Source: an uncultured Azospirillum sp. (GTDB lineage Bacteria > Pseudomonadota > Alphaproteobacteria > RF32 > CAG-239). From it: 64,000 nucleotides of DNA. The notes beneath the pieces are model-generated. The model was not told where the DNA came from. It did not search any database and saw only the letters and a list, made by a program, of their open reading frames with translations. The stretch is from the NCBI GenBank assembly GCA_902489795.1, contig CABUBU010000002.1, positions 13,207 through 77,206 of the forward strand, given 5' to 3'. A program made the translations under genes and the position numbers. This document shows, piece after piece, positions 1 through 64,000 of the stretch (position 1 is the first letter of the stretch; every line of letters starts with the position of its first letter).

Positions 1-33
1 AAAATTCCTTTTTGATAAATGCAAGGGTAATAC

Positions 34-1563
34 TCATGCGGTTTGTTCCCCCTGTTGCAAAATGATGTTGACGAAGGCTTCTTCCAGCGTGCGGGTGCCG
101 GCTTCGTTTTTCAGTTTCGCCGGGGTGCCGGTGGCAATGGTTCGGCCGCGGTAAAACAGGCTGATACGGTCGCAGAATTCGGCCTCGTCCATAAAGTGAG
201 TGGTGATCAGCACGGTGACGCCTTTGTGGGCAAGCGAAACGATATGGTTCCAAAATTCGCGCCGGGTGATGACGTCAACGCCCGAAGTCGGTTCGTCGAG
301 AAACAGCACCGGTGGGTTGTGCATGACGGCGCAGGCCAGCGACAACCGCTGTTTGTAGCCGAGCGGCAGTTCGCGGGTGTCGCTGTCGAGATAATGTGCA
401 AAGCCGAAAATTTCGGTCATTCGTTCAACCGCTTCCTTTCCCTCCCGGCCGAAAAGTCCGTAAGCGCCGGCAAAAAATTCGAGATTCTGGCGAACGCTCA
501 GGTTCGGGTAAAGCGAAAACTTCTGTGCCATGTAACCGAGATGGGCGCGCGCCGCCGAAGCGTTCCGGACGATGTCCGTTCCCATGATGCGGGCGGTGCC
601 GGACGTGGGTTTGACCAGGCCGCACATCATTTTGAAAGAAGTCGATTTGCCGGCGCCGTTGGGACCGAGCAGACCGAAAATTTCGCCTTTGCGGATATGA
701 AAGGTGTTGTTTTTTACCGCGTAAAAATCACCGTAACGTTTGACCAGATCAAGCGCTTCGACCGTATATTCGCATTTTGCCGGCGGCATCGAGAAGTTTG
801 CGGCGACCGGCGATTCCTTTTGCTCATAGCCGCCCGTCAGCTCAATTACCTTTTCTTCAAAACGGCGGCTGTCGGGCGCCAGGTCGCCGGGCCGTCCCTG
901 ATAAATGATCCGCCCTTTGTCAATAACGATCACGGTGTCAAATCCGTGGGCTTCGTCCATATAGGCGGTGGACCACAGCACCGTTGCCTTGCCGCCGGCC
1001 GCGCTTTTGACCATTTTTAAAAGTTCCCGGCGGGAAACCGGGTCGACCCCGACCGAAGGTTCGTCAAGCAGGATCAGTTCGGGGCTGCCGGCCAGCGCGC
1101 AAATCAGGCCCAGCTTCTGTTTCATGCCGCCGGAAAGTTTCCCCGCAAGCCGTTCCTGAAAGGCGCTGAGGCCGGCAAAGGCAAGCATTGCGGAAAAATC
1201 GTGGCCGATATTTTTCAAATCGGCGTAAAACTCCAGATTTTCCCGCACCGTCAGGTCTTCGTAAAGGCCGAACTTTTGCGGCATGTAACCGATTTTGGCG
1301 GAAAGCCGTGCCTTGTCCTTTATCGGATCCAGCCCGCAGACGGAAAGGCTGCCGGCGTCCGGCAGCAGCAGTCCGCCGATCAGCCGGAGAAGGGTGGTTT
1401 TGCCGGCACCGTCGGCGCCGATCAGACCGACCGTCTGCCCTTTTTCAATCGTCAGCGACAGATGGTCGACGGCAGTCGTTTTGCCGCCGGCGAAAGTCTT
1501 GACCAGATCCTTTGTTTCAATGCAGTTTTTCGCCGTCATCGCTTTTCTCCGCGTGTTCGGCAT
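34..1563 (-). CDS. ABC transporter ATP-binding protein with two fused ATPase cassettes (YbhF-like)
   Basis: 509-aa ORF with two complete ABC cassettes: Walker A GADGAGKTT and GPNGAGKST, signatures LSGGMKQK and LPLGYKQR, Walker B LLDEPSVGVD and LFLDEPTSGVD. It overlaps the end of the upstream HlyD gene. The true start could be the Met at 1539. Confidence 0.9.
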   Translation of the reverse strand: MPNTRRKAMTAKNCIETKDLVKTFAGGKTTAVDHLSLTIEKGQTVGLIGADGAGKTTLLRLIGGLLLPDAGSLSVCGLDPIKDKARLSAKIGYMPQKFGLYEDLTVRENLEFYADLKNIGHDFSAMLAFAGLSAFQERLAGKLSGGMKQKLGLICALAGSPELILLDEPSVGVDPVSRRELLKMVKSAAGGKATVLWSTAYMDEAHGFDTVIVIDKGRIIYQGRPGDLAPDSRRFEEKVIELTGGYEQKESPVAANFSMPPAKCEYTVEALDLVKRYGDFYAVKNNTFHIRKGEIFGLLGPNGAGKSTSFKMMCGLVKPTSGTARIMGTDIVRNASAARAHLGYMAQKFSLYPNLSVRQNLEFFAGAYGLFGREGKEAVERMTEIFGFAHYLDSDTRELPLGYKQRLSLACAVMHNPPVLFLDEPTSGVDVITRREFWNHIVSLAHKGVTVLITTHFMDEAEFCDRISLFYRGRTIATGTPAKLKNEAGTRTLEEAFVNIILQQGEQTA

Positions 1564-2392
1564 AAATTTTTACCGTCGTCGGCATTCCCTGTTTCAAAAA
1601 ACGGTCAGCGTCGTCAACATAGACGTTGAGACGGTAAACCAGATCGGTTCGCAGTTCTTCCGTCTGTACGGTTTTGGGGGTAAATTCCGCCACCGGGGAA
1701 ATGTAGCCGACATGTCCGCGGTAATGTTTTCTTTCACCGGTTGCCGGGTCGATGCCGTCGGTGACGATGACTGCCTTGCTGCCGTAATCTACGCGGCCGA
1801 GCTTGGGTTCCGGCAGGTAAACGCGGATCCACAAAGGTTCGGTTTTGGTTACGGTATAAACCGGCTGTCCGGCGGAAACGGTAGCGCCGGGCTCCTGAAT
1901 GCGGGAACTGACGATGCCGTCTGCCGGCGCGTATATTTTGGTGTATTCGAGCTGGTTCTTTTCATAACGTCCGGCGCTTTTGGCCGCTTCGACGGCGGCG
2001 GCCGCTTCGTCGCGGGCGTTGGCATAGGAAATGCAGCTTCGTTCGGAAGAAATTTTCTGTTTGCACAGGGGCAGGTTGGTTTCGAGCAGCGAAACCGCTT
2101 CCCTCAATTGCGCTTCGCATCTTTTGATTTCCGCCAGCGACTTTTCGTATGTCCGGCGATAGTCTTCGTCGTCGAGCGCGGCCAGCAGATCGCCTTTTTG
2201 GACCCGTTCGCCTTCTTCAAAAAACATTTCCTTTAACGTTCCCGGTACCCGGAAGCTTATGTCTACCTGGCGGATGTCAACGTTGCCGTAAAGAGTGATC
2301 ACGCCGTCATCGTCTTTTTTGCCGGCAGTCAGCAGGAAAAAGGCGGCGACCGCTGCGGCGGCAGCAATCAGAATTGTCGGAATCTTTTTCAT
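1517..2392 (-). CDS. HlyD-family periplasmic adaptor / membrane fusion protein (YbhG-like)
   Basis: 291-aa ORF with an N-terminal membrane anchor (IPTILIAAAAAVAAFFLL), a coiled-coil middle and a beta-rich C-terminus typical of HlyD adaptors. ATGA overlap with the TetR gene stop and overlap with the ABC gene indicate one operon. Confidence 0.85.
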   Translation of the reverse strand: MKKIPTILIAAAAAVAAFFLLTAGKKDDDGVITLYGNVDIRQVDISFRVPGTLKEMFFEEGERVQKGDLLAALDDEDYRRTYEKSLAEIKRCEAQLREAVSLLETNLPLCKQKISSERSCISYANARDEAAAAVEAAKSAGRYEKNQLEYTKIYAPADGIVSSRIQEPGATVSAGQPVYTVTKTEPLWIRVYLPEPKLGRVDYGSKAVIVTDGIDPATGERKHYRGHVGYISPVAEFTPKTVQTEELRTDLVYRLNVYVDDADRFLKQGMPTTVKIYAEHAEKSDDGEKLH

Positions 2393-3015
2393 TTTTGCCT
2401 CCTTGCCTGTTTCAATATGGCGTCGCAGTTTTCCTCAATGTGTTTTTTTATCTCATTCAGCAGTTCCGGCGTATACTGTTTGATTTTCATCCGCCGCAGC
2501 AGGGCTTCCTTGTGGATGCGGAACATCACCGCCTGACCGAACAGGGTATGGGTCAGGATAAGCACCTGCGGGCTGTTTTCGTCCGCGCCTGTTTCCTGTG
2601 CCGCCAGTCGGGAAATCTGCCGATGCGCCGGCTCCAGAATGTTTTGGTAAATTTTGTCGTAAACGGACGACGGACTGATGATTTCGTTGATCATCAGCCG
2701 GGCTTGCGCGTCGGAGATTTTGTCGCCGCACAAAAAGTCGAAGAAACGGCCGATGACGGTTTTGACGCTTTCCCGGGAATTGTCCGCGGCCGGTGCCCCG
2801 TTTTCCTGCGCCGGCAACAAGTTTTGTTTGACGGTGTCAATCACTTCGTCGATCACCGCCTCGTACAGTTTTTGTTTGGAACCGAAATAATAGCTGATGG
2901 CGCACAGGTTTACGCCTGCCTGCCCGGCCAGCTCGCGGGTAGAAACACCTTCCGTACCGCGGCTGGCAAACAGTCGGGCGGCGGTTTTTAACAGTTTGGC
3001 CTTGGTGTCTTTCAT
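2389..3015 (-). CDS. TetR/AcrR family transcriptional regulator
   Basis: Track ORF 2389..3165 trimmed to the Met at 3015 (AGGGA 6 nt upstream). The predicted -10 at 3165-3170 lies inside the longer ORF. N-terminal TetR HTH: KLLKTAARLFASRGTEGVSTRELAGQAGVNLCAISYYFGSKQKLY. A start at 3078 is not excluded. Confidence 0.8.
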   Translation of the reverse strand: MKDTKAKLLKTAARLFASRGTEGVSTRELAGQAGVNLCAISYYFGSKQKLYEAVIDEVIDTVKQNLLPAQENGAPAADNSRESVKTVIGRFFDFLCGDKISDAQARLMINEIISPSSVYDKIYQNILEPAHRQISRLAAQETGADENSPQVLILTHTLFGQAVMFRIHKEALLRRMKIKQYTPELLNEIKKHIEENCDAILKQARRQK

Positions 3016-3164
3016 TGTTTTTCCCTTTCCGGCAGCCGGGCGGCGGTTTTTAACGGTTTGCGCCTCGGTGCTTTTCATTGTTTTTTTTGTTTTCGTTTTG
3101 AACGACGCTTTTCCGGCGATGTCGGCACAGTGGCAGCCGGAACATTCTCCGGAATTATAAAACA

Positions 3165-3193
3165 ATCATAGCATAATCTTAAAATTAAGTCAA
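3165..3193 (-). promoter_or_regulatory. sigma70-like promoter of the tetR-hlyD-ABC operon
   Basis: Minus strand reads TTGACT (3193-3188), a 17-nt spacer, then TATGAT (3170-3165). Confidence 0.5.
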
Positions 3194-3194
3194 T

Positions 3195-3224
3195 CGTTTG
3201 AAATATTTTTAAAAACGTCAAACG
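3195..3224. promoter_or_regulatory. inverted repeat CGTTTGA-N16-TCAAACG, candidate TetR operator
   Basis: Perfect 7-bp arms at 3195-3201 and 3218-3224, immediately upstream of and abutting the predicted -35. Confidence 0.35.
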
Positions 3225-3926
3225 CTTTTGCTGATGAAAACAGGCGGAAAACAGATGATTGCCAAAGGAAAATCAGATCGTAAAAATTTTCTTCCGACTT
3301 GCGCAACTCGGCTCGGTTTTATGTCAGCTTTTGGCCGGGCAAATCCGATAATTGCGCCGATAGGCAGCATTTGTTCTTTAAAACTGGAGGAGAGGGCATG
3401 AATAAACTGTAACGGTGTGTATTTTTCCTTGAGAACGGCAGGAAGCTTTTAATAAAATAAAGGCTCAATTGATATAAATGCAGCCTTTTGAATATCTTTT
3501 TTTTATTTAATTTTTTAAAGTCGCGTTTTTCCGTCTTTTGTTTCATCCTGTATTTTGGCCGGTTTGCGCCAAATTTTCCCTTCGAAAAAATCAACGGGGC
3601 GTATAAAGCTTTACAAATGAACATGTTTTCCAAGTTTTAAGAGTGTTTGCCGATGCCGATAACCTGACAATGACGGTCGTTTTCATAAAGTTTATAAATT
3701 GCATGGGTTTCTGTCATAATAAAAAATCCATGGTTTGACAGTTTGTAAAAAGCTCTGAAAAATACATTTCTGGCAGGTGAGGAAAAATAAACTTCCACCA
3801 GCTAATGCAAGTGGTATTAACCGTTCCAAACCTTAAACGCCAGCTCCTGAGCTTCGCCAGCCTGATGGCTTGACTGAAATGTCTACATCTACCTGCTTAT
3901 GCAGGTTGTGTTATGTTCAAAGCATA

Positions 3927-3962
3927 AAAAAGGATGCGGCATTAAGCAGCATCCTTTTTTGT
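3927..3962 (-). terminator. intrinsic terminator downstream of the OMP gene (bidirectional hairpin)
   Basis: Stem AGGATGC (3933-3939) / GCATCCT (3951-3957), flanked by an A-run and a T-run, 22 nt past the stop at 3984. Confidence 0.7.
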
Positions 3963-3983
3963 ATCCGTCGGCGGGACATTGTA

Positions 3984-4547
3984 TCAGAAACGATAACCGA
4001 TTCCTGCGCGAATGGACAGATTGTCATAGTATATGATTCCTTCTTTATCATTTTTCGGGAACATATAACTGACATCCACATTGACGAACAGTCTTTTGCT
4101 GATCGCAATGTTGGTTCCGGCTTTGAGACGCCAGTGGAACAGGTCTTTTTCAAAGAGATCATGTCCGCAATGGTTACTTTCTGCCTCTTCCAACACTGTA
4201 TTTCCCCAATTGATCCAAGAACTCATGAGATATATCTCATACTTTTTCTTGAATGTGTGAGCCAGACCGAAAGACGGGCTGAAATACAGCATTTGTTTAC
4301 GCGAGAAAGAAGCCCCCGGATCAATCCAACTGCCGCCGACTTCAAATTCTGCCCTCACAAAGTAACAGTTAAGTCCGATTGCGGCACCGTAGATTGGCGC
4401 GGGTTCCAGAATGTTTCCCCCTGTGTAGACGATGGCACTTGCTTTGATTGCGTCGTCTGCCCAATAGTTCTCACTTGCGCTCTGCGCCGATACACTCATA
4501 GCTGGGAAGCACATGGCTGCAGCTATAGATAAAATTATTTTCTTCAT
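3984..4547 (-). CDS. outer-membrane beta-barrel protein (small porin/OmpW-like class)
   Basis: 187-aa ORF with signal peptide MKKIILSIAAAMCFPAMSVSAQSA, an alternating beta-strand pattern rich in aromatics and Gly, and a C-terminal ...GIGYRF terminus typical of OM barrels. Confidence 0.7.
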   Translation of the reverse strand: MKKIILSIAAAMCFPAMSVSAQSASENYWADDAIKASAIVYTGGNILEPAPIYGAAIGLNCYFVRAEFEVGGSWIDPGASFSRKQMLYFSPSFGLAHTFKKKYEIYLMSSWINWGNTVLEEAESNHCGHDLFEKDLFHWRLKAGTNIAISKRLFVNVDVSYMFPKNDKEGIIYYDNLSIRAGIGYRF

Positions 4548-4743
4548 ACAAAATAGTTAAGTTACCAGTTTTCAGTATAAAACATATTACGCAAAAGTAA
4601 ATCAAAAAATTGACAAAAAGGTTGTCGCAAACCGAAAAGGCGAGAAGTTTTAGGTATTTGGTCTGCTATTAAATGATATTAAGAGAAATAACAAATTAAA
4701 AGTGTCTTATATTTTGAAAGAATCGGCGGCGGCTTTTGTGGTA

Positions 4744-4780
4744 AAACAAAAATGTCCTTCTTTAACGGAAGGACATTTCT
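4744..4780 (-). terminator. intrinsic terminator after the small lipoprotein gene
   Basis: Stem ATGTCCTTC (4752-4760) / GAAGGACAT (4768-4776). On the minus strand it is followed by TTTTTGTTTT. Confidence 0.65.
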
Positions 4781-4798
4781 TCTCTCAAGCATATGAGC

Positions 4799-4948
4799 TT
4801 ATTTGCCGCAGGGGCTGATCAGCTCGGAAAGGGAAATGACGCCAAGCAGGTAGTCATTGGTGCAGACTCTTTGGCTGCCGATGGTTCCGCGGGTGCCGGT
4901 GCAGGCGGACAAGGCCAGCAGTACGACGACGAGAGCTAATTTTTTCAT
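4799..4948 (-). CDS. small lipoprotein (49 aa), below the ORF-track cutoff
   Basis: Own translation: MKKLALVVVLLALSACTGTRGTIGSQRVCTNDYLLGVISLSELISPCGK. Lipobox LSAC, AAGGA about 9 nt upstream of the ATG, and its own terminator downstream. Confidence 0.55.
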   Translation of the reverse strand: MKKLALVVVLLALSACTGTRGTIGSQRVCTNDYLLGVISLSELISPCGK

Positions 4949-5049
4949 ATTTGTAGTCCTTTTGTTAGTTTTTGTAAAATGTCATTTCTGACATGCTAAA
5001 TGTTATATAAGCGATATTTAAAAAGCAAACCAAAATTTCGGGCGGGGGA

Positions 5050-5658
5050 TTATTTTGCCGCTTCCGGCATCCACTCAATGATGCCGTCTGTTTTTTGCTG
5101 TCGCCGCCATCTGGCAAAATCATCGTAGTTTTCGATCCCGTCGCGAAGAACCGCCATATAATATTCTATGCCGGCAATCTTTGCGTCATCCGGCGTTTCG
5201 TATTTCAGCCGTAGGATGGTTTTTCTTTCTTCGGCGCCGGCGGCGGCATTGATCCGGTCGGCAAATTTTTCAAAGTAACCGTCCCAGCGGCAGCCCTCCG
5301 CCATATGGATCATGTCAATCTGCCAGGTGTTTCCGTCATCGCTTTGATACCATGCGTGCCATTCCAGACAGGCGTCTTCTTCGGCTGTCAGGTTGACGTA
5401 TTCCGTTTTGACGATTCGCGGATTTTCCGCCAGCCGCGCTATTGCCCGAAAGCTTTCGGCCACATTGAGTCGCGGTGTGTAAACGTGAAAATCTATGTCC
5501 CGGTGTTTCATCAGCAGGCCGGTTTTGAGCGAACCGATCAGGTTGATTTTGGCGCCGATACTTTGCCAGCAGCCAATGACGTTGCTTTGCTCAATGACAA
5601 GAAAGGCCTGTTTTCTGTTTTCGGCTGCCAGCTTCAGTATTTTTTCCGTCGTTTCCAT
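5050..5658 (-). CDS. hypothetical protein, possible nucleotidyltransferase-fold protein
   Basis: Track ORF 5050..6045 trimmed to METTEKIL... at 5658, which has GGAGGAG directly upstream. The 5' extension is antisense to the flavoprotein gene. GSLKTGLLMKHRDIDFHVY resembles a minimal Pol-beta-type NTase core, but this assignment is weak. Confidence 0.55.
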   Translation of the reverse strand: METTEKILKLAAENRKQAFLVIEQSNVIGCWQSIGAKINLIGSLKTGLLMKHRDIDFHVYTPRLNVAESFRAIARLAENPRIVKTEYVNLTAEEDACLEWHAWYQSDDGNTWQIDMIHMAEGCRWDGYFEKFADRINAAAGAEERKTILRLKYETPDDAKIAGIEYYMAVLRDGIENYDDFARWRRQQKTDGIIEWMPEAAK

Positions 5659-5775
5659 TTTCTGCTCTCCTCCTGTTGACGACGGCATTATAAACGGTTT
5701 ATCATACCGGGCAATTGAAAAATCCCGCCGGCGGAATAAATAAAAGTACGGTCGGAAAATGCAAACGGAGAAAAA

Positions 5776-6402
5776 ATGAAGGTATTGATGATAAACGGCA
5801 GCCCCAACGAACACGGCTGCACCGACACAGCTTTGAAAATCGTTTCCGGCGCGTTGGCGGAAGACGGTGTCGAAAGCGAAACCGTCTGGCTCGGCAACCG
5901 CGCCGTGCAGGACTGCATCGGATGCGCTGCCTGCCGGAAGCTGAACAACCGCTGTGTGTTTGATGACGACGTTGTCAACCGTATTTTGGAGAAAGCGGAG
6001 CAGGCCGACGGTTTCGTTTTCGGTTCGCCGACGTATTATGCGCACTCAAACGGCCGCATCCTGTCGGTTCTTGACCGGGTGTTTTATGCCGGTTCGTCCG
6101 TTTTTGCCGGCAAACCCGGTGCCGCCGTCGTTTCCGCCCGCCGGGCGGGCACTACCGCCAACCTTGATGTCATCAACAAATATTTCATGATCAGCCGTAT
6201 GCCGGTTGTCAGCAGCTGTTACTGGAACATGGTGCACGGCAACAAGCCGGAAGAAGTCTGGCAGGATAAGGAAGGCGTGCAGATCATGCGCATTTTGGGG
6301 CACGAGATGTCATGGTTGTTAAAATCGATTGAAACCGGCCGGAAGTCCGGCCTTTCCCGGCCGGAACCGGAAGAGAAAATCCGTACCAATTTTATCCGTT
6401 GA
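5776..6402 (+). CDS. flavodoxin-fold NAD(P)H-dependent FMN reductase / iron-sulfur flavoprotein family
   Basis: 208-aa ORF. MKVLMINGSPNEHGCT... is the N-terminus typical of the NADPH-dependent FMN reductase family, and a Cys cluster CIGCAACRKLNNRCV is as in Isf-type proteins. Confidence 0.8.
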   Translation: MKVLMINGSPNEHGCTDTALKIVSGALAEDGVESETVWLGNRAVQDCIGCAACRKLNNRCVFDDDVVNRILEKAEQADGFVFGSPTYYAHSNGRILSVLDRVFYAGSSVFAGKPGAAVVSARRAGTTANLDVINKYFMISRMPVVSSCYWNMVHGNKPEEVWQDKEGVQIMRILGHEMSWLLKSIETGRKSGLSRPEPEEKIRTNFIR

Positions 6403-6416
6403 ATGCCGGTGTAAGG

Positions 6417-6448
6417 AAAAGCTCCCGCAGATTTTGCGGGAGCTTTTT
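6417..6448. terminator. bidirectional intrinsic terminator between convergent genes
   Basis: 10-bp stem AGCTCCCGCA (6420-6429) / TGCGGGAGCT (6435-6444), flanked by AAAA and TTTTT. Confidence 0.8.
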
Positions 6449-6468
6449 CGTTGGCAGAATTTTTCCGG

Positions 6469-7485
6469 TTACCTGCCGAAAACGGCGTTTTTGAGGCGTT
6501 TGAGGGTGGCGCGGGCGACCGGTCGCGCTTTGGCGGCGCCTTCTTCCAGCATACCTTCCACCTCATCGTAGTGAGCCATGTAGTAGTTGTATTTTTCCCG
6601 GGCGTCTCTTATCTCGCTGACAACGGTATCAAGCAACATGTTTTTGATGTGACCGTAGCCGAGTCTGCCCTGTCGCAGGCCGTTGCCCATTTCCCGCAGT
6701 TGTTCGGGAGATGCGATGGATTTGTATATTTCATAAACCAGAATTTCGTCCGGGTTTTTGGGTTCTTCCATCGGCCGGGAGTCGGTTTTGATTGAAAAAA
6801 TGGCTTTCTTGATTGCCTTGTCGTCTTCAAACAGCGGGATGACGTTGCCGTAGGATTTGCTCATCTTGCGGCCGTCGATGCCGGGAACGACCGCCACGTT
6901 TTCGTCGATCGAATATTCCGGCAGCACCAACAATTGTTTGTTGTAATGGGCATTGATGGCGCCGGCGATGTCGCGGGCGATTTCCACGTGCTGCACCTGA
7001 TCCTTGCCGACCGGCACGATATCGGTGTCATAAGCAAGGATGTCGGCGGCCATCAGCGTGGGGTAAGTGTAAAGACCCATGTTGATGCCGTCGTCGTCGG
7101 GTTTGCCGGCTTCGCGGTTGCGGTCGACCGCGGCTTTGTAGGCGTGCGCCTTGTTCATAAAGCCTTTTGGCGTATAGGCATACAGGATGGTGGTGATTTC
7201 CGGAATTTCCGCAATGTCCGACTGACGATAGAAAACCGAACGGGAAGGGTCGAGGCCGGCAGCCAGGTAGATGCAGGCGATTTCTTTGAGTTTCTGGTTT
7301 AAGACCGCCGGGTCTTTCTCCGCGTTGATGGCATGATAATCGGCAATGAACATGTAATGTTTCCCGCCGGCGTCAAGCGCCTGATGTCCCAGCCGGATGG
7401 CCGGTTTGATGGCGCCGAGATAGTTGCCGAGATGCGGTGTTCCGGTCGGCTTCACACCGGTTAAAACTTTTTTGTCTTCAAACAT
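6469..7485 (-). CDS. trpS: tryptophan--tRNA ligase
   Basis: 338-aa ORF with class I signatures TGTPHLGNYLG (HIGH-type) and KMSKS, and TrpRS-like length and layout. Confidence 0.93.
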   Translation of the reverse strand: MFEDKKVLTGVKPTGTPHLGNYLGAIKPAIRLGHQALDAGGKHYMFIADYHAINAEKDPAVLNQKLKEIACIYLAAGLDPSRSVFYRQSDIAEIPEITTILYAYTPKGFMNKAHAYKAAVDRNREAGKPDDDGINMGLYTYPTLMAADILAYDTDIVPVGKDQVQHVEIARDIAGAINAHYNKQLLVLPEYSIDENVAVVPGIDGRKMSKSYGNVIPLFEDDKAIKKAIFSIKTDSRPMEEPKNPDEILVYEIYKSIASPEQLREMGNGLRQGRLGYGHIKNMLLDTVVSEIRDAREKYNYYMAHYDEVEGMLEEGAAKARPVARATLKRLKNAVFGR

Positions 7486-7582
7486 TTTTTGTCGGTCCTC
7501 TTAAAATTTTTATTGTATTTATTTGTAAAATTGATACTCTGTCCGCGTTTATAAATCAATTAAAAAACTAAGGACATGTGAA

Positions 7583-8860
7583 ATGCTGGATATAAAATTC
7601 ATTATCGAAAATCAGAAACTGGTGGAAGAAGGCATTGCCAAAAAAGGTTTGTCCGTCGACATTCCCGCCCTGATCGCCCTGCATTTGGACATCAACAAGC
7701 TGAAAACCTCTTCTCAGGCGTTGGCCGAAGAAAAGAACCGGCTGAGCAATTCGATCAAATCCGCTTCCGCGGAAGAACGTCCGGCAATCATCGCCAAAAG
7801 CAAAGCCCTCGGCGAAGAACTGAAGGTTGAACAGGAAAAACTGGCGGTTGAACAGAAAAAGTTTGACGATATTATGTGGCGCATGCCCAACCTGCCGAGC
7901 CCGGAAAGCCCGGTCGGTGCCGACGACAGTGAAAACGTGGTTCGCCGCCGCGTGGGCGAGCCGACAAAGTTTGACTTCACGCCCCGCGACCATGTCGAAC
8001 TGATGGAGTTAAACGGCTGGAGCGAAATGGAGCGGATCACCAAAGTCTGCGGTTCCCGCACCTATGCCATTGCCAATGAACTGGCGCGGCTGGAACTGGC
8101 GATTCATCTGCTGGTCATGGACAAGTTGGCGGAAAACGGCTTCCGGGTAATTACCGTGCCTTCGCTGTCCAAGGAAAAACCGCTTTACGGTCAGGGATAT
8201 CTGCCGTTTGCCCGTGATGAAATTTATTACATGCCCGAAGACGACCTCTATTTGTCGGGAACGGCCGAACTGATTTTGAATTCGCTCAGAGCCGACGAAA
8301 TCATTCCCGAAAACGAACTGCCGATTCTTTATGCCGGCTTTTCCCCCTGTTTCCGCCGCGAGGCCGGCGCCGCCGGCAAAGATACCCGCGGTCTGACCAG
8401 GGTTCACCAGTTTATGAAGACGGAACAGTTCGTTATCTGCAAAAATGACGTTAACGAAAGCGAAAAGTGGCATCAGAAACTGCTGCAGATTTCCGAAGAG
8501 GTTTTACAGGATCTGGAACTGCCGTATCAGGTGCTGGAAGTCTGCACCGGCGACATGGGCGCGCCCAAATACCGTCAGTATGACCTTGAGGCATGGGTGC
8601 CGAGCCAGAACTGCTATCGCGAAACCCACAGTTGTTCCAACATTACCGACTGGCAGGCTCGCCGTACCAACCTGCGTTATCGCGACAACGCCGACGGCAG
8701 AGTCAAATTCGTGCATACGCTGAACAATACCGGCATTGCCACCCCGCGGGCGCTGGTGCCGTTCCTGGAAAATCATCAGCAGGCCGACGGCTCGGTTCGC
8801 ATTCCGGAAAAACTGCAGCCTTACATGATGGGCAAAAAGTTCATCGGCGGCAAAAAATAG
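7583..8860 (+). CDS. serS: serine--tRNA ligase
   Basis: 425-aa ORF with an N-terminal coiled-coil tRNA-binding arm (MLDIKFIIEN...) and class II core motifs (FRREAGAAGKDTRGLTRVHQF; TLNNTGIATPRALV). Confidence 0.95.
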   Translation: MLDIKFIIENQKLVEEGIAKKGLSVDIPALIALHLDINKLKTSSQALAEEKNRLSNSIKSASAEERPAIIAKSKALGEELKVEQEKLAVEQKKFDDIMWRMPNLPSPESPVGADDSENVVRRRVGEPTKFDFTPRDHVELMELNGWSEMERITKVCGSRTYAIANELARLELAIHLLVMDKLAENGFRVITVPSLSKEKPLYGQGYLPFARDEIYYMPEDDLYLSGTAELILNSLRADEIIPENELPILYAGFSPCFRREAGAAGKDTRGLTRVHQFMKTEQFVICKNDVNESEKWHQKLLQISEEVLQDLELPYQVLEVCTGDMGAPKYRQYDLEAWVPSQNCYRETHSCSNITDWQARRTNLRYRDNADGRVKFVHTLNNTGIATPRALVPFLENHQQADGSVRIPEKLQPYMMGKKFIGGKK

Positions 8861-8873
8861 ACGCATAAAAGCA

Positions 8874-8904
8874 AAACCCCGGGTTTCCGGGGTTTTGTTT
8901 TGCA
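8874..8904 (+). terminator. intrinsic terminator after serS
   Basis: Stem CCCCGG (8878-8883) / CCGGGG (8888-8893), followed by TTTTGTTTTG. Confidence 0.75.
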
Positions 8905-8972
8905 ATCTTTCTCCTTCGGCCGGACCGGGAGGAGAAATTTTTCCTCAGGATACAAAAGTTCCCGATGAAAAA

Positions 8973-9000
8973 TTGACAAAAAAGCGAAGCCGTATATAAT
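8973..9000 (+). promoter_or_regulatory. strong sigma70-like promoter of the LRR-protein gene
   Basis: TTGACA (8973-8978), a 16-nt spacer, then TATAAT (8995-9000), with an A-rich tract upstream (GAAAAATTGACAAAAAAG). Confidence 0.6.
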
Positions 9001-9038
9001 TAAAAAAATGGCCAAAGACGGATTTTGCGGGGGAAAAT

Positions 9039-12000
9039 ATGAGTAATCAGGTATTGTTGGGGCAGGCGCTGCGGTCGATTGTCCTGAAAGGTTCAAAGGA
9101 AACCGAAGAGCGTTATGAGCGGGAGTTGGCCGCGGCGGAAGCCGACCGCAAAAAGGCCGAAGCCGAATTTAGGGCTGCCGGTGCCGTCCGCATCAAGGAG
9201 ATAAAACAGCGGATCGGAGAGCTTTCGGCAGAGATCAGACAGGCTGCGCCGCAACAAAAGAGAACGCTCGGCGAAGAAATCAAAAAGCTGAATGCGGAGA
9301 TTGAGAGCCTGAAAACGCCGCCGGCCAACCGTTTTGCTTATCTTGACAGCGAAATCAAGGCCTATGCCGGCAGTCAGCTGCTGTTTAAACCGCTGCTTTC
9401 GCCGCAGACGCTGGCAAAATACGGCGTTGCCTTTTCTTTTAACGAGCAGGGGCGGCTGGTGCTTGATGCCGACGAGTTGCGCGAGAGCCCCCTCGGCGAC
9501 AAAATCCGCTCCGGCGCCGATTATATTTTCGAACGCACCCGCGATCTTGGCGAAAAAATTACCCGTGCCGCCGACGTCAACAACATTGTGCTGATGGATG
9601 CCAAAAGACTGTTGTCGAGGGAACCGGAAGAAATAGATTTTGAACTGATTGAGGAATGTCATAACGCGTTCAATGCGGAAAAGGCCGAGCGGGAAAAGAA
9701 AAGCAAGGAGCTTGCCCGCCGCCGTGAGGAAAGCCGCACCGGCATCAGGGTGATAAAAGAGTATCCCGACGGCTATTCGATGGTCGAAATGCTGCCGAGT
9801 CCGGTTTATGACGAAAACGGAAAACTGCTTCATCATGTTTCGCTGAAATACGAATCCGACGAGATGGGGCACTGCGTCGGCCGCGGGGGATATAATGACC
9901 GTATCGGCACCGAAGGCTGGCATTTTTATTCGCTGCGCGGCCCGAACGAGGACGGCGTGTTGGTGCCGCACTGCACGATTTCGATAGAAAACGGCCGCCT
10001 GGCGCAAATCAAAGGCAATTCCAACCTGGCGGTCAAAAACCGTTATGTGGCCGACGTGCGCGATTTTGTGCAGTCGCTTGACATGCCGATTCCCAATTCG
10101 GAAAAGGAACGCATCGGTTATGTAAAAGACGTTAACAGGCGGGAAGTCGACCTGTTTGATTTGCAGCCGGGAACGGAACTAGAGAGTCTGAAGCTTGCGG
10201 CCGGCGATTATAAGGGCATCCGGTTGCAAAATGTTGCCCGGGTCGGCTGTCTGAGTTTTGAAGGCAAAGTCGATCTCAGAGATTACCGCGAGGCGGCGGC
10301 AATCGGCCGTATCGATTCCCTGACGCTGGAAACAGCGGAAGACGCGGCTCTTTACGATCGGGTGCCGCTCAATGTTGGCAAACTGCTGATTACCGGCGGC
10401 ATTCTGCCGCGGCATCTGGGACGGGCCGAAACCGTTGTGCTGGGCAAAGACGCAAAAGTGGACTTTTCCCGCGACTGGGAGAACGTCCGCCGGCTGGAAC
10501 TGAACGATGAAACCGTTCTTGACGCCCGGCGGCTGCCGGTGTTTGCCGAAGGGATCAAAGGCGGCATCTGGCATCATGTGGAAAATCTGACAACGTTTGA
10601 ATTGTTGAACAAAATGCTCGGAAGCGAATGGACTGCTGCTCATTGCCGGGTAGAAAACGGCAAGACGATTGTTGATGCCGACCTGGACTTAAGCGGGCGC
10701 GGCCTTGTCCGGCTGCCGCCGGATATGAAAAATACGGTAGTTCTGGGAACGCTTGATTTGTCGGATAATCGGCTGGACGATGTCAGTGCGCCGCTTGCGT
10801 ATCCGGATTGCGAAAGAATGATTTTGCGGAACGGTTTCGGCGTATATAATCCCGATCGTTTTGAAGCGCTGCCGTATTTGGCGGAGGGAATAGACTGCCG
10901 TCCTCGGGACGTATATCTGGAAAACCGCAATTTGGCCGAAGTGCTGGACAAATTTGCTCTGATCGACAGGGCGCGGATTAAAAACGAAAACGGCCGTTTC
11001 ATAATTGACGGCGACCTGGATCTGGATTCGCTGAATACGTTTGACGGTTCCGGTTTCCCCGGCCGTAACATTGAGAACATTGAAGTGACGGGGCGGTTTA
11101 CGGCGTTGTCCGAAATGACAGAATATCCTTCCTGTCGCACGCTTTGCCTGAGAGCTCTGCCGCAGGACGTTACGGTGTCTGATCAAACGGAAAAGGTGGT
11201 GTTTTTGCCGTCCCGCGAACATATAAGCAGGTTGAAAGGCAAAAATCTGAAACGGGTTGTTTTCAATGACTGCTATCTGACCTGCGCGGATTTGCATAAA
11301 TTTGATCCCGGCGTCAGTTATGAAGGAACTTTTTACTTAAAGGACGAGCCGGAAGCGGAAAAACCGGCAATGCAAGATTTCTCCGGCCTGCGGTTTGAAG
11401 GCATGTTAACAATTTCCGGCACCTGCAACATTGAAGGCATCAGTCGTTTGCCCCATTGTAAAAAAGTGAATTTTCACGGACGCGTAACGGAAAAGGAATT
11501 GCTGATGCTGCATCCCGAAACCGAAGAACTGCTCTGTCCCGACACGTTTGATTTGGATATGCTTCCCGCCGGCAGCCGTTTGAAATATATTTCTCTCAAC
11601 AGCAATTTTTATCACCGGAAAAAGGAAGAGTATACGGATTTTCTGCGTCGGGCTTCCGAGCGCGGAATCGTGTGCGGCTACGGCATTGAACCCGACTTAT
11701 CGCAGGATTTGTCCGATTGTCTGATGAAAAAGGTAGAACTACGCTGGGATGAGCAGCATAAGGATATTTCAACTCTGCCGCAGGCAGAAGAACTGCGCAT
11801 ACACAGTCCCGCTTACGGTTTTGACAATCGTTTTTTAAAAGATGCTTCGTCATATTTGAAAGTGTTGGATCTGTCCTATATGCGCGATCCTGTCGATTTT
11901 TCGGCACTGCCGCGGGATGTCGCTTTGCAGGAACTGTCCCTCGGCGACAGTCCGGTGCAAAGCGATATTCTCGAACAGTTGCCGAAATCGCTTGAATCAA

Positions 12001-12803
12001 TCCGGTTTCTGCGTTGTTCGGGCAACCCTGATCTGGAACCGATTAACCGTATGCCGAATTTGCAACGTCTCGACGTTTCCCAGATGATGGTCCCGGCCGA
12101 CGCGCTCGACCGGGTTGACCCCGATCGTCTGGCAGCGCTTGAGGTGAGCGGCGACACCGGTTTGGTCATGCGGGCGGAGGAGATCGTTGCCATCCATCAA
12201 TTGCCGCCGTCAAAGGAGAATGATCAGATCAGGAAAATGCATGAGTGGCTGACGACGGAAAACAAAGAAGTGCCCTATTTTGTCCGGCAGGTTGTTTTTT
12301 ACGGAACGGCCGGAGAGATATTGTCCGGCAAACATCCGCAGGCGGTTACGGCGGAGGAAATTGCCGCCAGGGTCAAAGGCGTGGAAAACTTCATGCTGGA
12401 CAACTGTGCCAAAATCATCATGGCGGAAGAACGCGGCCATAAAACCGGCAGCGAAAAGGCCGGTCGCGCCGTTTTGGGGGAAAACAAAGGGAAAAAGCCC
12501 GGTTTCTACGGTCATGTCACCGGTTATTATACGCATAGTCCCGATATTTCCAAAGCCGGCAAAATCGTCAGGTCGGTTTTGACCCGCAGTATCCGCCATC
12601 ATCCTGATTTTGCCAAAGCAGAAGAAATTGTTGCCGGCCGTCTGTCCGCGCATGCCCGAAATTTGCAGTTGAATTTCAACCGGCAGCTGACGGATCGGGG
12701 ACAAACGCTCAAAGCTTACGTCAATGCCGCACGGTACAACCAAGGCAATGCCGGTTTTAACGCTGCGGTTCGGAAAATGCACGAGTACAAAAGATACGGC
12801 TGA
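9039..12803 (+). CDS. large (1254 aa) PcfJ-like domain + leucine-rich-repeat protein, putative secreted effector/surface protein
   Basis: N-terminal coiled coil. PcfJ-like core as I recall it: EMGHCVGRGGYNDRIGTEGWHFYSLRG...HCTISIENGRLAQIKGNSN. Canonical LRR units (e.g. LDLSGRGLVRLPPDMKNTVVLGTLDLSDNRLDDVS) are followed by a long run of irregular L/I/V-x repeats. No signal peptide. Confidence 0.8.
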   Translation: MSNQVLLGQALRSIVLKGSKETEERYERELAAAEADRKKAEAEFRAAGAVRIKEIKQRIGELSAEIRQAAPQQKRTLGEEIKKLNAEIESLKTPPANRFAYLDSEIKAYAGSQLLFKPLLSPQTLAKYGVAFSFNEQGRLVLDADELRESPLGDKIRSGADYIFERTRDLGEKITRAADVNNIVLMDAKRLLSREPEEIDFELIEECHNAFNAEKAEREKKSKELARRREESRTGIRVIKEYPDGYSMVEMLPSPVYDENGKLLHHVSLKYESDEMGHCVGRGGYNDRIGTEGWHFYSLRGPNEDGVLVPHCTISIENGRLAQIKGNSNLAVKNRYVADVRDFVQSLDMPIPNSEKERIGYVKDVNRREVDLFDLQPGTELESLKLAAGDYKGIRLQNVARVGCLSFEGKVDLRDYREAAAIGRIDSLTLETAEDAALYDRVPLNVGKLLITGGILPRHLGRAETVVLGKDAKVDFSRDWENVRRLELNDETVLDARRLPVFAEGIKGGIWHHVENLTTFELLNKMLGSEWTAAHCRVENGKTIVDADLDLSGRGLVRLPPDMKNTVVLGTLDLSDNRLDDVSAPLAYPDCERMILRNGFGVYNPDRFEALPYLAEGIDCRPRDVYLENRNLAEVLDKFALIDRARIKNENGRFIIDGDLDLDSLNTFDGSGFPGRNIENIEVTGRFTALSEMTEYPSCRTLCLRALPQDVTVSDQTEKVVFLPSREHISRLKGKNLKRVVFNDCYLTCADLHKFDPGVSYEGTFYLKDEPEAEKPAMQDFSGLRFEGMLTISGTCNIEGISRLPHCKKVNFHGRVTEKELLMLHPETEELLCPDTFDLDMLPAGSRLKYISLNSNFYHRKKEEYTDFLRRASERGIVCGYGIEPDLSQDLSDCLMKKVELRWDEQHKDISTLPQAEELRIHSPAYGFDNRFLKDASSYLKVLDLSYMRDPVDFSALPRDVALQELSLGDSPVQSDILEQLPKSLESIRFLRCSGNPDLEPINRMPNLQRLDVSQMMVPADALDRVDPDRLAALEVSGDTGLVMRAEEIVAIHQLPPSKENDQIRKMHEWLTTENKEVPYFVRQVVFYGTAGEILSGKHPQAVTAEEIAARVKGVENFMLDNCAKIIMAEERGHKTGSEKAGRAVLGENKGKKPGFYGHVTGYYTHSPDISKAGKIVRSVLTRSIRHHPDFAKAEEIVAGRLSAHARNLQLNFNRQLTDRGQTLKAYVNAARYNQGNAGFNAAVRKMHEYKRYG

Positions 12804-13277
12804 CCTGCTGCATATGTCTGTAATTTGCCGTTGAGTTTCAACCGGCGGCAGGCACCGGGCAGAACTTGCCGCTCAAGTTTATGCCGCACGATACAGCCAA
12901 AACAATGGCGGTTTTAACACAGCGGTTCGGAAAATGCATGAGTATAAATAGATACGGCTGACCTGCTGCATATGTCTGTAATTTGCCGTTGAGTTTCAAC
13001 CGGCGGCAGGCACCGGGCAGAACTTGCCGCTCAAGTTTATGCCGCACGATACAGCCAAAACAATGGCGGTTTTAACACAGCGGTTCGGAAAATGCATGAG
13101 TATAAATAGATACGGCTGACCTGCTGCATATGTCTGTAATTTGCCGTTGAGTTTCAACCGGCGGCAGGCACCGGGCAGAACTTGCCGCTCAAGTTTATGC
13201 CGCACGATACAGCCAAAACAATGGCGGTTTTAACACAGCGGTTCGAAAAATGCATGAGTATAAAAGATACGGCTGAA
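12640..13277 (+). repeat. tandem array: last ~160 bp of the LRR gene plus three downstream 158/158/156-bp copies
   Basis: TGACCTGCTG recurs at 12801, 12959 and 13117 (period 158), and the array ends at the TGA at 13273-13275. The two identical 69-aa track ORFs (12838..13047 and 12996..13205) show the downstream copies are essentially identical. The in-gene copy is clearly more divergent and carries indels. Confidence 0.9.
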
Positions 13278-13347
13278 TGCCGGCACATGGTTTTGGGATT
13301 TTTTTTCACACAAAAGGCGGAATTAAAATCCCGCCTGCATGACGTCA

Positions 13348-13521
13348 GTTTTTTTATATTTCCTTTTTTCTTGTTTTTTCTTTCCCCTTGCTTCCTTCCT
13401 CTTTTTTCTTTCCGTTCCTCTATCTCTTTCCTCTTTTTTCTCTTCCCTTTGTTCTTGTTTTGCTCCTCTTTCCCTTGTTTTTACCTCTCTTTTTTTCTCT
13501 TCCTTTCTCTCTTTTTCCCCT
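13348..13521 (+). repeat. polypyrimidine (C/T) tract on the + strand
   Basis: About 170 bp made almost entirely of T and C with only scattered purines (tttttatatttccttttttcttgttttttctttcccc...ctctttttcccc). Confidence 0.9.
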
Positions 13522-13884
13522 GTGAGATTCAAAACAAATCAAAAATAATCAATCCGTTGAGCCATTCCGCATATCGCAAAGCTCACGCTTATATACCGAT
13601 AAGTTCTTCCCCATGGATAAAACTGTTATATCGAAACATTCTGACCACTATGCTGAATTTTCCCGGTTTTCGTGTCGAATTTGTTCCGGCATCTTATATT
13701 CTGTTTTGAGTCTTTCGCATCTTTTATTTTTTTCTCTTTTCTTTCCCGCTGTTTGGGTGAGATCCATGAATTTGCTCATTTTATTCGCTTGTAAAATGAC
13801 AGAGCAGGGTGGTTTCTGCTTATAGGCGACGGCTTTTTCTGTCATGATTCCGACAGGCGAGGCCTTGACGAATTGAGAAATTCT

Positions 13885-13930
13885 TCCTTCTCCTTCTCCT
13901 TCTCCTTCTCCTTCTCCTTCTCCTTCTCCG
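13885..13930 (+). repeat. hexanucleotide microsatellite (CTCCTT)n, about 7.7 units
   Basis: Six perfect CTCCTT units at 13891-13926, preceded by TTCCTT and followed by the partial unit CTCC. Confidence 0.95.
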
Positions 13931-14176
13931 GTTCCTCTTTGCCGAGTCAGTATTTAGCACCCGTCATGGATATCTCCCGGTAGATTGGTAGTTATGAAAC
14001 AGCAAAGCTAACGGTTTGCCCATGATCAAAGACGTGTGGCGGTGTTGTCCCGATACCAAAGCATTCAATTCCCGGTAAACAGGGGCTGTAAGAAATGTAT
14101 AAAAAAACAAAAGCGCCGAAAAAACGCTTTTGTCAGAACGGGTTAAATTCACTCCTTATTTTTCTTTTTACCGTTT

Positions 14177-14506
14177 TTAATACCAGTAAAATTTCAGGAA
14201 ATTATGCGCGTAATACCAGCAGCCGCCGACCATGGCAAGGGAAACGGCAAGCAGTCCCGCGCGTTTGGCGAGAGTCGCTTGTTTGAAGAAAAAACTGCGG
14301 TAAAGAAAAGCGAACGCAATTCCGTACGCGATCACGATCGCAAAATAAATCTGTCGGTGTTTTAATATGTTGGCGGGATTGGATATATAATAAGCCGGTC
14401 TGCCGAAAAAGGAATTGAAAATTTCAAAGGCAAAAACCGAGAAAAAGATCAGCCAGCAGAAGGCAAAAATAAAATTTACACTGTTGGAAATGAATTTATT
14501 GTTCAT
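14177..14506 (-). CDS. small multi-pass membrane protein, distant member of the island family
   Basis: 109-aa ORF with 3-4 hydrophobic helices, the motif RQIYFAIV after the first loop, an aromatic C-terminus FLKFYWY, and the same strand and tight spacing as the neighbours. Confidence 0.55.
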   Translation of the reverse strand: MNNKFISNSVNFIFAFCWLIFFSVFAFEIFNSFFGRPAYYISNPANILKHRQIYFAIVIAYGIAFAFLYRSFFFKQATLAKRAGLLAVSLAMVGGCWYYAHNFLKFYWY

Positions 14507-14545
14507 GATAAGCTCCGATATAAAAAGCGTCTTGTCAAAATCCTG

Positions 14546-15010
14546 TCAGCGGATGTGTTCAAGGTAATAATCAAACCAAAACGAAGAGGTTATTTCCCAT
14601 TCCGGATACTGCTCAACGAAATAAACGTCAATATATGCCAGCATGAAAGCCGGGATGAAAAGAAAAACGGACGCGATCAGAATGAAAGTCTTATGCCACA
14701 GGTTGCGCGGGCAGAGGAAGTAATGCCGGTAAAAACGCCAGGCGATCCAAAGATATATAAACAGCAGTGCATAATGGACGGCCATATAAATATAAATGTT
14801 TCGTCCGTATGAGGCCGCACTGCGGAACACGCCGATATAAGCCCCGTCGACTTGTTTGAACAGGTAGCCGAAAAAAAGCAGCCATATGATCAAAAACGCC
14901 GAATTGAGCAGCAAATTATAGACGTTAACCAGCCAGACCGGAAAATGAATATCATCGTCTTCGGTAAAAAATGCGGCAATTTGTTCGTATTTTGTTTTTT
15001 TGTCAGTCAT
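14546..15010 (-). CDS. small multi-pass membrane protein, distant member of the island family
   Basis: 154-aa ORF with a loop ending GRNIYIY, SSFWFD near the C-terminus, and its own promoter at 15045-15073. Confidence 0.6.
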   Translation of the reverse strand: MTDKKTKYEQIAAFFTEDDDIHFPVWLVNVYNLLLNSAFLIIWLLFFGYLFKQVDGAYIGVFRSAASYGRNIYIYMAVHYALLFIYLWIAWRFYRHYFLCPRNLWHKTFILIASVFLFIPAFMLAYIDVYFVEQYPEWEITSSFWFDYYLEHIR

Positions 15011-15020
15011 AACAACCCCA

Positions 15021-15046
15021 CAGTTTGCAACGGTTTATGCAAACTG
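15021..15046. promoter_or_regulatory. perfect 9-bp inverted repeat CAGTTTGCA-N8-TGCAAACTG at the predicted transcription start
   Basis: Arms at 15021-15029 and 15038-15046. It overlaps the -10 by 2 nt and lies 11 nt upstream of the ATG at 15010. Confidence 0.5.
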
Positions 15047-15073
15047 TATAATACAAACGATTTTGTTTGTCAA
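15045..15073 (-). promoter_or_regulatory. sigma70-like promoter of the 154-aa membrane-protein gene
   Basis: Minus strand reads TTGACA (15073-15068), a 17-nt spacer, then TATACA (15050-15045). The upstream context CAACTTTTAATTGACA matches the other island promoters. Confidence 0.55.
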
Positions 15074-15278
15074 TTAAAAGTTGCTGAATTTGTCAATTTT
15101 GCAACCATAGGTTGTAATTCGTCTTAATGCCTTAAAAAAACACAAATTATTATAGACGAATTTTTATAAAAATAAACATTTTTTTATTCTGGTTCGGATA
15201 AAATTTTTCATTTTCCGACATGTTATGAAAAAAGGAAGCGTTTTTGTTTCCTTTTGGCTGCCGATTCGTTCGCAGAAG

Positions 15279-16220
15279 TCATTCTGATGCCCAAAAGGCA
15301 TTGTAACTGCTGTCATTTAAAATCGGCAATTCGTAAATTGCCGCAAACAGCAGGAAGGCGATGACCGCGCACAAAGCCGAGCCGGCAAGAGCAATAATCC
15401 GGGTTTTAATCCGGCTTTCGGCGGCAAACATCATTTGTCCGAATTTATAGAAAAAATAGCTGTAGACCACGGTTAATGCTGCGGCGAATATCGTATAGGC
15501 GTAAATGTTGCCTTGATACGTCTGTCCGAGAATAATTATTACCGTGTACATGCGGTAAAGAAAATAATAGAAAAAGCCCCAGCCACAGACAAAAAGCAGC
15601 TGCGCGATTACGGCGGCCAGTATAATCATCGGCTTTTCGCGGGTGAATTCTTTTGTCGGCAGTCCGTCGCCGTCATCGTTTATTAAACCGGTTTTCCTTT
15701 TTGGGGTATCATCCTGATCTTGGTTTCTGAAAACTACGGTTTGTTTTATGTCCGCGTCTGTTAAATTGTCTGTATAAGCGGCGGGTGGGGAAGAGACGGA
15801 ACGATTTGCCCGACTGTTTAACACGGCGAGCCGCTTCGGCGTTTGCAAAGCTTTGTCCGCCGCTTTCTGGCGGCCGGTCAGACTGGAGCGTCTGCCGTTC
15901 TCTTCGGGCGTATTTTCGCAAACGACGGTTTTGTTTTTTTCCGGAGAGAAGAAGAAAATTTTTTCTTTTCGTTTTGGCTTGCGGGAATGAGGGAAAAACG
16001 TCTGGTGCCGAACGTTTCCTGTCGGACGGTCGCTTTGCCGATTTTCTTTGTCTTGGTTGTTTTTGGCGGAATCATAATCCGCTTTGCCGGCCGGCGGCAT
16101 TTCATCTGAAGACGGGATGATAGTCGTTTTTTCATCTTTGATTGAGAAAGAGCGGGCTTCTTTTTTGGGGGTGCTGGGGTTCGTCGGAAATGTTTTTCCG
16201 ACGGGCATTGGATGTTCCAT
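15279..16220 (-). CDS. island-family membrane domain fused to a ~190-aa low-complexity N-terminal extension
   Basis: 313-aa ORF. The C-terminal ~120 aa (…LLFVCGWGFFYYFLY…GQTYQGNIYAY…YKFGQMMF…NAFWASE) aligns with the 136-141-aa paralogs. The N-terminus is rich in K/P/S/T/N/D. Confidence 0.7.
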   Translation of the reverse strand: MEHPMPVGKTFPTNPSTPKKEARSFSIKDEKTTIIPSSDEMPPAGKADYDSAKNNQDKENRQSDRPTGNVRHQTFFPHSRKPKRKEKIFFFSPEKNKTVVCENTPEENGRRSSLTGRQKAADKALQTPKRLAVLNSRANRSVSSPPAAYTDNLTDADIKQTVVFRNQDQDDTPKRKTGLINDDGDGLPTKEFTREKPMIILAAVIAQLLFVCGWGFFYYFLYRMYTVIIILGQTYQGNIYAYTIFAAALTVVYSYFFYKFGQMMFAAESRIKTRIIALAGSALCAVIAFLLFAAIYELPILNDSSYNAFWASE

Positions 16221-16565
16221 GTTTTTATTTTCCTTGTTGCAACCTTTTAATTAAGCTCCGGAAGATAAAAATCAATGCCTGATTGTTAAATATTTCGCCT
16301 TGCCGCCTTCTGTTTTGAAAAGGGGATACAACTTGCCCGAAGCTGAACCGGACTGTACAAAAAAATCGTTGCCTTCCGCATAGAACGGAAGATTGATTTG
16401 TCCCGACGGAAAAATTGTTCGGCCGCCGGTGCGAAAGCTTTTCCGTCCGTCAAAAGTTAATTATCTTTTGGGTGCGATATGAAAAAATTAATTAATTATC
16501 ACGGAAAAAAACAAAGTTTTTCTGCAACTCCATATTATGTTTAGATAGGAAATCAAACGATTCTG

Positions 16566-16976
16566 TTATTGTGCCCAAAAGGCCGTATACGTTCCTGAAC
16601 GGAAAAAAGGCAAAAGCTGAACGCCGCTATATGCCGGAAACAGCAGAAAAGCGCAAATAAGCGAGCAGAATATTGCCCATACTTTTAATTTTAGGGAAGT
16701 GTGAGAACTAAACAGCATTTTGCCGAATTTATAACAACAATAAGGGTAAACCGCGGTAAGCAGTATGGCGTATAAAGTATCCGCATAAATGTTGCCCTTG
16801 GGGTCGGTTATTCCCGGAATAACAAATGAAAGATATAACCGTAAAAGATACAGAAAGAAAACTCCTCACCCGAGGACAAAGATAATCTGCATTATCAATA
16901 CGGCGGTTGCGGAAAGAGGGTTTTGTTTAAAGTTGCTGATGTATTCTTTGCCATAGGCAGCGATTTTGTTTTTCAT
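16566..16976 (-). pseudogene. island-family paralog disrupted by one in-frame TGA
   Basis: Own translation: MKNKIAAYGKEYISNFKQNPLSATAVLIMQIIFVLG*GVFFLYLL...TAFWAQ. It is 137 codons, the same length as the 17157 paralog. The stop replaces the Trp of the conserved LGWG motif (TGG->TGA). Confidence 0.8.
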
Positions 16977-17009
16977 TTTGTTTATTCTCAATAACGTTTG
17001 GCAAGCGGT

Positions 17010-17024
17010 GTTCTGGTTTTGTTC
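17010..17024 (-). promoter_or_regulatory. LexA (SOS) box, alphaproteobacterial type GTTC-N7-GTTC
   Basis: + strand reads GTTC tggtttt GTTC, 33 nt upstream of the ATG at 16976. Confidence 0.55.
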
Positions 17025-17064
17025 TCTTTCGGGGTAAAAAAAACAATTCCTTAAATCTGTTCAA

Positions 17065-17093
17065 GAGATATAACGAAACTTTACTCCCGTCAA
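17065..17093 (-). promoter_or_regulatory. sigma70-like promoter of module copy 3
   Basis: Minus strand reads TTGACG (17093-17088), a 17-nt spacer, then TATCTC (17070-17065). Confidence 0.45.
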
Positions 17094-17156
17094 TCAAAAG
17101 TTGAAGCTTCTGTTTCGTTGTAACATATTTACTAGATTGAAAGCATTATAAATTTG

Positions 17157-17567
17157 TCAATCGGCCCAGAAAGCAACGCTGGTTTGCGGTAAAAAGAAAA
17201 CGGCTTCATTCAGCAGCAGCTGCAAAGGATATGCCAATATGGCACATAAAAGCGAAAGGGCTAAAATTATTACCTTTGGTTTAAGAGTATTGTTATTAAG
17301 AAAAAGAGTCCTAAAAGATTTGTAGATAAAAAACGAAAAGATAAAAGCGATGACTGTCAGCGAAAACGTTTCCGGATATATAGCGGTTTTGGTATATGTT
17401 CTGCCGGGAATGATATATCTTATGTATCTTTCACACAAGAAAGTATAAAAAGTTCCCCATCCGAGGATAAAGATAATCTGTATTATCAGTACGGCGGTTG
17501 CGGAAAGAGGGTTTTGTTTAAAGTTGTTAATATATTCTTTGCCGTAGGCGGCGATTTTGTTTTTCAT
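17157..17567 (-). CDS. island-family small membrane protein (136 aa from MKNK start)
   Basis: Track ORF 17157..17588. The start was moved to the MKNKIAAYG Met shared with the pseudogene copy, which lacks the upstream ATG. Motifs: LGWGTFY, PGRTYTKTAIY, YKSFRTLF, VAFWAD. Three to four predicted TM helices. Confidence 0.75.
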   Translation of the reverse strand: MKNKIAAYGKEYINNFKQNPLSATAVLIIQIIFILGWGTFYTFLCERYIRYIIPGRTYTKTAIYPETFSLTVIAFIFSFFIYKSFRTLFLNNNTLKPKVIILALSLLCAILAYPLQLLLNEAVFFLPQTSVAFWAD

Positions 17568-17600
17568 TTTATTTACTTTCAATGACATTTTGTGAAGTAT

Positions 17601-17615
17601 GTTCCTATTTTGTTC
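17601..17615 (-). promoter_or_regulatory. LexA (SOS) box GTTC-N7-GTTC
   Basis: + strand reads GTTC ctatttt GTTC, 33 nt upstream of ATG 17567 (12 nt upstream of the alternative ATG 17588). Confidence 0.55.
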
Positions 17616-17655
17616 TGTTTTGAGGCAAAAAAAACAATTTCTTAAACCTGTTCAA

Positions 17656-17684
17656 AAGATATAGTACAATTTTATTTCTGTCAA
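17656..17684 (-). promoter_or_regulatory. sigma70-like promoter of module copy 2
   Basis: Minus strand reads TTGACA (17684-17679), a 17-nt spacer, then TATCTT (17661-17656). Confidence 0.5.
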
Positions 17685-17741
17685 TCAAAGGTTGATTGCT
17701 TGTATTGCTTCGGTGTTTAAGGTTCAGAAGATAATGTTTGT

Positions 17742-18125
17742 TCAGACGAACAAGATCCCTAATGCCGAATAAAGTAATTCTGACAAAAAAGACCAAAAAA
17801 CAAGGCAGCAAAGCGAGTTTATTAACGCGGCCGTTTTTTCGGTAAAGGAACTGTTATTGCCAAACATAACTTTTGCCATTTTATAAGCAACATAAGTGTA
17901 GATTATAAAGATACCGCTTTCAGCAATAACCTTAATGTAAAAGTTTGTTTTGTCGGGAAAGTCTCCAAAGATATAATCGCTGAATTCTTTATAAAGAGTA
18001 TAATAATATACTCCCCATTCCGATAGGAAAAGAAAATAAAACATAAGGATAGCCAACAATCTGCCTGGGTGTTTACGGAAATTTGAAAAAGGCGTTTTTG
18101 TTGCAGGTAAAGTCTTTTGTGTCAT
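17742..18125 (-). CDS. island-family small membrane protein (127 aa)
   Basis: Motifs LSEWGVYYYTLY, DKTNFY, YKMAKVMF. The start overlaps the stop of the upstream paralog by 4 nt (ATGA), which suggests translational coupling. Confidence 0.7.
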   Translation of the reverse strand: MTQKTLPATKTPFSNFRKHPGRLLAILMFYFLFLSEWGVYYYTLYKEFSDYIFGDFPDKTNFYIKVIAESGIFIIYTYVAYKMAKVMFGNNSSFTEKTAALINSLCCLVFWSFLSELLYSALGILFV

Positions 18126-18547
18126 TTGTTCTCTCCGTCTTGTACAGCCCAGAAAGCGGTAGGTACGTTATCGCTGAAGCGGGGTATAAAACGCGCAATG
18201 CTGAACTCTCCCGAAATCAAAGCAAAAACGGCAGAAATGAGAACAGCATAAATTTTTAGACGGAAACCTTTGTTGATGGCAAACATATTCGGGAACAATC
18301 GGCAAAATATATAAGTATATACAAGAGTTTGAATTATAATGTCCGCGCATTCGACATAAATATTGCTTTTAGGTCCCGATTGCCCGGGAATAACAATTGT
18401 AATAATGTTGCCCAAAATATAGTAAAAATATACTCCCCATCCGAGGACAAAGATAATCTGCATTATCAGTACGGCGGTTGCGGAAAGAGGGTTTTGTTTA
18501 AAGTTGTTAATATATTCTTTGCCGTAGGCGGCGATTTTGTTTTTCAT
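18122..18547 (-). CDS. island-family small membrane protein (141 aa from MKNK start), first gene downstream of the toxin
   Basis: Track ORF 18122..18568. Motifs: LGWGVYFYY, PGQSGPKSNIY, TAFWAV. The first 36 residues from MKNK differ from the 17157 paralog at only 2 positions; the rest is divergent. Confidence 0.75.
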   Translation of the reverse strand: MKNKIAAYGKEYINNFKQNPLSATAVLIMQIIFVLGWGVYFYYILGNIITIVIPGQSGPKSNIYVECADIIIQTLVYTYIFCRLFPNMFAINKGFRLKIYAVLISAVFALISGEFSIARFIPRFSDNVPTAFWAVQDGENK

Positions 18548-18580
18548 TTTATTTACTTTCAATGACATTTTGTGAAGTAT

Positions 18581-18595
18581 GTTCCTATTTTGTTC
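18581..18595 (-). promoter_or_regulatory. LexA (SOS) box GTTC-N7-GTTC
   Basis: + strand reads GTTC ctatttt GTTC, 33 nt upstream of ATG 18547. Confidence 0.55.
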
Positions 18596-18635
18596 TGTTT
18601 TGAGGCAAAAAAAACAATTTCTTAAACCTGTTCAA

Positions 18636-18664
18636 AAGATATAGTGCAATTTTATTTCTGTCAA
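18636..18664 (-). promoter_or_regulatory. sigma70-like promoter of module copy 1
   Basis: Minus strand reads TTGACA (18664-18659), a 17-nt spacer, then TATCTT (18641-18636). Confidence 0.5.
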
Positions 18665-18738
18665 TCAAAAGTTGAAGAAAAAATGTTTTAGATAAAAATT
18701 TAATTGAAAAAATAATATGTACAATAATTGGTCGGCAT

Positions 18739-19473
18739 TTATTTTCTTCGTTTGTTCCAATCGTCATATTTATAGTTCACATAGATATCCATCGGATATT
18801 CGCTGGCGCGGATGAATTTTGCCACTTCATCCATACTGTCGGTTGTATCAATACAGCCGGCAGATCCGGGAACTTCGCCGCCGTGGAGATAAAAACCTTT
18901 GCGGTGCTTGGTGTCGGTGCGAAAATCGTCCGGTTCAAGCCTGATCCGATAATTCCCCCATGAGCGTGTTCCGCCCTGCCAGGGTGTTTCTCCGTTGGGG
19001 CCTCGCCAGCTGCGGCTTTCCTTTTCCGGCGAATAGGTCTGCAGTTCGTCCGGATTTAAGTGCCAAACGCCCTCGGGGATGGGACCGTGATTTTCAATTT
19101 CTGTTGCCGCACGGCTTTGATATCCGGGTTTCCCGGACATGGCGGGCCAGGATTTTAACGTTTTTTCATTATTAATTGCTGTCAGGGTTTGCCCGTCAAA
19201 TTCCATTTCCGGAATGTCTTCGGAACCAAAAGCGGGCCAAAAAGAAACCGGTTTGCCGTTCCGATACAGGGTAAAGGTTGAGCCGTCGCTTTTCAGCTCT
19301 ACGCGTGGTTTGGGCGTTTTCAATTCCATGTCGTCGTTGTAATCGGCAAGCTGCTGTTCGAGAAGTTCGCGCGTGGTCATTTCCTTTTTTGGCCGCGGCG
19401 TCATCTGGCTGCCTAATCCGTACATGTTCAACAGAGCCGTACGGATGTCGTCATCTTCTTCGTATCTACTCAT
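18739..19473 (-). CDS. DUF2778 / Tlde1-family L,D-transpeptidase-fold toxin-domain protein
   Basis: 244-aa ORF with no signal peptide and an acidic N-terminus. The C-terminal half carries the family hallmarks as I recall them: SWPAMSGKPGYQ...NHGPIPEGVWHL, and HRKGFYLHGGEVPGSAGCIDT (a His-x10-Cys pair in a YkuD-like arrangement). Confidence 0.8.
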   Translation of the reverse strand: MSRYEEDDDIRTALLNMYGLGSQMTPRPKKEMTTRELLEQQLADYNDDMELKTPKPRVELKSDGSTFTLYRNGKPVSFWPAFGSEDIPEMEFDGQTLTAINNEKTLKSWPAMSGKPGYQSRAATEIENHGPIPEGVWHLNPDELQTYSPEKESRSWRGPNGETPWQGGTRSWGNYRIRLEPDDFRTDTKHRKGFYLHGGEVPGSAGCIDTTDSMDEVAKFIRASEYPMDIYVNYKYDDWNKRRK

Positions 19474-19494
19474 TTCATATTCCTTTGCAAATTG

Positions 19495-19521
19495 AAAAAA
19501 AGCGCCGGAAAGTTCCGGCGC
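19495..19521 (-). terminator. intrinsic terminator 21 nt upstream of the toxin start codon
   Basis: Stem GCGCCGG (19502-19508) / CCGGCGC (19515-19521). On the minus strand it is followed by TTTTTTT and then caatttgcaaaggaatatgaaATG. Confidence 0.65.
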
Positions 19522-19590
19522 GGGTTAAATAAAAAACTCCCGGCGCGATGTTGATGAGCGATGTAGCGAAGAAAGGAGCCACGCCGGAAG

Positions 19591-19617
19591 AAAAGCGCCC
19601 TTCAAATCCGCAGGGCG
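19591..19617 (-). terminator. terminator-like hairpin (weak U tract)
   Basis: Stem CGCCCT (19596-19601) / AGGGCG (19612-19617). On the minus strand it is followed by CTTTTCTT. Confidence 0.35.
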
Positions 19618-19627
19618 GAAAAAGGGC

Positions 19628-19654
19628 ACAAAAAAAGGCGGGAAAAACCGCCTT
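19628..19654 (-). terminator. intrinsic terminator downstream of the 157-aa membrane-protein gene
   Basis: Stem AAGGCGG (19635-19641) / CCGCCTT (19648-19654). On the minus strand it is followed by TTTTTTGTG. Confidence 0.65.
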
Positions 19655-19813
19655 GTCATAAATACGGCCTACCAACCGCATTATGGAAATAATCTATAAC
19701 ATAAACAGACGAAAAAATCAATAAAAACTCGCAACGGTTGTGGATAACTGTCCGCGTCAAATAAAACGGCAGTTTGCCGGCCGGGAGTTTCCGCGGGAGA
19801 ATGGGCGGATTTG

Positions 19814-20287
19814 TCAGCCGCGGGTGCGGACGAAACGAACGATGTCTGCGTCGGCCCAGGGGGTAAATTCAACTGCGGCAAGGTCGGGAAGAAGGGAGGA
19901 AAAACCTTCTTCAAGAAGCGGCAGCAGCCATGAAATCAGCAGAGCGATACCGGCTGAGCACAACAAAATCAGCGTTTTTTTGCCGAGTCCCACTTTTTCG
20001 ACGAACATGCCGCGAAAAAAATACATAAAAGGCGGCACCGACAGTGCCAGGGTTACGGCAATTTCGAACATAACCATATAAACGCCGGAGCAGGGAACTT
20101 CCGGCAAAGAAAAGTCGCAATAGCAGCCTTTGGCAAGCACCGTGATCAGGACATGTCCGAGTTCGGTGAAAAAGAACCACCAGCCGGCGGCAAAAACGAA
20201 ATCAAGGGCGCGGCCGACCGGCTTTCCGGCGGCGTTTTCGCGCGGCGCCCGGTAAGAATAGGAAGGGGTAAAGCGTTTGTCCATCAT
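19814..20287 (-). CDS. island-family small membrane protein (157 aa), upstream of the toxin
   Basis: Motifs AAGWWFFF, SGVYMVMF, YFFRGMF, EFTPWAD. Three to four hydrophobic helices. GC is higher than in the downstream paralogs. Confidence 0.7.
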   Translation of the reverse strand: MMDKRFTPSYSYRAPRENAAGKPVGRALDFVFAAGWWFFFTELGHVLITVLAKGCYCDFSLPEVPCSGVYMVMFEIAVTLALSVPPFMYFFRGMFVEKVGLGKKTLILLCSAGIALLISWLLPLLEEGFSSLLPDLAAVEFTPWADADIVRFVRTRG

Positions 20288-20463
20288 GTTTTTCTTTCAA
20301 AACGGGATTCGGTGCCTGCCACTATAAAACAAAACGACGGGATATACAATACCTTGTACAGGCAAACCCGGAGCCGGCAAAAAACTGCCGTCAGCCTGTT
20401 TGTTTCCCTTGTATTTTTGCCAAATTGTTTTATTTTCATGTTAATGATACGTAGGAGGAGTAA

Positions 20464-21129
20464 ATGGACAAACTGGATGCCGGCAGACTGAAGGCGGCGG
20501 TGTTCGACTGGGACGGCACTTTGGCGGAAACCCGCACCCCCCGGCTGTGGGCCGTTAATCGGATTATGGCAAAATACGGGCTGCCGGACTGGGAGAACAC
20601 CCGCGAAAAGCAGAACAAACTGTTGTCTTTCATGGATAATTTTCCGCTGGTGTTCGGCAGCCGGGCGGAAGAGGCTTACCGTGAATATGCCGAACTTTAC
20701 AAAGCCAACGTGGCGAGGATGATCAAAACTTTTCCCGGCGTGCGCGAAACGCTTGCTTTTCTCCGGCAAAAAGGAGTGAAAATCGCGATCATGACCAACA
20801 AAGACCGCCGGCTGCTGGAATTTGAACTGCCGCTTTTGTTTGACGTTTCGCTTTTCGACCGTATTGTCTGCGGCCATGAGGCGGCGCATGACAAACCCTG
20901 CGGCGATCATGCCCGCTTCGCCCTGAAGGGATTGATTGCGGAAAGCGATATTGCGCCGCAAAGCGTGTGGGTCGTCGGCGACAGCGTGCTCGACAACATG
21001 TGCGCCGAAGCCGTCGGCGCGCTGCCGGTACGGATTGTCGGCGGTTGTCCGGAAGTTGACAGGATCGATTGTCCGGACGTGATTTATTTTAACGATTTTG
21101 AACAATTTTACCGGTCGCTGGCCGGTTGA
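20464..21129 (+). CDS. HAD-superfamily hydrolase (phosphoglycolate phosphatase-like)
   Basis: 221-aa ORF with HAD motif I VFDWDGTLAET, motif II MTNK, and motif IV VGDSVLD. AGGAGGAG RBS upstream. Confidence 0.85.
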   Translation: MDKLDAGRLKAAVFDWDGTLAETRTPRLWAVNRIMAKYGLPDWENTREKQNKLLSFMDNFPLVFGSRAEEAYREYAELYKANVARMIKTFPGVRETLAFLRQKGVKIAIMTNKDRRLLEFELPLLFDVSLFDRIVCGHEAAHDKPCGDHARFALKGLIAESDIAPQSVWVVGDSVLDNMCAEAVGALPVRIVGGCPEVDRIDCPDVIYFNDFEQFYRSLAG

Positions 21130-21148
21130 CTGCCCGGAGACTGTCCGC

Positions 21149-22696
21149 ATGAAACAAAAAAACGATGGCGAAAAACCGCATTATTTGCGTCTGGCGCTGA
21201 CAGGCGTTGGCATTTTGCTGCTGCTGGCGCTCAATTATTTTTATTTTCGCGAAAAGACTTCTTCCAACAGCGAGTTGATCACCCGTTATACCCGAAAGGC
21301 CGATCCGATGGAAAAATACCGCAATCCCGCGGTGGCCGGGCTGTTTTACGCCGCTGCTCCGCAAACGCTTGACCGTGAAGTTTCCGGCTATTTGCAGGCG
21401 GCCGGCGGTGCTTACGAAAAAATGCCGAAGATGCTGATCGTGCCGCATGCCGGCTATCAATATTCGGCGCCGGCGGCGGCTCGTGCTTATCGTCCGCTGG
21501 CGGAGTTGACCGGGCGGATTAAAACCGTTATCCTGCTCGGGCCGTCGCACCGGGTATCGGTTGACGGACTGGCTTTGTCTTCGGCCGACTGGTTTGTCAC
21601 GCCGCTCGGAAAAGTGCCGGTTGACCGGGAAATGGCGGCCGGGCTGGCGGCGCATAAAGGTTTTAGGATAAATGATGCGGCGCATCGGGACGAGCATTCG
21701 CTGGAGGTGCAGCTGCCGTTTTTGCAAAAGGTGCTGACGGATTTTGAAATCGTGCCGATTGTTTACGGCGCGATGAATCCGCAGGAAACGGCCGAGGCGC
21801 TGCTGCCGTATTTGCAAAGGGACGATACGCTGTTGGTGGTTTCCGCGGATTTGTCGCATTATTATTCTTACGAGGAGGCGCAGGCGGCAGACCGGGAAAC
21901 GGCCGCCAGAATCGAAGAAGTTTCGCCTGAAATCGGCTATCATCAGTCCTGCGGCGCCGGCGGCATCAACAGCGCACTGATTTTGGCGCAGATGATGCGT
22001 CTGCGTCCGGAAATTCTGTCGCTGATCAATTCCGGCGACACTGCCGGCAGCCGGGAAAGGGTGGTCGGTTACGGCGCCTGGGCCTTTGCCGGAGCCGGCG
22101 GCCTTGAGCGCGAGACCGCCGCGCTTGCGGATTATGCCGCTGTTTATAAAAAGGATTTGCTGCGGATTGTCCGCACCGCGCTGGAAGAGGCGGTGCTGCA
22201 CGGCCGGGTTTTCGAGCCTTCCCGCGACGATTATCCGGATCCGTTGTTTGACAAAGGGGCATCGTTCGTTACTCTGGAAAAAAACGGTGAGCTGCGGGGG
22301 TGCATCGGTTCGTTGCTGCCGCGTCGGGCGACGGCGCTGGACGTTGCCGAAAACGCCGGCAATGCCGCCCTGAAAGACGGCCGCTTTGCGCCGGTTGCTG
22401 CCGACGAACTGGGGGAGATCAGCCTTTCCGTTTCGCTTTTGACCGGTTTTGAAGCGATCGATTACGAAAACGAGGAAGATTTGCTGACCAGGGTGCGGGC
22501 CGGCGTCGACGGTCTGGTGATCCGCGACGGCAGCCGCCAGGGACTGTTCCTGCCTTCGGTCTGGAAGCAGCTGCCGGACAAAAGGGAATTTTTGAACAAT
22601 TTGAAGCTGAAGGCCGGGATGAGCCCAAGCTATTGGTCGAATGCGATCAAAGTTTACCGTTTCAGAACCGTGGAGATAAAAGAAAATGAAAATTAA
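21149..22696 (+). CDS. fusion of a MEMO1-like (AmmeMemoRadiSam system protein B) domain and an AMMECR1 (protein A) domain, with an N-terminal TM anchor
   Basis: Track ORF trimmed to MKQKNDGEK... at 21149. TM segment LALTGVGILLLLALNYF. Memo-like region PHAGYQYSAPAAA...HSLEVQLPFL...SADLSHY. AMMECR1-like region GASFVTLEKNGELRGCIGS...GLFLPSVW. Confidence 0.8.
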   Translation: MKQKNDGEKPHYLRLALTGVGILLLLALNYFYFREKTSSNSELITRYTRKADPMEKYRNPAVAGLFYAAAPQTLDREVSGYLQAAGGAYEKMPKMLIVPHAGYQYSAPAAARAYRPLAELTGRIKTVILLGPSHRVSVDGLALSSADWFVTPLGKVPVDREMAAGLAAHKGFRINDAAHRDEHSLEVQLPFLQKVLTDFEIVPIVYGAMNPQETAEALLPYLQRDDTLLVVSADLSHYYSYEEAQAADRETAARIEEVSPEIGYHQSCGAGGINSALILAQMMRLRPEILSLINSGDTAGSRERVVGYGAWAFAGAGGLERETAALADYAAVYKKDLLRIVRTALEEAVLHGRVFEPSRDDYPDPLFDKGASFVTLEKNGELRGCIGSLLPRRATALDVAENAGNAALKDGRFAPVAADELGEISLSVSLLTGFEAIDYENEEDLLTRVRAGVDGLVIRDGSRQGLFLPSVWKQLPDKREFLNNLKLKAGMSPSYWSNAIKVYRFRTVEIKENEN

Positions 22697-24404
22697 CGGA
22701 TACGATATCAATTACAACGAAGCCGAACTGAAAGACAAAATGGAAAACCAGACGCTTGACGTCCGGCTGATTTCGCCGGATTTCGAGGGATATAAAAATT
22801 TGAGCGAGGGCAACAAAAAAGCTCTTGCGCATCTGGTTGCCGCCGCCCGTATGGTCAATGACGTGGCGCTGGAACAGGACCATCCCATGAACCTGCCGCA
22901 GAAAAAGGCGCTGGCAGAAACGGCGGCTGCCGGCAGTTCGCACGCGGCGCTGGCACTTGAACTGTTCAATTCCCTGAACGGCGTGGCTGGTTACAATGGT
23001 GTGGATAAAGAGCCCGTAGAAGTTTTCACCGGCATTCATCTGCTGCCCGGACACAACTTTTATCCTGCCGATCTGAGCCCGGAAGAGTTTCGGCAAATTC
23101 TGATTGCCATGCTGAAGGCCGGCAAAAGCGAAGAAGTGCGGAAAATACTGAGTGCCCGCACGATGGTTCGGCGTGACGGCGGCGAATTAAAGGCGATTGA
23201 CTATACGGAATATTTTGCCGCCGCTTTTTCGGCAATTGCCAATGAGCTGGAAGTGGCCGCCCATTATGCCGACGACGAAGCGTTTAAAGATTATCTCGGC
23301 TGGCAGGCGCAGGCGCTTTTGCAAAACAATCCCGATATGGACATGCTGGCCGACAGACATTGGGCGGTTTTGCAGGACACGCCGCTGGAGTTTACCTTAA
23401 GCCGCGAAAATTATGACGACGAGATCACGCCGGCCGTCTACGATAACGGAGAGTTGAAGGCCCTGCTGGCGGAAAACGGCATTGAAGCGGTTGGCAAAGA
23501 CACTTTGGGCGCCCGCGTCGGCATTGTTAACAAGGTGGGAACGGATTTGATTCTGCAATTTAAAAAACACCTGCCCGAGCTGGCGGCCAAAATGCCGTTT
23601 GCCGACGCTTATCGCCAGAGCGTCCTCGACGGCGAAGAGCTGAAACAAACGATGGTCGACGTCGACCTGGTCGATCTGGAAGGCGATTATGCCCAGTGCC
23701 GCGGCGGCATTACCACCGCCCAGAACCTGCCCAACAACGACAAGCTGTCGGTCAAGATCGGCGGCGGCCGGCGCAACGTCTATCACCGTCAGGTGCGGAT
23801 GAGCGTTGACAGGGAAAAAGAGCGCAAAATGCTGGAGCGTCTGCTGGATCCGGCACTGCACCGCTATTTTGACAACGAGGCCGACCATTTGTTTGTCATC
23901 GGACACGAAAACGGGCATTCGCTCGGTCCCGACAGTTCGTACCAGAACGCTCTCGGCGCTTACAAGCACATCATTGAAGAACATAAGGCGGACACCGTTT
24001 CGCTGGCTTTTATGCCGGAATATGTCAATGCCGGCGTGATCGACGAAGAAACTCTGAAAAAAATTTACGTCAGTTACATCGCCGGCCGGATGTTTCTGGC
24101 CGCCCGGCCGCATATGATGCTGCCCCACCGCATGGGTGAGCTGATCCAGTTCAATTATCTCTGCGAATACAGCATCATCAGGGAAACGGCGGACGGCAAA
24201 ATAACGATTGATCTGGATAATGTCGGCGGCGTTTTAAACCGGCTGCTGGAGGAAACGGTTCGGGTGCAGTTGTCCAAATCAAAGGAAAACGCCGCCGCTT
24301 TTGTTGAAAAATATGCCGTCTGGTCGCCGCTGTCGGAGAAAATCGCGGCGGTGCGGCAGGAACTGGGGATAAAACCCTATAAACGGATCGTCCGTTGTTT
24401 TTAA
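22686..24404 (+). CDS. zinc metallopeptidase related to dipeptidyl-peptidase III (M49-like)
   Basis: 572-aa ORF with a zinc motif HENGH (in IGHENGHSLGP) followed by the second acidic motif EEHKAD, an arrangement reminiscent of M49 HExxGH...EExR(A/K)(E/D). Confidence 0.65.
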   Translation: MKINGYDINYNEAELKDKMENQTLDVRLISPDFEGYKNLSEGNKKALAHLVAAARMVNDVALEQDHPMNLPQKKALAETAAAGSSHAALALELFNSLNGVAGYNGVDKEPVEVFTGIHLLPGHNFYPADLSPEEFRQILIAMLKAGKSEEVRKILSARTMVRRDGGELKAIDYTEYFAAAFSAIANELEVAAHYADDEAFKDYLGWQAQALLQNNPDMDMLADRHWAVLQDTPLEFTLSRENYDDEITPAVYDNGELKALLAENGIEAVGKDTLGARVGIVNKVGTDLILQFKKHLPELAAKMPFADAYRQSVLDGEELKQTMVDVDLVDLEGDYAQCRGGITTAQNLPNNDKLSVKIGGGRRNVYHRQVRMSVDREKERKMLERLLDPALHRYFDNEADHLFVIGHENGHSLGPDSSYQNALGAYKHIIEEHKADTVSLAFMPEYVNAGVIDEETLKKIYVSYIAGRMFLAARPHMMLPHRMGELIQFNYLCEYSIIRETADGKITIDLDNVGGVLNRLLEETVRVQLSKSKENAAAFVEKYAVWSPLSEKIAAVRQELGIKPYKRIVRCF

Positions 24405-24491
24405 GTGCGGTAAAACTGTTAAAAATCGCTTGCACAAACGAGAGCTTTGCCTCATTATAAACGGCATCGGACAAGAAAAGGGACAAAGTCT

Positions 24492-24860
24492 ATGTTTAAA
24501 AAGCTTATTGACGGCGAACTCAGTCTGAAAGACACGTTCTGGAAGTTCGGCGTGCTGGGAATGTTGGCCGTTCATCTGGTGGTGAAGATCCTGGGTACCA
24601 TGCTTTTTCACAAGCTGCGCGGGCTGACCATTCTCGGTTATTACACCACCCGCAAGTACGGGCTGGAAACGTCGACGGTGATCCTCACCATTTTGTATTT
24701 CAGTTCGCTCTGTTTTCTGCTGTTTTATGCCGGTTCGATGGTGATCGGCACCTGGCGGAGTTCCGCCGAATATAACCGCAGCCTGTGGTTTCGGCATCTG
24801 GCGCGGATTTTTATGATTTTGATCGTGTTTGTCGTCTTAAAACACGATTTGAACCTGTGA
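24492..24860 (+). CDS. small membrane protein, hypothetical
   Basis: Track ORF trimmed to MFKKLIDG... at 24492. Three hydrophobic helices. Confidence 0.55.
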   Translation: MFKKLIDGELSLKDTFWKFGVLGMLAVHLVVKILGTMLFHKLRGLTILGYYTTRKYGLETSTVILTILYFSSLCFLLFYAGSMVIGTWRSSAEYNRSLWFRHLARIFMILIVFVVLKHDLNL

Positions 24861-24872
24861 AGGAAAAAACGA

Positions 24873-25031
24873 ATGAAAAAGATTGCAATGACGATTTGTC
24901 TGTTGGCGCTTTGCGGATGCGTGGCCGGCGAATTTGCCCCCAACCGCAACCGTCTGCATGAAATGAACAGCGACAGGGAAATCTGCGAAAAACAGCCCGA
25001 GCGTTGCATCAGCGGCGTTTCCGTCAGATAG
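24873..25031 (+). CDS. small lipoprotein (52 aa), below the ORF-track cutoff
   Basis: Own translation: MKKIAMTICLLALCGCVAGEFAPNRNRLHEMNSDREICEKQPERCISGVSVR. Lipobox LCGC; AAGGA RBS upstream. Confidence 0.55.
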   Translation: MKKIAMTICLLALCGCVAGEFAPNRNRLHEMNSDREICEKQPERCISGVSVR

Positions 25032-25050
25032 TTTTTGACAAGGAGAGCAA

Positions 25051-28000
25051 ATGGAACCGCAGTTTATTCATCTCCGGGTGCACTCGGCCTATTCGCTGCT
25101 TGAGGGAGCAATGAAGATTCCGGCTTTGATGAGCCGGGCTGCGGCGCTGGGCTTTCCCGCCATGGCGGTGACCGATACTGCCAACATGTTCGGTGCCAAA
25201 GCCTTTTCCGACTATGCGCCGAAAAACGGCATCAAGCCGATTTTGGGCACCCAGATGTATATCCGCAACAGTGATGCCGACGATGTGCTGAAGTCCAAAG
25301 GGCGAACGGTGGAGCCGGACAAGATCGTGCTGCTGGTCAAAAACGCCGAAGGCTACGCCAATGTTACCAAACTGATGAAAATTGCCTATCTCGGCGAAAA
25401 GAACTTTGCCGAAAAGCCGCAGATCCGTCTTTCCGACCTTAAAACCCACGGCGCCGGGCTGATTGCGCTGACGGCCGGAGTGGACGGCACCGTCGGTCGC
25501 CTGCTGCTGGAAAACCGGGCGGCAGAGGCCGAAGCTTTTCTGTTGGAGTTGAAAGAGATATTCGGCGACCGACTGTATATGGAAATTTCGCGTATCGGCC
25601 TTGAAAAGGAAGCCAAAACCGAAAACAATTTTATTGATCTGGCCTACAAGCATGACATTCCGCTGGTGGCGACCAACGAGGCCTTTTTCTTTGACGCCGA
25701 CATGTACGAGGCGCATGATGCCTTGGTGTGCATCGCCAAAGGCGAATACGTAGCCAATGACAACCGGGAAAAATATTCGCCCAACCAGCGCCTGAAAACC
25801 GCGGCCGAAATGGTGGCGCTGTTTGCCGACCTGCCGGAAGCGGTGGCCAACACCATTAACATTGCCAAGCGCTGCAACTACGTTTTGCAGTACGTTGATC
25901 CGCTGCTGCCGATTTTTGAATGTCCCGAAGGCAAGACGCAAAACGAATACCTGCGCGAAGAAGCTTACAAGGGGCTGGGGCACAAGATGGAAACCCAGGT
26001 CTATTTTGAGGGCATGACGGAGGAAGAGAAAAAAGAGCTGGACGAACGTTATTATGCCCGTCTTGAATATGAACTGAGCGTTATTGAAAAAATGGGGTTC
26101 GCCGGTTACTTTCTGATCGTTTCGGATTTTATCCGCTGGTCAAAGACACACGGCGTTCCGGTCGGGCCGGGGCGCGGTTCCGGTGCCGGTTCGATGGTAG
26201 CCTGGTCGATCCAGGTGACCGAACTTGATCCTCTGAAGCTTGACCTGCTGTTTGAACGTTTCTTAAATCCGGAACGTATCAACATGCCGGACTTTGACGT
26301 CGACTTCTGTCAGGAAAACCGCTACAAAACGATTGAATATGTGCAAAACAAATACGGTTTTGACCATGTGGCGCAGATTATTACGTACGGAAAACTGCAA
26401 TCCAAGGCGGTGATCCGCGACGTTGCCCGCGTTTTGCAGATGCCGTATTCGCAGGCCGACCGGATCAGCAAAATGATTCCGCCGCCGGTGCAGGGCGTGC
26501 AGCCGAGCCTGAAAGAGTCGCTGGAACAAGTGCCCGAACTGGAGGAAATGCGCCAAAACGATCCGCAGATCAACAAACTGTTCGACATTGCGATGAAATT
26601 GGAAGGTCTCTACCGCCACACCGGCGTACATGCTGCCGGCGTCGTGATCGGCGACCGTCCGCTTGACCAGCTGGTGCCGCTCTACAAGGATCCGAAAGCC
26701 GACATGCCGGTCACCCAGTATGACATGAAGTACATCGAGTCGACAGGCTTGATCAAGTTCGACTTTCTGGGCTTAAAAACCCTGACCACGATCAAAAGAG
26801 CTGTAGATTGGGTGAAAATCGATCGTGGGATCGAACTTGACATGAGCACGGTGCCGCTTGACGACAAGGAAACCTATGCGCTTTTGCAAAGAGGCGATAC
26901 CGCCGGCGTGTTCCAGTTTGAATCGGCGGGGATGAAGGACGTGCACAAGCAGATCAAACCCGACCGCTTTGAAGACCTGATCGCTATCGTGTCGCTTTAC
27001 CGGCCGGGGCCGATGGATAACATTCCGAGCTACATCAAACGCAAGCACGGCGAGGAGGAAATTACCTATCTGCATCCCAAGCTGGAGCCGATCTTAAAAA
27101 GTACCTACGGCATCATGATATATCAGGAACAGGTTATGAAGATTGCCCAGGAACTGGCCGGCTATACCTTGGGCGGCGCGGACAAGCTGCGTAAGGCGAT
27201 GGGTAAGAAAATCAAAGAGGAAATGGTCAAACACCGCAGCATCTTCGTCGACGGTGCGGTTGAACGGGGAATTGAACGCGATACCGCGACCAGCATTTTC
27301 GACCAGATGGAAAAGTTTGCTTCCTACGGTTTCAACAAGTCCCACGCCGCGGCCTATTCGCTGATTTCCTACCAGACGGCTTACCTCAAGGCGCATTACC
27401 CGGTCGAATTTATGTGCGCGACCATGAGCCTTGACATTACCAACACCGACAAGCTGCAGTTTTTCAAGGACGAATGCCGCAAGATGGGGATAGCGGTGCT
27501 GCCGCCGGATATTAATAAATCCGGTTACGACTTTACGGTAGAAGACAGCAAGATCCGTTACGCGCTGACGGCGGTCAAGGGCGTCGGCGAAGCCAACATG
27601 AAGGCGCTGGTTGCTGAACGCGAAGCGCGCGGTCCTTTTAAGGACATTTCCGACTTTGTGCACCGGATCGACATCAGACAAACCAACCGCAAACAGCTGG
27701 AACAGCTGATCAAGTCCGGTGCGTTCGACTGTCTGGATAAAAACCGCGGCCGTCTGTTTGCCAACATCGACAACATCATCCAGCACATCAGTTCTTCTTC
27801 CGAGTTGAAAACCAGCAGCCAGTCTTCGCTTTTCGGCAACGAAGAGATGCAGGCCAAAATCAAGCTCAAGGACGAACCCGACTGGGTCGAGCTGGAAAAG
27901 CTGAAGCTTGAGGCCGAAGCGGTCGGCTTTTATCTTTCCGCCCACCCGCTGGACAGTTACCGCGATGGCGTGGAAAAGCTGGGGGTCAAAAACTGCAGCG

Positions 28001-28521
28001 AAGTGTTCCGCAACATCCAGCTGGGCGATATGATCCGAGCCAAATTGGCCGGCTGTGTTAACAGCTTTAAGAAAAAAATTTCCCAAAAGGGCAACCGTTT
28101 CGCCTTTTTAGAACTCTCCGACGCGTCGGGCGCTTTTGAAGGCATTTTGTTTTCGGAAACCCTGCAGCGCAGCGAAGAAATGATCAACTCCGGGCTGCCG
28201 CTTCTGGCCAGCGTAACGATTGAAAAACAAACCGAAGACAGCAATCCGCGGGTTATGATCAGCAATATCGAAACTTTGGACAAGGCGATTGCGGACGTGG
28301 CCAGCGCCATTGTTATCAGCATCAATAACATGGCGGCTGTTCGTCCGGTAAAAGAAGTTTTGAACCGGGATAAAAAAGGCCCGAACAAAATATATATTAA
28401 ACCTGATAACGACGAATGGGACATCACGATTGAACTGCCGGGAGGATATGCCTTTACCAGCGGCAACATCATCTCGCAGCTGAAATCGATACCCGGCGTT
28501 TCGGCAGTAAAGGAAATGTGA
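25051..28521 (+). CDS. dnaE: DNA polymerase III subunit alpha
   Basis: 1156-aa ORF with an N-terminal PHP domain (FIHLRVHSAYSLLEGA), a polymerase core (GPGRGSGAGS, PDFDVDF), and an OB-fold C-terminus. Confidence 0.97.
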   Translation: MEPQFIHLRVHSAYSLLEGAMKIPALMSRAAALGFPAMAVTDTANMFGAKAFSDYAPKNGIKPILGTQMYIRNSDADDVLKSKGRTVEPDKIVLLVKNAEGYANVTKLMKIAYLGEKNFAEKPQIRLSDLKTHGAGLIALTAGVDGTVGRLLLENRAAEAEAFLLELKEIFGDRLYMEISRIGLEKEAKTENNFIDLAYKHDIPLVATNEAFFFDADMYEAHDALVCIAKGEYVANDNREKYSPNQRLKTAAEMVALFADLPEAVANTINIAKRCNYVLQYVDPLLPIFECPEGKTQNEYLREEAYKGLGHKMETQVYFEGMTEEEKKELDERYYARLEYELSVIEKMGFAGYFLIVSDFIRWSKTHGVPVGPGRGSGAGSMVAWSIQVTELDPLKLDLLFERFLNPERINMPDFDVDFCQENRYKTIEYVQNKYGFDHVAQIITYGKLQSKAVIRDVARVLQMPYSQADRISKMIPPPVQGVQPSLKESLEQVPELEEMRQNDPQINKLFDIAMKLEGLYRHTGVHAAGVVIGDRPLDQLVPLYKDPKADMPVTQYDMKYIESTGLIKFDFLGLKTLTTIKRAVDWVKIDRGIELDMSTVPLDDKETYALLQRGDTAGVFQFESAGMKDVHKQIKPDRFEDLIAIVSLYRPGPMDNIPSYIKRKHGEEEITYLHPKLEPILKSTYGIMIYQEQVMKIAQELAGYTLGGADKLRKAMGKKIKEEMVKHRSIFVDGAVERGIERDTATSIFDQMEKFASYGFNKSHAAAYSLISYQTAYLKAHYPVEFMCATMSLDITNTDKLQFFKDECRKMGIAVLPPDINKSGYDFTVEDSKIRYALTAVKGVGEANMKALVAEREARGPFKDISDFVHRIDIRQTNRKQLEQLIKSGAFDCLDKNRGRLFANIDNIIQHISSSSELKTSSQSSLFGNEEMQAKIKLKDEPDWVELEKLKLEAEAVGFYLSAHPLDSYRDGVEKLGVKNCSEVFRNIQLGDMIRAKLAGCVNSFKKKISQKGNRFAFLELSDASGAFEGILFSETLQRSEEMINSGLPLLASVTIEKQTEDSNPRVMISNIETLDKAIADVASAIVISINNMAAVRPVKEVLNRDKKGPNKIYIKPDNDEWDITIELPGGYAFTSGNIISQLKSIPGVSAVKEM

Positions 28522-28522
28522 T

Positions 28523-29431
28523 ATGATGAAGAAAATAGGCGGCGAGGTTCTCGCAAAACTGAAAAGCATCGGCAATGTCGAATTTTTGGACGACCGTTCC
28601 GTAAATCCGGTCAGCCTTCCTTTCTGGGAGCTGAGTTTTCTGCCGATCGGCATCCTTTTGTACCGTTTCAGGCGTTTTTTGTTTTTGAGTTTCGCTTACG
28701 GGCTGCTGATCACCGTTTTGGCTTTTGCCACGCAGCTGAGCTATGTCTGCGGTCTGTCCGAATGGAACGAAAACCCGTATTTCGGCTGTACGTCGTCGCC
28801 GGCCGTTTACGTCACGTTTTTCCTGCTCCGGCTGCTGATTGTCGCCGTTTTCCTTAAAACCTGGTACAAGACCGCGGTTTGCGGCGAAGCCCTGGATATG
28901 CGGGAAATGTTTGTTATTTCCGCCCGGGATTGGAAGCTGTTCGGCGGCATCCTGATTGCCGTCGGCTGTTTCTGTCTGCCGCTTGTTTCGACCTATATTC
29001 TGGCCGTCCGCGTTCCCAACCCGGACTGGCTGATTGAAAGCCTGTTTTTTGCCGTTGTGTCGTCGGGTTTCTGGCTGCCGTTCCTGGCCTTGCGGTTTCT
29101 TTCGGTCTTTGCATTTGTGCTGGGCGGACAGAAACGTCCGCCGCTGAAACTGTTTTGGCAGCGTACCACTGGCAACGCGCTGAAAATCATTATGGCACTG
29201 ACGCTCATTATCGTGTTGAATGCTATCATTTTCCTTAATTACAATCTGTTGGCCGCTTTTGTTATCGGCCGTGTCTTTACGGTCGGTGTCGTGGTCTGCG
29301 ATCTGGTCTACAACATGCTGTTTTTGCTGATGAGTGCGTCTTTTGCCAGTATGGCCGTCGTCCAGCGGGAAGCGCTGTTCTCGTGGTATGCGGGAGAAAG
29401 GCAAAACGAAGGAGAAGCCAAAGGCGAATAA
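28523..29431 (+). CDS. polytopic membrane protein, hypothetical
   Basis: 302-aa ORF starting 2 nt after the dnaE stop, with at least 6 hydrophobic helices. Confidence 0.6.
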   Translation: MMKKIGGEVLAKLKSIGNVEFLDDRSVNPVSLPFWELSFLPIGILLYRFRRFLFLSFAYGLLITVLAFATQLSYVCGLSEWNENPYFGCTSSPAVYVTFFLLRLLIVAVFLKTWYKTAVCGEALDMREMFVISARDWKLFGGILIAVGCFCLPLVSTYILAVRVPNPDWLIESLFFAVVSSGFWLPFLALRFLSVFAFVLGGQKRPPLKLFWQRTTGNALKIIMALTLIIVLNAIIFLNYNLLAAFVIGRVFTVGVVVCDLVYNMLFLLMSASFASMAVVQREALFSWYAGERQNEGEAKGE

Positions 29432-29556
29432 ACGTCCGCCGTTATGTAAGCGGCATTGACCGTTTCAAACCTCGGCCACCCGGTTTGAAGGGCTTCACGG
29501 GTTTAACGGCCGGGCCGGGCGGTTTGTGTCTGACTGTTTGCGCAGACGGACAATTC

Positions 29557-29590
29557 AAAAAAATCCCCGGTTCAACCGGGGATTTTTTTT
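29557..29590. terminator. bidirectional intrinsic terminator between convergent genes
   Basis: Stem ATCCCCGG (29563-29570) / CCGGGGAT (29576-29583), flanked by A7 and T8 runs. Confidence 0.8.
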
Positions 29591-29628
29591 GGTGCTGGAC
29601 AACAAGGCGTCAGTGTTTGTTTGGGAAC

Positions 29629-31734
29629 TCAAAGCAGGTCTTTGACCATCGGCATCAGATCCAGCCGATAGTCGTCGGCAATTTCTGCGGTCTTCGGATA
29701 CCTGTCGCCGGCATCCAGCGCATAGATGTTGGCCTGCTGCTGTTTGAATTCCCGTCCGAGGATGATGGTCTGCGCGTTGGCTGACAGTTTCTGTCCGAAC
29801 AGGATGGCTTCTTTGATGTTGTTTTTGATCAGTCCGTTTCTTTTGGCAAACAGGCTGCTGTAAACGAAAACGCTCCAGATCATGGCGAGGATGAACAGGG
29901 TGGAAACGGCATGAATGTGCAAACTCATCATTAAGGCGGCAAGGGCGATCATGATGGCGGCAAAGATTTTGGCCGTAACGCCGATCCAGCGCCGTTTGAA
30001 GCTGATGCGCAGGATCCAGATGTAGAAAGCGGCCGTCAGCGTCGCCGACAGCAGAAGGCCCATGGTGGCGGCGGTGTTGACGTTGAGCCAGGCGATTGCC
30101 GCTTCCGACAGGAACAACATGGCGGCACTGAACAGAATGTAGCCCGAATTGAGTTTGAGCGAAAGCAGTTTGATCCGTTTGCCGGTGTCTTTTTCAATCA
30201 GCTTGCAGGCGCGTTTCATTTTAAGCGCGTTGGCGCGGTTGAAGGTGACCGCCGTTTCCTTTGGCCCGATCAGCTGGCGGAAGGCCTTTTTTTCAAGCGG
30301 GTTCAGGCGGCTCAGATTGTCGGTCTTTTTGATCAGCAGCAGAGATTCGTGATCGGCTTTCAGGTCGATGATGTTGCGGCGGAACAAATCGAGCAGGAAC
30401 GAACAGAAGGAAACCTTGTCGAAAGTCCCTTTTGCCAGCATCCTGAGCATGGCCGGGGTTTTTTGCAGGTCGGCTCTGACCGGGTTGGCGTCGGAATTGA
30501 TGAAGCGCCAGGAAACGAGATAGGCGGAAACGATTGCCAGCAGGCCGAGGAAAGAGAATATGATGTCGCCGTAATCTTCAATGAACCATTCAAATTTTTT
30601 GTTAAAATCGGGTTCGATGAAACCGGCTTTCGGGATCGAAATCAGAATATGCATGCCTTCGCCGGCAAACAGCGGCGTGGTGGCGGTGAAGCCGAGCGCG
30701 TTGGTGCGGCGGTCTTTGGTGATGGTGGAATAGCGGTCGGTCAGGTTTTTCGGCGGATAACCGATGAACATGGACTGGCCGAGCGGGTTGACGTCAACCG
30801 GCAGACGCACCGTTGCCACCGCCTGGGAAACCACCAGATTCCAGAAACTGCCGGTGACGTCCCAGTAAAATTCGTTGCGGTCTTTATAGTACCACAGTTT
30901 GCGGTCGAGCATATAGTCAAATTCATAGGTATAAATGCCCGGCTGCAGTTCAAACTGTTTTTGGGGCGTGATCAGGTAGCGGTCGCCGGCGTCTTTCAGC
31001 CGGTAGGGAACTTCGGTGCCGTTAATGCGTACGCCGTTAAGATAAGGAATGGTTGCGTTTTTAACCCCGTCGCGGGAAACGGAATATTTCGGCAGCGCTT
31101 TTGACAGACCATATTTCAGTTTTTGTCCGTTGGCCACCAGATTGACGGTTTCTATGATGTGAACGATGCCGTTGGGCATGATGTCGATTTTGCTGGTAAG
31201 ATAAGGAATGTGCTCTTTGGCCGGCACCAGAATGCTCTGTCCGGTCGGCAGGGTGACGCTGACGACGTCAATGCCGGTTTCCTTCTTCCATTGCCGTTGT
31301 GCCTGCTGCTGTTCCTGCTTTATTTGCTGCGGGATCAGGGCAGGAGTGTTGATCAGGTCGCGGGGCTGCTGTTTTTCCAGCAGGTTCAGGCGCTCCATGG
31401 CGCTGTCGTAAATTTTTTCAAAGGTGGATTTTTCCTGTTTTTGGCTGGCGATGAACGCGGCGTCGTCCATAACGTTCATGGTCGAGGCGGACTGGATGAG
31501 CGACATCGGCATTTTTTCCACTTTCTGTGCCCGTTCGCGGATAAAATTGCGGAACGCCTCAAAGCTGGCGGGAATGTTCCGGTTTTGCATCGCCGGTTTG
31601 ATCTGCATGCTTTTGTCGGCGTTATACTGCTGGAGGGCAATTTCGTCGCGCATTTGTTTGATGGCGGCGTTTGAGGGGTTGATCAGCACGGCGGAAAAAA
31701 CAATGAAACAAATTGCAAAAAAAAGTTTTTTCAT
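29629..31734 (-). CDS. DUF2207-family membrane protein
   Basis: 701-aa ORF with a signal peptide, an extracytoplasmic domain carrying YTYEFDYMLDRKLWYYKDRNEFYWDVTGSFWN...VRLP, and then several TM helices. Confidence 0.7.
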   Translation of the reverse strand: MKKLFFAICFIVFSAVLINPSNAAIKQMRDEIALQQYNADKSMQIKPAMQNRNIPASFEAFRNFIRERAQKVEKMPMSLIQSASTMNVMDDAAFIASQKQEKSTFEKIYDSAMERLNLLEKQQPRDLINTPALIPQQIKQEQQQAQRQWKKETGIDVVSVTLPTGQSILVPAKEHIPYLTSKIDIMPNGIVHIIETVNLVANGQKLKYGLSKALPKYSVSRDGVKNATIPYLNGVRINGTEVPYRLKDAGDRYLITPQKQFELQPGIYTYEFDYMLDRKLWYYKDRNEFYWDVTGSFWNLVVSQAVATVRLPVDVNPLGQSMFIGYPPKNLTDRYSTITKDRRTNALGFTATTPLFAGEGMHILISIPKAGFIEPDFNKKFEWFIEDYGDIIFSFLGLLAIVSAYLVSWRFINSDANPVRADLQKTPAMLRMLAKGTFDKVSFCSFLLDLFRRNIIDLKADHESLLLIKKTDNLSRLNPLEKKAFRQLIGPKETAVTFNRANALKMKRACKLIEKDTGKRIKLLSLKLNSGYILFSAAMLFLSEAAIAWLNVNTAATMGLLLSATLTAAFYIWILRISFKRRWIGVTAKIFAAIMIALAALMMSLHIHAVSTLFILAMIWSVFVYSSLFAKRNGLIKNNIKEAILFGQKLSANAQTIILGREFKQQQANIYALDAGDRYPKTAEIADDYRLDLMPMVKDLL

Positions 31735-31816
31735 AAAAAAACACCTTTGTTAACAAATAAAATATATTTGCTAATATAATATGCAGTTATTAAAAAAAGA
31801 TTAGAAAGGGAAAAAT

Positions 31817-32551
31817 ATGACTAGCTCGAAAATTGCTGCCGTTGTGCTCGGTGCCGGCAAAGGCACCCGGATGAAGTCGGATCTGCCGAAGGTGCTGATG
31901 CCGATCTGCGGCAAGCCGATGATTCGCAATATCCTTGATACGCTCGGCGGCATGGACGCCGACAAGATCGTGGTTGTGACCGCGCCCGACGGCGAACTGG
32001 TAAGAAAAGAGGTGGCGCCGCACCAAAGCGTCATCCAGAAACAGCAGCTCGGCACCGGCGATGCCGTGATGGCCGCGGCACCGGTGTTGGAAGGTTTTGA
32101 CGGCGACGTGCTGACGATTTTCGGCGATCACCCGATCATCACCAAAGAAACCTTTTTGAAAGCGGTGGCCAAACGCCGCGAGGGCTATGCGGTCGTGGTG
32201 CTCGGCTTCCGTCCAGAAGATGCCGCCCGTTACGGCCGGCTGGTCGTCAATAACGGCGAGCTGGAGAAAATCGTCGAGTTTAAAGACGCAAGCGACGAGG
32301 AAAAGGCGATCACGCTTTGCAATTCCGGCGTTATGTGCTTCGACGGCGGTCTGATGTTCGACATTTTGCGCGAGATAGGCAATGAAAACGCCGCGCACGA
32401 GTATTATCTTACAGATGCGGTGGCAATTGCCCGTGCCCGCGGACTTAAATGCGGCGTGGTCGAATGCCCGGCGGAAGAAGTCGCCGGCGCCAACACCCGC
32501 GAGGAACTGGCACTGCTTGAGCAATATCTGATGAAAAGAGAAGGAAAATAA
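31817..32551 (+). CDS. NTP-transferase domain protein (GlmU N-terminal-like, no acetyltransferase domain)
   Basis: 244-aa ORF with AAVVLGAGKGTRMKSDLPKVL, the nucleotidyltransferase signature. The ORF ends before any left-handed beta-helix hexapeptide region. Confidence 0.8.
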   Translation: MTSSKIAAVVLGAGKGTRMKSDLPKVLMPICGKPMIRNILDTLGGMDADKIVVVTAPDGELVRKEVAPHQSVIQKQQLGTGDAVMAAAPVLEGFDGDVLTIFGDHPIITKETFLKAVAKRREGYAVVVLGFRPEDAARYGRLVVNNGELEKIVEFKDASDEEKAITLCNSGVMCFDGGLMFDILREIGNENAAHEYYLTDAVAIARARGLKCGVVECPAEEVAGANTREELALLEQYLMKREGK

Positions 32552-32556
32552 AACTT

Positions 32557-33000
32557 ATGCGGTTTATCAAAGATCATTGGTTCGGCCTACTGGTGTCAGT
32601 CGTCGTTTTTTTCTTTTTGTGCGTGTTTGCCCTTGTGCTGGCGGCGCCGCATCAGGATGAACAAAAACGCGGCTTTGTGCCCTGTACTGAAACAATGGCA
32701 GAGGAACTTTACGATTGCAACGGCAAAAACATGTGCGTGCTGGGCAGTGTGGTCGATAACACGTTTTGCAATGTCAAAGTGATCGGAGCGGGGCTGAAGC
32801 TGTGGATGACGGGAAAGCAGCCGGCGCCGTGGTCAAATTATCTGTTTGAACCGGAAATAAAACGCCCCTCGGCGACCGACGATGTCGAACCGGAGGAAAG
32901 CTTTGAGGAATATTATCAAAATACGCCGGATATTGCCGCCGAGATGGACGAACTGCAAAAACTCAATCAACAATTGGAGAATGACGACAATGAACGATAA
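32557..33000 (+). CDS. membrane-anchored hypothetical protein
   Basis: 147-aa ORF with an N-terminal TM helix (WFGLLVSVVVFFFLCVFALVLAA) and an acidic C-terminus. It overlaps the pepF start by 11 nt. Confidence 0.5.
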   Translation: MRFIKDHWFGLLVSVVVFFFLCVFALVLAAPHQDEQKRGFVPCTETMAEELYDCNGKNMCVLGSVVDNTFCNVKVIGAGLKLWMTGKQPAPWSNYLFEPEIKRPSATDDVEPEESFEEYYQNTPDIAAEMDELQKLNQQLENDDNER

Positions 33001-34774
33001 AGCACTCCCGGCCTGGGATCTGAGCGATTTGTATGACGGCATTGAAGACGAAAAAATTGCCGCCGATTTGGAAAAGTACCGCGCTTTCTGCATTGATTTT
33101 GCCGGCCGCTACAAAGGGCGTCTGAGCGAGCTTGACGGCGCGGGGATTGCCGCCGCGCTGAAAGCCTATGAACAGAATTCCGAAATCGGCGGCCGCGTCG
33201 GCGGTTTTGCCTACCTCAACATGGTAACGCAGATGAAAAACCAGGCGGCGGTCGCTTTTTATCAGAATATCAGCGAAAAGCTGACCGATTACAGCAAGCC
33301 GCTGATTTTCCTCAGTCTGGAAATTAATCAGCTGCCGGCGGAGAAAATCGAAGACTGGCTGAAAAATCCCGAAGCCGCTTTTTATAAGCCCTGGCTGGAA
33401 CGCGTCCGCCGTTTTAAGCCGTACGAACTTTCGGAAGCGGTGGAAGAGGTGCTGCTCGAAAAGTCGATGACTTCTTCTTCGGCCTGGGTTCGCCTGTATG
33501 AAGAAACTTCTTCGAAACTGCAATATACGGTCGACGGCAAAACCTACAACGACGCGGAAGTTTCCAAACTGCTGCTGGACAAGAACGCGGAGATCCGCCG
33601 CAAGGCCGGCGCCGAGATCAACCGGGTGGCGGAAGAAAATGCCGACCTGTTTACTTTCATCTATAACATGGTGATCAAAGACAAGGCGATCGAAGACGAA
33701 AAACGCGGCTTTAGCCTGCCGATGTCCTCCCGCAATATGTCGGAAAACGTTTCCGACCAAATGGTGGAAACGCTGGCCGAAACGGTGCGTGCCAACTATA
33801 AGAACATTGCTCACCGTTTTTACCGGCTGAAGGCCAAATGGCTGGGCGTTGACAAAATTTCCTACTGGGACCGCAACGCGCCGCTGCCGTTTGCCAATGA
33901 TGCGGAATATGACTGGGCGGAAACGGTGTCGGTGGTGTTGGATGCCTACAAATCCTTTTCGCCGGAGCTTTACGAAATTGCCAAAGACTTCTTTGACAAC
34001 GCCTGGATCGACGTGCCGCCCCGCGACGGCAAGCGCAGCGGCGCCTTTTGCGCGCCGGTCAGCGCCGGAGCCCATCCTTACCTGTTGCTTAATTTTGCCG
34101 GCAAACGCAACGACGTGCTGACCCTGGCGCATGAGCTGGGACACGGCTGCCACCACCAGACCCGGGTCAAAAACGGCGAATTGAACGAATATTCGCGGAT
34201 GACGACCGAAGAGGTGGCTTCGGTGTTCGGCGAGATGATCACGTTTCAGTCGATGGTTGCCAAACTGCCGGACGGGCCGGAAAAACTGGCGCTGATTGCC
34301 TCCAAAGTCAGCGACATGATCAATACTGCCATCCGTCAGATCGCTTTCCATTTCTTTGAAAGCCGCGCCCATGCGGAACGGAAAAACGGCGAACTGAGCA
34401 AGGAGCGCCTGTGCGAAATCTGGCAGGAGGAAATGGCCGCCAGCTTGGGTGAGGCGGTCGAAGTCGGCGCAGACAGCCGCTTCATCTGGTCGCAGGTCGG
34501 GCATTTCTTTTTCCTGCCGTTTTACGTTTATGCCTATTCTTTCGCTGACTGTCTGGTTAATTCGCTTTATCAGGTCAGCCGCGAAGGGAAGGTTGAAAAC
34601 TTCCCGGCCAAATATCTGGAAATGCTTTCCAAAACCGCGATCACCGATTACGGCGAACTGCTGGTGCCTTTCGGCCTCAACCCGAATGATCCGGAATTTT
34701 GGAACGAAGGCTTAAGCCTGATTTCCGGTTACATCGACGAACTGGAACGTCTGGACGCAAAGCTGCAATTCTGA
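32990..34774 (+). CDS. pepF: oligoendopeptidase F (M3B family)
   Basis: Track ORF 32882..34774 trimmed to MNDKALPAWDLSDLY at 32990. Zinc motif HELGHGCH, and M3-like length and layout. Confidence 0.85.
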   Translation: MNDKALPAWDLSDLYDGIEDEKIAADLEKYRAFCIDFAGRYKGRLSELDGAGIAAALKAYEQNSEIGGRVGGFAYLNMVTQMKNQAAVAFYQNISEKLTDYSKPLIFLSLEINQLPAEKIEDWLKNPEAAFYKPWLERVRRFKPYELSEAVEEVLLEKSMTSSSAWVRLYEETSSKLQYTVDGKTYNDAEVSKLLLDKNAEIRRKAGAEINRVAEENADLFTFIYNMVIKDKAIEDEKRGFSLPMSSRNMSENVSDQMVETLAETVRANYKNIAHRFYRLKAKWLGVDKISYWDRNAPLPFANDAEYDWAETVSVVLDAYKSFSPELYEIAKDFFDNAWIDVPPRDGKRSGAFCAPVSAGAHPYLLLNFAGKRNDVLTLAHELGHGCHHQTRVKNGELNEYSRMTTEEVASVFGEMITFQSMVAKLPDGPEKLALIASKVSDMINTAIRQIAFHFFESRAHAERKNGELSKERLCEIWQEEMAASLGEAVEVGADSRFIWSQVGHFFFLPFYVYAYSFADCLVNSLYQVSREGKVENFPAKYLEMLSKTAITDYGELLVPFGLNPNDPEFWNEGLSLISGYIDELERLDAKLQF

Positions 34775-34793
34775 AATATTTGTTTTGAAAAAA

Positions 34794-34822
34794 TTGACAA
34801 AAAGCCGTAATCCTGATATTAT
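34794..34822 (+). promoter_or_regulatory. sigma70-like promoter of the 202-aa gene
   Basis: TTGACA (34794-34799), a 17-nt spacer, then TATTAT (34817-34822), with A-rich sequence upstream. Confidence 0.55.
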
Positions 34823-34856
34823 TTTTTTATAATAACAACTTAAGAGGAAATATATC

Positions 34857-35465
34857 ATGGACAAAGAAGAATTTGCCGAGCATTTGTCAAAAAATGACGG
34901 GCTTGACCGGGGCGGAGAAATCCGTACGGCCGCTGATGAAGATGGAAACGTATTCGTTTTTTCCGAAAACAAGTACGGTTGTCCGGTAATCGACGTTCTG
35001 GTCGAAGGTCAAGGCAAGGAAACGGCATATTTCAAAACCGGAAGTGGAGAGATTGTCGAGTACGAGAAAGTCATGTATGAGGAAACAGATCCCGAGTTGA
35101 TAGAACTCAAGGGACGATATCATCTTATAACCAAGCCTTTTATGAAGCCTGTTCCCGATGTTATAACTGTGCAAGTGCTAAACGGAAACAAAGAAGTTCA
35201 GAGTTGTTGTACGAGATCAAGCAAGTCTGAAAGAGAAAAAAAGGGCATACATATACAGGAAGAAGACCTCGGATTTTACAGCGACATTGATGGTGCAAAT
35301 TTTACATTGCTTCGAAAGGCAATAAGAGCCTACAACGATCCCGAAGGTTTTGCCCGCAACGTCGAACGCATCAAACAAGAGAGGGAAGCCGCCAGACAGA
35401 AAGAAGTGCAGGACATGGCGGTCATGCAAGAGTTTATGCATTCCGTCCGCGGCGGTATGGAATAG
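34857..35465 (+). CDS. hypothetical protein (202 aa)
   Basis: It has a clean promoter, an RBS (AAGAGGAAA) and a terminator. No recognisable motif. AT-richer than the flanks. Confidence 0.55.
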   Translation: MDKEEFAEHLSKNDGLDRGGEIRTAADEDGNVFVFSENKYGCPVIDVLVEGQGKETAYFKTGSGEIVEYEKVMYEETDPELIELKGRYHLITKPFMKPVPDVITVQVLNGNKEVQSCCTRSSKSEREKKGIHIQEEDLGFYSDIDGANFTLLRKAIRAYNDPEGFARNVERIKQEREAARQKEVQDMAVMQEFMHSVRGGME

Positions 35466-35482
35466 TTTATTTTCCGTATGAT

Positions 35483-35515
35483 AAAAAATCTCCCGCTGTT
35501 TAGCGGGAGATTTTT
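35483..35515. terminator. bidirectional intrinsic terminator
   Basis: Stem TCTCCCGC (35489-35496) / GCGGGAGA (35503-35510), flanked by A6 and T5 runs. Confidence 0.8.
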
Positions 35516-35534
35516 CTTGCCTGAAAACGCTCCT

Positions 35535-36314
35535 TTATCTGAAGAACAGTTCCTTGGTGATCCGTTTTGATTCCTCAAGATAGTGCTGGGAAGCGTTGGG
35601 CGCGCCGAGATAGGAAAGCGAAAAGTTGGTGATCAGAAAACCGAACGGGTTTTTCAGCGCGTCTTCGTGCGTCCGTCCTTTGAATTTGACGAACCGCAGA
35701 CGCATCACCGCCCGCCACAGGTTGACGTCGGGCGTGGGGTTTCTCGGCATATAGTCGATGGTGCGGAACTGGGTTTGCCACAGGCCGGTGCCGAGCGGGC
35801 GGATCCAGTCGATTTCCACGTCGCGCATCATGCTTTTGCGGCGGAATTGCAACATGTTGAACTTGGCGTCGTAACGGGTAAATTCGTCGAAAATGAACGG
35901 CGAGGAATACCAGTAGACGTAAGAACCCGGTCCCCAGCGGCGGATCAGTTCGTCATAGTCGTTGGTAATGAGATAACGCAGCATGATGTAGTTGGTAATG
36001 TGTTCTTCGTTGATCAGGTTGCCGACCGGATAGTTGATTTCCATCGGCTGGGCGCGCTCAATCTGGCTGAAGTAGTGGTCGATGTAAAACAGCTGCGGCG
36101 AGCTGGAGCGCTGAGGCAGCATCACGTAAAGCGCGCTGGCCAGCATCATGTTGAAGCAGATAGACATTGAGGCGATGATGACCAGAAAGCGCGAAGTCCA
36201 CAGATAACGCCGTTCCGGCATGGCGTCCACGTGCACCTGTTCGGGAAACAGGCCGAGCTTGTCGGGGCTTTCTTTTTCTTTATATTTAAAAATGGTGTTA
36301 AAAATACTGAACAT
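35535..36314 (-). CDS. VirB8/TrbF-like type IV secretion component (orphan)
   Basis: 259-aa ORF with a cytoplasmic N-terminus, one TM helix (FLVIIASMSICFNMMLASALYVML), a periplasmic domain, and a C-terminal NPFGFLITNF resembling the VirB8 NPxGF motif. Confidence 0.6.
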   Translation of the reverse strand: MFSIFNTIFKYKEKESPDKLGLFPEQVHVDAMPERRYLWTSRFLVIIASMSICFNMMLASALYVMLPQRSSSPQLFYIDHYFSQIERAQPMEINYPVGNLINEEHITNYIMLRYLITNDYDELIRRWGPGSYVYWYSSPFIFDEFTRYDAKFNMLQFRRKSMMRDVEIDWIRPLGTGLWQTQFRTIDYMPRNPTPDVNLWRAVMRLRFVKFKGRTHEDALKNPFGFLITNFSLSYLGAPNASQHYLEESKRITKELFFR

Positions 36315-36477
36315 CGGCGTTTTGTTAACCTCAAAATAAATCTCTTTCCCTAATTTTATACATCAAAGCTGTCAAAAATCAAATAAATACTACTAAATGA
36401 GAAAAAAATACTACCAACTTCGAAAATATTAGTGTAAACATATAACTGTATCTTTTGTGCATAAAGGGTTTTTACTG

Positions 36478-38382
36478 ATGAAAAAGCTATTGATATCTTT
36501 GTTGGTTCCGGTTGTGTTCGCGGCTTCCTGCGGGCAGAACGGCACCGTAAGTTCTCCCGATCCGGCCGGTTACGCTCCGGAAGCCGTCCTTTATAACGAT
36601 TGGGACCGCGCCGTCCGTATTGACGTCGACATGCAAAACATGTATGTCAGCACGCCGACCAAAATCGAAAAGCCGATCGACCTCTACATGTCGATGGCCT
36701 TGGCGCTCAAATACAACTATACCCGCCGGCTGATTACTTACGAAGACAGCATCATCCGCGCCGGCCGTTCGCCGGTCAACCGCCTGCCGGAAATCGTCAG
36801 CCACGCCGGCTACATCAACGACACCAACTCCAGCATGAGCCCGGATCTGAAAGTGGCCTGGAACATGCTTGACATTTCCATGGTTTACTGCCTCAGCCAG
36901 GACAAGGAGTATAAGGCGAGCGTCGCTTTTGAGGAAAGCCGCAAGGTTATTCACAACATTTTGCAGGAAACCCGCACCCTTTATTGGAAAACGCTGACCG
37001 CCCAGCGGTTGCTGCCGGTGATCGACGACATGACCGAGTTCATGACTTTGGAGGTTGACGATATGAATGCCAAAGCCAAAGAGCTGGAAAAGAAAGGCGA
37101 AGCGCCGGAAGTGGCTCAGCTGGTCAAGAAAAGACAATATATGGAAGCGATCAAAAACCTTTCCGCGCTCAAACGCGATATGGAAACGGCGCAGACCCGT
37201 CTGGCCAGCCTGATGGGGCTGCATCCTTCGACGGAGTTCAAACTGGTCGGTTCCGAATACGGCAATTTCGATTTGCCGAAAATCCGCAATTCCCTGGCTG
37301 ATCTGGAATGGCTGGCATTGAGCAACCGTCCCGAACTGCGCGAGCACGACCTGGCGGTCAATGCCGAACGGATGAAGCTGATTATCAAAGACTTTAAAGA
37401 CCCGGGGCTGAAGAAATACAAAAACGATCCGGACTTTTACAATCGTCTGTGGTCCAAGCAGGCCCGCGAACTCGGCATGAGCGTGTTTGAAGATCCCGCC
37501 AGTCCGAATGTTTTGGATATGGAGCATCTGCGCCGCCAGCGGATGACCGCCCTGATTTTGAGCCAGGTTTACGTGGCCTGGGCGCAGTATATGTCGGCGG
37601 TGGAAGACTACCAGATCAATATGGAAATCGCCTCCACTTCCGAAAACATTGCCGAAGATTTTACGATTGCCGACGGCAGCAAGGCTGAAAAAAGCCAGCT
37701 GGAAGCTTCCCGCGCGATTGAAGACGAGGTCAAAGCGTTCAAGTCCTATGCCGACTTGCAGGAATCTCTCGGCAACCTCTATGCCACCATCGGGCTGGAT
37801 GCTATTCCGTATTACATGCTGAACGAAAAACCCTCCAAAATTGCCGTTTACCTGCGCAATACGCTGGAGAAATGGGGTAAGGGTGATTTTATGCCCGACA
37901 ACCGTCCGTATCTGTTGAACATTCCGGCCAAACGTCCGCCGGTCAACCTCAGTTCCGATACGCTTTTGCCCGACGTCAAAGGCGAAACCGGCAAAAAGAT
38001 TACGGTAAAAGTTCCCGATTCGGCGCTTGCTCGGATGGATTTTGAGGGCAAAGTCATCAGCCGCGCCGGCACCATCGACGACAAGCCGCTGCCAAAATGG
38101 CTGACTTACAATGAGGAGACCCGCACCTTTAACGGAACGGCCATGCCCGGACAGGAAGGAACATATAACCTGAAAGTATACTTCAGTGACGAAAAGGGCA
38201 ACGTGGCCTACATGACCTTTAAGATTGTGATCAAGGAGGTTTACATTCCCTCGCTGACGGTCAAAGGACAGGTGCCGGGCAGTACCGCCACCGTACTGAA
38301 ACGCTGTGTCGGATCCAACTGCAAAGACGACTATATCATTGAAGAAGCCGTCGGCAACGATATCCGCACTTCCGCTCAGTAA
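36478..38382 (+). CDS. outer-membrane lipoprotein with a TolC/OEP-like region and a C-terminal cadherin-like (dystroglycan-type Ig) domain
   Basis: Start moved to MKKLLISLLVPVVFAASCGQ (lipobox AASC). OEP-like helical repeats (ALALKYNYT..., TAQTRLASLMGL). C-terminal KPLPKWLTYNEETRTFNGTAMPGQEGTYNLKVYFSDEKGN. Confidence 0.65.
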   Translation: MKKLLISLLVPVVFAASCGQNGTVSSPDPAGYAPEAVLYNDWDRAVRIDVDMQNMYVSTPTKIEKPIDLYMSMALALKYNYTRRLITYEDSIIRAGRSPVNRLPEIVSHAGYINDTNSSMSPDLKVAWNMLDISMVYCLSQDKEYKASVAFEESRKVIHNILQETRTLYWKTLTAQRLLPVIDDMTEFMTLEVDDMNAKAKELEKKGEAPEVAQLVKKRQYMEAIKNLSALKRDMETAQTRLASLMGLHPSTEFKLVGSEYGNFDLPKIRNSLADLEWLALSNRPELREHDLAVNAERMKLIIKDFKDPGLKKYKNDPDFYNRLWSKQARELGMSVFEDPASPNVLDMEHLRRQRMTALILSQVYVAWAQYMSAVEDYQINMEIASTSENIAEDFTIADGSKAEKSQLEASRAIEDEVKAFKSYADLQESLGNLYATIGLDAIPYYMLNEKPSKIAVYLRNTLEKWGKGDFMPDNRPYLLNIPAKRPPVNLSSDTLLPDVKGETGKKITVKVPDSALARMDFEGKVISRAGTIDDKPLPKWLTYNEETRTFNGTAMPGQEGTYNLKVYFSDEKGNVAYMTFKIVIKEVYIPSLTVKGQVPGSTATVLKRCVGSNCKDDYIIEEAVGNDIRTSAQ

Positions 38383-38400
38383 ACGCGGCATCCGATCAAT

Positions 38401-38433
38401 AAAAAACCTCCGTTTGTTGACGGAGGTTTTTTT
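38401..38433. terminator. bidirectional intrinsic terminator
   Basis: Stem CCTCCGT (38407-38413) / ACGGAGG (38420-38426), flanked by A6 and T7 runs. Confidence 0.8.
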
Positions 38434-38793
38434 ATGTTTTGAACGTCTGTGTAAGCCGGCGTATACAGGCGTTCCGTCCCGGCCGTATGGCTTGCGAAAC
38501 TTTTAGGCGGGCGTTTGAGGTTCAGAATGGCTGATACCGCTTGTGTAAGCCGGGGGAAGTTTATTGGGGGATGAGGAAATTTGTTTGAATACGGTTTTCG
38601 GTTGATTTGCGTTTTTCTAAAGTGATGCGGCAAACGTATTGTTGAAACGGTTTAGATCGCTATTTTTGTGCCGAACGGGCGGAGGCATTTCTCCTGTGCT
38701 TTCTTTTTTATCGCGTCAAATTAATCACGTGTTTTCTTTGGCCGTTTTTCCTGATTATTATCAGGTTCCCTGAAAACCTGATTAAATTTCCGC

Positions 38794-38822
38794 TTGCCAA
38801 CGGGCGGCAATTTCTTTAATAT
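38794..38822 (+). promoter_or_regulatory. sigma70-like promoter
   Basis: TTGCCA (38794-38799), a 17-nt spacer, then TAATAT (38817-38822). Confidence 0.55.
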
Positions 38823-38828
38823 CAATCC

Positions 38829-38988
38829 TGCATCCGGGAGGCCGGGTGCGGTGTCTCAAAAACATCTCTCAGGAAAATAATCCTTCTTCGGAAGGAGTGT
38901 CGGTAATATGTTGAATAACGACGACTGTATAGTGACAGTTTTTGAGCTCCTTCCGCCTAAGGGTTTTCCCGGGCGGTTTTGTTTTTTT
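38829..38988 (+). promoter_or_regulatory. structured ~160-nt leader or small RNA ending in an intrinsic terminator (attenuator candidate)
   Basis: UUCG-loop hairpin TCCTTC-TTCG-GAAGGA (38881-38896). GGAAGGAG (38891-38898) is also complementary to CTCCTTCC (38947-38954), which abuts the terminator stem CCGCC (38953-38957) / GGCGG (38972-38976) + TTTTGTTTTTTT. Confidence 0.45.
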
Positions 38989-39019
38989 ACCATAAACAAA
39001 ATCAAGGGAGTTTCAAACT

Positions 39020-39424
39020 ATGTTTAACGATAAAATCAAAAGAACAATCGGACAAGAGCTGCACAAATACCGCTGTGACCGTTTTCTGCAATTAAAAACG
39101 GTGGCGGCCAAAACCGGGATCCTCTGGTACGTGATCGACAACATGGAGATAGGCAGCGTGCGCAAATGGGAACATTACCGTCATCTGCTTGAGTTTTACG
39201 GCCGAGACGTCAAAATTGAACTGGTCGGGAGAACCGAAAACGTCGGGAACGGCACCGCGGAAAAATGTCGGAAACGAAAACGGCGGAAAGGCAGGACAAA
39301 CTCGAAAAATAACGTGAAACAAAAAGGGGAAAAGCAAAATGCTTTCCCCTTTTTTAGTCAAAGATTTTTCCGCTGTTCCGAAAATATGTCCGGAAGCGGG
39401 AAAATTATTCGGCCACCGGTTTGA
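39020..39424 (+). CDS. hypothetical small protein, possible HTH regulator; 3' end uncertain
   Basis: 134-aa ORF. The N-terminal 70 aa are plausible (…LKTVAAKTGILWYVIDNMEIGSV… is HTH-like). The C-terminal half is basic low-complexity sequence and reads through the terminator at 39321-39356. Confidence 0.35.
   Translation: MFNDKIKRTIGQELHKYRCDRFLQLKTVAAKTGILWYVIDNMEIGSVRKWEHYRHLLEFYGRDVKIELVGRTENVGNGTAEKCRKRKRRKGRTNSKNNVKQKGEKQNAFPFFSQRFFRCSENMSGSGKIIRPPV
39321..39356. terminator. bidirectional intrinsic terminator (serves glgP)
   Basis: Stem GGGGAAAAGC (39326-39335) / GCTTTCCCC (39341-39349) with a one-base bulge, flanked by A and T runs. Confidence 0.7.
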
Positions 39425-41879
39425 TGTGCCAGATTTTGTCGGCATATTCCATTACCGCGCGGTCGCTTGAAAAACGACCTATGCGGGCAACGTTGCGAAT
39501 GGCCGCCTTGGCCCATTCTTCGCGGTTGAGATAATCGTGTTCCGCACGATGCAGAGCCTGGTTGAATTCACCCAGATCTGCCAGTACCATATAGTAGTCG
39601 CGCGACAGGAGTTCTTCGTAGATCATCTTAAACAGCAATACATATTCTTTTTCGCAGAACATGCTTGAGTTAAGCGAATTCATAATTCGTTTGATGTAGT
39701 CCGAACGATCGTAAACCTCGTGCGGCTTATAGGAGTTGTTGGCATGCATTTCGGCAATTTGCTCTTCGCGCAGGCCGAAGAGGTAGAAGTTGTCTTCGCC
39801 GACGGCTTCGCGGATTTCGATGTTGGCGCCGTCATAGGTGCCGACCGTTAAGGCGCCGTTTAAGGCAAATTTCATGTTGCCGGTGCCCGAAGCTTCAAAA
39901 CCCGCGGTCGAATTCTGAATGCTGATGTCGGCGGCGGGGATCAGCAGTTCCGCCAGCGAAACCTTGTAATCGGGCACGAAGACGACCTTGATTCTGTCAT
40001 TGACCCGCGGATCGTTGTTGACAACCTCGGCCACGTTGTTGATCAGTTTGATGATCAGTTTGGCAAAGTTGTACGATGGCGCGGCCTTGCCTGCGAAAAT
40101 ATAGGTTTTTGGGCAGGGCGGAACGGCGTTATCCTTGATGATTGCCAAATAGTCGCCGATTACCTGAAGAATGGTCATCAGCTGGCGCTTGTATTCGTGA
40201 ATGCGTTTGGCCTGAACAATGAAAATGCTTTCGGTGTTGACGGCCACGCCGGTGGTCTTGAAGATTTTCTTGGCCAGCCGTTCTTTGTTTTCCTTTTTGA
40301 TTTTCATAAAGTCGGTTACAAATTTGGGGTCGTCAACGAAGTTTTCAATCTGTTGCAAAAGATCAAGATTGGTGATCCATTCATCACCGATCTTGGACGA
40401 AATGAGCGTTGCCAGCGGCGTGTTGGCGTGATACAGCCAACGCCGCGGAGTGATGCCGTTGGTTACGTTGATGAATTTTTCCGGCCACAGTTCGTAGAAT
40501 TCCGGCACCAGGCGGTTTTTTAACAGTTCGGAATGGATTTTTGCCACCCCGTTGACCTTGAAAGAACCGACGATCGAAAGGTTGGCCATGCGGATGATCT
40601 GGTTATTGCCGTCGCCCGACACGATGGAAATTTTGCCCAGTTTGTCCGGCCGGTCGCCGAATTTGGTCTTGGCAAATTCAATGAAGCGGCGGTTGATTTC
40701 ATAGATGATTTGCAAATGCCGCGGCAGCATCCGTCCCATCATCCAGGCCGGCCAGACTTCCAGTGCTTCCGGCAGCAGGGTATGGTTGGTGTAGGCAAAA
40801 ATTTTGGTGGTGACTTCCCAGGCAGTGTTCCAGGACTGGCCGTAAACGTCAATCAGCTGATGCATCATTTCGGGGATAGCCAGCGCCGGATGGGTGTCGT
40901 TTAACTGAATGCAGATGTATTCCGGCATCCGGTGAAAGTCGTTGCTCTTTTCCATAAAGCGGCGGATGATGTCCTGGATGGCGCAGGAAACGAAGAAATA
41001 CTGCTGTTTCAGGCGCAGTTCCTTGCCCGATTCGATACTGTCGGACGGATACAGCACTTTGGAGATGGTTTCGTTTTCGATTTTGTCTTTCAGGGCGTCG
41101 ATGTAGCCGCCTTTGTTAAAGACGTTGATGTCAAGCTGTTCGTCGCCTTCGGCCGAGAACAGACGCAGGTAGTTGACCGATTTGCCGTTGTATCCGACTA
41201 CCGGAAAGTCAAACGGAATGCCGTAGATGTGGGCGGAATTTTTCCATATGAACATCGGTTCGCCGTTGGCGGCGTACTGGGTTTCCACCTCGCCGTACAT
41301 GGGGATGGAAATGCGCCGGTCGGGGCGGGCAAACTGCCAGGGCGAGTCTTCGCCTTCCCAGCTGTCGGCCATTTCTACCTGATAGCCGTTTTCAAATTTT
41401 TGCTTGAACAGGCCGTATTCATAGTTGATGCCGTAGCCGAAACCGGGAATGCCGAGCGAAGCCATCGAGTCCAGATAACAGGCGGCCAGCCGTCCGAGTC
41501 CGCCGTTGCCGAGCGCCGGATCATATTCGGTGTCGAATATTTCTTCCAGAGATTCCCACGGCCAGCCGTCGATTTTGATGTTTTTTAAGATGTTGAACAG
41601 TCCGAGGTTATGCAGATTGTTTTCGAGCGAACGGCCGATCAGGTATTCGATCGACAGGTAATAAACCCGCTTGGAGTTGACTTTGTTGTAGCGGGCGATC
41701 GTCTGGTACATCCGGTCCATGGCGAACTCGCGCACCGCGAGCGAAATTACTTTCAGCGCTTCTTCCTTGCTGATCTCGCAGGTGCGCTTGCCGATAAAAT
41801 ATTTGGTGTAATGTTCGATTGAAAGTTTCAGTCTGGCTTTGTCGATTTCATTTAATATAACCGAATTTTCCTTAACCAT
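39405..41879 (-). CDS. glgP: glycogen/maltodextrin phosphorylase
   Basis: 824-aa ORF with family GT35 hallmarks, including EASGTGNMKFALNGALTVGTYDGANIE (the pyridoxal-phosphate Lys region). Confidence 0.95.
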   Translation of the reverse strand: MVKENSVILNEIDKARLKLSIEHYTKYFIGKRTCEISKEEALKVISLAVREFAMDRMYQTIARYNKVNSKRVYYLSIEYLIGRSLENNLHNLGLFNILKNIKIDGWPWESLEEIFDTEYDPALGNGGLGRLAACYLDSMASLGIPGFGYGINYEYGLFKQKFENGYQVEMADSWEGEDSPWQFARPDRRISIPMYGEVETQYAANGEPMFIWKNSAHIYGIPFDFPVVGYNGKSVNYLRLFSAEGDEQLDINVFNKGGYIDALKDKIENETISKVLYPSDSIESGKELRLKQQYFFVSCAIQDIIRRFMEKSNDFHRMPEYICIQLNDTHPALAIPEMMHQLIDVYGQSWNTAWEVTTKIFAYTNHTLLPEALEVWPAWMMGRMLPRHLQIIYEINRRFIEFAKTKFGDRPDKLGKISIVSGDGNNQIIRMANLSIVGSFKVNGVAKIHSELLKNRLVPEFYELWPEKFINVTNGITPRRWLYHANTPLATLISSKIGDEWITNLDLLQQIENFVDDPKFVTDFMKIKKENKERLAKKIFKTTGVAVNTESIFIVQAKRIHEYKRQLMTILQVIGDYLAIIKDNAVPPCPKTYIFAGKAAPSYNFAKLIIKLINNVAEVVNNDPRVNDRIKVVFVPDYKVSLAELLIPAADISIQNSTAGFEASGTGNMKFALNGALTVGTYDGANIEIREAVGEDNFYLFGLREEQIAEMHANNSYKPHEVYDRSDYIKRIMNSLNSSMFCEKEYVLLFKMIYEELLSRDYYMVLADLGEFNQALHRAEHDYLNREEWAKAAIRNVARIGRFSSDRAVMEYADKIWHIKPVAE

Positions 41880-42073
41880 TTTGTCTCCTGTTTCCTGATA
41901 ATATTGGTTTGTCCGAAAGCATACGCGTCAATTGTTTGAAATATCGTTAACAAACCGGAAATTTTATCGTTTGCCCGCTCGCTGTTGATTGTTTTTGCGG
42001 AGAAATATTTTAATTGCAATCGGTAAAAAATAGAATATAATCAGCAAAGCCAAAGTTAAAAGAGGGATTAATA

Positions 42074-43435
42074 ATGAAAAGATATTTTGCATCAGTTTTG
42101 ATGAGCGGCGTTTTGCTGTGCGCTCCAGTTCGGGCGGAAACGATTTTCGAAGCTCTGGGCGAGGCCTATACCAGCAACCCGGATCTGCAGGCCCAGCGGG
42201 CCTACCTGCGTGCGGTTGACGAAAACGTGGCGATCGCCAAATCCGGTTTCCGTCCTACCATTGATCTGACCGGCGGCTATTCCGACATCCGCAACAACAA
42301 CGACAGCAACAATACCGATGACGGCAGCCGGGCGTCTTCGATCGGGGCGAAAATTACCCAGCCGCTGTTTAACGGCCTGTCGACCTACAATTCGGTAAAA
42401 GCCGCAGACAGCAACGTGCGCGCCGAACAGTACAATCTGTCAAATTACGAACAGTCGGTCTTTTTGAGCGCTTCCGAAGCCTATCTGAACGTCGTCCGCG
42501 ATGCGGCTATTGTTGATTTGCAGAAAAACAACGAAAAGCTTTTGAAAAAGCAGTTGGACGAAACGATCGAACGCTTCAACGTCGGCGAACTGACCCGTAC
42601 CGACGTTGCACAGGCTCGGTCGAGCCTTTCACAGGCAACCGCCAGCCGCATCAGCGCGGAGGGCAGCCTTCAGGTTTCGCGTGCGGTTTATAAGCAAGTT
42701 ATCGGTAATCAGCCGGAAGACCTGAGCGAACCCGACAACATTCACGAGTTCCTGCCCGCGACTTTTGAGCAGGCGCTGGCTTATACGATGAGCAATAACT
42801 ATGAGATTTTGGCCGCCAAACGGGCGCTCGAGGCTAGCGAATACAGGGTTAAGGCCAACTATGGCGCGCTGCTGCCGCAGGTTGCCGCTACCGGCGAAGT
42901 CGCACAGATGAAAAACGATCCCAAACACAGCGGTTTGAACGATACCACCGTCGACAGCGTCGAATTCGGCATTAATATGACGATCCCCCTGTACGACGCC
43001 GGTGAAAACCGTGCCAAAATCCGTCAGAGCAAATATACCAAATGGCAGGCTCACGAGCAGGTTCTGAGCGCCGAGCGCGCCGCCGTTTCCGACATTACCA
43101 GCTACTGGGAGTCGATGGTGGCCAACGACGCCATGATCAAGGCTCTGCAGGATCAGGTCAAAGCCAACGAAATTGCTCTTGACGGCGTGAGAAAAGAAGA
43201 GGCTCTCGGCAACCGTACGGTGCTGGATGTGCTGAACGCTTTTCAGTTGCTGCTCGATTCCAAGGTCGAAGTGGTCAAGGCGCGCCGCGAATATTATCTG
43301 TCGGCCATGCAGGTTATGCAGGCAATGGGCAAGCTGACGGCCGAAAACCTGAAACTTAATGTTGAATTGTATCATCCGAAGAAGTATTATAAGGAAACCC
43401 GGGGCAAATGGTTGTCCCTGTCGGCGGATGATTAA
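42074..43435 (+). CDS. tolC: TolC-family outer-membrane channel
   Basis: 453-aa ORF with a signal peptide and the typical TolC N-terminus (TIFEALGEAYTSNPDLQAQRAYLRA). The two OEP repeats are present. Confidence 0.9.
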   Translation: MKRYFASVLMSGVLLCAPVRAETIFEALGEAYTSNPDLQAQRAYLRAVDENVAIAKSGFRPTIDLTGGYSDIRNNNDSNNTDDGSRASSIGAKITQPLFNGLSTYNSVKAADSNVRAEQYNLSNYEQSVFLSASEAYLNVVRDAAIVDLQKNNEKLLKKQLDETIERFNVGELTRTDVAQARSSLSQATASRISAEGSLQVSRAVYKQVIGNQPEDLSEPDNIHEFLPATFEQALAYTMSNNYEILAAKRALEASEYRVKANYGALLPQVAATGEVAQMKNDPKHSGLNDTTVDSVEFGINMTIPLYDAGENRAKIRQSKYTKWQAHEQVLSAERAAVSDITSYWESMVANDAMIKALQDQVKANEIALDGVRKEEALGNRTVLDVLNAFQLLLDSKVEVVKARREYYLSAMQVMQAMGKLTAENLKLNVELYHPKKYYKETRGKWLSLSADD

Positions 43436-43449
43436 TACGGGAAAATAAT

Positions 43450-44214
43450 ATGGCAGAACAGGAAAATAAAGAACTCTCAATGGCCGAAATTCTGGCCTCC
43501 ATCCGTAGAATCCTTGAGGAAAGCGGGGCGGACGAAGCTTTGCGCCGCAAAGAAGCGGAAGAAGAGGTGTTTGAACTGCAGCCTTCGATGATCGTCCGCG
43601 AAGAGCCGGCGTCGGCGGCAAAGCCGGAGATTCCTTCTGCCGTTCCCGGACGCCTGATAGCGGAAGCCCGCAAAACAAGGGTTGCAGATGAAGAAACGGC
43701 GGAGTATTTTGCCGGCGCAAACCGGCACTTTGCCGCCGCGGAAGAGTTTTCTGCTGCCGGGATGGACGGTTTTTCCCTGCCCGGAGTTATTGTCGGCCGG
43801 TCGGAAGAAAAAGCTGCCGCGATTCCGGCCGAAGAAAAAAAAGCTCCGGCGGAAGAAGCTGTTTCCCCGTCGATGGTTCCCGCCTCGGAAAATGATGAGC
43901 CGGAAAAGACGGTTCACGCTTGCCGGGGGAAAACGTCGTCCGCGGATGTTTCCGAAGAAATCATCAGCAGTTTTACCCGGATGTTTGAACAAAACGATTT
44001 CCGCCGCCGTGCCGAACAGCCGGCTTTCGATGCCGATGCCCTCTTGCGCGAAATTGCCCGGCAGGCGGTTGCAGAGAAGCTTGATAACCGGATGCTGCAG
44101 GAAACGGTGAGAGAAACCGTAGTTCCGGTTTTGGAAGAATGGCTTTCTCATTATCTGCCGAAATTGGTTGCCGAAGAAGTTAAACGAGTGATGGTAAAGG
44201 CCGGCGGACGCTGA
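43450..44214 (+). CDS. DUF2497 domain protein (PopZ-like pole-organising protein)
   Basis: 254-aa ORF with a conserved N-terminus (SMAEILASIRRIL), a Pro/Glu/Ala-rich disordered middle, and a helical C-terminus (VVPVLEEWLSHYLPKLVAEEVKRVM). It sits between tolC and valS, as in many Alphaproteobacteria. Confidence 0.75.
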   Translation: MAEQENKELSMAEILASIRRILEESGADEALRRKEAEEEVFELQPSMIVREEPASAAKPEIPSAVPGRLIAEARKTRVADEETAEYFAGANRHFAAAEEFSAAGMDGFSLPGVIVGRSEEKAAAIPAEEKKAPAEEAVSPSMVPASENDEPEKTVHACRGKTSSADVSEEIISSFTRMFEQNDFRRRAEQPAFDADALLREIARQAVAEKLDNRMLQETVRETVVPVLEEWLSHYLPKLVAEEVKRVMVKAGGR

Positions 44215-44327
44215 CGGAGAATTTTCCGTCGGCGCCGGCCTCCCTGTTTGCTGCCCACGAAGCTGTGAAAACTTTGCGGGCTGTTTGCGTTTTTAGTGAT
44301 GAAATCTGTTAAAATTGGAAAAATAAT

Positions 44328-46964
44328 ATGTTAGACAAGACTTACGATCCGAAAAATTTTGAAGAAAAAATTTATGCCGAATGGGAAGCCGCCGGCGATT
44401 TCAAACCGAACATGAACAAAAACAAGGAAGCCTTTGCCGTTGTCATTCCGCCGCCGAATGTTACCGGTGTTTTGCACATGGGACACGCGCTGGACGACAC
44501 TTTGCAGGATATCCTTATCCGTTATAACCGTATGCTCGGCAAAAATGTTTTGTGGCAGCCCGGTATGGATCACGCCGGCATCGCCACGCAGATGGTGGTT
44601 GAGCGCAATCTTGCTGCGGAAGGAGTTACCCGCCACGATCTCGGCCGAGAAAAGTTTATTGAAACCGTCTGGCAGTGGAAGGAAAAGTCCGGCGGCACCA
44701 TTTGCAGGCAATTGCGGCGCCTGGGCGCTTCCTGCGACTGGTCGCGGGCACGCTTCACCATGGACGAAGGTCTGTCTCGGGCAGTGCGCAAAATTTTTGT
44801 CCGCCTCTATAAGGACGGTTTAATTTACAAGGCAAAAAAACTGGTCAACTGGGATTCGAAATTCATGACCGCAGTTTCCGATCTGGAAGTTGTGCAAAAA
44901 GAAACCGTCGGCAAAATGTACTATTACAAATACCCGATTAAAGGGGAAGAAGGCGAATTTGTTCATATTGCCACCACCCGCCCGGAAACCATGTTCGGCG
45001 ATACCGCGGTTGCCGTTTCCAAAGACAATGAAAAGTTAAAACACCTGATCGGAAAAGAGTGCATTATTCCGATCATCAACCGGGCGATTCCGATCGTGGC
45101 CGATGACCATGCCGACCCTGAAAAGGGAACCGGTGCGGTTAAAATTACCCCGGCGCACGATTTCAACGACTTTGAAGTCGGCAAACGTCATAACCTGCCG
45201 CTGATCAATATCCTGAATCCGGACGCAACCTTAAACGAAAATACGCCGTTTGCCGGCATGGATACTCAAAGTGCGCGCAAGGCGACCATTGCCAAACTGG
45301 AAGAACTGGGCTTTATGGAAAAGATCGAAGATCACCCGATGGTTATCCCATACGGCGACCGTTCCAACGTGGTGATCGAACCGATGCTGACCGACCAGTG
45401 GTTCGTTGACGCGCCGACGCTGGCCAAAGAGGCGATTCGCGCGGTTGAAGACGGGGAAATGCAGTTTGTGCCGAAGTCTTATGAGAAAACTTATTTCGAA
45501 TGGATGCGCAATATTCAGCCGTGGTGCATTTCTCGCCAATTGTGGTGGGGGCACCAGATGCCGATCTGGTACGGTCCAGACGGCGAGATATTCTGCGAGG
45601 AAAACGAAGAGGAAGCGCAGGCGGCGGCCGACAGACATTATGGAACCCAGGTTGAACTGACACGCGAAACCGACGTGCTCGATACCTGGTTTTCTTCCGG
45701 CCTGTGGGCTTTTTCGACTTTGGGCTGGCCGGACAAAAGCGAATATCTGGATACTTTTTACCCGACTTCGGTTCTCGTTACCGGTTTTGACATCATTTTC
45801 TTCTGGGTGGCCCGGATGATGATGATGAGCATGTATATAATGAAAAAAGTGCCGTTCAAAAAAGCCTATATTCACGGTCTGGTTCGCGACGAACAGGGAC
45901 GCAAAATGTCCAAGTCCAAAGGTAATACCGTCGATCCGATGGAAATCATCGAAAAGTACGGTGCCGACGCTTTGCGCTTCTTCATGGCGGCAATGGAAAC
46001 CCAGGGGCGAGACATCAACGTTTCCGAGGCCAGAATTCAGGGCTACCGCAACTTTGCCACCAAACTGTGGAACTCTGCTCGTTTCGGCGAAATGAACGAA
46101 TGCGCGCTGCCTGTGGATTTTGACGAAAACGGTGTTAAGCACCCGGTCAACCGCTGGATTGTTGCCAAGGTTAAGGAAGCAACCGTCGAGCTGACCGAAA
46201 ATCTTGACAGCTTTCGCTTTTCCGACGCCGCCAATACCGTTTACCAGTTTGTCTGGGGGGCGTTCTGCGACTGGTATATCGAAATGATCAAACCGATTTT
46301 GTACGGCAGCAACGAAGAGGAAAAGGCGGAAACCCGCGCGGCGTTTGCATGGGTTTTAAATCGTATTTTGGTTATTTTGCATCCGTTTATGCCGTTTATT
46401 ACCAGCGAGCTGTGGAACAATACCGGCACCCGCAATGAGCGTCTGATTAATGCTTCCTGGCCGAAAAACGAGAGTTTTGACACCGCAGCCATCGGCGACA
46501 TCGACTGGGTGATTGAACTGATCGGTTCAATCCGTTCGCTCCGGGCGGAAATGAATTTGCCGGCCGGTGCCAAGCTGACGGTTCTGCTGAAAGACGCCAA
46601 TGCGGATTCGCTGACGCATCTGCTGCGCTTCAAACCGATCATTTGCTCTCTGGCGCGGTTGGAAGACATCTGCGGCTATGAGGACGAAATTACGCCCGAC
46701 ATGGTACAAAGCGTTTTCCGCGAAGCCTCGCTTTTGATCCCGCTTAAGGGGGTGGTCGATTTCGCCGCTGAGCGCGAGCGCTTGCAAAAGGAACTGGCCG
46801 GGCTGGAGCAAAATCTTGCCGGTTACGAGCGCAAACTGTCGAACCCGAATTTTGTCGAGCGCGCCCCGGCCGCGGTGGTTGAGGAAGAAAAGCGCCGTCG
46901 GGCGGAGGCTTTGGAGAATAAAGCCAAAGTTGAGGAAGCGCTGGCGCGGATCGTCGGGCTGTAA
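44328..46964 (+). CDS. valS: valine--tRNA ligase
   Basis: 878-aa ORF with PPPNVTGVLHMGHAL (HIGH), KMSKSKGN, and a C-terminal coiled coil. Confidence 0.97.
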   Translation: MLDKTYDPKNFEEKIYAEWEAAGDFKPNMNKNKEAFAVVIPPPNVTGVLHMGHALDDTLQDILIRYNRMLGKNVLWQPGMDHAGIATQMVVERNLAAEGVTRHDLGREKFIETVWQWKEKSGGTICRQLRRLGASCDWSRARFTMDEGLSRAVRKIFVRLYKDGLIYKAKKLVNWDSKFMTAVSDLEVVQKETVGKMYYYKYPIKGEEGEFVHIATTRPETMFGDTAVAVSKDNEKLKHLIGKECIIPIINRAIPIVADDHADPEKGTGAVKITPAHDFNDFEVGKRHNLPLINILNPDATLNENTPFAGMDTQSARKATIAKLEELGFMEKIEDHPMVIPYGDRSNVVIEPMLTDQWFVDAPTLAKEAIRAVEDGEMQFVPKSYEKTYFEWMRNIQPWCISRQLWWGHQMPIWYGPDGEIFCEENEEEAQAAADRHYGTQVELTRETDVLDTWFSSGLWAFSTLGWPDKSEYLDTFYPTSVLVTGFDIIFFWVARMMMMSMYIMKKVPFKKAYIHGLVRDEQGRKMSKSKGNTVDPMEIIEKYGADALRFFMAAMETQGRDINVSEARIQGYRNFATKLWNSARFGEMNECALPVDFDENGVKHPVNRWIVAKVKEATVELTENLDSFRFSDAANTVYQFVWGAFCDWYIEMIKPILYGSNEEEKAETRAAFAWVLNRILVILHPFMPFITSELWNNTGTRNERLINASWPKNESFDTAAIGDIDWVIELIGSIRSLRAEMNLPAGAKLTVLLKDANADSLTHLLRFKPIICSLARLEDICGYEDEITPDMVQSVFREASLLIPLKGVVDFAAERERLQKELAGLEQNLAGYERKLSNPNFVERAPAAVVEEEKRRRAEALENKAKVEEALARIVGL

Positions 46965-46974
46965 TCAAAAAAAC

Positions 46975-47011
46975 AAAGCCTTGCTGCCCCACTGGCGCAG
47001 GGCTTTATTTT
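46975..47011 (+). terminator. intrinsic terminator after valS
   Basis: Stem AAGCCTTGC (46975-46983) / GCAGGGCTT (46996-47004), followed by ATTTTT. Confidence 0.6.
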
Positions 47012-47014
47012 TGA

Positions 47015-47752
47015 ATGAAGGTGCGGATAATGAAGTTTTTTTCGCGGAAAAAGGTTTATGCCGCCGCCGCTGCGGCGTTGACGCTGGTCTTGGTGCTACT
47101 GTATGTAAACCGCTACCACATATACCACTTTCTGCCGGCGCGCGACGGCGGAGAGCTTGTCCTTTCCGGCGGCGTACTGGTTGACCGCGTTGCGCACCAA
47201 CCCTTCAGCGGTCGGGCAAGGCTGAAAAACGGAGAACAAACGCTGGTTTTGTCTTATGACGAAGGCCGGCCTGACGGGCTGGGGGTTGCCTGTCAAGACG
47301 GACGGATAAAAGAGGTCGTCAATTGGAAAAAAGGCCGCCGCGACGGCAAGTTTATGTCGTTTGAAAACGGTCGTCCGCATGTATCCGGAACTTATCGGCA
47401 GAACGCCAAAAACGGAGAATGGGTACAATATGACGAAAACGGGCGGATCGCGCTCAGCCGCAACTACCGGAATGATGTTCCCGAGGGCGTTGCCCGCCGC
47501 TATTACCCGAACGGCCGGGTATATATCCATATGAATTATCACGACGGTATTCCCGACGGATATTACGTGATGTATGCGGAAAGCGGTGAGCCGATTGTGG
47601 AGGCTTTTCTTAAAAACGGACGTTTTGAAGCGGTCAAACGCTATAATCCGAATTATCAGCTGCCGGATCGCGACGAAAACGGCGGGATCGTTATTCGCGG
47701 ACTGCAAAATGAAAAGGAGAGCAAGAACAGACTGCCGCCGGTCGTTCAATAG
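47015..47752 (+). CDS. MORN-repeat (YwqK-family) protein with an N-terminal membrane anchor
   Basis: 245-aa ORF with repeated G-x-G/W-x-Y-x-x-G units (GRPDGLGV, GRRDGKF, KNGEWVQYDENGR, PEGVARRYYPNGR, PDGYYVMYAESG). Confidence 0.75.
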   Translation: MKVRIMKFFSRKKVYAAAAAALTLVLVLLYVNRYHIYHFLPARDGGELVLSGGVLVDRVAHQPFSGRARLKNGEQTLVLSYDEGRPDGLGVACQDGRIKEVVNWKKGRRDGKFMSFENGRPHVSGTYRQNAKNGEWVQYDENGRIALSRNYRNDVPEGVARRYYPNGRVYIHMNYHDGIPDGYYVMYAESGEPIVEAFLKNGRFEAVKRYNPNYQLPDRDENGGIVIRGLQNEKESKNRLPPVVQ

Positions 47753-47769
47753 CCGGTGAACAGGAAATG

Positions 47770-48131
47770 TTTAAAGCGATTTGTGTCGTTATGTGTTCGG
47801 GCGGTGGTCAGCAGTGCGATTTCGCCGCTTTGTTCCGTTGCCGACGGTGCGCTTCTTCCTCGGGCGGCATCTTCCGATTTAAAGCGACTTGGGGCGTTAT
47901 ATGTCAGAACGGCGGTCAGTAGCGTGATTTCGCCGCTTTGTTCCGTTGCCGACGGTGCGTTTCTTCCTCGGGCGGTGTCTTCCGATTTAAACGCGGCTTG
48001 GGGCGTTATGTGTCCGGGCGGCAGTCAGCAGCGCGATTTCGCCGCTTTGTTCCGTTGCCGACGGTGCGTTTCTTCCTTGTGCGGTGTCTTCCGATTTAAA
48101 CGCGGCTTAGGGCGTTATATGTCAGAACGGC
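47770..48131. repeat. tandem array, about 108-109-bp unit x ~3.3, overlapping the 3' end of the 190-aa gene
   Basis: GATTTCGCCG recurs at 47818, 47926 and 48035. The last partial unit (48111-48131) supplies the final codons of the gene ending at 48096. Confidence 0.9.
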
Positions 48132-48668
48132 TACTGCATTTTTGTCGCTTGAGGATACCGTTAACGAGGCGTTCCTGTTGTTTACGGCCTTTTGCAGATC
48201 CTTGGCCGACGTTTTGGCCGCAATGTCGGCCAAATCTTCAAGCGAAATGACTTTGTCGGCGATGACCTTTTGCCAATACTGCCGCAGTTTGTCGTTGTCG
48301 ATCGGTTTTTCTGTTTTGGCAACGTAAGGACGCACCCGGTTGATTTCGTCCATCCGCTGCATGTCTTCGGTAATTTCGGAAGTTCCGGTTAAAAAGGCAA
48401 AGCCGCACAAAGCCAGTTTTGTAAAATTGTTTTGTAAACGATGTAGTTTTTCTGTTTTGTTTCGGTTGCCGACATTTTGTGCGGCGACGGAAAAAGTAGC
48501 CGCGGTCAGGAGCAGGACGGATGCCGTTTCTTTGGCAATTTCCGGCGGCACGAGAAGCGGAGAAATGACGGCCGTTGCTGCTGCCGCTGCTCCGACGCCG
48601 CTCAGAAAGCGGGATCCGCAGACGGCCAGCCTGCTTTTGACGGAAGATTGTTTTGCGTCTTTTTCCAT
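48096..48668 (-). CDS. hypothetical membrane protein (190 aa)
   Basis: ORF with three Ala/Leu-rich hydrophobic segments and no recognised motif. GAGAAGG RBS. The last ~12 codons lie in the tandem repeat. Confidence 0.5.
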   Translation of the reverse strand: MEKDAKQSSVKSRLAVCGSRFLSGVGAAAAATAVISPLLVPPEIAKETASVLLLTAATFSVAAQNVGNRNKTEKLHRLQNNFTKLALCGFAFLTGTSEITEDMQRMDEINRVRPYVAKTEKPIDNDKLRQYWQKVIADKVISLEDLADIAAKTSAKDLQKAVNNRNASLTVSSSDKNAVAVLTYNALSRV

Positions 48669-48685
48669 TGTCTGCCTTCTCTTTG

Positions 48686-49006
48686 TTACAGTCCGTATTT
48701 GCTCCAGTTGACAGGGATTTTCTCCGTGTGGCGAAGAATGGCTTCATAATGGTCGGCAATCTCCTGTCCGCGGACTTCGACAATAAACGCGTTGTTCGTG
48801 TTTGCCAGCGTCTGCCGTATTTCGGAACTGATATGGTCGAGGATCACATTTTGTCCGGGATTGCGGACGAGCAGGGCATGTTTTCCGCCGTCGTACAGAA
48901 CAATCGGGCGCTCTTTTTTTCCTTCCGGTTGCGGCAGAAAGATCAAGAGCTTTCCGTCTTCGTCGGTTTTGATGATGTAAAGTCCGGCGATCAGTGTCTG
49001 AGTCAT
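48686..49006 (-). CDS. hypothetical protein (106 aa)
   Basis: ORF 17 nt upstream of the 190-aa gene on the same strand. No recognised motif. Confidence 0.45.
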   Translation of the reverse strand: MTQTLIAGLYIIKTDEDGKLLIFLPQPEGKKERPIVLYDGGKHALLVRNPGQNVILDHISSEIRQTLANTNNAFIVEVRGQEIADHYEAILRHTEKIPVNWSKYGL

Positions 49007-49020
49007 ATCCGATAAGCTTT

Positions 49021-49076
49021 CAAAAAAGAAAAAACGCCGGCCGGTTACCGTGTTTTTGATACGGTTTTCGGCCGGC
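49021..49076 (-). terminator. intrinsic terminator after the 706-aa gene, ending 14 nt before the next start codon
   Basis: 9-bp GC stem CGCCGGCCG (49034-49042) / CGGCCGGCG (49068-49076) enclosing an inner hairpin. On the minus strand it is followed by TTTTTTCTTTTTT. Confidence 0.6.
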
Positions 49077-49087
49077 GAAAAATGCCG

Positions 49088-51208
49088 TTAACGGGACTCT
49101 CCGCCCCGTCTTCCGTAGCTGCGTGACGGGAGTTGACCGTTGTTGCCAACATTTCCCGTGATGTCAGGATTGTTCTGTTTCTCTTGTTCTTTTTCCGCTT
49201 TCAGACGGCGCTGGATGGGGCTGAAATCGTGCTTCGGCATTCCGATTTTGATGACCAGAATCGGCGGCAGCCCGATATCGGCCAGGTCATTTTTGACGTT
49301 TTCGATTTCTGTTGATGCTTCAGTAAGATAGGGCATAACAGCGTCGCGTGTCGCATTGCCTTTGTAAAATTCGTCTTTAACCAGTTTTTCATATTCTTCG
49401 TTGATTTTTCTGGTTGCGCGGGCTGCCTGAGTCTGCTGCATAATGGCGAACAGCTTTTTGGCAGCTTCCGGCGGCATGTCGCGAACCTGCATCTTTTCTG
49501 AACCGCGGATTACTTCTTTGAATTTTTCTTTTTCCTCGGGCGTCAGGGATTGGCATTTGTCGGAAACCAGATAATCCAACGTTCCTTCAGGGTTGTCGGA
49601 ACCAATACCGTCACTGTATGCAGCATATAGTTTGGCTACGGCCTTGGTTGCTCCGATAGCATCTGCGGCACCGTTTCGGTTGCCCGAACCGCTGTTTTTG
49701 ATAAACTCTTCATATTTATCACGCAGGCCAAAGTCTTCCCACCAGTCGCGGAACGGGGAAAAGTTGTAAGCGCCGATTGCGCCGCGAATACAGCGGCAGT
49801 CAACGTTGTTTTTGTTGGCGGGGTCTTGCCAGTCGATTCCTTTTTGCTTCAGCTGGTGGGCAAACTGCAGAGCCAGATCTCGTCGGTATTTGATCACCTT
49901 GGGGTTGTTTTTTCCGCTCTTGCCTTCTGCGGCATCAATCATCTTGTCAAATTTGGTTTGTGACAGCTTCAATCCGACCGGAACGATCAGCGCCCGGCCG
50001 CAGGCGGCGCGGATGGCACCTTCGTTGGCATCGGTCATGGTGCCGAATTTGACCCGGGTGATGCCGGCATCTTTGTAGGCGTCCATGATTCTGTCGGCAT
50101 AGGTGTCGCTCAACGGTTTTCCGTTCGGAGTAGAGAACGAAATTTCCAATCGCCCGTCTTTGTCCATTTTAACGTAAAGCTTGCATTCGCTGCGAACCTT
50201 GATGTCTTTGGTTTTCTTGTCGATGATGCCGTCTTGTTCCATGTTTTCGGGATTTTCCTTGTCAAACGTGGTGAAGACTGTGTAACCGTTTTTGTGAGTG
50301 ATAAAGTAGCTGAGGTTGCGGCGTTTGTTTTTGTTCATCCACTTGGTGAGCGATTCGACGGCGTTGTCATAAGCGTTTGCCGGCGCTTTGTTGCGATCCG
50401 TTTTCTCAATCGGCATCTCGCCGAAAGGCAGACCTTCGCCGTTGCCCTCAGACGCATCGTTTCTTCTCTGTGCTTCACCGTTTTCCCGGTCTTCTTCGTA
50501 CGGAGAGTCGTTGTCGTTTGCGGACTGGTTGACGGTAAGCGCATCTGCTGCGCCGGAAGATACGAACTCGTCGCTGCCGCGTTTGGTTTCTTCCTCAGCT
50601 TCCTTTTTGACCGCGGCAAACAGTTCTTCCGTCTTGGCGTCCGCGTTTTCAAGCTTCAACCTGTCCATGTCGACGAAGGAAGCAAGTCCGCGGCGGTCGA
50701 GCCAGGCGAGTATTTCCCTTAGCTGGTCGGTGCTCATTCTGTTCGGATCAAAAGACAGTTTGCCGTCATGAATTTGGAAGGATACGTCGGACGGTTTCAT
50801 GATTTCGACGGCCAGAAACAGGTTGCCGTTCTGGTCTTCGCAGATTTTTGCATGGGCTTTGTCAGTATCGCGTTCGTTTTCCTTTTCCCTGTTTTCGGTA
50901 TGAACTTCTCCGTTGGCCGTTTCTTTCAGGGAAAAAAGGGTGGTGTAAAGTTCCGGATTTTTGTCAAACAATTCCAGATCGTTTAAAGCATTTTTATAAG
51001 CCATTTCCTCTTTGCGCTTGCGCAGGAAAGTCTCCCGTGCTTCGCGGTCGTTGCCGATTTCTTCCGGGACTTCGGTAACTTGGGGAATGCGGCTCTGCAA
51101 CACGTTCCTGACTTCTTCTGCAGTGTGCGGCCGCTTGTCGGCAAATGTCTGAAAGTCAAGCGGGATAAAAGGTTTGTCTTCAATGTTGTTGGTGGCTTTG
51201 GTAACCAT
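49088..51208 (-). CDS. large orphan protein (706 aa), acidic/low-complexity regions, possible effector
   Basis: Long uninterrupted ORF with its own promoter-like sequence (TTGCTT-N16-TATGAT on the minus strand at about 51234-51261), a GGGAGGA RBS and a terminator. No motif I recognise. Confidence 0.6.
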   Translation of the reverse strand: MVTKATNNIEDKPFIPLDFQTFADKRPHTAEEVRNVLQSRIPQVTEVPEEIGNDREARETFLRKRKEEMAYKNALNDLELFDKNPELYTTLFSLKETANGEVHTENREKENERDTDKAHAKICEDQNGNLFLAVEIMKPSDVSFQIHDGKLSFDPNRMSTDQLREILAWLDRRGLASFVDMDRLKLENADAKTEELFAAVKKEAEEETKRGSDEFVSSGAADALTVNQSANDNDSPYEEDRENGEAQRRNDASEGNGEGLPFGEMPIEKTDRNKAPANAYDNAVESLTKWMNKNKRRNLSYFITHKNGYTVFTTFDKENPENMEQDGIIDKKTKDIKVRSECKLYVKMDKDGRLEISFSTPNGKPLSDTYADRIMDAYKDAGITRVKFGTMTDANEGAIRAACGRALIVPVGLKLSQTKFDKMIDAAEGKSGKNNPKVIKYRRDLALQFAHQLKQKGIDWQDPANKNNVDCRCIRGAIGAYNFSPFRDWWEDFGLRDKYEEFIKNSGSGNRNGAADAIGATKAVAKLYAAYSDGIGSDNPEGTLDYLVSDKCQSLTPEEKEKFKEVIRGSEKMQVRDMPPEAAKKLFAIMQQTQAARATRKINEEYEKLVKDEFYKGNATRDAVMPYLTEASTEIENVKNDLADIGLPPILVIKIGMPKHDFSPIQRRLKAEKEQEKQNNPDITGNVGNNGQLPSRSYGRRGGESR

Positions 51209-51311
51209 AAAATCCTCCCTGCAAAAGGCTCTGATATAGGCTCATCATATCATGATTATGCAAAAAAGCAAGCTGTTTTTGACAAAAAAGAGGCCGTGCC
51301 TCCGCCGAAAG

Positions 51312-51968
51312 TCAGTGATATTTGCGTACGATGCCGCTTAAAATCCCCTGCACTTTCACCCGCGAAGGATGCAGTTTGCGGGTTTCGTACGCGGGATTGC
51401 AGGGTTTCAGCCAGATTTCGTCTTTTTTCTTTTGCCAGACTTTGAGCGTTGCCTCGGCATCATCGATGAGGGCGACGACAATTTGTCCGTTTTCGGCGTT
51501 TTCGGCTTTGCGGATGATGGCGGTGTCGCCGTCTAAGATGCCGGCTTCGATCATGGATTCTCCTTCAATCGTCAGGGCGTAGAATTTGCCCCGGCTGACC
51601 ATGTTGAGAGGAACGGTGATGCTTTCGTTTTCGTCGGCGATGGCGGCGATCGGCGTGCCGGCGGCGATTTTGCCGTAAAGGGGAATTTGGATTGCCGCCC
51701 CCTGCAGCGCCTGCTTGATTTTCTTTTCTTCCTCGATGATTTCCCGCGGTTTGAAGCGGGGAATGCGCAGAACTTCAAGCGCACGAGCCTTGTGCGGCAG
51801 CTTTTTGACGAAGTCGCGTTCGATCAGCTCTTCGATCAGGGCGTGGATGCCTGATTTCGATTTGATGCCCACCGCCTGTTTCATCTCTTCAAAAGAAGGG
51901 CAGCAGCCGTTTTCCTTGATCGAATTGTCGATAAACATCAGCAGCTTGTATTGTTTCGGGGTCAGCAT
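51312..51968 (-). CDS. lexA: LexA repressor
   Basis: 218-aa ORF with an N-terminal winged HTH (LTPKQYKLLMFI...), the cleavage-site region, and S24 peptidase motifs GESM and ATLK. Length and linker are typical of alphaproteobacterial LexA. Confidence 0.95.
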   Translation of the reverse strand: MLTPKQYKLLMFIDNSIKENGCCPSFEEMKQAVGIKSKSGIHALIEELIERDFVKKLPHKARALEVLRIPRFKPREIIEEEKKIKQALQGAAIQIPLYGKIAAGTPIAAIADENESITVPLNMVSRGKFYALTIEGESMIEAGILDGDTAIIRKAENAENGQIVVALIDDAEATLKVWQKKKDEIWLKPCNPAYETRKLHPSRVKVQGILSGIVRKYH

Positions 51969-52004
51969 CTTCTTCTTTCCTTCGCATTTATGGTTTGGTT
52001 ATCT

Positions 52005-52019
52005 GTTCTACTTTAGTTC
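52005..52019 (-). promoter_or_regulatory. LexA (SOS) box GTTC-N7-GTTC upstream of lexA
   Basis: + strand reads GTTC tacttta GTTC, 36 nt upstream of the lexA ATG (51968). Confidence 0.7.
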
Positions 52020-52091
52020 TTTGTCGCCGTCAAGCAATTATTAGGTTGAAAAGTTTTCGGCTTTTGTTTATAGTGACGGAAAAACAAACGA

Positions 52092-52106
52092 GAACTTGAA
52101 AAGAAC
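52092..52106 (+). promoter_or_regulatory. second LexA-type box (GAAC-N7-GAAC on + strand)
   Basis: GAAC ttgaaaa GAAC, 12 nt upstream of the lysS ATG (52119) and about 125 nt upstream of the lexA ATG. Confidence 0.5.
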
Positions 52107-52118
52107 AGGAATTTACCA

Positions 52119-53588
52119 ATGGCAACAGAAACCAACATCCACAGAGAATCCCGCCTGGCAAAACTCAATGCCCTGACGGAAAAAGGCTACAATCCCTATC
52201 CGTATTGTTTCAAACCGAATGCTTTTGCCGCCGATTTGCAGGAAAAATACAAAGATCTGCCGGCCGGAGAAAATACCGAAGACCGGGTGACGGTTGCCGG
52301 CCGCGCGATGGCGGTGCGCAACAGCGGCATGTTCATCGATTTGAAAGACAAAAGCGGAAAGATTCAGGTTTTCTGCCACAAAAGCCATCTTGACGAGGCC
52401 GGGCTGGAGCTTTTGAAATGCCTGGACGTCGGCGATCTGGTCGGCGTTTCCGGCTTTGTCCGCCGCACCCCCCGCGGAGAGCTTTCGATTGCTGCCGAAA
52501 AGTTTGATATTATCGGCAAAGCCCTGCAGCCGCTGCCGGAAAAGTTCCACGGCCTGACCGACATTGAGGCCAGATACCGCCAGCGTTATGTCGATTTCAT
52601 CATGAACGATGACAGCCGCGAAATTTTCAAAAAACGCTGCCGGATCACTTCGGCTATCCGCCGCTATTTTGAGGAACACGGTTTCCTCGAGGTGGAAACG
52701 CCGATGTTGCACCCGATCATGGGCGGCGCCAACGCCAAACCGTTTGTTACCCACCACAATGCGCTCGATATGGACCTTTACCTGCGCATTGCGCCGGAAT
52801 TGTATCTCAAACGTCTGGTTGTCGGTGGGTTGGATCGCGTGTTTGAAATCGGCCGCAACTTCCGCAACGAAGGCGTCGACAAAAAACACAATCCCGAGTT
52901 TACGGCTTTGGAGGCTTATCAGGCTTATGCCGACTATAATGACATGGCCGAGCTCATTCCCGATCTGATCCGCTATGTCTGTGAGCAGGTGCTGGGTAAG
53001 CCGTCGTTTACTTTCAACGGACAGGAAATCGACGTCTCCAAGCCGTTTCCGCGTAAATCTATAGTCGATTTGGTAAAAGAATATGCCGGCATTGATCTGA
53101 TGGCGGCCGAAACCGTCGAAGAAGCGCGCGAAATGGCAAAGTCGGTAGGAATTGACGCTTCCGAGTGTTCCAACTGGGGCAAAGTCGTGCAGCAGGTGTT
53201 TGACGAGAAGGTCGAAGCCAATCTGATTCAGCCGGTACTGGTCATGGACATGCCGCGCGACGTTTCGCCGCTGGCCAAAACCCACCGGAGCAATCCTCGT
53301 CTGGTCGAACATTTTGACGCCTATGCCTGCGGCATGGAACTCGGCTGCGCCTATTCCGAACTTTCCAACCCACTTGAACAGCGCGCCCGCTTCGACGCCC
53401 AGTGCGCCGAACGTGAAGCCGGCGACGACGAGGCTCAGATGTTGGACGAAGACTTTGTCAATGCGCTGGAAAACGCGCTGCCGCCCACCGGCGGAATGGG
53501 AATGGGAATTGATCGTCTGGCCATTCTTCTCACCGGAGCGGAAACAATCCGTGACGTTATCGCTTTTCCCACTTTGCGCAACAAATAA
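52119..53588 (+). CDS. lysS: lysine--tRNA ligase (class II)
   Basis: 489-aa ORF with an N-terminal OB anticodon-binding domain and class II motifs (FRNEGVD; [11 protein letters not shown]). Confidence 0.95.
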
Positions 53589-53591
53589 AAA

Positions 53592-54785
53592 ATGAAGACG
53601 ACGGACGGGGGAAAAAAACGGACGAAAACGGTGCGGACAGGCTGGCACCGTCGGTTGTTGTTTGCTGCCGGCGGTCTGCTGTCGGTTTTTCTGATCGGGC
53701 TGTCAGTCCTTTCCGCGGCCGAAAATGGCAATGTTGCGGAAGAATTGCTTCCGGTTGCCGAAACGGAAGAACTGCTGCCGGTTGCTGAAACGGAAGAACT
53801 GCCGCCGGTTGTTGAAACGGAAGACGACGGTTATCTGCAAAAGGCTCTGGAGCAGGACGAACTGGATGACGATAACCTTTTTCGGCTGGAAGATGCCGTG
53901 GTGAGGAACGAACCCGACGCACCGCAGCCGCCGGAAAACGACTGGGAAAAAAAGGTGGCTTATATCAACGAGATTGAGCTTCCGTCTCAGGTTGTCTATG
54001 ATTTTTACGAAGAAAAGCTGCCGGAAGACGTAATCGACACCGAAGCGCCGAAAAACGTTCACCCGAAAATCAGCGGCATCAAAATCGAAGTCAGCCGTAA
54101 ACCGCCTTATTTCGGCCGGAAACCGGTAATTGCGATCGTGATTGACGACATGGGGGTCAGCCATCGGCGAACGGCCAACATCAGTTCTTTGGACTATCCG
54201 CTGACATCTTCTTTTCTTACTTATGTTTCAAACTTGCGGCCGCAGATTGCGGCGGCCGAACGGGCGGGGCATGAAATTATCGCCCATCTGCCGATGGAAC
54301 CCAAGGCCAGCATGAACGTTTCGCCCGATGTTTTAACGGTAAAGATGAACGAAAAACAGGTGGCCGAAGGTTTGAACGGAATGCTTGACAAGTTCCCCGG
54401 CATTGCCGGCGTCAACAACCATATGGGCAGCCGCTTTACCGAAGATCCGGTGCGGATGGACGTGGTGATGAAAGAACTCGAAAAGCGCGGGCTTTTTTTC
54501 CTCGATTCCAAAACTACTCCGCATTCTGCCGGCGAAAAGGCGGCAAAGGACAACCGTGTCCGCTATGTGTCGCGAAATGTTTTTCTCGACAATGAAGACA
54601 AGTTCGACTATGTCATGCGCCAGCTTCGTCAGACTGAAGCTATTGCCCGCAAAAACGGGTATGCGGTGGCTATCGGACATCCCAAAGAACAAACTTACAA
54701 TGCGCTCAAAGTCTGGCTTCCGACATTAAAAAGCCGCAACTTGCGTCTGGTGCATTTGAGCGAAATCGTCAAAGCACTTAACTGA
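53592..54785 (+). CDS. divergent polysaccharide deacetylase (YibQ family) with an N-terminal anchor and repeat region
   Basis: 397-aa ORF. The C-terminal ~230 aa match YibQ-type layout (IAIVIDDMG...NNHMGSRFT...FFLDSKT...AIGHP). Confidence 0.8.
   Translation: MKTTDGGKKRTKTVRTGWHRRLLFAAGGLLSVFLIGLSVLSAAENGNVAEELLPVAETEELLPVAETEELPPVVETEDDGYLQKALEQDELDDDNLFRLEDAVVRNEPDAPQPPENDWEKKVAYINEIELPSQVVYDFYEEKLPEDVIDTEAPKNVHPKISGIKIEVSRKPPYFGRKPVIAIVIDDMGVSHRRTANISSLDYPLTSSFLTYVSNLRPQIAAAERAGHEIIAHLPMEPKASMNVSPDVLTVKMNEKQVAEGLNGMLDKFPGIAGVNNHMGSRFTEDPVRMDVVMKELEKRGLFFLDSKTTPHSAGEKAAKDNRVRYVSRNVFLDNEDKFDYVMRQLRQTEAIARKNGYAVAIGHPKEQTYNALKVWLPTLKSRNLRLVHLSEIVKALN
53739..53819 (+). repeat. in-frame 27-bp tandem repeat x3 (EELLPVAET units)
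   Basis: Units at 53739-53765, 53766-53792 and 53793-53819, encoding EELLPVAET / EELLPVAET / EELPPVVET. Confidence 0.9.
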
Positions 54786-55037
54786 CGTTTTGTATACTGC
54801 TTTGTAAAATTTAAGCATATATAAGATGTTATGCCGGCCTCGGCCGATTTGTGTGCAGCAAAATAATGATCCTTTTTTTGCCGCATGTTCATATCATTGC
54901 GAAAAAAACGCCAATATGTTGACATCTAAAATAAAAATCGCTAATTTGGAAACAAATTTTGTATGATTTGTTATGATTAAAAAAAGGATCGTTAAATTGC
55001 GTTATGCTAACGCGGCTCGATTCTTCAAGGAGCTGAA

Positions 55038-55811
55038 ATGAAATTTGACATTATTATTCCGATGGGATGTTACTGTGCCTCGGCGCAGGCTTTGAAAGGC
55101 GTAAAAAAAAGAAGTCGTTCGCTGCCTTTTGACTGGGTCGGACCGCTTTCGTTCGATCAGGCTGTCCGTTTTCTGGAAACCGGATTTGAAGGCTTTTTTG
55201 AAAAAGAAGATTTGGTAAAATATGAAAAGGATACCAGGAAAAACGTAGGGTATGTCAATACGCGCAACAATCTGCTTTTTCTGCACGATTTTAAAGAGGT
55301 GGCGCATTTTGACGAGGAATATGTGCAGCTGCGCGAAAAGTACGAACGCCGGATCAAACGGATTTATCAGACGATTCGGGATTCTAAAGACATTTTGTAT
55401 TTGCATGTTCATACGCCGGATATGATGGATCGTCTGCCGACAGACGAAGAACTGCAAGCCGCTTTGGAACGGTTGCGGAAAATGTATCCGGAAAAGAAAC
55501 ACCGCCTGTTGTTTATCAACCTGGCGGAAACACAAGAGGGCAAGACCGGTTTTGAAAAAAGGGAAATCAGCGGAGGCATCGACTATTACGATTGTTATCG
55601 TGACGAAACTGCCGAAATTGACGAGAATTTTCCCGGCTTCGTTTATTTCAAAAAGAATGTGGAAGCGGTTTTGAAATTATATAAAGTGCGCAAAAGCGTC
55701 AGAGACGTTCTGAAGAAATTCGCATTTAAACTGCTGGATGCTCTGAGCCGGGTTGTGCCCAGTCGGCGTGTCCGCGAAAAAATGAGAATGCTGTACAAAG
55801 AATACAAATAA
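55038..55811 (+). CDS. DUF1796 putative papain-like cysteine peptidase
   Basis: 257-aa ORF. N-terminal IIPMGCYCASAQALK...SLPFDWV matches the DUF1796 pattern as I recall it. Confidence 0.65.
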   Translation: MKFDIIIPMGCYCASAQALKGVKKRSRSLPFDWVGPLSFDQAVRFLETGFEGFFEKEDLVKYEKDTRKNVGYVNTRNNLLFLHDFKEVAHFDEEYVQLREKYERRIKRIYQTIRDSKDILYLHVHTPDMMDRLPTDEELQAALERLRKMYPEKKHRLLFINLAETQEGKTGFEKREISGGIDYYDCYRDETAEIDENFPGFVYFKKNVEAVLKLYKVRKSVRDVLKKFAFKLLDALSRVVPSRRVREKMRMLYKEYK

Positions 55812-55860
55812 TTTTTGAGCTGCCGGCTTTAAACGGAAACGGCAGTCAGTGGATACGGAT

Positions 55861-56553
55861 ATGGAAAAATTCGATTTTGTGGTGCCTTCGGGATGTTTCT
55901 GTGTGACTACCTATCATTTGCGGCAGGCACACCTGCAAGATGAAACCTTGCCGTTCGACTGGCTGTACGGAGTGACGCCGGAGTTGTTTTCCGGTTTTCT
56001 GGAAAGTCGTTTTCGGGGCTTTCTGGAGTTGACGCAGCTGGTTCCGGAGAAAAAAGAGGAAGGAGAGAGTCATTATCGCTTCCGCATGCCGAGCGGGATC
56101 GTTTTCGTTCACGACTTTGTTCGTTCGGATCCGGCGGCAGAATTTGCCGACGTAAAGCAAAAATACGACCGCCGCATCAAAAGGTTGTTTGATAAAGCGG
56201 CAAAAGCCCGCGGCATATTGTTTGTGCATTGTAACCGACAAAGAGCTGATGAGATTTGTCTGAAAAAAATATATGAACGTCTGCAGGCGCTGTTTCCCGA
56301 CAAAAGGGTGAAATTTTTGTACGTGCACCTGATTGACGGTAAAAAAGGGTTTGATTATGTTTCCCGATCGCCGGAAGTTGATGTGGTTGACATGGAATTT
56401 GGCACCAACAGCGATCCGAAGCAGTTTTGGATCGGCAATACCGGTGTTTTTAATCGTATGTTGTCCGCCTACCGTTTGACGTTTGCGGCGCGCATCCGGA
56501 TTTGGATCAATCGCCGGAAACGGAAATTCAGCAAAAACTATGACCGGATGTGA
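55861..56553 (+). CDS. DUF1796 putative papain-like cysteine peptidase (tandem paralog)
   Basis: Start moved to MEKFDFVVPSGCFCVTTYHLR to align with the upstream paralog. Shares TLPFDWL, FVHDF, YDRRIKRL. Confidence 0.65.
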   Translation: MEKFDFVVPSGCFCVTTYHLRQAHLQDETLPFDWLYGVTPELFSGFLESRFRGFLELTQLVPEKKEEGESHYRFRMPSGIVFVHDFVRSDPAAEFADVKQKYDRRIKRLFDKAAKARGILFVHCNRQRADEICLKKIYERLQALFPDKRVKFLYVHLIDGKKGFDYVSRSPEVDVVDMEFGTNSDPKQFWIGNTGVFNRMLSAYRLTFAARIRIWINRRKRKFSKNYDRM

Positions 56554-57090
56554 ACGTGCCGTCGTTCGTCTGGTGCAAAAACTCTCTATTCGGGAAGTTT
56601 ATTCATGTTTCGAACATCTGTATAAACAGATAACAGGGATATTCTTCCCCAAAAAAGACTGAAGAAACTCTTGGGCGGACGAACGTGGTTTATAGCAGTC
56701 GATGCATTTTGCGCTGACTGGTGGACGTTTACGATGATGGGCGGTTTTCCGCGGGAAGGCCGGCCGTGATGATCTGCTTAAGCTCATGCGCGCCGGTCGG
56801 CTATAGTCCGGGTTGCCCGGTTTATCCGGTTGCGGGCGAAAAGGTGGCGGCAGAATTGGAAAAAGCCAGCTATTCGGAATTTCCGAATACCTGGGAATGG
56901 ATCGGCCGGATTGATAAACTCCGGCAGGAACTGGAGGTGTGCAATTCAGCTAAGTCATAGACAAAAAGCACAATCCGACTCGCTGATTGTTCTTGTCCTG
57001 TTCTGTGATTTTCATTCTGACTCGGTTTGCTAACTATTTGAAGTTATTTGCAGGTAATTTGCATAAAAAAGTCAGAATGAAGAGAGCGGC

Positions 57091-57122
57091 AAAAAGAAAA
57101 AGCCTTGAAATAAATCAAGGCT
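57091..57122 (-). terminator. intrinsic terminator after tRNA-Leu
   Basis: Stem AGCCTTGA (57101-57108) / TCAAGGCT (57115-57122). On the minus strand it is followed by TTTTTCTTTTT. Confidence 0.7.
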
Positions 57123-57130
57123 TTTCAATT

Positions 57131-57216
57131 TGGTAGGGGTAGTCAGACTCGAACTGACACGGCCTGAGGCCACAAGATTTTGAGTCTAGCGCGTCTACCA
57201 GTTCCGCCATACCCCC
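57131..57216 (-). tRNA. tRNA-Leu (anticodon CAA), type II with long variable arm, CCA encoded
   Basis: Hand-folded 86-nt sequence GGGGGTATGGCGGAACTGGTAGACGCGCTAGACTCAAAATCTTGTGGCCTCAGGCCGTGTCAGTTCGAGTCTGACTACCCCTACCA. Acceptor stem of 7 bp (G1-U72 wobble); anticodon loop CTCAAAA; T arm GTCAG-TTCGAGT-CTGAC. Confidence 0.85.
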
Positions 57217-57320
57217 ATAAAACAACCAACAAATAACCGATTATTTTGCAAACGTCAACATTTTTTTTACTAAACTTTGTTATTTTAAATCATCTGGACA
57301 ATATCAGCGGAGGGCAGGTT

Positions 57321-58829
57321 TTGCAAAAAGCGGAAGAAAAAGCGGTTGCCTGTTATCAAAGCGGGAATTTTGCGGCGGCGCTTCGTTCTTTTTTGAACGT
57401 TCTGGCCGAAGACTCGAAACGCGAGGATATTCTCGTGTACATCGCCAATTGCTATGACGGACTGGGGCAGAAGGAGGAAGCAGTCGTCTATTACCGCAAG
57501 GCATTGAAAATAAATAGGAAGTCGGACATTGCCGCCGCCAACCTGGCGATTATTTTTTATGAACTGCAGAATTACGCGGAAGCCCAAAACGCCGCCGTGC
57601 GGGCATTGAAAATCAATCCGCAGAACGCGTCCGCGCTTTCGGTGATGGGCAATCTGCGCTATCACAAAAAAGATTTTGACGGGGCGTTGAAATTTTATCA
57701 ACAGGCGATGGAAACAAAACGCGATTTCTATACCGCGGTGCTGAATGCCGCGTCCATTTATTTTGAACGCCGCGATTTCAACACCGCCTATTTTTATGCC
57801 AAACGTGCCGTACAATCGTATCCGAATTCCCTTGAAGCGCAAAATCTGCTGGCCAACATCTGTATTGAACTCGGCCGTTCCGACGAAGCGGTTTTGATTT
57901 TGTCGGAATTGTATGAAAAAAATCCCGAAGATTGCTGGCTTTGCAACTTGCTTTCTCAGGCCTTTCAGCAGAAAAAGGAATATGACCGCGCCTTGGAAAT
58001 GGGCTGGCGGGCGGTGGTGCTGTCCAAAGGCGACAACGACCAGCAGATCAACTTCGGCTATCTGTTGTATGAAATTGCGGTTGAGAGTCCGTCAACCGAC
58101 GTTCTTTTTCATGCCCGTCGCTGGCAGCGCGAATATCCCGACAACCCGATCGTCAGGCATATGACCGGCGCCATGCTGAACGCCGGTCACGTCAGCCAGA
58201 TCAACAGCGTTTACGTGCGCGACATTTTTAACGCTTTTGCCGACGATTTCGAGAATGTGCTCGGCAGTTTGGACTATGCGGTGCCGAGCCTGATGGCGGA
58301 GGCATTGGAAGCGCTGGCGCAAAACGTCAGGCTCAAGAAAATGAAGATTCTGGACGCCGGCTGCGGCACCGGTCTGTGCGGAGCCTATTTGAAAAAATAT
58401 GCGAAATTCCGCGGCCTGGACGGCGTGGACCTGTCGGAAAAAATGCTGGAAGTCGCCCGCCGCAAAAAGCTTTACACCCGCCTGTACAATCAGGACTTAA
58501 GTCAGTTTTTGTCTCGGCACGAAAACGGTTATGACCTGATCAACGCCGCCGACGTGTTCACCTATTTCGGCGAACTCGGCAGCGTCTTTGTTTTGATGTT
58601 TGACGCTTTGAAGCCGGGAGGGCGGATTTTGTTCAGCGTCAGTGAAAATTCTCATAACAAAGACGATTATTTTCTCCATTTGTCGGGACGTTTTCTGCAC
58701 AGTAAAAGCTATGTCGAAGAAGGTTTGAAAAAGCGCGGTTTTATCATTGAAAAGTTAAGCCGCGTCAAGCTTCGCAACGAAGGGGAAGCGGAAGTCTGGG
58801 GCTGGATCGTGATGGCCCGCAAACCCTGA
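57321..58829 (+). CDS. TPR-repeat protein fused to a class I SAM-dependent methyltransferase domain
   Basis: Track ORF 57246..58829. The likelier start is the TTG at 57321, 6 nt after GGAGGG. Multiple TPR units in the N-terminal ~300 aa; the C-terminus carries ILDAGCGTGLCG (SAM motif I). Confidence 0.8.
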   Translation: MQKAEEKAVACYQSGNFAAALRSFLNVLAEDSKREDILVYIANCYDGLGQKEEAVVYYRKALKINRKSDIAAANLAIIFYELQNYAEAQNAAVRALKINPQNASALSVMGNLRYHKKDFDGALKFYQQAMETKRDFYTAVLNAASIYFERRDFNTAYFYAKRAVQSYPNSLEAQNLLANICIELGRSDEAVLILSELYEKNPEDCWLCNLLSQAFQQKKEYDRALEMGWRAVVLSKGDNDQQINFGYLLYEIAVESPSTDVLFHARRWQREYPDNPIVRHMTGAMLNAGHVSQINSVYVRDIFNAFADDFENVLGSLDYAVPSLMAEALEALAQNVRLKKMKILDAGCGTGLCGAYLKKYAKFRGLDGVDLSEKMLEVARRKKLYTRLYNQDLSQFLSRHENGYDLINAADVFTYFGELGSVFVLMFDALKPGGRILFSVSENSHNKDDYFLHLSGRFLHSKSYVEEGLKKRGFIIEKLSRVKLRNEGEAEVWGWIVMARKP

Positions 58830-58886
58830 AAAAAAACAGAATGAAAGCCTTTTTGAGGAAACCAAAAAGAAGGAAAATGGCAAAAA

Positions 58887-58916
58887 TAAAAACCTCTCTT
58901 TGACGAGAGGTTTTTT
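58887..58916. terminator. bidirectional intrinsic terminator
   Basis: Stem CCTCTC (58893-58898) / GAGAGG (58905-58910), flanked by A and T runs. Confidence 0.7.
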
Positions 58917-58941
58917 AGCTCGAAAGTGTCCTGAATCAAAC

Positions 58942-59163
58942 TTACTTTTTAGCGGTTTTTTTCGGGGCTGCTTTTTTCGCGGAAGCAGATTTGCAGGAAG
59001 TCGATTTTGCGGAAGAAGACTTCGAGCAGCAGCATTTGCCGCCGTTCAGCTGTTCAACCGCCATCATCCAGAATTTTTCGTCCTGACCCTGCGGGCATCC
59101 GGCGTTCTGCCAGATGTAGTAGGCTGCTTCTCTGATAGCGTTTTCATTATAATTTACCATCAC
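58942..59163 (-). CDS. DUF2934 domain protein with a Lys/Ser/Ala-rich tail
   Basis: 73-aa ORF. IREAAYYIWQNAGCPQGQDEKFWMMAVEQL matches the DUF2934 pattern. Confidence 0.65.
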   Translation of the reverse strand: MMVNYNENAIREAAYYIWQNAGCPQGQDEKFWMMAVEQLNGGKCCCSKSSSAKSTSCKSASAKKAAPKKTAKK

Positions 59164-59387
59164 TTACTCCAAATAAAAAAGTTCGGTTAACATCATCTAA
59201 TATACATACAAAATTTTATCCGTCAATATGTAATCTTATACAAAATCAATAATTAACCGGCGATAAAATTTTTTAACCAAATAAAAATGTCTTTGTGGTG
59301 TAATTTGCTTGCAATTCTATAGATAAGAAACTATAGATAGATTTAAAGAGCCACGCTTTTTTTAGTTCAAATTTTAGAGGTTATTAT

Positions 59388-61586
59388 ATGGAAAATTTAT
59401 TATCCGACGCAGAGATGGAAGCCGTCATCGACGGCGATCACGGCAATGTTTTTGCCGTACTTGGCATACACCGCGACAAAGGCAGCAAAAACGTGTTTAT
59501 CCGCGCTTTTCAGCCGCATGCGAAATCAATTGAGGTGATCGGCCGCGACGGCGTTTCGCGCGGTATGATGAACCTCCTTGACGAACGCGGTTTTTTCCAG
59601 ATCAACCTCGGCGCCGGCGACAATTTTTCCTACCGGTTCAAAATCGAAAACGACCGCGGCGAGTTTTATGAGGCGGAAGACACTTACCGGTTCCGGCCGA
59701 CGCTCGGCGACATCGACGTCTATCTCTTGGGCGAGGGCAGCCATCTGGAAATGTACAGGAAACTGGGCGCTCACGTTTGCGAACAGGACGGCGTCAAAGG
59801 CGTCAGCTTCGCCGTCTGGGCACCGAACGCCAAACGCGTTTCGGTGGTCGGCAATTTCAACAACTGGGACGGCCGCACCTGCGTCATGCGCAAATATCCG
59901 ACCTGCGGCGTGTGGGACATTTTCGTCCCCGGTCTGGGCGAGGGCGAAGTTTACAAATACGAAATCAAAACGCAGCAGGACTATATTCTCACCAAATCCG
60001 ACCCGGTCGGCTTTTATGCCGAAAAACGTCCGCATAATGCGTCGATCGTCTATGACCTGAACCATTACCGCTGGAACGACGAGGAATGGATGTCGCAGCC
60101 CGACCGCCACAACCGCCTTACGGGGCCGATGTCGATTTACGAAGTGCATGCCGGTTCCTGGCGGCGCAAAGGCGAAAACGGTGAAGAGTATCTGACTTAT
60201 CGCGAAATGGCGGACACGCTGGTGCCCTATGTGACCAACATGGGCTTTACCCATGTCGAGTTTCTGCCGCTGGCCGAACATCCGCTTGACGCTTCCTGGG
60301 GGTATCAGGTGGTCGGCATGTTTGCGCCTACCAGCCGCTTCGGCACGCCGGACGACCTGCGTTATCTGATCGACAAGTTCCATCAGTCGGGGATCGCGGT
60401 GATCATGGATTGGGTTCCCGCCCATTTTCCGAAGGACGGGCATGGCCTGTGCGAGTTTGACGGCACCCATTTGTACGAACACGCCGATCCGCGCAAGGGC
60501 GAGCACAAAGACTGGGGAACCAAGATTTACAACTACGGCCGCACCGAAGTTTTTAACTATCTGTGCACCAATGCGCTTTACTGGCTGAAGGAATATCATA
60601 TCGACGGGCTGCGGGTGGATGCGGTGGCTTCGATGCTTTATCTCGACTATTCCCGCAATCCCGGCGAATGGATTCCGAACATTTACGGCGGCAACGAAAA
60701 TCTGGAGGCGATTGCCTTTCTGCGGCGGATGAACGAACTGGTTTACGGGCTCAATCAGGGAGCCTGCACCTGCGCCGAAGAGTCCACGGCCTGGCCGATG
60801 GTTTCCCGTCCGACTTCGATGGGCGGGCTTGGCTTTGGCTACAAATGGAACATGGGCTGGATGAACGATACCCTGAAATATATCAGCAAGGATCCGATTT
60901 ACCGCCAGTATCACCACGGCATGCTGACGTTCGGCCTGCTGTATGCCTTTAACGAAAATTTCATTCTGCCGATTTCCCACGACGAAGTGGTTCACGGCAA
61001 GGGGTCGATGCTGTGCAAAATGCCGGGCGACGAATGGCAGAAGTTTGCCAACCTGCGCGCCTATTACGGCTTTATGTATACCCATCCGGGCAAAAAGCTG
61101 CTGTTCATGGGCTGCGATTTCGGTCAGGACTGGGAATGGAACTATGACGAAAGCCTGCGCTGGCACCTGCTCGATTATCCGATGTATAAGGGAATGCAGA
61201 ACTGCGTCCGCGACCTCAACTTGATGTACAAGGGCAATGCGCCGCTTTATGAAATCGATTTCGACTACCGCGGTTTCGAGTGGCTGGATCATGCCAACGC
61301 GGCTGACAGTGTCATTTCTTATATTCGTAAAGGAGAAACGCCGGGCGACTATCTGATCGTCGTCTGCAACTTTACTCCCGTCGTGCGCGAAGATTACCGG
61401 GTCGGGGTGCCGGAAAACTGCGGTTATCAGGAGATATTCAACAGCGACGACAAAAATTACTGGGGCAGCGGCGTCAAAAACGACGGCGTCCGTTATGCCG
61501 AGCGGCAGGAATGGAACGGCAAGCCCTATTCGATAAAGCTCACGTTGCCGGCATTGTCGACCGTTGTCATCAAACCGGTCAGATAG
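59388..61586 (+). CDS. glgB: 1,4-alpha-glucan branching enzyme
   Basis: 732-aa ORF with GH13 regions (DWVPAHF, GLRVDAVASMLY, EESTAWP, SHDEVVHGK). Confidence 0.97.
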   Translation: MENLLSDAEMEAVIDGDHGNVFAVLGIHRDKGSKNVFIRAFQPHAKSIEVIGRDGVSRGMMNLLDERGFFQINLGAGDNFSYRFKIENDRGEFYEAEDTYRFRPTLGDIDVYLLGEGSHLEMYRKLGAHVCEQDGVKGVSFAVWAPNAKRVSVVGNFNNWDGRTCVMRKYPTCGVWDIFVPGLGEGEVYKYEIKTQQDYILTKSDPVGFYAEKRPHNASIVYDLNHYRWNDEEWMSQPDRHNRLTGPMSIYEVHAGSWRRKGENGEEYLTYREMADTLVPYVTNMGFTHVEFLPLAEHPLDASWGYQVVGMFAPTSRFGTPDDLRYLIDKFHQSGIAVIMDWVPAHFPKDGHGLCEFDGTHLYEHADPRKGEHKDWGTKIYNYGRTEVFNYLCTNALYWLKEYHIDGLRVDAVASMLYLDYSRNPGEWIPNIYGGNENLEAIAFLRRMNELVYGLNQGACTCAEESTAWPMVSRPTSMGGLGFGYKWNMGWMNDTLKYISKDPIYRQYHHGMLTFGLLYAFNENFILPISHDEVVHGKGSMLCKMPGDEWQKFANLRAYYGFMYTHPGKKLLFMGCDFGQDWEWNYDESLRWHLLDYPMYKGMQNCVRDLNLMYKGNAPLYEIDFDYRGFEWLDHANAADSVISYIRKGETPGDYLIVVCNFTPVVREDYRVGVPENCGYQEIFNSDDKNYWGSGVKNDGVRYAERQEWNGKPYSIKLTLPALSTVVIKPVR

Positions 61587-61613
61587 TATATGTAAGAGCC
61601 GGGAGGAGAAACG

Positions 61614-63689
61614 ATGAGCAGTTTTAAGATACAACCGGGAACGCCTTATCCGCTGGGCTCTCACTATGACGGCAGGGGTGTCAATTTCGCGCTCTTTTCC
61701 GCCCATGCGACCAAAGTGGAATTGTGCCTGTTCAACCAAAACGGCACCGAAGAGGTTTCGCGGATCGCCGTTACCGTCAACGACAACAACGTCTGGCACG
61801 TTTATGTCGGCGGACTCAGGCCCGGGCAGATATACGGCTATCGCGTTTACGGCCCCTATAAGCCGGAGGAGGGGCATCGTTTCAATCCCAACAAGCTGCT
61901 GTTTGATCCCTACGGCAAAAAGCTGAGCGGCAAACTGATCTGGCACAAGGCGATTTTCGGTTATAATCCCGACAGTCCGGACAAAGACCTTTCCTTCAAC
62001 GAGTTGGACAGCGCGCCCTATGTGCCCAAATCGGTGGTGGTCGAGGATCGTTTCGACTGGGAAGACGATGTCCGTCCGGCATACGGTTTTAACGAAAGCG
62101 TTTTATACGAAACGCATGTTCGCGGTTATACCAAACTGCACCCGCAGGTTCCCGATCGGCACCGCGGCACTTTTCTCGGCCTTTGCGCGCCGGCGGTGGT
62201 GTCTTATCTGAAAAATCTGGGGATCACCGCGGTGGAGCTGCTGCCGGTGCACGCCTTTTTCGGCAACCGGCACAAAAAGGGCTTTCCCCGCGACAATTAC
62301 TGGGGCTACGAGAGCTGCAGCTTTTTTGCGCCGGAACAGTCTTATCTGGCCTGTGACGATTTGGACGAGTTCAAAAAAATGGTGAAGCTCTATCATCAAA
62401 ACGGGCTGGAAGTGATTTTGGACGTGGTCTACAACCATACCGCGGAAGGCAACCAGATGGGGCCGACGCTCTGTTACCGGGGAATTGACAACGCCTCTTA
62501 TTACATGCTCAATTCGGAAAACAAGCGCTATTATTACGACAGCACCGGCTGCGGCGCTTCGTTCAATGCCGAAAACCCTTATGTGCTCCAGTTGATTACG
62601 GATTCCCTGCGTTACTGGACAAAAGAAATGCATGTCGACGGCTTTCGCTTTGACCTGGCGACCACACTCTGCCGGAAGAAGGGCAGCTTTACTACCGAAA
62701 GCGGATTTTTGTATGCCGTTCGCCAAGACCCGGTTTTGAAAAACGTCAAATTGATTGCCGAACCGTGGGACGTGGGCGACGGCGGTTATCAGCTGGGCGC
62801 GTTTCCGCCGGGCTGGGGCGAATGGAACGACCGCTTCCGCGATGTGGTCCGCCGTTTTTGGAAAGGCGACCAGTATCAGACGGCGGAACTTGCCAGCCGC
62901 ATTTCCGGTTCGAGCGATATTTTTAACTACCACAACCGCGACGTTTGGAGCAGTCTTAATTTTGTAACCGCGCACGACGGCTTCTGTCTGAACGACCTGG
63001 TCAGCTACAATGTCAAGCACAACGCGGCCAACGGCGAGGACAACCGCGACGGCACCAATGCCAACTGGAGCTGGAACTCCGGCGAAGAAGGCGAAACCGA
63101 CAATCCGTCGGTTCTTGCCAACCGCCGCTGCCGCGCCAGGGCGATCATGGCGACCCTGCTTTTGTCGGTAGGCACGCCGATGCTGTTTGCCGGCGACGAG
63201 TTTCTGCATACCCAGATGGGCAACAACAATCCCTATTGCCAGGACAATGTGCTGACATGGCTGTGTTGGGAGGCCGTTGACGGCGACGATGCCGAATTTA
63301 CCGAATTTGTCCGCCGGCTGATCGCTCTCCGCCGCAAATTGAAAATTTATGAGAAAAAACGTTTCTTTACCGGCAAGTACGGACCGGACGGGATCAAAGA
63401 CATGGTTTGGTACAACGAGAACGGAAAAGAATTTGCCGACGCCGACTGGTACGACGGCAACCGCAAGGCTTTGTCGTACTGCGTTTACCGCAACGGCCGC
63501 TTTGTCCTAGGTATTTACAATGCCGGCGCAGCGGAAACGGAATGGAAGCTGCCGCTGCTGGGCAGAGGGATGAAATGGAATTTGCTGCTGGACACTTCGG
63601 AGAAGTTCGTCAGCCGGAAAAAAATCGCTTCCGGAGGCACGATTACGGTGCCGGCCTGGAGCGTTTTGTTGTTTGAAATTAAAAAATAG
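61614..63689 (+). CDS. glgX: glycogen debranching enzyme
   Basis: 691-aa ORF with the N-terminus GTPYPLGSHYDGRGVNFALFS and GH13 motifs (DVVYNHT, GFRFDLA, EPWD, TAHDGF). Confidence 0.95.
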   Translation: MSSFKIQPGTPYPLGSHYDGRGVNFALFSAHATKVELCLFNQNGTEEVSRIAVTVNDNNVWHVYVGGLRPGQIYGYRVYGPYKPEEGHRFNPNKLLFDPYGKKLSGKLIWHKAIFGYNPDSPDKDLSFNELDSAPYVPKSVVVEDRFDWEDDVRPAYGFNESVLYETHVRGYTKLHPQVPDRHRGTFLGLCAPAVVSYLKNLGITAVELLPVHAFFGNRHKKGFPRDNYWGYESCSFFAPEQSYLACDDLDEFKKMVKLYHQNGLEVILDVVYNHTAEGNQMGPTLCYRGIDNASYYMLNSENKRYYYDSTGCGASFNAENPYVLQLITDSLRYWTKEMHVDGFRFDLATTLCRKKGSFTTESGFLYAVRQDPVLKNVKLIAEPWDVGDGGYQLGAFPPGWGEWNDRFRDVVRRFWKGDQYQTAELASRISGSSDIFNYHNRDVWSSLNFVTAHDGFCLNDLVSYNVKHNAANGEDNRDGTNANWSWNSGEEGETDNPSVLANRRCRARAIMATLLLSVGTPMLFAGDEFLHTQMGNNNPYCQDNVLTWLCWEAVDGDDAEFTEFVRRLIALRRKLKIYEKKRFFTGKYGPDGIKDMVWYNENGKEFADADWYDGNRKALSYCVYRNGRFVLGIYNAGAAETEWKLPLLGRGMKWNLLLDTSEKFVSRKKIASGGTITVPAWSVLLFEIKK

Positions 63690-63701
63690 GGGGAAAACAT
63701 C

Positions 63702-64000
63702 ATGGATGAAAAGTTGCGCGAACTGGCCGACCGCCTGGGCATTGTCACCGCTTACACCGATTGCGGGTTGAAAGCCGCCTGCCATGAGGTGAGCGACGAA
63801 ACGGTGCGTTTTTTTGCCGGCATTTTAGGGTATAAGGCCGGCAGCGACGAAGAAATTGTCCGTTCTATTCGCGCTTTGGACAACCGCCGCTGGCAGACGG
63901 CGTTGGAACCCGTTTACGTTATTTCTCAAAACCGCAGGGTTTTTGACGTTGTGGTTCCCGAAAGCGAAATTGAAGGCGATTTTGGTCTTTTTCTAATCAA
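63702..64000 (+). CDS. malQ: 4-alpha-glucanotransferase (amylomaltase), 5' partial, runs off the window
   Basis: ATG at 63702, 12 nt after the glgX stop. The N-terminus MDEKLRELADRLGIVTAYTDCGLKA... resembles proteobacterial MalQ N-terminal domains, and the glgB-glgX-malQ context fits. Confidence 0.6.
   Translation, partial: MDEKLRELADRLGIVTAYTDCGLKAACHEVSDETVRFFAGILGYKAGSDEEIVRSIRALDNRRWQTALEPVYVISQNRRVFDVVVPESEIEGDFGLFLI

Follow-up and report, generated by a model that had tools for sequence, protein, structure and literature searches.

The locus lies in a window of 64,000 nucleotides (64 kb) from an uncultured human-gut alphaproteobacterium, "Azospirillum sp. 51_20", where a HAD hydrolase gene and SerRS flank a chromosomal island. 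The GC content of the island is low, at 0.34-0.43, compared with about 0.53 elsewhere. A sequence-only reading of the window had described a toxin gene among eight small membrane-protein genes on the same strand, one of them a pseudogene; all of these open reading frames are present, on the minus strand, at the coordinates given below.

The toxin gene (18739..19473) encodes a protein of 244 amino acids with a predicted Tlde1/YkuD fold. Upstream of it lies up157 (19814..20287), whose product of 157 amino acids has three transmembrane (TM) helices and is a distant member of the membrane-protein family. Directly downstream is p148 (18122..18568), a central three-TM paralog whose stop codon overlaps, in ATGA, the start codon of the translationally coupled central paralog p127 (17742..18125). 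There follow p143 (17157..17588), another central paralog, which comes with a separate copy of a 242-nt repeat; the pseudogene m2 (16566..16976), in which a nonsense change from TGG to TGA at 16866-16868 falls on the Trp of the GWG motif; and p313 (15279..16220), which every strain of the species carries and whose three-TM module forms the C-terminal 128 residues, behind a basic, low-complexity extension of 185 amino acids. The array closes with p154 (14546..15010), another distant three-TM family member, and its partner p109 (14177..14506), the last member, which has a terminator-like hairpin (14134-14106) on its 3' side.

The neighbours of the locus are housekeeping genes, and we saw no phage genes around it. 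There were no secretion-system genes among the window's open reading frames that were checked; in particular, Hcp, VgrG and PAAR were absent from that set, in agreement with the earlier claim of no T6SS genes in the window, and the N-terminus of the toxin carries no T6SS marker domain.

The toxin gene is preceded by a conserved 5' leader (19474..19720, minus strand) that consists, in order, of a promoter-like TTGATT-17-TATAGA, which was read by eye and was not returned by a promoter scan, a hairpin, a terminator-like hairpin (19654-19635), a third stem, another terminator-like hairpin (19521-19502), the ribosome-binding site AAAGGAA and the ATG. Compensatory changes occur in 4 stems across 5 sequences, and the leader has no match in Rfam. 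With its two terminator-like hairpins, the leader would gate transcription of the toxin. Such tight gating by tandem hairpins, in a variable island of low GC, is also consistent with an anti-phage or abortive-infection system, in which membrane sensors would release a latent cytoplasmic wall enzyme on infection and the island would be a defence hotspot. However, PADLOC matches none of the components of the locus, the architecture and N-terminal fusions of the relatives described below are of the secreted-toxin type, and the pattern of alleles and orphan genes fits interbacterial immunity. We therefore regard a role in phage defence as highly improbable.

The toxin domain and the N-terminal module

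The putative toxin domain occupies residues 90-236 (18766..19206, minus strand). Its assignment to the DUF2778/Tlde1 fold is only partly recovered by Pfam: the protein scores 31.5 bits against YkuD (PF03734), above the cut-off of 23.4, and 27.2 bits against Tlde1_dom (PF10908), just below the gathering score of 30.1. Both matches cover residues ~95-222, and both families appear in the precomputed database annotation of the toxin's close homologs. Two further comparisons agree with the assignment. A profile of the clade matches Tlde1a (7UMA/7UO8) across the entire domain (E 3.6e-10), and when the AF2 model of the toxin (pLDDT 79) is searched against the PDB with Foldseek, the top three matches are Tlde1a entries (E 1.5e-7 to 3.2e-7, TM 0.61-0.63), followed by the L,D-transpeptidases LdtMt1, YkuD and YcbB.

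In the clade profile, His197 (codon 18883-18885) and Cys207 (codon 18853-18855) of the toxin align with the catalytic residues H121 and C131 of Tlde1a. Both residues are invariant or nearly so in 29 homologs, and Arg191 is conserved as well. The His/Cys pair noticed in the initial reading is thus real, although its spacing is His-x9-Cys, the spacing of Tlde1a, and not x10. Taken together, the alignment and the model indicate a Tlde1-type L,D-transpeptidase fold with an intact His/Cys active site. The motif around the cysteine is SAGC, not (S/T)HGC, with Ala205, which is invariant in the clade alignment, at the position of Tlde1a His129. Since H129 is reported to be important for the positioning of D-Ala4, the exact chemistry of the toxin may differ from that of Tlde1a.

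The N-terminus of the toxin has no hydrophobic stretch, as expected from the claim that it lacks a signal peptide. Residues 1-26 are acidic and predicted to be disordered, and the N-terminal ~55 residues as a whole (19309..19473, minus strand) are acidic and partly helical. Residues 1-90 match no domain of Pfam or NCBIfam and none of the known trafficking domains. A search of 1.84 billion representatives with the N-terminal segment returned 12 matches at E <= 0.001; eight of these are strong and are short proteins of 56-112 amino acids, while the remaining four are weak, repeat-type matches of residues 45-88 within longer proteins. The domain was detected in this lineage only. Within the species it is conserved whichever toxin allele is attached to it, and at locus L096 it is also joined to a C-terminal domain that is recognised neither by the Tlde1 profile nor by BLAST with the window toxin. 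We presume that these ~55 residues form a trafficking module.

The membrane-protein array and its variation between strains

A hydropathy scan finds two or three separate hydrophobic segments in each membrane protein, and the AF2 model of p148 consists of an amphipathic N-terminal helix followed by three TM helices. The shared motifs described in the original account are real: F..GW in TM1, NIY before TM2, F after TM2, S in TM3 and a C-terminal FW are invariant or nearly so. Among the five central members, paralogy is clear (E 1e-12 to 1e-46), whereas the gene upstream and the two distal ones match the family weakly (profile E ~1e-4) and enter it when orthologs of related species are included. 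The proposed array of eight therefore holds as a set of eight homologous genes, but it is not uniform, since five are central and strain-variable and three (up157, p154, p109) are flanking and ortholog-like. None of the paralogs has a match in Pfam, and DUF2195 with a Sec signal was not found. The family comprises only 34 clusters among 5.8 billion proteins and was detected in this lineage only. Each of its contexts that we examined is the same toxin locus.

The central paralogs are flanked by 242-nt direct repeats. The copy at 18434..18675 (minus strand), which contains a promoter-like TTGACA-17-TATCTT and the first ~45 codons of p148, is 98% identical to 17454-17695 and 83% identical to 16863-17104. 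Short-read contigs break within the repeat. The paralogs themselves are mosaic, with at least 90% identity over residues 1-47 and 23-34% over the remainder. The repeat is likely to be a substrate for cassette shuffling: recombination between copies would reshuffle the array. Along with a promoter-like site, each copy contains the conserved 5' part of a paralog gene, and the immunity cassettes would have promoter-like sites of their own.

Comparison of strains reveals a constant frame, formed by up157, the toxin, the variable genes, p313, p154 and p109, within which the central paralogs vary in number and order. Within the species, the first ~50 residues of the toxin are 92-100% identical. Over whole proteins, the allele T1 is only ~56% identical (47% by BLAST) to the alleles T2a, T2b and T2c, compared with 94-98% for the flanking genes. 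The toxin types also span species, T1 and T4 being 76% identical, and T2c and T3 68%. This polymorphism bears on the idea that the enzyme is a housekeeping peptidoglycan L,D-transpeptidase with membrane regulators and no role in antagonism. The YkuD match above the Pfam cut-off is what such an enzyme would give, yet its alleles would then differ far more within one species than the genes beside them; moreover, the protein has neither signal peptide nor membrane anchor, its nearest structure is the effector Tlde1a and not a cellular Ldt, and its family is very rare (39 clusters). We give this idea hardly any credence.

The composition of the array can be set against the toxin allele, in strain contigs that are related by descent, so that the co-occurrence counts are small and non-independent. 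All T1 strains carry p148, p127 and p143, and T1 is sometimes followed directly by p143 and not by p148 (L102, L109, L110), an arrangement that tells against the immunity reading set out below. T2b is followed directly by p143 in all three of its array configurations, one of which lacks p148 and p127. In T2a strains, the gene next to the toxin on its downstream side is an intact m2, and p148, p127 and p143 are missing. The m2 of the window is the ortholog, at 91% identity, of this intact gene of 143 amino acids directly downstream of T2a in other strains. Two independent disruptions of m2 are seen, both confined to strains that lack T2a. We read m2 as a decaying orphan immunity gene; p143 in the window is a putative orphan immunity gene, and p148 is a candidate cognate immunity gene for T1.

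The flanking genes behave differently: up157, p154 and p109 do not co-vary with the toxin. up157 is present in all strains examined, with orthologs at 71%, 51% and 44% identity in related species, and the cross-species identities of p154 and p109 are 67-71% and 55-75%. The three are thus conserved across species about as well as the housekeeping genes beside them, whereas toxin identity drops to 34-45%. This conservation is contrary to what is expected of allele-specific immunity. It would be explained if up157, p154 and p109 formed a small holin-like or T10SS-like export machinery that recognises the N-terminal module and carries the enzyme, which has no signal peptide, through the inner membrane, with the central paralogs alone conferring immunity. 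The three genes are ortholog-like whichever allele is present and enclose the toxin in all strains; the toxin itself carries neither a signal peptide nor a known trafficking domain, and no other secretion genes were seen nearby. Against dedicated export, the three share a sequence family with the variable paralogs and carry no holin signature; locus L096 has no up157-like gene, and there the p154-like and p109-like genes occur as a pair three times, the p154-like member diversifying as a mosaic in the manner of immunity genes. On balance we consider it unlikely.

Relatives in other phyla and known systems

The pattern [VI]PGSAGCID retrieved 73 loci from many phyla, a sample of one sub-clade, in which 51 of the 73 toxin ORFs (70%) have a small multi-TM ORF immediately downstream (within 130 nt, 80-200 amino acids, at least 2 TM helices), compared with 11 of 701 control ORFs (1.6%) at the same loci. 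When at least 3 TM helices are required, 39/73 toxin ORFs retain a partner. At L018, L019, L024, L034 and L075, an orphan C-terminal fragment of the toxin is followed by a three-TM ORF. We detected no sequence homology between the three-TM partners in other phyla and the membrane family of the window; the rule of a downstream multi-TM partner is one of architecture, not of homology.

In relatives, the same domain forms the C-terminal part of proteins of the Rhs/SpvB/TcdB, DUF6443-RHS, DUF4280 (PAAR-like), Phage_base_V (VgrG-like) and MuF types. Viral contigs of IMG/VR carry Tlde1-like domains as well, a point in favour of the second hypothesis of the sequence-only reading, a lysis or release cassette in which the membrane proteins would make the producer's own membrane permeable and its wall would be cut by the enzyme. 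Their holin-like size and three TM helices, and an enzyme that lacks a signal peptide, would suit such a cassette. However, the domains on viral contigs usually have no multi-TM partner, the locus is not surrounded by phage genes, and searches of the membrane proteins with Pfam and PHROGs gave no significant holin match (best E 0.0025, in 1 of 56 proteins). Eight paralogs, extreme polymorphism of the enzyme within a species, and fusions of its domain to carriers of the Rhs, VgrG, PAAR-like and MuF types speak instead for a warfare module, and the lysis hypothesis, which gained no support, is very unlikely.

One of the nearest known systems is Tlde1a/Tldi1a (Tae5/Tai5) of the Salmonella Typhimurium SPI-6 T6SS (10.1101/2020.02.18.954545; PMC9638812; PDB 7UMA). 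Tlde1a, a small signal-less toxin that acts in the target periplasm (10.1101/2020.02.18.954545; PMC9638812), is the best sequence-profile and structural match of the window toxin and shares its fold, its His-x9-Cys spacing and the conserved Arg before the His. Unlike Tlde1a, which is T6SS cargo, the window toxin has no T6SS gene seen within 64 kb; it also carries an extra N-terminal part of ~90 residues and has SAGC in place of SHGC. Whereas Tldi1a, whose gene lies upstream, is soluble and has a DUF2195 domain and a Sec signal, the partners in the window have three TM helices and no Pfam match.

Sibinelli-Sousa et al. (2020; bioRxiv 10.1101/2020.02.18.954545) divided DUF2778 effectors into Tae5, Tae6 and Tae7. 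The view that Tlde1 immunity proteins are soluble and periplasmic holds for the characterised Tldi1a (Tai5) and the predicted Tai6 but is not general, Tai7 being predicted to be transmembrane. Nor does the pairing map to no known system, as had been supposed, since transmembrane putative immunity was already reported for Tae7 (10.1101/2020.02.18.954545). By description, the locus resembles Tae7/Tai7, a DUF2778 toxin beside a gene for a protein with at least one TM helix, in which the Tai7 proteins themselves are predicted and not characterised (10.1101/2020.02.18.954545). Some Tae7 members are Rhs fusions and were discussed as polymorphic toxin cassettes; our census finds the same pairing across phyla. 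Absent from the Tae7 description are a multi-copy recombining array, a lineage-specific N-terminal module and MuF fusions in Alphaproteobacteria.

Zhang et al. (2012; PMC3482391) listed Tox-LD-peptidase among polymorphic toxin domains, linked to Imm16 and Imm57 (alpha+beta; mostly alpha; TM helices unmentioned) and trafficked by T2SS, T6SS and TcdB/TcaC, but not by MuF and not in Alphaproteobacteria. Like Rhs, CDI and MuF polymorphic toxins (PMC3482391), the present locus combines a conserved N-terminal part with an exchangeable C-terminal toxin domain, a downstream, here putative, immunity gene, orphan immunity genes, orphan toxin C-terminal fragments and repeats that favour recombination. 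Unlike the known ones, its N-terminal module matches no known trafficking domain. A further parallel comes from the human gut. Work by Ross and colleagues in 2019 is said to have described acquired interbacterial defence islands in gut Bacteroidales, which are arrays of orphan immunity genes against the toxins of other strains; these reportedly have a repeated intergenic sequence, are mobile and recombinase-associated, and mix unrelated immunity families. Our locus likewise has a human-gut host and an immunity-type array with repeats, but its array consists of one paralogous family, at a fixed chromosomal site, beside its own toxin.

A probable toxin-immunity island

We conclude that the locus is probably a polymorphic toxin-immunity island, with a Tlde1-type toxin and a variable array of membrane immunity proteins. 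An effector with a polymorphic or orphan immunity array was the first hypothesis of the earlier reading, and comparative genomics (the alleles, the variation of the array and the census) supports it well. Related strains display a conserved N-terminal region with alternative C-terminal domains, and a putative immunity gene directly downstream is accompanied by orphan cassettes. The membrane proteins are most likely antidotes to the strain's own toxin together with spare ones.

Under this reading of the locus as a toxin-immunity island, the toxin would be delivered into the periplasm of competitors, a step that is assumed, given that neither a linked secretion apparatus nor a known trafficking domain was found for the window toxin. 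There, by analogy with Tlde1a, its substrates would be the stem peptides of peptidoglycan, attacked by L,D-carboxypeptidase activity and/or D-amino-acid exchange. The three-TM proteins, with an N-in/C-out topology, would serve as immunity proteins, whose TM1-TM2 loop and C-terminal tail would neutralise toxin from outside on the periplasmic side of the inner membrane. Protection against the strain's own allele would come from one or two paralogs, with p148 and p127 as candidates, and orphan immunity genes would be directed against alleles of sister strains: p143 against T2b, and the now-dead m2 against T2a.

Membrane-type immunity for Tlde1-fold toxins is not new, and the earlier claim of novelty was overstated. 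What may be new is that the membrane family and the N-terminal domain of the toxin were each detected in this lineage alone, as well as the conserved leader with two terminator-like hairpins. If our reading is true, this is a strain-variable locus of bacterial warfare, in which a toxin that attacks the cell wall is followed by shuffled small membrane proteins.

The toxin domain and the membrane-protein genes around it

The nine ORFs listed in the sequence-only reading are all found in the window, and all lie on the minus strand, within a low-GC stretch (0.34–0.43, versus about 0.53 in the remaining window). They are the 244-aa toxin ORF T1 (18739–19473), one membrane-protein gene upstream of it, up157 (19814–20287), and seven downstream: p148 (18122–18568), p127 (17742–18125), p143 (17157–17588), the pseudogene m2 (16566–16976), p313 (15279–16220), p154 (14546–15010) and p109 (14177–14506).

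For the toxin a DUF2778/Tlde1 domain had been proposed. Residues ~95–222 match the Pfam YkuD model at 31.5 bits, above its cut-off of 23.4, and the Tlde1_dom model at 27.2 bits, slightly under its cut-off of 30.1. A profile built from 12 members of the clade matches Tlde1a, the crystallised Salmonella effector (7UMA, 7UO8), across the full domain (E 3.6e-10). In that alignment His197 and Cys207 superpose on the catalytic H121 and C131 of Tlde1a, so that the expected His/Cys pair is present and catalytically placed, but with a spacing of H-x9-C rather than x10. The AlphaFold2 model of the toxin (pLDDT 79, residues 1–26 disordered) finds as its best PDB matches three Tlde1a entries (E 1.5e-7 to 3.2e-7, TM 0.61–0.63), followed by cellular L,D-transpeptidases. 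The SHGC of Tlde1a, however, reads SAGC in the window toxin, which puts Ala205 in the position of H129, a residue that the Tlde1a paper ties to the positioning of D-Ala4.

The motifs held to be common to the eight membrane genes are also borne out: F..GW in TM1, NIY before TM2, F after TM2, Ser in TM3 and a C-terminal FW. A hydropathy scan resolves two or three distinct hydrophobic segments in each protein, and the AlphaFold2 model of p148 has an amphipathic N-terminal helix and three TM helices; the distribution of Lys and Arg, read off the sequences by eye, suggests an N-in/C-out orientation. Searches of the eight proteins against Pfam, NCBIfam, PHROGs and PADLOC returned nothing significant. 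Foldseek found no PDB match for the p148 model at E < 1, and likenesses to DgkA and MAPEG (E 4–8) were dropped as too weak. The stop of p148 overlaps the start of p127 in an ATGA (18122–18125), which implies translational coupling, and the two proteins may therefore function as a pair. In m2 a TGG has become TGA at 16866–16868, precisely at the conserved Trp. We considered whether this in-frame TGA might be a recoded Trp and rejected the idea, since six of the window's seven intact membrane genes end in TGA and other strains carry the gene without the stop. The N-terminal 185 residues of p313 (15663–16220, minus strand) form a basic, low-complexity cytoplasmic extension rich in Pro, Ser, Thr and Lys, found in this single paralog; in other strains p313 is likewise a full-length protein of 313 aa, extension included.

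A contig of "MAG: Azospirillum sp. 51_20", from an alphaproteobacterium not yet cultured, matches the window at 99% identity. Within the public assembly collection, 73 blocks contain the toxin sequence unchanged, and the matching metagenome contigs with a stated source come from human gut or human faeces. An 8.7-kb record from human faecal samples, MT836786.1 (L104 in our comparison), is labelled "UNVERIFIED: Bacteriophage sp."; since it matches window positions 17413–26161 at 96% identity, it is bacterial chromosomal DNA under a phage label and no phage. The position of the island is constant, with a HAD-hydrolase gene on one side and SerRS on the other, and in related species their own versions of it occupy the corresponding syntenic position.

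Between the array and SerRS this species also has a 1254-aa ORF (9039–12803, plus strand) with no evident tie to the island; it has weak LRR-like matches only, and no Pfam domain above threshold. The related species represented by contig L096 has a 1255-aa gene at the corresponding position, downstream of SerRS. A 158-nt tandem repeat (12724–13276; 3.5 copies, 96% matching) duplicates the final ~80 nt of the 1254-aa ORF together with sequence 3' of it. Between these repeats and the last array gene lie a CT-rich low-complexity tract with an imperfect 32-nt period (13340–13520) and a perfect (TCCTTC)x7.5 microsatellite (13885–13929).

Exchange of toxin alleles and rearrangement of the array

At least four toxin alleles segregate within the species: T1, which is that of the window, and T2a, T2b and T2c. 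Over the first 50 residues these alleles are 92–100% identical, whereas T1 shares only ~56% identity with the T2 alleles over the whole protein (47% by BLAST). T2a, T2b and T2c differ from one another chiefly in a hypervariable insert that runs from a PEG motif to a WGNYR motif. The N-terminal module tracks the species, while the C-terminal types span species: T1 is 76% identical to T4, from another MAG, and T2c is 68% identical to T3. In L096 (4946–6911) the same N-terminal module is joined to a different C-terminal domain in a protein of 169 aa; that domain escapes both the Tlde1 profile and a BLAST comparison with the window toxin. The next gene encodes an unrelated membrane protein of 141 aa, and beyond it lie a C-terminal orphan fragment of 64 aa and another 141-aa gene. 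The 169-aa protein is a putative second toxin type built on the same N-terminal module.

We compared strains of the species over 18 contigs. The gene frame is constant in these contigs: up157, toxin, variable genes, p313, p154 and p109. All T1 strains have p148, p127 and p143, usually with p148 as the first gene past the toxin. Next to T2b, a p143-type gene lies directly 3' of the toxin in all three array configurations, one of which has neither p148 nor p127. T2a strains lack p148, p127 and p143, and have directly 3' of the toxin an intact m2 that is 91% identical to the window pseudogene. Broken m2 is found only in strains without T2a, and it has been disrupted in two independent ways, by the nonsense codon of the window type and by truncation at residue 99 (contigs L102 and L103). 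These last two contigs have identical arrays and differing toxins. Taken together, the associations suggest the cognate pairs T1:p148 (with p127), T2b:p143 and T2a:m2, the other copies being candidate orphan immunity genes; since the counts are low and the contigs share ancestry, we infer these assignments and claim nothing firmer for them.

The variable genes are themselves mosaic. Over residues 1–47, p148, p143 and m2 share at least 90% identity, and past that point only 23–34%. The conserved 5' part lies within a 242-nt direct repeat present in three copies, two of them 98% identical, that includes a promoter-like TTGACA-17-TATCTT; short-read contigs end inside it. The differences seen in gene order and number would most naturally have arisen at these repeats.

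Membrane partners in other phyla and known systems

The pairing of this toxin clade with small membrane proteins extends to other phyla. A census covered 73 toxin ORFs from lineages other than that of the window. For 51 of them (70%) a same-strand ORF of 80–200 aa with at least two predicted TM helices lies within 130 nt downstream, as against 11 of 701 control ORFs of the same loci (1.6%); for 39 (53%) the downstream partner has at least three. Many of these loci hold two to four small multi-TM ORFs, and in some there are short orphan C-terminal fragments of the toxin, each followed by a 3-TM ORF. Because the loci were retrieved by the pattern [VI]PGSAGCID, the rule is confined to one sub-clade. 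Pfam gave no match for 49 partner proteins from other loci, and iterative HMM searches seeded with the window family did not reach any 3-TM partner from another phylum; we therefore claim only a common architecture, and not homology. Related Tlde1-like domains are also encoded on 30 viral contigs from IMG/VR (L127–L156); in most of these a small multi-TM gene is missing immediately 3' of the domain, and this suggests that the domain serves another function in phages.

A survey of carriers (80 loci, one genome per species) places the domain at the C-terminus of Rhs/SpvB/TcdB giants and of DUF6443-RHS, DUF4280 (PAAR-like) and Phage_base_V (VgrG-like) proteins, and, in gut and rumen Alphaproteobacteria, of MuF-domain proteins. 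We asked whether the MuF–Tlde1 fusions lie in prophages. The scanned neighbours are mostly housekeeping genes (RRF, MiaB-like, PBP5, one T2SSE-family ATPase) or have no Pfam match, and include no phage genes.

The view that such a pairing maps to no known system does not hold, for the combination of this fold with membrane immunity is not novel in principle. The DUF2778 superfamily comprises Tae5, Tae6 and Tae7, the last with putative transmembrane immunity proteins, and includes Rhs fusions, and its recruitment into polymorphic toxin cassettes has been suggested (Sibinelli-Sousa et al., bioRxiv 10.1101/2020.02.18.954545). Zhang et al. (2012) describe a Tox-LD-peptidase with Imm16 and Imm57 and trafficking by T2SS, T6SS and TcdB/TcaC. 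Neither work describes the recombining array of a single 3-TM family at one fixed place in the chromosome, the N-terminal module specific to this lineage, the MuF fusions in Alphaproteobacteria, the flanking genes that do not co-vary with the toxin, or the structured leader. Allele exchange, the strain-variable array and the membrane-partner rule all favour the proposal of an effector with a polymorphic or orphan immunity array. On these sequence comparisons we consider it likely that the locus combines a polymorphic toxin of the Tlde1 type with transmembrane immunity proteins and with orphan immunity genes.

Leader, flanking genes and delivery

The minus-strand leader between up157 and the toxin (19474–19720) contains a promoter-like element and a hairpin, then a terminator-like hairpin (19654–19635), another stem and, ending 20 nt short of the RBS, a further terminator-like hairpin (19521–19502). 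The promoter-like element was read from the sequence by eye and was not returned by a promoter scan. Four contigs of related species, L010, L098, L100 and L009, keep this layout, and four stems show compensatory changes. A shorter form lies 5' of both L096 toxins. The leader matches no Rfam family and may be either an attenuator or a small RNA. Transcription of the toxin would require read-through of two terminators, and the immunity cassettes would use promoter-like sites of their own.

The outer genes of the frame behave differently from the toxin. Orthologs of up157, p154 and p109 in three other species are 44–75% identical to those of the window, near the level of the neighbouring housekeeping genes (HAD, 68–75%; Memo/AMMECR1, 65–80%), while T1 shares 76%, 45% and 34% identity with the toxins of the three species. 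We conclude that up157, p154 and p109 do not follow the variation of the toxin. The contig of the T4 species stops 650 nt past its p109 ortholog. L096 has three p154-like/p109-like pairs, in which the p154-like member is mosaic and diversified; these diversified genes look like immunity genes. The conserved up157, p154 and p109 could provide ancestral or generic immunity, or could have an accessory or export function.

A signal peptide is absent from the toxin, whose N-terminal 90 residues match nothing in Pfam or NCBIfam. A search of these residues against 1.84 billion representatives gave 12 matches at E ≤ 0.001 and no tie to any secretion system: eight strong matches are proteins of 56–112 aa, short fragments of the same toxins, and the other four are weak, repeat-type matches of residues 45–88 to longer proteins. 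In line with the statement that the window has no T6SS genes, the window ORFs checked are housekeeping genes, and none of them encodes secretion apparatus. One might suppose that the ~55-residue N-terminal module and up157, p154 and p109 form a novel, self-contained route of export or release, with the two-hairpin leader as a dedicated riboregulatory switch; we regard this as quite improbable. If true, such a route would be used by gut Alphaproteobacteria whose locus has so far shown no linked T6SS gene.

The pairing of one Tlde1-type clade with membrane partners across many phyla generalises a point noted in passing in the literature. For an abundant, uncultured alphaproteobacterium of the human gut, the locus is a tangible example, open to experiment, of how toxin and immunity genes diversify between strains, and candidate pairs can be read from metagenomes.

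Follow-up and report, generated by a model that had tools for sequence, protein, structure and literature searches.

Probable 5′-confined concerted evolution in an immunity-like paralog array around a polymorphic toxin gene of an uncultured gut alphaproteobacterium

The tsaI array of S. aureus lies downstream of the T7SS toxin TspA and consists of tandem, non-identical genes for polytopic membrane immunity proteins (Garrett et al. 2022, PMC9484751). In the esaG and tipC T7SS immunity arrays, conserved blocks of 55-100 nt are used as crossover points (PMC9484751), and in the tandem lpl lipoprotein cluster of S. aureus a conserved intragenic region is the site of recombination (Tsuru and Kobayashi 2008, PMC2568036). 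The orphan immunity arrays of the V. cholerae T6SS arise through the displacement of effectors (Kirchberger et al. 2017, PMC5361080). Orphan immunities also occur for the Tlde1/Tldi1 (Tae5-7/Tai5-7) pairs, which are DUF2778 T6SS effector-immunity pairs (PMC9638812; bioRxiv 10.1101/2020.02.18.954545). The catalytic motif of Tlde1, H...(S/T)HGCh, contains the catalytic His and Cys (PMC9638812), and membrane-embedded immunity to DUF2778 effectors is known from Tai7, which has TM domains (bioRxiv 10.1101/2020.02.18.954545).

The DNA analysed here (the window, 64 kb) originates from 'Azospirillum sp. 51_20', an uncultured human-gut alphaproteobacterium; the literature on this organism was found to consist of incidental mentions, with nothing on interbacterial antagonism. 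Three genes that share a repeated 5′ module had been described from the sequence in an original prediction. These genes are part of eight tandem paralogs rather than a stand-alone triplet, the paralogs flank a gene for a Tlde1-like toxin candidate, and all genes of the array are located on the minus strand, which is added here to the earlier account (Table 1). With a probability of about 0.75, the locus is regarded as an immunity-like paralog array around a polymorphic toxin, in which concerted evolution is confined to the 5′ ends of the genes.

Table 1. Positions of genes, 5′ modules and other features within the window.
Feature	Position	Strand	Basis or remark
157-aa paralog upstream of toxin gene (core member, in all species)	19814..20287	-	HMM E=2.6e-34
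Strong terminator-like hairpin between 157 gene and toxin gene	19502..19521	-	8 pairs, 7 GC, then T7
244-aa Tlde1-like toxin candidate, L,D-transpeptidase fold predicted	18739..19473	-	Pfam, PDB profile, Foldseek
5′ module, copy C	18434..18675	-	98% to copy B; alignment
Putative sigma-70-like promoter, copy C	18636..18664	-	TTGACA-17-TATCTT, 10/12 match
Minimal gene-conversion tract, B-type sequence in C module	18530..18587	-	maximal bounds 18498-18605 (58-108 bp)
Gene C, 141-aa predicted 3-TM membrane protein	18122..18547 (alternative ATG 18568)	-	ORF; family HMM E=2.6e-52; AF2 pLDDT 90.4
Gene 127, paralog without module	17742..18125	-	ORF list, family HMM
5′ module, copy B	17454..17695	-	reference copy of repeat family
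Putative sigma-70-like promoter, copy B	17656..17684	-	TTGACA-17-TATCTT, promoter scan
Gene B, 136-aa paralog	17157..17567 (alternative ATG 17588)	-	ORF, family HMM
5′ module, copy A (diverged)	16863..17104	-	83-85%; hexamers TTGACG/TATCTC
Gene A, nonsense allele	16566..16976	-	in-frame TGA 16866-16868
313-aa paralog, ~200-aa low-complexity N-terminal extension	15279..16220	-	ORF, family HMM
154-aa paralog, core member	14546..15010	-	family HMM
109-aa paralog, core member, last array gene	14177..14506	-	family HMM
Terminator-like hairpin after last paralog (array end)	14106..14134	-	terminator scan

Extent and content of the 5′ module

A repeat search returned a direct-repeat family of three copies of 242 nt each, which constitute the 5′ ends of three tandem minus-strand genes (A, B and C). 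The original prediction of two copies at an offset of 980 bp with four mismatches in 242 bp was reproduced for B and C by the repeat search and by MAFFT alignment (98% identity), and copy A was 83-85% identical to the other copies (repeat search, MAFFT alignment and identity matrices). Both edges of the module were sharp in the MAFFT alignment and the identity matrices. Upstream of the TCAACTTTTGATTGACA start, no sequence common to the copies was found by alignment; on the other side, the identity of B and C fell from 98% over 242 nt to 52% over the next 310 nt (unalignable), as had been claimed for a boundary inside the coding sequence, and uniform divergence was not seen.

Each module is made up of a promoter-like sequence (TTGACA-17-TATCTT), an unstructured leader of ~80 nt and the beginning of the coding sequence, 37 codons and 2 nt, as far as GWG. 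Variability among 47 module copies was lowest in the -35 and -10 hexamers, and the sites in copies B and C probably function as promoters. The leader contains a poly-T tract, downstream of the -10, that ranged from T7 to T9 among the module copies. A structured leader or riboswitch was considered and rejected (z=+0.48 for the leader RNA fold; no Rfam match in 12.5-20.5 kb).

The -35/-10 pair that had been assigned to every copy was recovered in B and C; in copy A no promoter was called from its hexamers by the promoter scan. The conserved N-terminus was found as quoted, except that in copy A the Trp of GWG is replaced by the TGA, the frame being otherwise open to the TAA at 16566. Because of its in-frame TGA and degraded promoter, copy A is taken to be a decaying allele, and only two of the three module copies look expressible. 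Gene A is intact in L013 and nine other comparison loci, and further truncation alleles were found at codons 99 and 127 (three independent truncation alleles in all).

The start of gene 127 overlaps the stop of C (ATGA), so that C-127 is one unit, and the two genes always occurred together in other strains. There was neither a recombinase ORF in 13-21 kb nor, by repeat search, any inverted repeat at the cassette borders, and the locus was therefore not classed as an integron or other recombinase-associated cassette array.

Gene conversion and rearrangement at the modules

Comparison loci were collected in part by a profile search of genome contigs with a 7-sequence toxin alignment. The comparison set included 22 loci of the species, and all comparators were short-read metagenome assemblies. 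The window and L001 were 99.55% identical over 8468 bp (38 differences), and their C tails were 100% identical. Twenty of the 38 differences fell within 58 bp of the C module, where C of the window is identical to B of the window (P=6.5e-31). This tract is bracketed by C-specific markers, with shared stretches of just 18 and 32 bp.

Synonymous divergence (Nei-Gojobori) within the genome was low in the module (pS 0.00-0.27; 0/22.8 for B versus C) as against the tail (0.66-0.83). Between species, the pS of the module was saturated (0.55-0.85) and its pN (0.23-0.37, versus 0.26-0.43 for the tail) indicated that the module is no better conserved. At the protein level, the N-termini were 92-97% identical within the genome and 39-58% between species, whereas the tails were 23-36% identical among paralogs and 42-59% identical to the orthologous types in other species. 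The N-termini thus cluster by species, whereas each tail type (A, B or C) has its orthologs in other species. The same kind of conflict between module and tail was found in L015, L018 and L019, each of which has its own genome-specific N-termini. Among the 47 copies, module variants were unlinked from tail type and formed mosaics common to different cassette types, and noncoding leader positions were homogenised too.

As judged from these comparisons, the likeness of the modules is kept by gene conversion and not by recent duplication or purifying selection; the starts of the three genes would be near-identical because they keep being copied from gene to gene. The homogenisation of the 5′ module by gene conversion, as originally predicted, is thus supported by the tract seen against L001 and by synonymous homogenisation that is confined to the module. 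The accompanying idea that the 3′ parts are diversifying had to be abandoned: the tails are ancient, stable paralog types.

A comparison of copy number and cassette content among strains had also been proposed, and both order and copy number were found to vary. Five array arrangements were present across the 22 loci, and every change of order or copy number had its junctions at modules. A B/A hybrid module accompanies the loss of B in L029 (locus sequence of only 1.1 kb), a mosaic A3 is present in L005, and the repeat spans a gene junction in L018 and L005; with short-read comparators, a given mosaic module might conceivably be an assembly chimera, that of L029 especially.

The toxin candidate and the membrane-protein family

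The 244-aa product scored above the cutoff with PF03734 YkuD (31.5 bits; cutoff 23.4) and below the gathering cutoff with PF10908 (Tlde1_dom; 27.2 bits; cutoff 30.1), and its database homologs carry precomputed PF10908 matches. Tlde1a was the best match of the toxin profile against the PDB (E=3.3e-10). When the AF2 model (pLDDT 77.9, above 85 over the domain) was searched with Foldseek, the top matches were Tlde1a structures (7uo3/7uo8/7uma; 7uo3_A E=7.5e-8, TM(target) 0.62), and YkuD and LdtMt ranked below them. A Tlde1a-like altered LD-transpeptidase fold is predicted on the basis of this model. Within the motif HGG..GSAGCID, H197 and C207 align with H121 and C131 of Tlde1a at the same spacing, and the second His (H129) is replaced by Ala (SAGC) throughout the subfamily. 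Neither a signal peptide nor a TM segment was predicted. WD40 matches obtained with phmmer against the PDB were discarded as repeat-driven noise, no stretch being significant alone. Fusions with Phage_Mu_F or PF13699 occur among the homologs. Only housekeeping genes, and no T6SS or other secretion genes, were found when the large ORFs of the window were inspected.

L002 and L003 are 98-100% identical except from codon ~54 of the toxin gene to the first module, and their toxin alleles (T244 and T226) are 47% identical after a near-identical N-terminus. Between two species, the toxin C-terminus together with B is 98-100% identical, while the flanks are only 55-80% identical. The C-terminal domain of the toxin has been swapped between strains and between species, and the candidate has the conserved N-terminal region and swappable C-terminal toxin domain of a polymorphic toxin.

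The array proteins belong to an unannotated family of small membrane proteins with three predicted TM segments (TM prediction, AF2). Pfam and NCBIfam searches gave sub-threshold noise only, and Foldseek against the PDB gave no match with E<8. The family is small (only 48 clusters among 1.84 billion representatives) and was found only beside the Tlde1-like toxin, in 10 species-level genomes. Assignment to the DUF2195/Tldi1 immunity proteins was not made, there being no Pfam match and the array proteins being predicted 3-TM integral membrane proteins. No Pfam/NCBIfam match and no PDB fold match linked the family to EsaG, TipC or TsaI (DUF443), so that the resemblance to these systems is one of analogy and not of family membership. 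An anti-phage defence system was rejected as a candidate (no PADLOC match for any gene).

From linkage and topology we infer that the paralogs confer immunity to variants of a periplasm-acting toxin. A member of the family always follows the toxin gene; the type of this member shows no clean correspondence with the toxin allele, and no consistent cognate toxin-immunity pairing was obtained from co-occurrence across the loci. The T244 and T226 alleles precede the same B-C-127-A array (L002 versus L003), and L014, a relative with a T244-like toxin, carries only the array types 151, 154 and 109.

Explanations and relation to described systems

The preferred explanation is as follows. Each repeat would carry a promoter, a leader and the codons for a Lys-rich cytoplasmic N-tail and the inner half of TM1, and the C-terminal two thirds of the protein would run from the outer half of TM1 through a periplasmic loop, TM2 and TM3 to an ...AFWA tail in the periplasm. 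The array sits at a fixed chromosomal site, and the C-terminal parts are ancient paralog types older than the species. Gene conversion over short tracts, together with unequal crossover among the members of the array, would overwrite the 5′ modules time and again and so make them the points at which cassettes are deleted, duplicated and re-ordered. The module would supply each cassette with its own transcription start, and the variable periplasm-facing part would set specificity. The reasons proposed for the end of conversion at GWG are that homology does not extend further and that selection would act against conversion in the specificity region. A further reading, which we consider doubtful, is that the genome-specific homogenisation is itself adaptive: the module, with its promoter, leader, cytoplasmic helix and half-TM1, would be a portable 'expression-and-anchor handle', evolving together with a single genome-specific partner (candidates being the conserved N-terminal region of the toxin, its export route or a membrane receptor), and would also serve as a homology arm for the capture of new specificity cassettes and for their shuffling and loss.

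Recent tandem duplication of whole genes, followed by accelerated diversifying selection on their 3′ parts and without gene conversion, would agree with tandem same-strand paralogs and a sharp identity boundary. It is nevertheless highly improbable, since the tails are closer to their orthologs in other species than to their own paralogs, the synonymous sites of the tails are saturated while those of the module are not, and a discrete conversion tract lies between two nearly identical strains. Synonymous and noncoding leader positions would not be homogenised, nor would variants form mosaics across cassette types, if strong purifying selection on a common promoter, leader and N-terminal anchor acted without sequence exchange; the low variability of the hexamers and the fact that this N-terminus is the native one of the family speak for such selection, which is scarcely credible given that between species the module shows as much divergence as the tail and that the pS for B versus C is zero. 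Short-read assembly underlies the window and every comparator, and chimeric or adapter-containing contigs were present among the protein database matches (P0004, P0006, P0016), yet a collapsed or mis-joined repeat deserves next to no credence: L001, L013, L028 and L032, from different samples, have an arrangement identical to that of the window, the markers around the tract leave only 18 and 32 bp of shared sequence for a double path switch, and the structure recurs in over 20 independent metagenome assemblies from the human gut, so that it did not arise by misassembly of this window.

The original prediction had compared the cassettes with toxin/immunity or contingency loci. The former comparison is strengthened by the position of the array next to a Tlde1-like toxin gene with a swapped C-terminal domain; the latter finds no backing beyond the T7-T9 variation of the leader and the cassette-like layout. 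A phase-variation locus, with cassettes that are turned on or off or are moved into an expression site, is very unlikely, because each cassette has its own promoter-like site, silent promoterless cassettes are not found in this species, invertible-element inverted repeats and recombinases are lacking in the locus, and the T tract is situated outside the promoter spacer and the coding sequence. Unlikely, if by no means negligible, is the case in which recombination is correctly read and the family is not one of immunity proteins, its members having some other task linked to the L,D-transpeptidase-like protein (for example its export or anchoring, or remodelling of the envelope), or the 'toxin' being a housekeeping cell-wall enzyme. 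Such a role would suit the failure to derive cognate pairs, the conserved chromosomal site of the locus in all species, the absence of a secretion system from the window and the lack of annotated relatives. Against it, the swapping of the toxin C-terminal domain and its movement between species at 98-100% identity are typical of antagonism loci and not of housekeeping genes, the signal peptide expected of a housekeeping periplasmic Ldt is missing, and the expansion of the array, the orphan-like decay of A and the TM-containing Tai7 all fit immunity.

With same-strand tandem paralogs beside a toxin gene and a 242-nt block of 83-98% identity in three of them, the locus resembles the tsaI array, in which a single 5′ block of high similarity covers the first TM helices and the C-terminal part is variable. 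TsaI, however, is a DUF443 protein with 5 TM segments from a Firmicutes T7SS and is unrelated to the family described here; its block does not extend into promoter and leader as the present one does, and little evidence of recombination was seen by its authors (PMC9484751), whereas conversion tracts, module mosaics and rearrangements are explicit here. Block recombination that alters copy number and creates hybrid genes among close strains, seen here in the 58-108-bp tract, the five arrangements, the L029 hybrid and the L005 A3, is shared with esaG/tipC; those immunity proteins are soluble, with two or three blocks per gene, as opposed to one 242-nt block in a Gram-negative host. L018 and L005, with a repeat across a gene junction, behave like lpl, but the lpl block is central and its function is host interaction rather than toxin immunity. 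Tlde1 is matched in the predicted L,D-transpeptidase-derived fold and in the aligned His and Cys, Tlde1a being the best profile and fold match; the candidate differs in its extra ~90-aa conserved N-terminal region, its Ala for the second motif His and the lack of T6SS genes nearby, and its eight paralogs, instead of a bicistron, have no detectable homology to DUF2195/Tldi1. As in V. cholerae, the C-terminal part of the effector is replaced via conserved upstream sequence and downstream immunity genes (here putative) are kept, but those arrays consist of unrelated immunity families acquired by HGT and not of a single paralogous family whose 5′ ends evolve in concert. The pattern is thus known from toxin-immunity arrays and is found here in a new protein family, for which immunity is the presumed function.

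The locus is a clean natural example of concerted evolution that is limited to part of a gene, and the close strains and sister species available from metagenomes allow its conversion tracts to be mapped to within tens of bases. In uncultured Alphaproteobacteria of the human gut, the 3-TM family probably provides immunity to Tlde1-like toxins. The domain boundary suggests a map that separates a generic part, the N-tail and inner TM1, from a variable periplasm-facing remainder that may determine specificity. If the reading of the module as a handle were true, the array would represent an immunity repertoire that resembles an integron but has no integrase, and that serves a toxin system in gut Alphaproteobacteria.

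The repeat module and the genes of the array

The repeat search returned a single family of 242-nt direct repeats, whose three copies are collated with the other features in the table. Three-way alignment and identity matrices of the genes A, B, and C, the tandem paralogs that carry this module (promoter-like site, leader, and first 37 codons), gave sharp edges on both sides: similarity begins at TCAACTTTTGATTGACA and ends 2 bases past the Gly-Trp codons of the GWG motif. B and C share 98% identity across the module and 52% across the next 310 nt. The original prediction of a triplicated promoter, leader, and N-terminus was correct in its coordinates and its N-terminal peptide, and the pairwise alignment proposed with it for mapping identity breakpoints located them at these edges.

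Features of the array in window coordinates
Feature	Position	Strand	Basis or remark
Gene C	18122-18547	minus	ORF
Gene 127 (127 aa, paralog without module)	17742-18125	minus	ATG overlaps the stop codon of C (ATGA)
Gene B	17157-17567	minus	ORF
Gene A	16566-16976	minus	ORF
Paralog, 157 aa	19814-20287		HMM
Paralog, 313 aa	15279-16220		HMM
Paralog, 154 aa	14546-15010		HMM
Paralog, 109 aa	14177-14506		HMM
Toxin candidate, 244 aa	18739-19473	minus	mid-array ORF
Module copy (reference)	17454-17695		repeat search
Module copy (98%, offset 980 bp)	18434-18675		repeat search
Module copy (83%)	16863-17104		repeat search
Predicted promoter TTGACA-17-TATCTT	18664-18636 and 17684-17656		promoter scan

Eight paralogs, A, B, and C among them, were identified at the locus by alignment and then with an HMM built from that alignment, which gave no further match within the 64 kb window. 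Their proteins consist of a Lys-rich N-tail followed by three hydrophobic helices. The AlphaFold model of C (pLDDT 90.4; helices 2-18, 20-52, 63-89, and 95-114) found no fold match in the PDB; from this helix layout, the module is predicted to code for the cytoplasmic tail plus roughly the first half of TM1. The family had zero Pfam, NCBIfam, and PADLOC hits, and only 48 clusters among 1.84 billion representatives matched its profile. The GC content of the array (window 13000-19000) is 33-44%, versus 50-61% in the background; this low-GC stretch occupies a chromosomal position that is nevertheless conserved across species.

Gene conversion and concerted evolution of the 5′ ends

Over 8468 bp, the comparison locus L001 shares 99.55% identity with the window, and the tails of C (the coding part behind the module) are 100% identical. 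Of the 38 differences, 20 are packed into 58 bp of the C module (18530-18587), within which the C of the window equals the window's own B (expected differences 0.26; P=6.5e-31, or 5.5e-27 after correction for all window positions). Because the tract is bracketed by C-specific markers at 18606 and 18497, its length is 58-108 bp. The L001 state resembles the C modules of other strains, which points to conversion from B to C in the lineage of the window. The recombination or gene conversion originally proposed for the 5′ module can thus be viewed directly in this tract.

Within this genome, the paralogs differ by pS values of 0.00-0.27 in the module (B-C: 0 of 22.8 sites) and of 0.66-0.83 in the tail (Nei-Gojobori). 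Between species, orthologs reach a module pS of 0.55-0.85, with pN values of 0.23-0.37 for the module and 0.26-0.43 for the tail; the module is therefore saturated and conserved no better than the tail. Identity of the N-terminal 36-aa segments is 92-97% for the paralogs of this genome and 69-97% within L013, L015, L018, and L019, versus 39-58% between species. Tails of different paralogs are 23-36% identical, versus 52-53% (A), 55-59% (B), and 42-49% (C) for tails of the same type in other species. Purifying selection as the cause of the likeness of the modules is contradicted by the saturation between species, and recent duplication by the tails, which are closer to their counterparts in other species than to their paralogs. 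Tail orthology, taken together with genome-specific N-termini, argues that the cassette types are old and that concerted evolution is confined to the 5′ ends.

The same design recurs in other species with their own N-termini (for example, L015 has four copies of 'KNYLQNFREHPGKATVALVLQIVFL.GW' and L018 has three of 'MKQQIATYFREYRENFRQKPFQ..'), and the DNA repeats there measure 152-208 nt and may span the end of the previous gene and the intergenic spacer. In the sister species, three 136-aa paralogs (L005 10001-11301; also L006-L008) follow one another with a period of 445 bp and 34-nt spacers. Copies 2 and 3 lack a promoter module in front, and copy 3 is a mosaic of a copy-2 head (108 nt, 99%) and a copy-1 tail (300 nt, 90%).

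Arrangements, promoter, and gene A in the population

A 29-nt pattern from the module, run against metagenome contigs, added 13 loci. A comparison of these and the earlier loci for copy number and cassette variation, as suggested with the original prediction, gave five arrangements in the species (T244-C-127-B-A, T244-B-C-127-A, T226-B-C-127-A, T226-B-A, and C-127-A, T244 and T226 being toxin alleles), and all their junctions fall at modules. The 47 module copies comprise 32 distinct sequences, the identity of which is independent of cassette type (same genome/different type 92.2%, different genome/same type 92.2%, both different 91.7%), and their alignment contains polymorphic blocks common to different cassette types. 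The least variable positions are the -35 and -10 hexamers (0.005 each vs 0.031-0.062 elsewhere), which fits a working promoter. The leader is unstructured (fold z=+0.48) and matched no Rfam family. Its poly-T run downstream of the -10 hexamer (window ~18606-18614 and ~17626-17634) ranges between T7 and T9 across the 47 copies, which could be sequencing noise or expression tuning.

In copy A of the window, a TGA (16866-16868) replaces the Trp of GWG, the frame being otherwise kept, and the hexamers are altered as well. Three different truncations of gene A occur in the population (stops at codons 36, 99, and 127), most strains being intact; the truncating alleles (window 16566-16976 and equivalents in L002-4, L028, and L029) number at least three and are independent. 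Gene A thus looks like a decaying orphan gene. L029 is a second case of exchange between modules: its A tail, which has the same TGA, follows a module with ~205 nt of B-like sequence, and it lacks gene B, the outcome to be expected of a crossover of the B module with the A module; this contig is only 1.1 kb long.

Candidate toxin, putative immunity, and chromosomal setting

In the 244-aa toxin candidate (T244), the YkuD score exceeds its Pfam cutoff and the Tlde1_dom score falls slightly short of its own, the HGG...GSAGCID motif is retained, and no signal peptide or TM segment was found. A profile of its homologs searched against the PDB matched Salmonella Tlde1a only (E=3.3e-10), and in a Foldseek search with the AF2 model (pLDDT 77.9), Tlde1a came first (E=7.5e-8, TM 0.62) and L,D-transpeptidases next. 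With the motif taken from PMC9638812, the catalytic His and Cys align with those of Tlde1a, and Ala stands in place of the second motif His. Distant homologs carry fused Phage_Mu_F or PF13699 domains, as would be expected of a polymorphic toxin module. Some database homologs (P0004, P0006, and P0016) are chimeric ORFs and unfit as evidence for new fusions; the LSLIHI end of two such ORFs is presumably the translation of a Nextera adapter.

Polymorphism extends to the toxin: L002 and L003 share 98-100% identity outside a segment that reaches from toxin codon ~54 to the first module. The region 7800-8900 of L003 (replaced toxin piece, spacer, and adjacent B; equivalent to window ~18100-19200 in other strains) shares 98-100% identity with L005 of the sister species within flanks of only 55-80% identity, which indicates a probable recent inter-species transfer of the toxin C-terminus cassette.

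The toxin is 97% identical to that of the MAG 'Azospirillum sp. 51_20' (species-representative match), the remaining matches being uncultured gut Alphaproteobacteria. The locus invariably has HAD hydrolase/Memo-AMMECR1/dnaE on one side and serS/trpS on the other; the rest of the 64 kb window holds housekeeping genes, and a search of its large ORFs for a secretion system found none. A 1254-aa ORF (9039-12803, plus strand) without Pfam or PADLOC hit adjoins the array; it is kept in close relatives (1254-1264 aa) and missing in the more distant L011, in which serS directly follows the array. A 158-bp tandem repeat (12724-13276; 3.5 copies, 96% identity) begins within the 3′ end of this ORF and extends into the intergenic region, and BLAST pieces suggest a different copy number in L001. 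The CT-rich low-complexity stretch at 13300-13960, with (TCCTTC)x7.5 at 13885-13929, carries a 12-bp insertion relative to L001 (13918-13929) and spurious ORFs that include a poly-Arg run.

In 10 species-level genomes, the membrane paralogs show strict linkage to the toxin. This linkage, the array layout, the periplasm-facing variable parts, and the precedent of TM domains in the Tai7 immunities of DUF2778 effectors (bioRxiv 10.1101/2020.02.18.954545), suggest that they are immunity proteins. It counts against immunity that no cognate toxin-immunity pairs could be derived across the loci: T244 and T226 both occur in front of the same array, and only the 151, 154, and 109 types are present in a relative whose toxin is T244-like. 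The cassette-like toxin/immunity reading is supported with refinements, immunity itself being what we infer.

The same pattern is known from tandem immunity arrays of Firmicutes, in which esaG and tipC recombine via conserved blocks and tsaI, a membrane-protein family, has a single 5′ block over the first TM helices (PMC9484751). The S. aureus lpl cluster (PMC2568036) also matches, and V. cholerae (PMC5361080) is similar in that immunities are retained after effector replacement; the present family is not homologous to any of these. Relative to known arrays, the protein family, the phylum, and the toxin partner are new, and the conversion tracts are unusually explicit.

Follow-up and report, generated by a model that had tools for sequence, protein, structure and literature searches.

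Organization of the paralog array and its leaders

The window analyzed here is a 64 kb stretch of DNA from a human-gut alphaproteobacterium whose own LexA is 98% identical to the LexA of the MAG 'Azospirillum sp. 51_20' (MNTV01). The organism is uncultured, widespread in the human gut and known from metagenomes alone. Features are on the minus strand unless stated otherwise. A YkuD/Tlde1-like toxin gene (18739..19473) matches PF03734 (3e-7; 31.5 bits, cut-off 23.4) and PF10908 (6e-6; 27.2 bits, just under the cut-off of 30.1). Both domains are present in its homologs, and by these catalytic-domain matches it belongs to the Tlde1/YkuD L,D-transpeptidase-like class. Intrinsic terminators precede its ATG.

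Downstream of the toxin gene lie three paralogs. Paralog C (18122..18547) encodes a small, immunity-like membrane protein of 141 aa without a Pfam match; its stop codon is overlapped by a 127-aa gene (17742-18125), and the two are probably co-transcribed. Paralog B (17157..17567), also immunity-like, encodes 136 aa when read from the second of two ATGs. The upstream in-frame ATG (18568 and 17588) is missing from the third copy, and translation therefore likely begins at the second ATG (MKNKIAAYG...). Paralog A (16566..16976) is inactivated by an in-frame TGG to TGA change at codon 37 (16866-16868); this is its single in-frame stop, and apart from it paralog A shares 90% identity with P0009, a homolog that is intact. 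An immunity function for these proteins is suggested by their genomic context. The island encodes no DNA-binding regulator or recombinase, and the window as a whole showed neither T6SS genes nor recombinase genes.

Each leader lies in a copy of a 242-nt repeat. The copies at 17454 and 18434 are 98% identical, and the copy at 16863 is 83% identical to them. A promoter scan predicts a sigma-70 promoter, TTGACA-17-TATCTT, in leaders C (18636..18664) and B (17656..17684), and reading and alignment of the sequence place TTGACG-17-TATCTC at 17065..17093 in leader A. Further downstream is a run of eight T's (a U-run in the transcript) at 18607..18614, which ends 11 nt before a LexA-like box in leader C; its equivalents are at 17627-17634 in leader B and 17036-17043 in leader A. 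The boxes themselves were located by a pattern search of the window, which found GTTCNNNNNNNGTTC at 17010-17024, 17601-17615 and 18581-18595, all on the plus strand, and so confirmed the report of the initial annotation that GTTC-N7-GTTC is present in all three leaders. On that strand 17010-17024 reads GTTCTGGTTTTGTTC, and 17601-17615 and 18581-18595 both read GTTCCTATTTTGTTC. In gene orientation boxes C (18581..18595) and B (17601..17615) read GAACAAAATAGGAAC, and box A (17010..17024), whose leader belongs to the inactivated paralog, reads GAACAAAACCAGAAC.

The initial annotation had cautioned that the boxes lie downstream of the predicted -10, and this caveat stands: in leaders B and C the box starts 40 nt past the -10, covers roughly +34 to +48 when counted from the predicted transcription start, and overlaps neither the -35 nor the -10. 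No closer promoter was visible by eye in the leader sequences, and the scan gives no further promoter in the interval from the -10 to the box. Several other assignments for the region were rejected. The spacing of 13 nt would be insufficient for an EcfG-type promoter (GGAAC...CGTT) at the box, and two of the diverged leaders described below (L117 and L124) lack CGTT. Inspection by eye of -35/-10 pairs in all lineages gave nothing consistent that overlapped the box. A plus-strand antisense promoter, ATGACA-18-TATTTT (17582-17611 and 18562-18591), has its -10 inside the box spacer and occurs only with the window's CTATTTT allele; the common CTGTTTT allele lacks this -10. A CsrA-type GGA motif in ACAGGAAC is lost from the CCAGAAC, CAAGAAC and CAGAAAC variants.

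The lexA gene and LexA-like sites in the window

The window also contains lexA (51312..51968; 218 aa; PF01726 and PF00717, with TIGR00498 at 1e-47), and no other core SOS gene lies inside its 64 kb. The lexA operator (52005..52019; 15.1 bits with the matrix described below) reads GAACTAAAGTAGAAC in gene orientation and lies between the -35 TTGACG and an inferred -10, TAGAAC, which it overlaps. Among 80 related lexA loci, 57 have GAACTAAAGTAGAAC identical including the spacer, and another three differ by one spacer base. GAAC-N7-GAAC is also present at more distant alphaproteobacterial lexA promoters, and the LexA recognition-helix residues SKSGIH and ARALEV are invariant as far as Hyphomonadaceae and Acetobacter. 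Judged by its profile matches, its recognition helix and its own operator, the host encodes a canonical, self-regulated LexA of the matching specificity class, and the operator as read from about 60 related genomes is near-invariant. The assumption that the alphaproteobacterial LexA motif applies to this host is thus borne out at its lexA gene.

Since the paralogs are minus-strand genes, the leader boxes read GAAC-N7-GAAC in gene orientation, as does the lexA box, and the two kinds of site do have the same orientation relative to their genes, as was originally proposed. Their distances to the ATG are also as described, 33 nt in the leaders (ATGs at 18547, 17567 and 16976) vs 36 nt for lexA (ATG at 51968). 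The same genome offers a contrast in placement, as the lexA operator overlaps its promoter whereas the leader boxes are well downstream of theirs.

GTTC-N7-GTTC matches in the window number eight, compared with 2.58 ± 1.63 expected from shuffles, and six if the three leader copies are counted as one family. Besides the leader boxes and the lexA operator (52005), four matches were judged to be chance occurrences: 36505 (17 bits; within a lipoprotein signal peptide, with no plausible target), 45643 (within valS), 52092 (in the lexA-lysS spacer, or lysS leader, and common only to the closest relative) and 56989 (17 bits; intergenic beside a tRNA-Leu gene, with no target ORF).

Site quality was scored with a position weight matrix built from 32 ChIP-supported LexA boxes (PMC12700426, Table S6), a matrix that describes Caulobacter and not the host's own clade. 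With it the leader boxes are the three best sites of the window, at 21.3 (C), 21.3 (B) and 20.6 (A) bits, in the upper half of Caulobacter's own sites (range 13.1-22.2 bits), and the commonest allele in the population, GTTCCTGTTTTGTTC, scores 22.6 bits. The leader boxes are thus exact direct repeats that also have the spacer preferences of the LexA family. By chance 0.005-0.026 sites of at least 20.5 bits are expected per window, even when a T-rich composition is assumed, and a scan of 484 kb of related genomes gave no site of at least 20 bits outside lexA promoters. By these counts the quality of the match is above chance, and as the alignments below indicate, it is kept in orthologous leaders.

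The toxin gene presents a different picture. All three boxes are downstream of it, and no LexA-like site of at least 11 bits (Caulobacter matrix) lies upstream of the toxin gene or of the 157-aa gene; the sole match near these two genes, 10.7 bits at 20003, is inside the 157-aa coding sequence. The arrangement of an SOS bacteriocin-type operon, in which the toxin is transcribed from a LexA-controlled promoter, was not found here.

Conservation of the boxes in related leaders

The initial annotation had taken the presence of the box in three paralog leaders as an argument from conservation. Within the window this argument is weak. Box B sits inside the 98%-identical duplicate of leader C, and copy A, although diverged, belongs to a repeat that is 83% identical to the others, so the three are not independent. 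It is true that copy A retains both half-sites while its flanks have changed, with 12/15 box positions the same as in B and C, but at 83% identity all eight half-site bases would survive by chance in about 22% of cases (P ~0.22). Taken within the window alone, they represent a single evolutionary event.

A broader comparison was made with related leaders that were gathered by their -35 and ATG anchors, without use of the box, giving 34 distinct variants in 72 copies. All 34 variants retain the first half-site, and 32 retain the second. Eight diverged leader lineages still have the box, in one of them with 4/7 spacer bases changed, and leaders of other strains and species are among the diverged ones that keep it. 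In three leaders (L082:5425, L117 and L124) it persists, with varying spacer, where the pre-box sequence is otherwise randomised; the L117 box scores 22.8 bits and the L124 box, with spacer AAATTGC, 19.0 bits (Caulobacter matrix). Invariance is confined to the half-sites and to the three T's that precede the second GTTC (in gene orientation, the AAA that follows the first GAAC), and positions 5-8 are variable, a pattern that parallels the information profile of the Caulobacter matrix. The two exceptions, L082:3303 and L091:1491, have AAAC as the second half-site and score 16.6 bits, yet their genes are intact.

The leader lineages are not fully independent of one another, as they derive from one ancestral module that has been homogenised by recombination. 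The composition of the array varies among strains, related arrays include several paralogs that lack a leader, and conservation is far higher in the leader and the first ~115 nt of the coding sequence than in the remainder of each gene. The varying composition and this conserved block indicate recombination between modules.

The position of the box in the leader is also conserved. In 8/8 diverged lineages the -35 and -10 are retained, with sequence otherwise randomised between lineages; a run of 4-8 T's stops 10-12 nt ahead of the box; and 39-45 nt separate the -10 from the box. The distance from box to ATG varies (14, 18, 33 or 48 nt). A fixed distance to the promoter and a variable distance to the ATG argue for a DNA-level element tied to transcription rather than a ribosome site.

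Possible LexA control and comparison with known systems

We favor, as somewhat more probable than the other explanations taken together, the interpretation that the host LexA uses the three GAAC-N7-GAAC elements as operators and that they would act as downstream roadblocks on the promoters of the immunity-like paralogs. The boxes do not lie over a promoter, so repression would need such a roadblock, and as the island has no regulator gene there is no competing local factor for the box. LexA bound in the transcribed leader would halt elongating RNA polymerase and leave the binding of polymerase to the promoter unaffected. The stall would probably occur on or just past the U-run, where release of the transcript would be favored. 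After DNA damage, RecA-stimulated self-cleavage of LexA would lift the block, and expression of the leader-bearing units would rise: paralog C with the 127-aa gene, paralog B and, formerly, the now-dead paralog A. The toxin gene and the leaderless paralogs would stay outside direct LexA control. Of the SOS control that had been predicted for the whole island, what stands is at most control of the immunity-like paralog promoters; it does not extend to the toxin gene or the 157-aa gene, which have no site of at least 11 bits upstream, or to the leaderless paralogs. The boxes are thus probably best regarded as a candidate addition to the LexA regulon and not as island-wide control. It would be odd, biologically, for a cell to keep its immunity-type genes repressed under normal conditions.

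The boxes might instead be functionless, an ancestral chance match, perhaps an 11-nt tandem duplication (CAAAACAGAA / CAAAACAGGAA), that was spread by duplication and gene conversion. The single evolutionary event represented by the three window copies and the P of ~0.22 for retention of 8/8 half-site bases at 83% identity agree with this, as do the dead gene behind one of the three boxes, the two lineages that tolerate a broken half-site, and the occurrence of 17-bit sites without a plausible target at 36505 and 56989. We nevertheless think it unlikely, given how few sites of at least 20.5 bits chance provides in a window, their absence from the 484 kb of related DNA, the conserved spacing to the promoter, and the survival of the box in L117, L124 and L082:5425 although the surrounding leader cannot be aligned. 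About as unlikely, in our estimation, is a DNA function that does not involve LexA, in which the direct repeat would serve another regulator that recognizes direct repeats with an 11-bp spacing (a response regulator, for example) or would be a recombination or homogenisation signal in cassette shuffling. Strain-variable arrays and the conserved block of leader plus ~115 nt of coding sequence, with the recombination between modules that they point to, would fit the latter, the AAA after the first GAAC is also invariant, and LexA boxes do not typically lie past the promoter. On the other hand, the island has no recombinase or regulator gene, and those invariant spacer bases are exactly the ones that the Caulobacter LexA matrix prefers; the rank of the sequence as a top-quartile LexA site would then be an unlikely coincidence. 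Recombination accounts for homogenised blocks, but not for a block of 15-19 nt that persists in leaders that are otherwise randomised.

An element that works in the RNA, either as an A/CA-rich unstructured 5' UTR that aids ribosome or chaperone binding or as an arm of a leader structure with the U-run, seems to us very improbable and was rejected as the main explanation. The box would be transcribed, provided that the predicted promoter is real, and the minimum-free-energy fold has a weak pairing of the U-run with the A-rich box. However, the predicted leader structure (-7.6 kcal/mol) is no better than those of shuffled sequences (z = +0.64), the eight lineages have no common fold, Rfam gave no match, the box lies anywhere from 14 to 48 nt from the ATG whereas its distance to the promoter is fixed, and what is conserved is the GAAC half-sites and not general A-richness.

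A more elaborate form of the LexA operator interpretation can be proposed, and we regard it as speculative and rather doubtful. It would make the whole module a dedicated leader with a constitutive sigma-70 promoter, a short hairpin and U-run, and a high-affinity LexA operator 10-12 bp further on, through which LexA would control the strain-variable array of orphan immunity-like genes. Polymerase stopped by LexA would rest on the U-run and terminate there, which would give roadblock-assisted attenuation and a damage-induced protection against an L,D-transpeptidase-type toxin. If this were true, it would represent both a new geometry for a LexA operator and a new link between SOS and interbacterial defense in the gut. 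The simpler operator interpretation, if true, would mean that the SOS regulon takes in immunity-like membrane proteins whose variable array adjoins the gene of a cell-wall toxin, that DNA damage (for instance from antibiotics or phage induction) is tied to interbacterial defense in the human gut, and that LexA, with its operator just past a U-run, acts on elongation and not initiation. If LexA does not bind, what is left is a repeated leader of the ordinary kind, within a toxin-immunity island.

The leader boxes resemble the LexA operators of Caulobacter crescentus, Rhodobacter and Sinorhizobium in half-sites, 7-nt spacing and spacer preferences; the alphaproteobacterial consensus is GTTC-yTGtTwT-GTTC, and the leaders have GTTCCTGTTTTGTTC or GTTCCTATTTTGTTC. 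Lying tens of nt ahead of the start codon, they are inside the range of positions (-133 to +107) reported for Caulobacter LexA boxes (PMC12700426). They differ in being ~35-50 nt past the predicted transcription start and not over the promoter; overlap or abutment with the promoter is the usual, though not strictly defining, feature of a LexA operator. Where known SOS regulons have repair and replication genes as targets, the putative targets here encode small membrane proteins and belong to an array that accompanies a toxin gene.

Roadblock-type repressors include LacI, CodY, CcpA and PurR. A review (PMC10310618) counts LexA among the proteins for which a block of elongating RNA polymerase has been reported. 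The leader boxes agree with this type of repression in being within the transcribed leader, well past the promoter. They differ in their constant distance of 10-12 bp from a preceding U-run, which hints that repression is coupled with an intrinsic pause or terminator; such coupling is not known as a feature of LexA control.

In the colicin operons of gammaproteobacteria, LexA boxes with the motif CTGT-N8-ACAG lie just past the -10 and regulate the toxin gene, and immunity is often expressed from a constitutive promoter. The array described here is similar in having a LexA-type operator at a toxin/immunity locus, placed past the -10 and not over the -35, but differs in its class of motif and in having the box on the immunity-like paralogs only and none on the toxin gene. 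Orphan immunity arrays are known next to T6SS-type effectors, as with Tlde1/Tldi1 of Salmonella, and in the acquired defense islands of gut Bacteroidales. We found nothing relevant in the literature that links LexA with Tlde1 or with orphan immunity. Unlike the periplasmic Tldi1, the paralogs here are multi-pass membrane proteins without a Pfam family; the overall plan, a Tlde1/YkuD-like toxin gene followed by strain-variable small-protein paralogs with repeated intergenic modules, is like that of the orphan immunity arrays.

The leader boxes and the host LexA

Pattern searches place GTTC-N7-GTTC boxes on the + strand at 17010-17024 (GTTCTGGTTTTGTTC) and at 17601-17615 and 18581-18595 (both GTTCCTATTTTGTTC), exactly as the initial annotation had them. 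The genes served by these leaders lie on the minus strand, so the boxes read GAAC-N7-GAAC in gene orientation; they are oriented like the lexA box at 52005-52019 and lie 33 nt from the ATGs at 18547, 17567 and 16976 vs 36 nt for lexA, again in agreement with that annotation. Longer ORFs begin at upstream ATGs (18568 and 17588), and since that ATG is mutated in the third copy the second one (MKNKIAAYG...) is the probable start.

The window holds eight GTTC-N7-GTTC matches vs 2.58 +/- 1.63 expected from shuffles. We scored sites with a weight matrix made from 32 LexA boxes of Caulobacter SOS promoters with ChIP peak heights (Table S6 of PMC12700426; consensus GTTC-yTGtTwT-GTTC). The leader boxes top the scan of both strands of the window at 21.3, 21.3 and 20.6 bits, followed by sites of 17.6 and 17.4 bits; the lexA operator scores 15.1 bits and the training sites themselves 13.1-22.2 bits. 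Since the spacer fits too (CTATTTT, TGGTTTT or CTGTTTT, the last being commonest in the population, 22.6 bits), the leader boxes are far better matches than one would judge from the 8-base motif alone. By the exact score distribution, 0.005-0.026 sites of at least 20.5 bits are expected by chance per 128,000 strand positions, even with T-rich composition, and related genomes (484 kb) have no site of at least 20 bits outside lexA promoters and just two that reach 15 bits.

Of the window's ten best matrix matches, six lie between 13.4 and 18.8 kb, all in one orientation. A near-box at 14983-14997 (+ strand, GTTCGTATTTTGTTT, 15.9 bits; AAAC-N7-GAAC in gene orientation) occupies codons 5-9 of a 154-aa island gene, about 50 nt past that gene's own promoter (TTTAATTGACA-17-TATTAT), with a perfect 10-bp hairpin (around 15027-15054) in front of it. 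Distant islands keep the near-box too (L118:7210, L124:8341), which protein coding could explain.

A canonical LexA of 218 aa is encoded at 51312-51968. It shares 98% identity with its counterpart in the MAG 'Azospirillum sp. 51_20', with uncultured gut and rumen Alphaproteobacteria as next relatives; the HTH residues SKSGIH and ARALEV are invariant among the LexA proteins compared. The lexA operator, GAACTAAAGTAGAAC, follows a -35 of sequence TTGAC and overlaps the inferred -10 (TAGAAC). It is identical in 57 of 80 related lexA loci, 3 more differ at one spacer base, and the more distant Acetobacter, Hellea and Robiginitomaculum have other GAAC-N7-GAAC boxes at the equivalent position. Canonical LexA, lexA operators and HTH residues together indicate that the alphaproteobacterial motif is the right one for this organism. 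None of recA, uvrA and imuA lies within the window.

In a subclade of gut and rumen Alphaproteobacteria (loci L022-L042, e.g. L027, L028, L037-L040), the region about 20-70 nt before lexA contains an inverted copy, TGTTCTAC, of the second operator half, GTAGAACA; the copy lies 10-20 nt downstream and a T-run comes after it. Pairing of the two would give the lexA 5' UTR a terminator-like hairpin with the operator as its 5' arm. In L023-L026 and L032-L036 the lexA direct repeat is replaced by GAAC-N7-GTAC. A second GTTC-N7-GTTC, at 52092-52106 (minus-strand match, 13.6 bits), lies in opposite orientation between lexA and lysS, about 18 nt past the predicted lysS -10 (TTGAAA-17-TATAGT, 52046-52074) and 12 nt before the lysS ATG; common only to the closest relative, L002, it is probably due to chance.

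Conservation and architecture of the leaders

The boxes lie inside a 242-nt repeated module, comprising the leader and the first ~115 nt of coding sequence, of which the window has three copies: the reference at 17454-17695, one at 18434-18675 (98% identity to it) and one at 16863-17104 (83%). The initial annotation argued from conservation of the box in the three paralog leaders. The half-sites are indeed present in all, but the argument is weak, because two copies arose by recent duplication, and a copy of 83% identity would keep 8/8 half-site bases by chance about 22% of the time. These same points speak for boxes that are functionless and were copied along with the module, a reading we consider unlikely. 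Leaders were gathered from other assemblies with the -35 block and ATG as anchors, independently of the box, and comprise 34 distinct variants (72 copies). All 34 keep the first GAAC and 32 keep the second; the L082:3303 type and L091:1491 have AAAC in the second half-site (16.6 bits). More distant islands, reached via toxin homologs, carry GAACAAAACAAGAAC (22.8 bits; L117, toxin 82% identical), GAACAAAACAGGAAC (22.6 bits; L120, a 47%-identical toxin allele) and GAACAAATTGCGAAC (19.0 bits; L124, from a different genome, GCA_018263635.1), the last with 4 of 7 spacer bases changed and both half-sites intact. In these three and in L082:5425 the promoter-to-box sequence is unalignable with the main type, and only the -35, -10, T-run and box survive. 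Spacer positions 5-8 (GTTC orientation) vary, while both half-sites and the TTT that precedes the second GTTC are invariant, mirroring the information profile of the Caulobacter matrix.

A predicted sigma-70-type promoter, TTGACA-17-TATCTT, lies at 18664->18636 and 17684->17656, and equivalent -35/-10 pairs (TTGACG/TATTAT, TTGACA/TATGTT, TTGACT/TATGAT and others) are kept in all eight diverged leader lineages. Across these, the box starts 39-45 nt after the -10 and 10-12 nt after the T-run (4-8 T), and ends 14, 18, 33 or 48 nt before the ATG; thus its position is tied to the promoter and T-run rather than to the ribosome site. Four lineages have a short hairpin ahead of the T-run, which is weak in the main type. 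The predicted fold of the window leader is no more stable than those of shuffled sequences (z = +0.64) and the leader matches no Rfam family, which together with the spacing favours a DNA-level element; a function of the boxes in RNA, against which the varying distance to the ATG also counts, is very unlikely. Some other DNA-level function is likewise unlikely, and on the sequence evidence the leader boxes are probably functional LexA operators acting downstream of the promoter.

Two side observations concern these leaders. A promoter-like ATGACA-18-TATTTT on the + strand (17582-17611 and 18562-18591), opposite the paralog genes, has its -10 within the box spacer and is confined to the CTATTTT allele of the window; the commoner CTGTTTT allele lacks it. 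At L124 6944-6975, the immunity-like gene downstream of the box has a T-run one base longer than in L117 (TTTTT vs TTTT), giving an early frameshift stop; possible explanations are a sequencing error, a pseudogene and slippage-prone phase variation.

The island and the extent of predicted control

Each module stands at the start of a paralogous gene for a small membrane protein (~136-141 aa); no Pfam family and only 16 homologs in a large protein collection were found for these proteins. Ahead of the paralogs is a gene (18739-19473) whose 244-aa product has matches to YkuD and Tlde1 L,D-transpeptidase-type toxin domains, and an immunity function of the small proteins is inferred from this context. 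The third paralog (16566-16976), 90% identical to an intact homolog, has an in-frame TGG->TGA stop at codon 37, and a 127-aa gene (17742-18125) without its own leader overlaps the stop codon of the paralog at 18122-18547. The same island is found in many human-gut assemblies, in the order HAD hydrolase, 157-aa gene, toxin gene, array, then 313-aa, 154-aa and 109-aa genes. Paralog number and order vary between assemblies, as expected for a polymorphic toxin/orphan-immunity array; leaderless paralogs exist (L082 has tandem genes that are separated by 35 nt and lack the module), and L118 has no array at all. The window also has a 107-nt direct repeat (13000-13106 and 13158-13264, 99% identity), followed at 13350-13754 by T/C-rich repeats of 26-28 nt; their counterpart in related loci is called as a 104-aa ORF rich in lysine, glutamate and arginine.

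SOS control of the whole island, as initially proposed, is unsupported: in the matrix scan neither the toxin gene nor the 157-aa gene has a site of at least 11 bits upstream. Control would thus be limited to leader-bearing transcription units. Between the 157-aa and toxin genes (19475-19813, minus strand) lie intrinsic-terminator-like hairpins with T-runs (19779-19767, 19654-19635 and 19521-19502), the last ending 29 nt before the toxin ATG; the region gives only sub-threshold Rfam matches and no predicted sigma-70-like promoter. Possible routes to toxin gene transcription are read-through, antitermination or an atypical promoter. Repression of immunity-type genes in undamaged cells would be contrary to toxin-immunity logic, so either upstream read-through gives basal paralog expression or the paralogs have a role other than simple immunity. 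Some toxin-domain homologs (among P0027-P0029 and P0040-P0042) are fused to an N-terminal Phage_Mu_F domain (PF04233), which suggests that in other lineages phage-like particles serve for delivery. Among the window's large proteins, none was recognised as encoded by a T6SS gene.

Proposed mechanism and known systems

The box lies at about +34 to +48 of the predicted transcript and no promoter closer to it is apparent in the leader, so LexA could not keep polymerase off the promoter. LexA is reported to be one of the proteins that halt polymerase during elongation (review PMC10310618), and such a roadblock by LexA at the leader boxes is the best-supported reading. Given the conserved 10-12 bp gap, a polymerase so stalled would have its active site on or near the U-run, and this, we infer, should favour transcript release. 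Since the leader boxes outscore the lexA operator (21-22.6 vs 15.1 bits), tight occupancy and late release in the SOS response are predicted.

No paper that connects LexA with Tlde1-type loci or orphan immunity arrays came up in our literature search, and the operator geometry is possibly new. By sequence the leader boxes qualify as alphaproteobacterial SOS boxes, with which motif, host LexA, statistics and conservation all agree, but they do not overlap the promoter, a usual though not strictly defining feature. The toxin gene here is not under a box, and the locus is therefore not a colicin-type SOS toxin operon.
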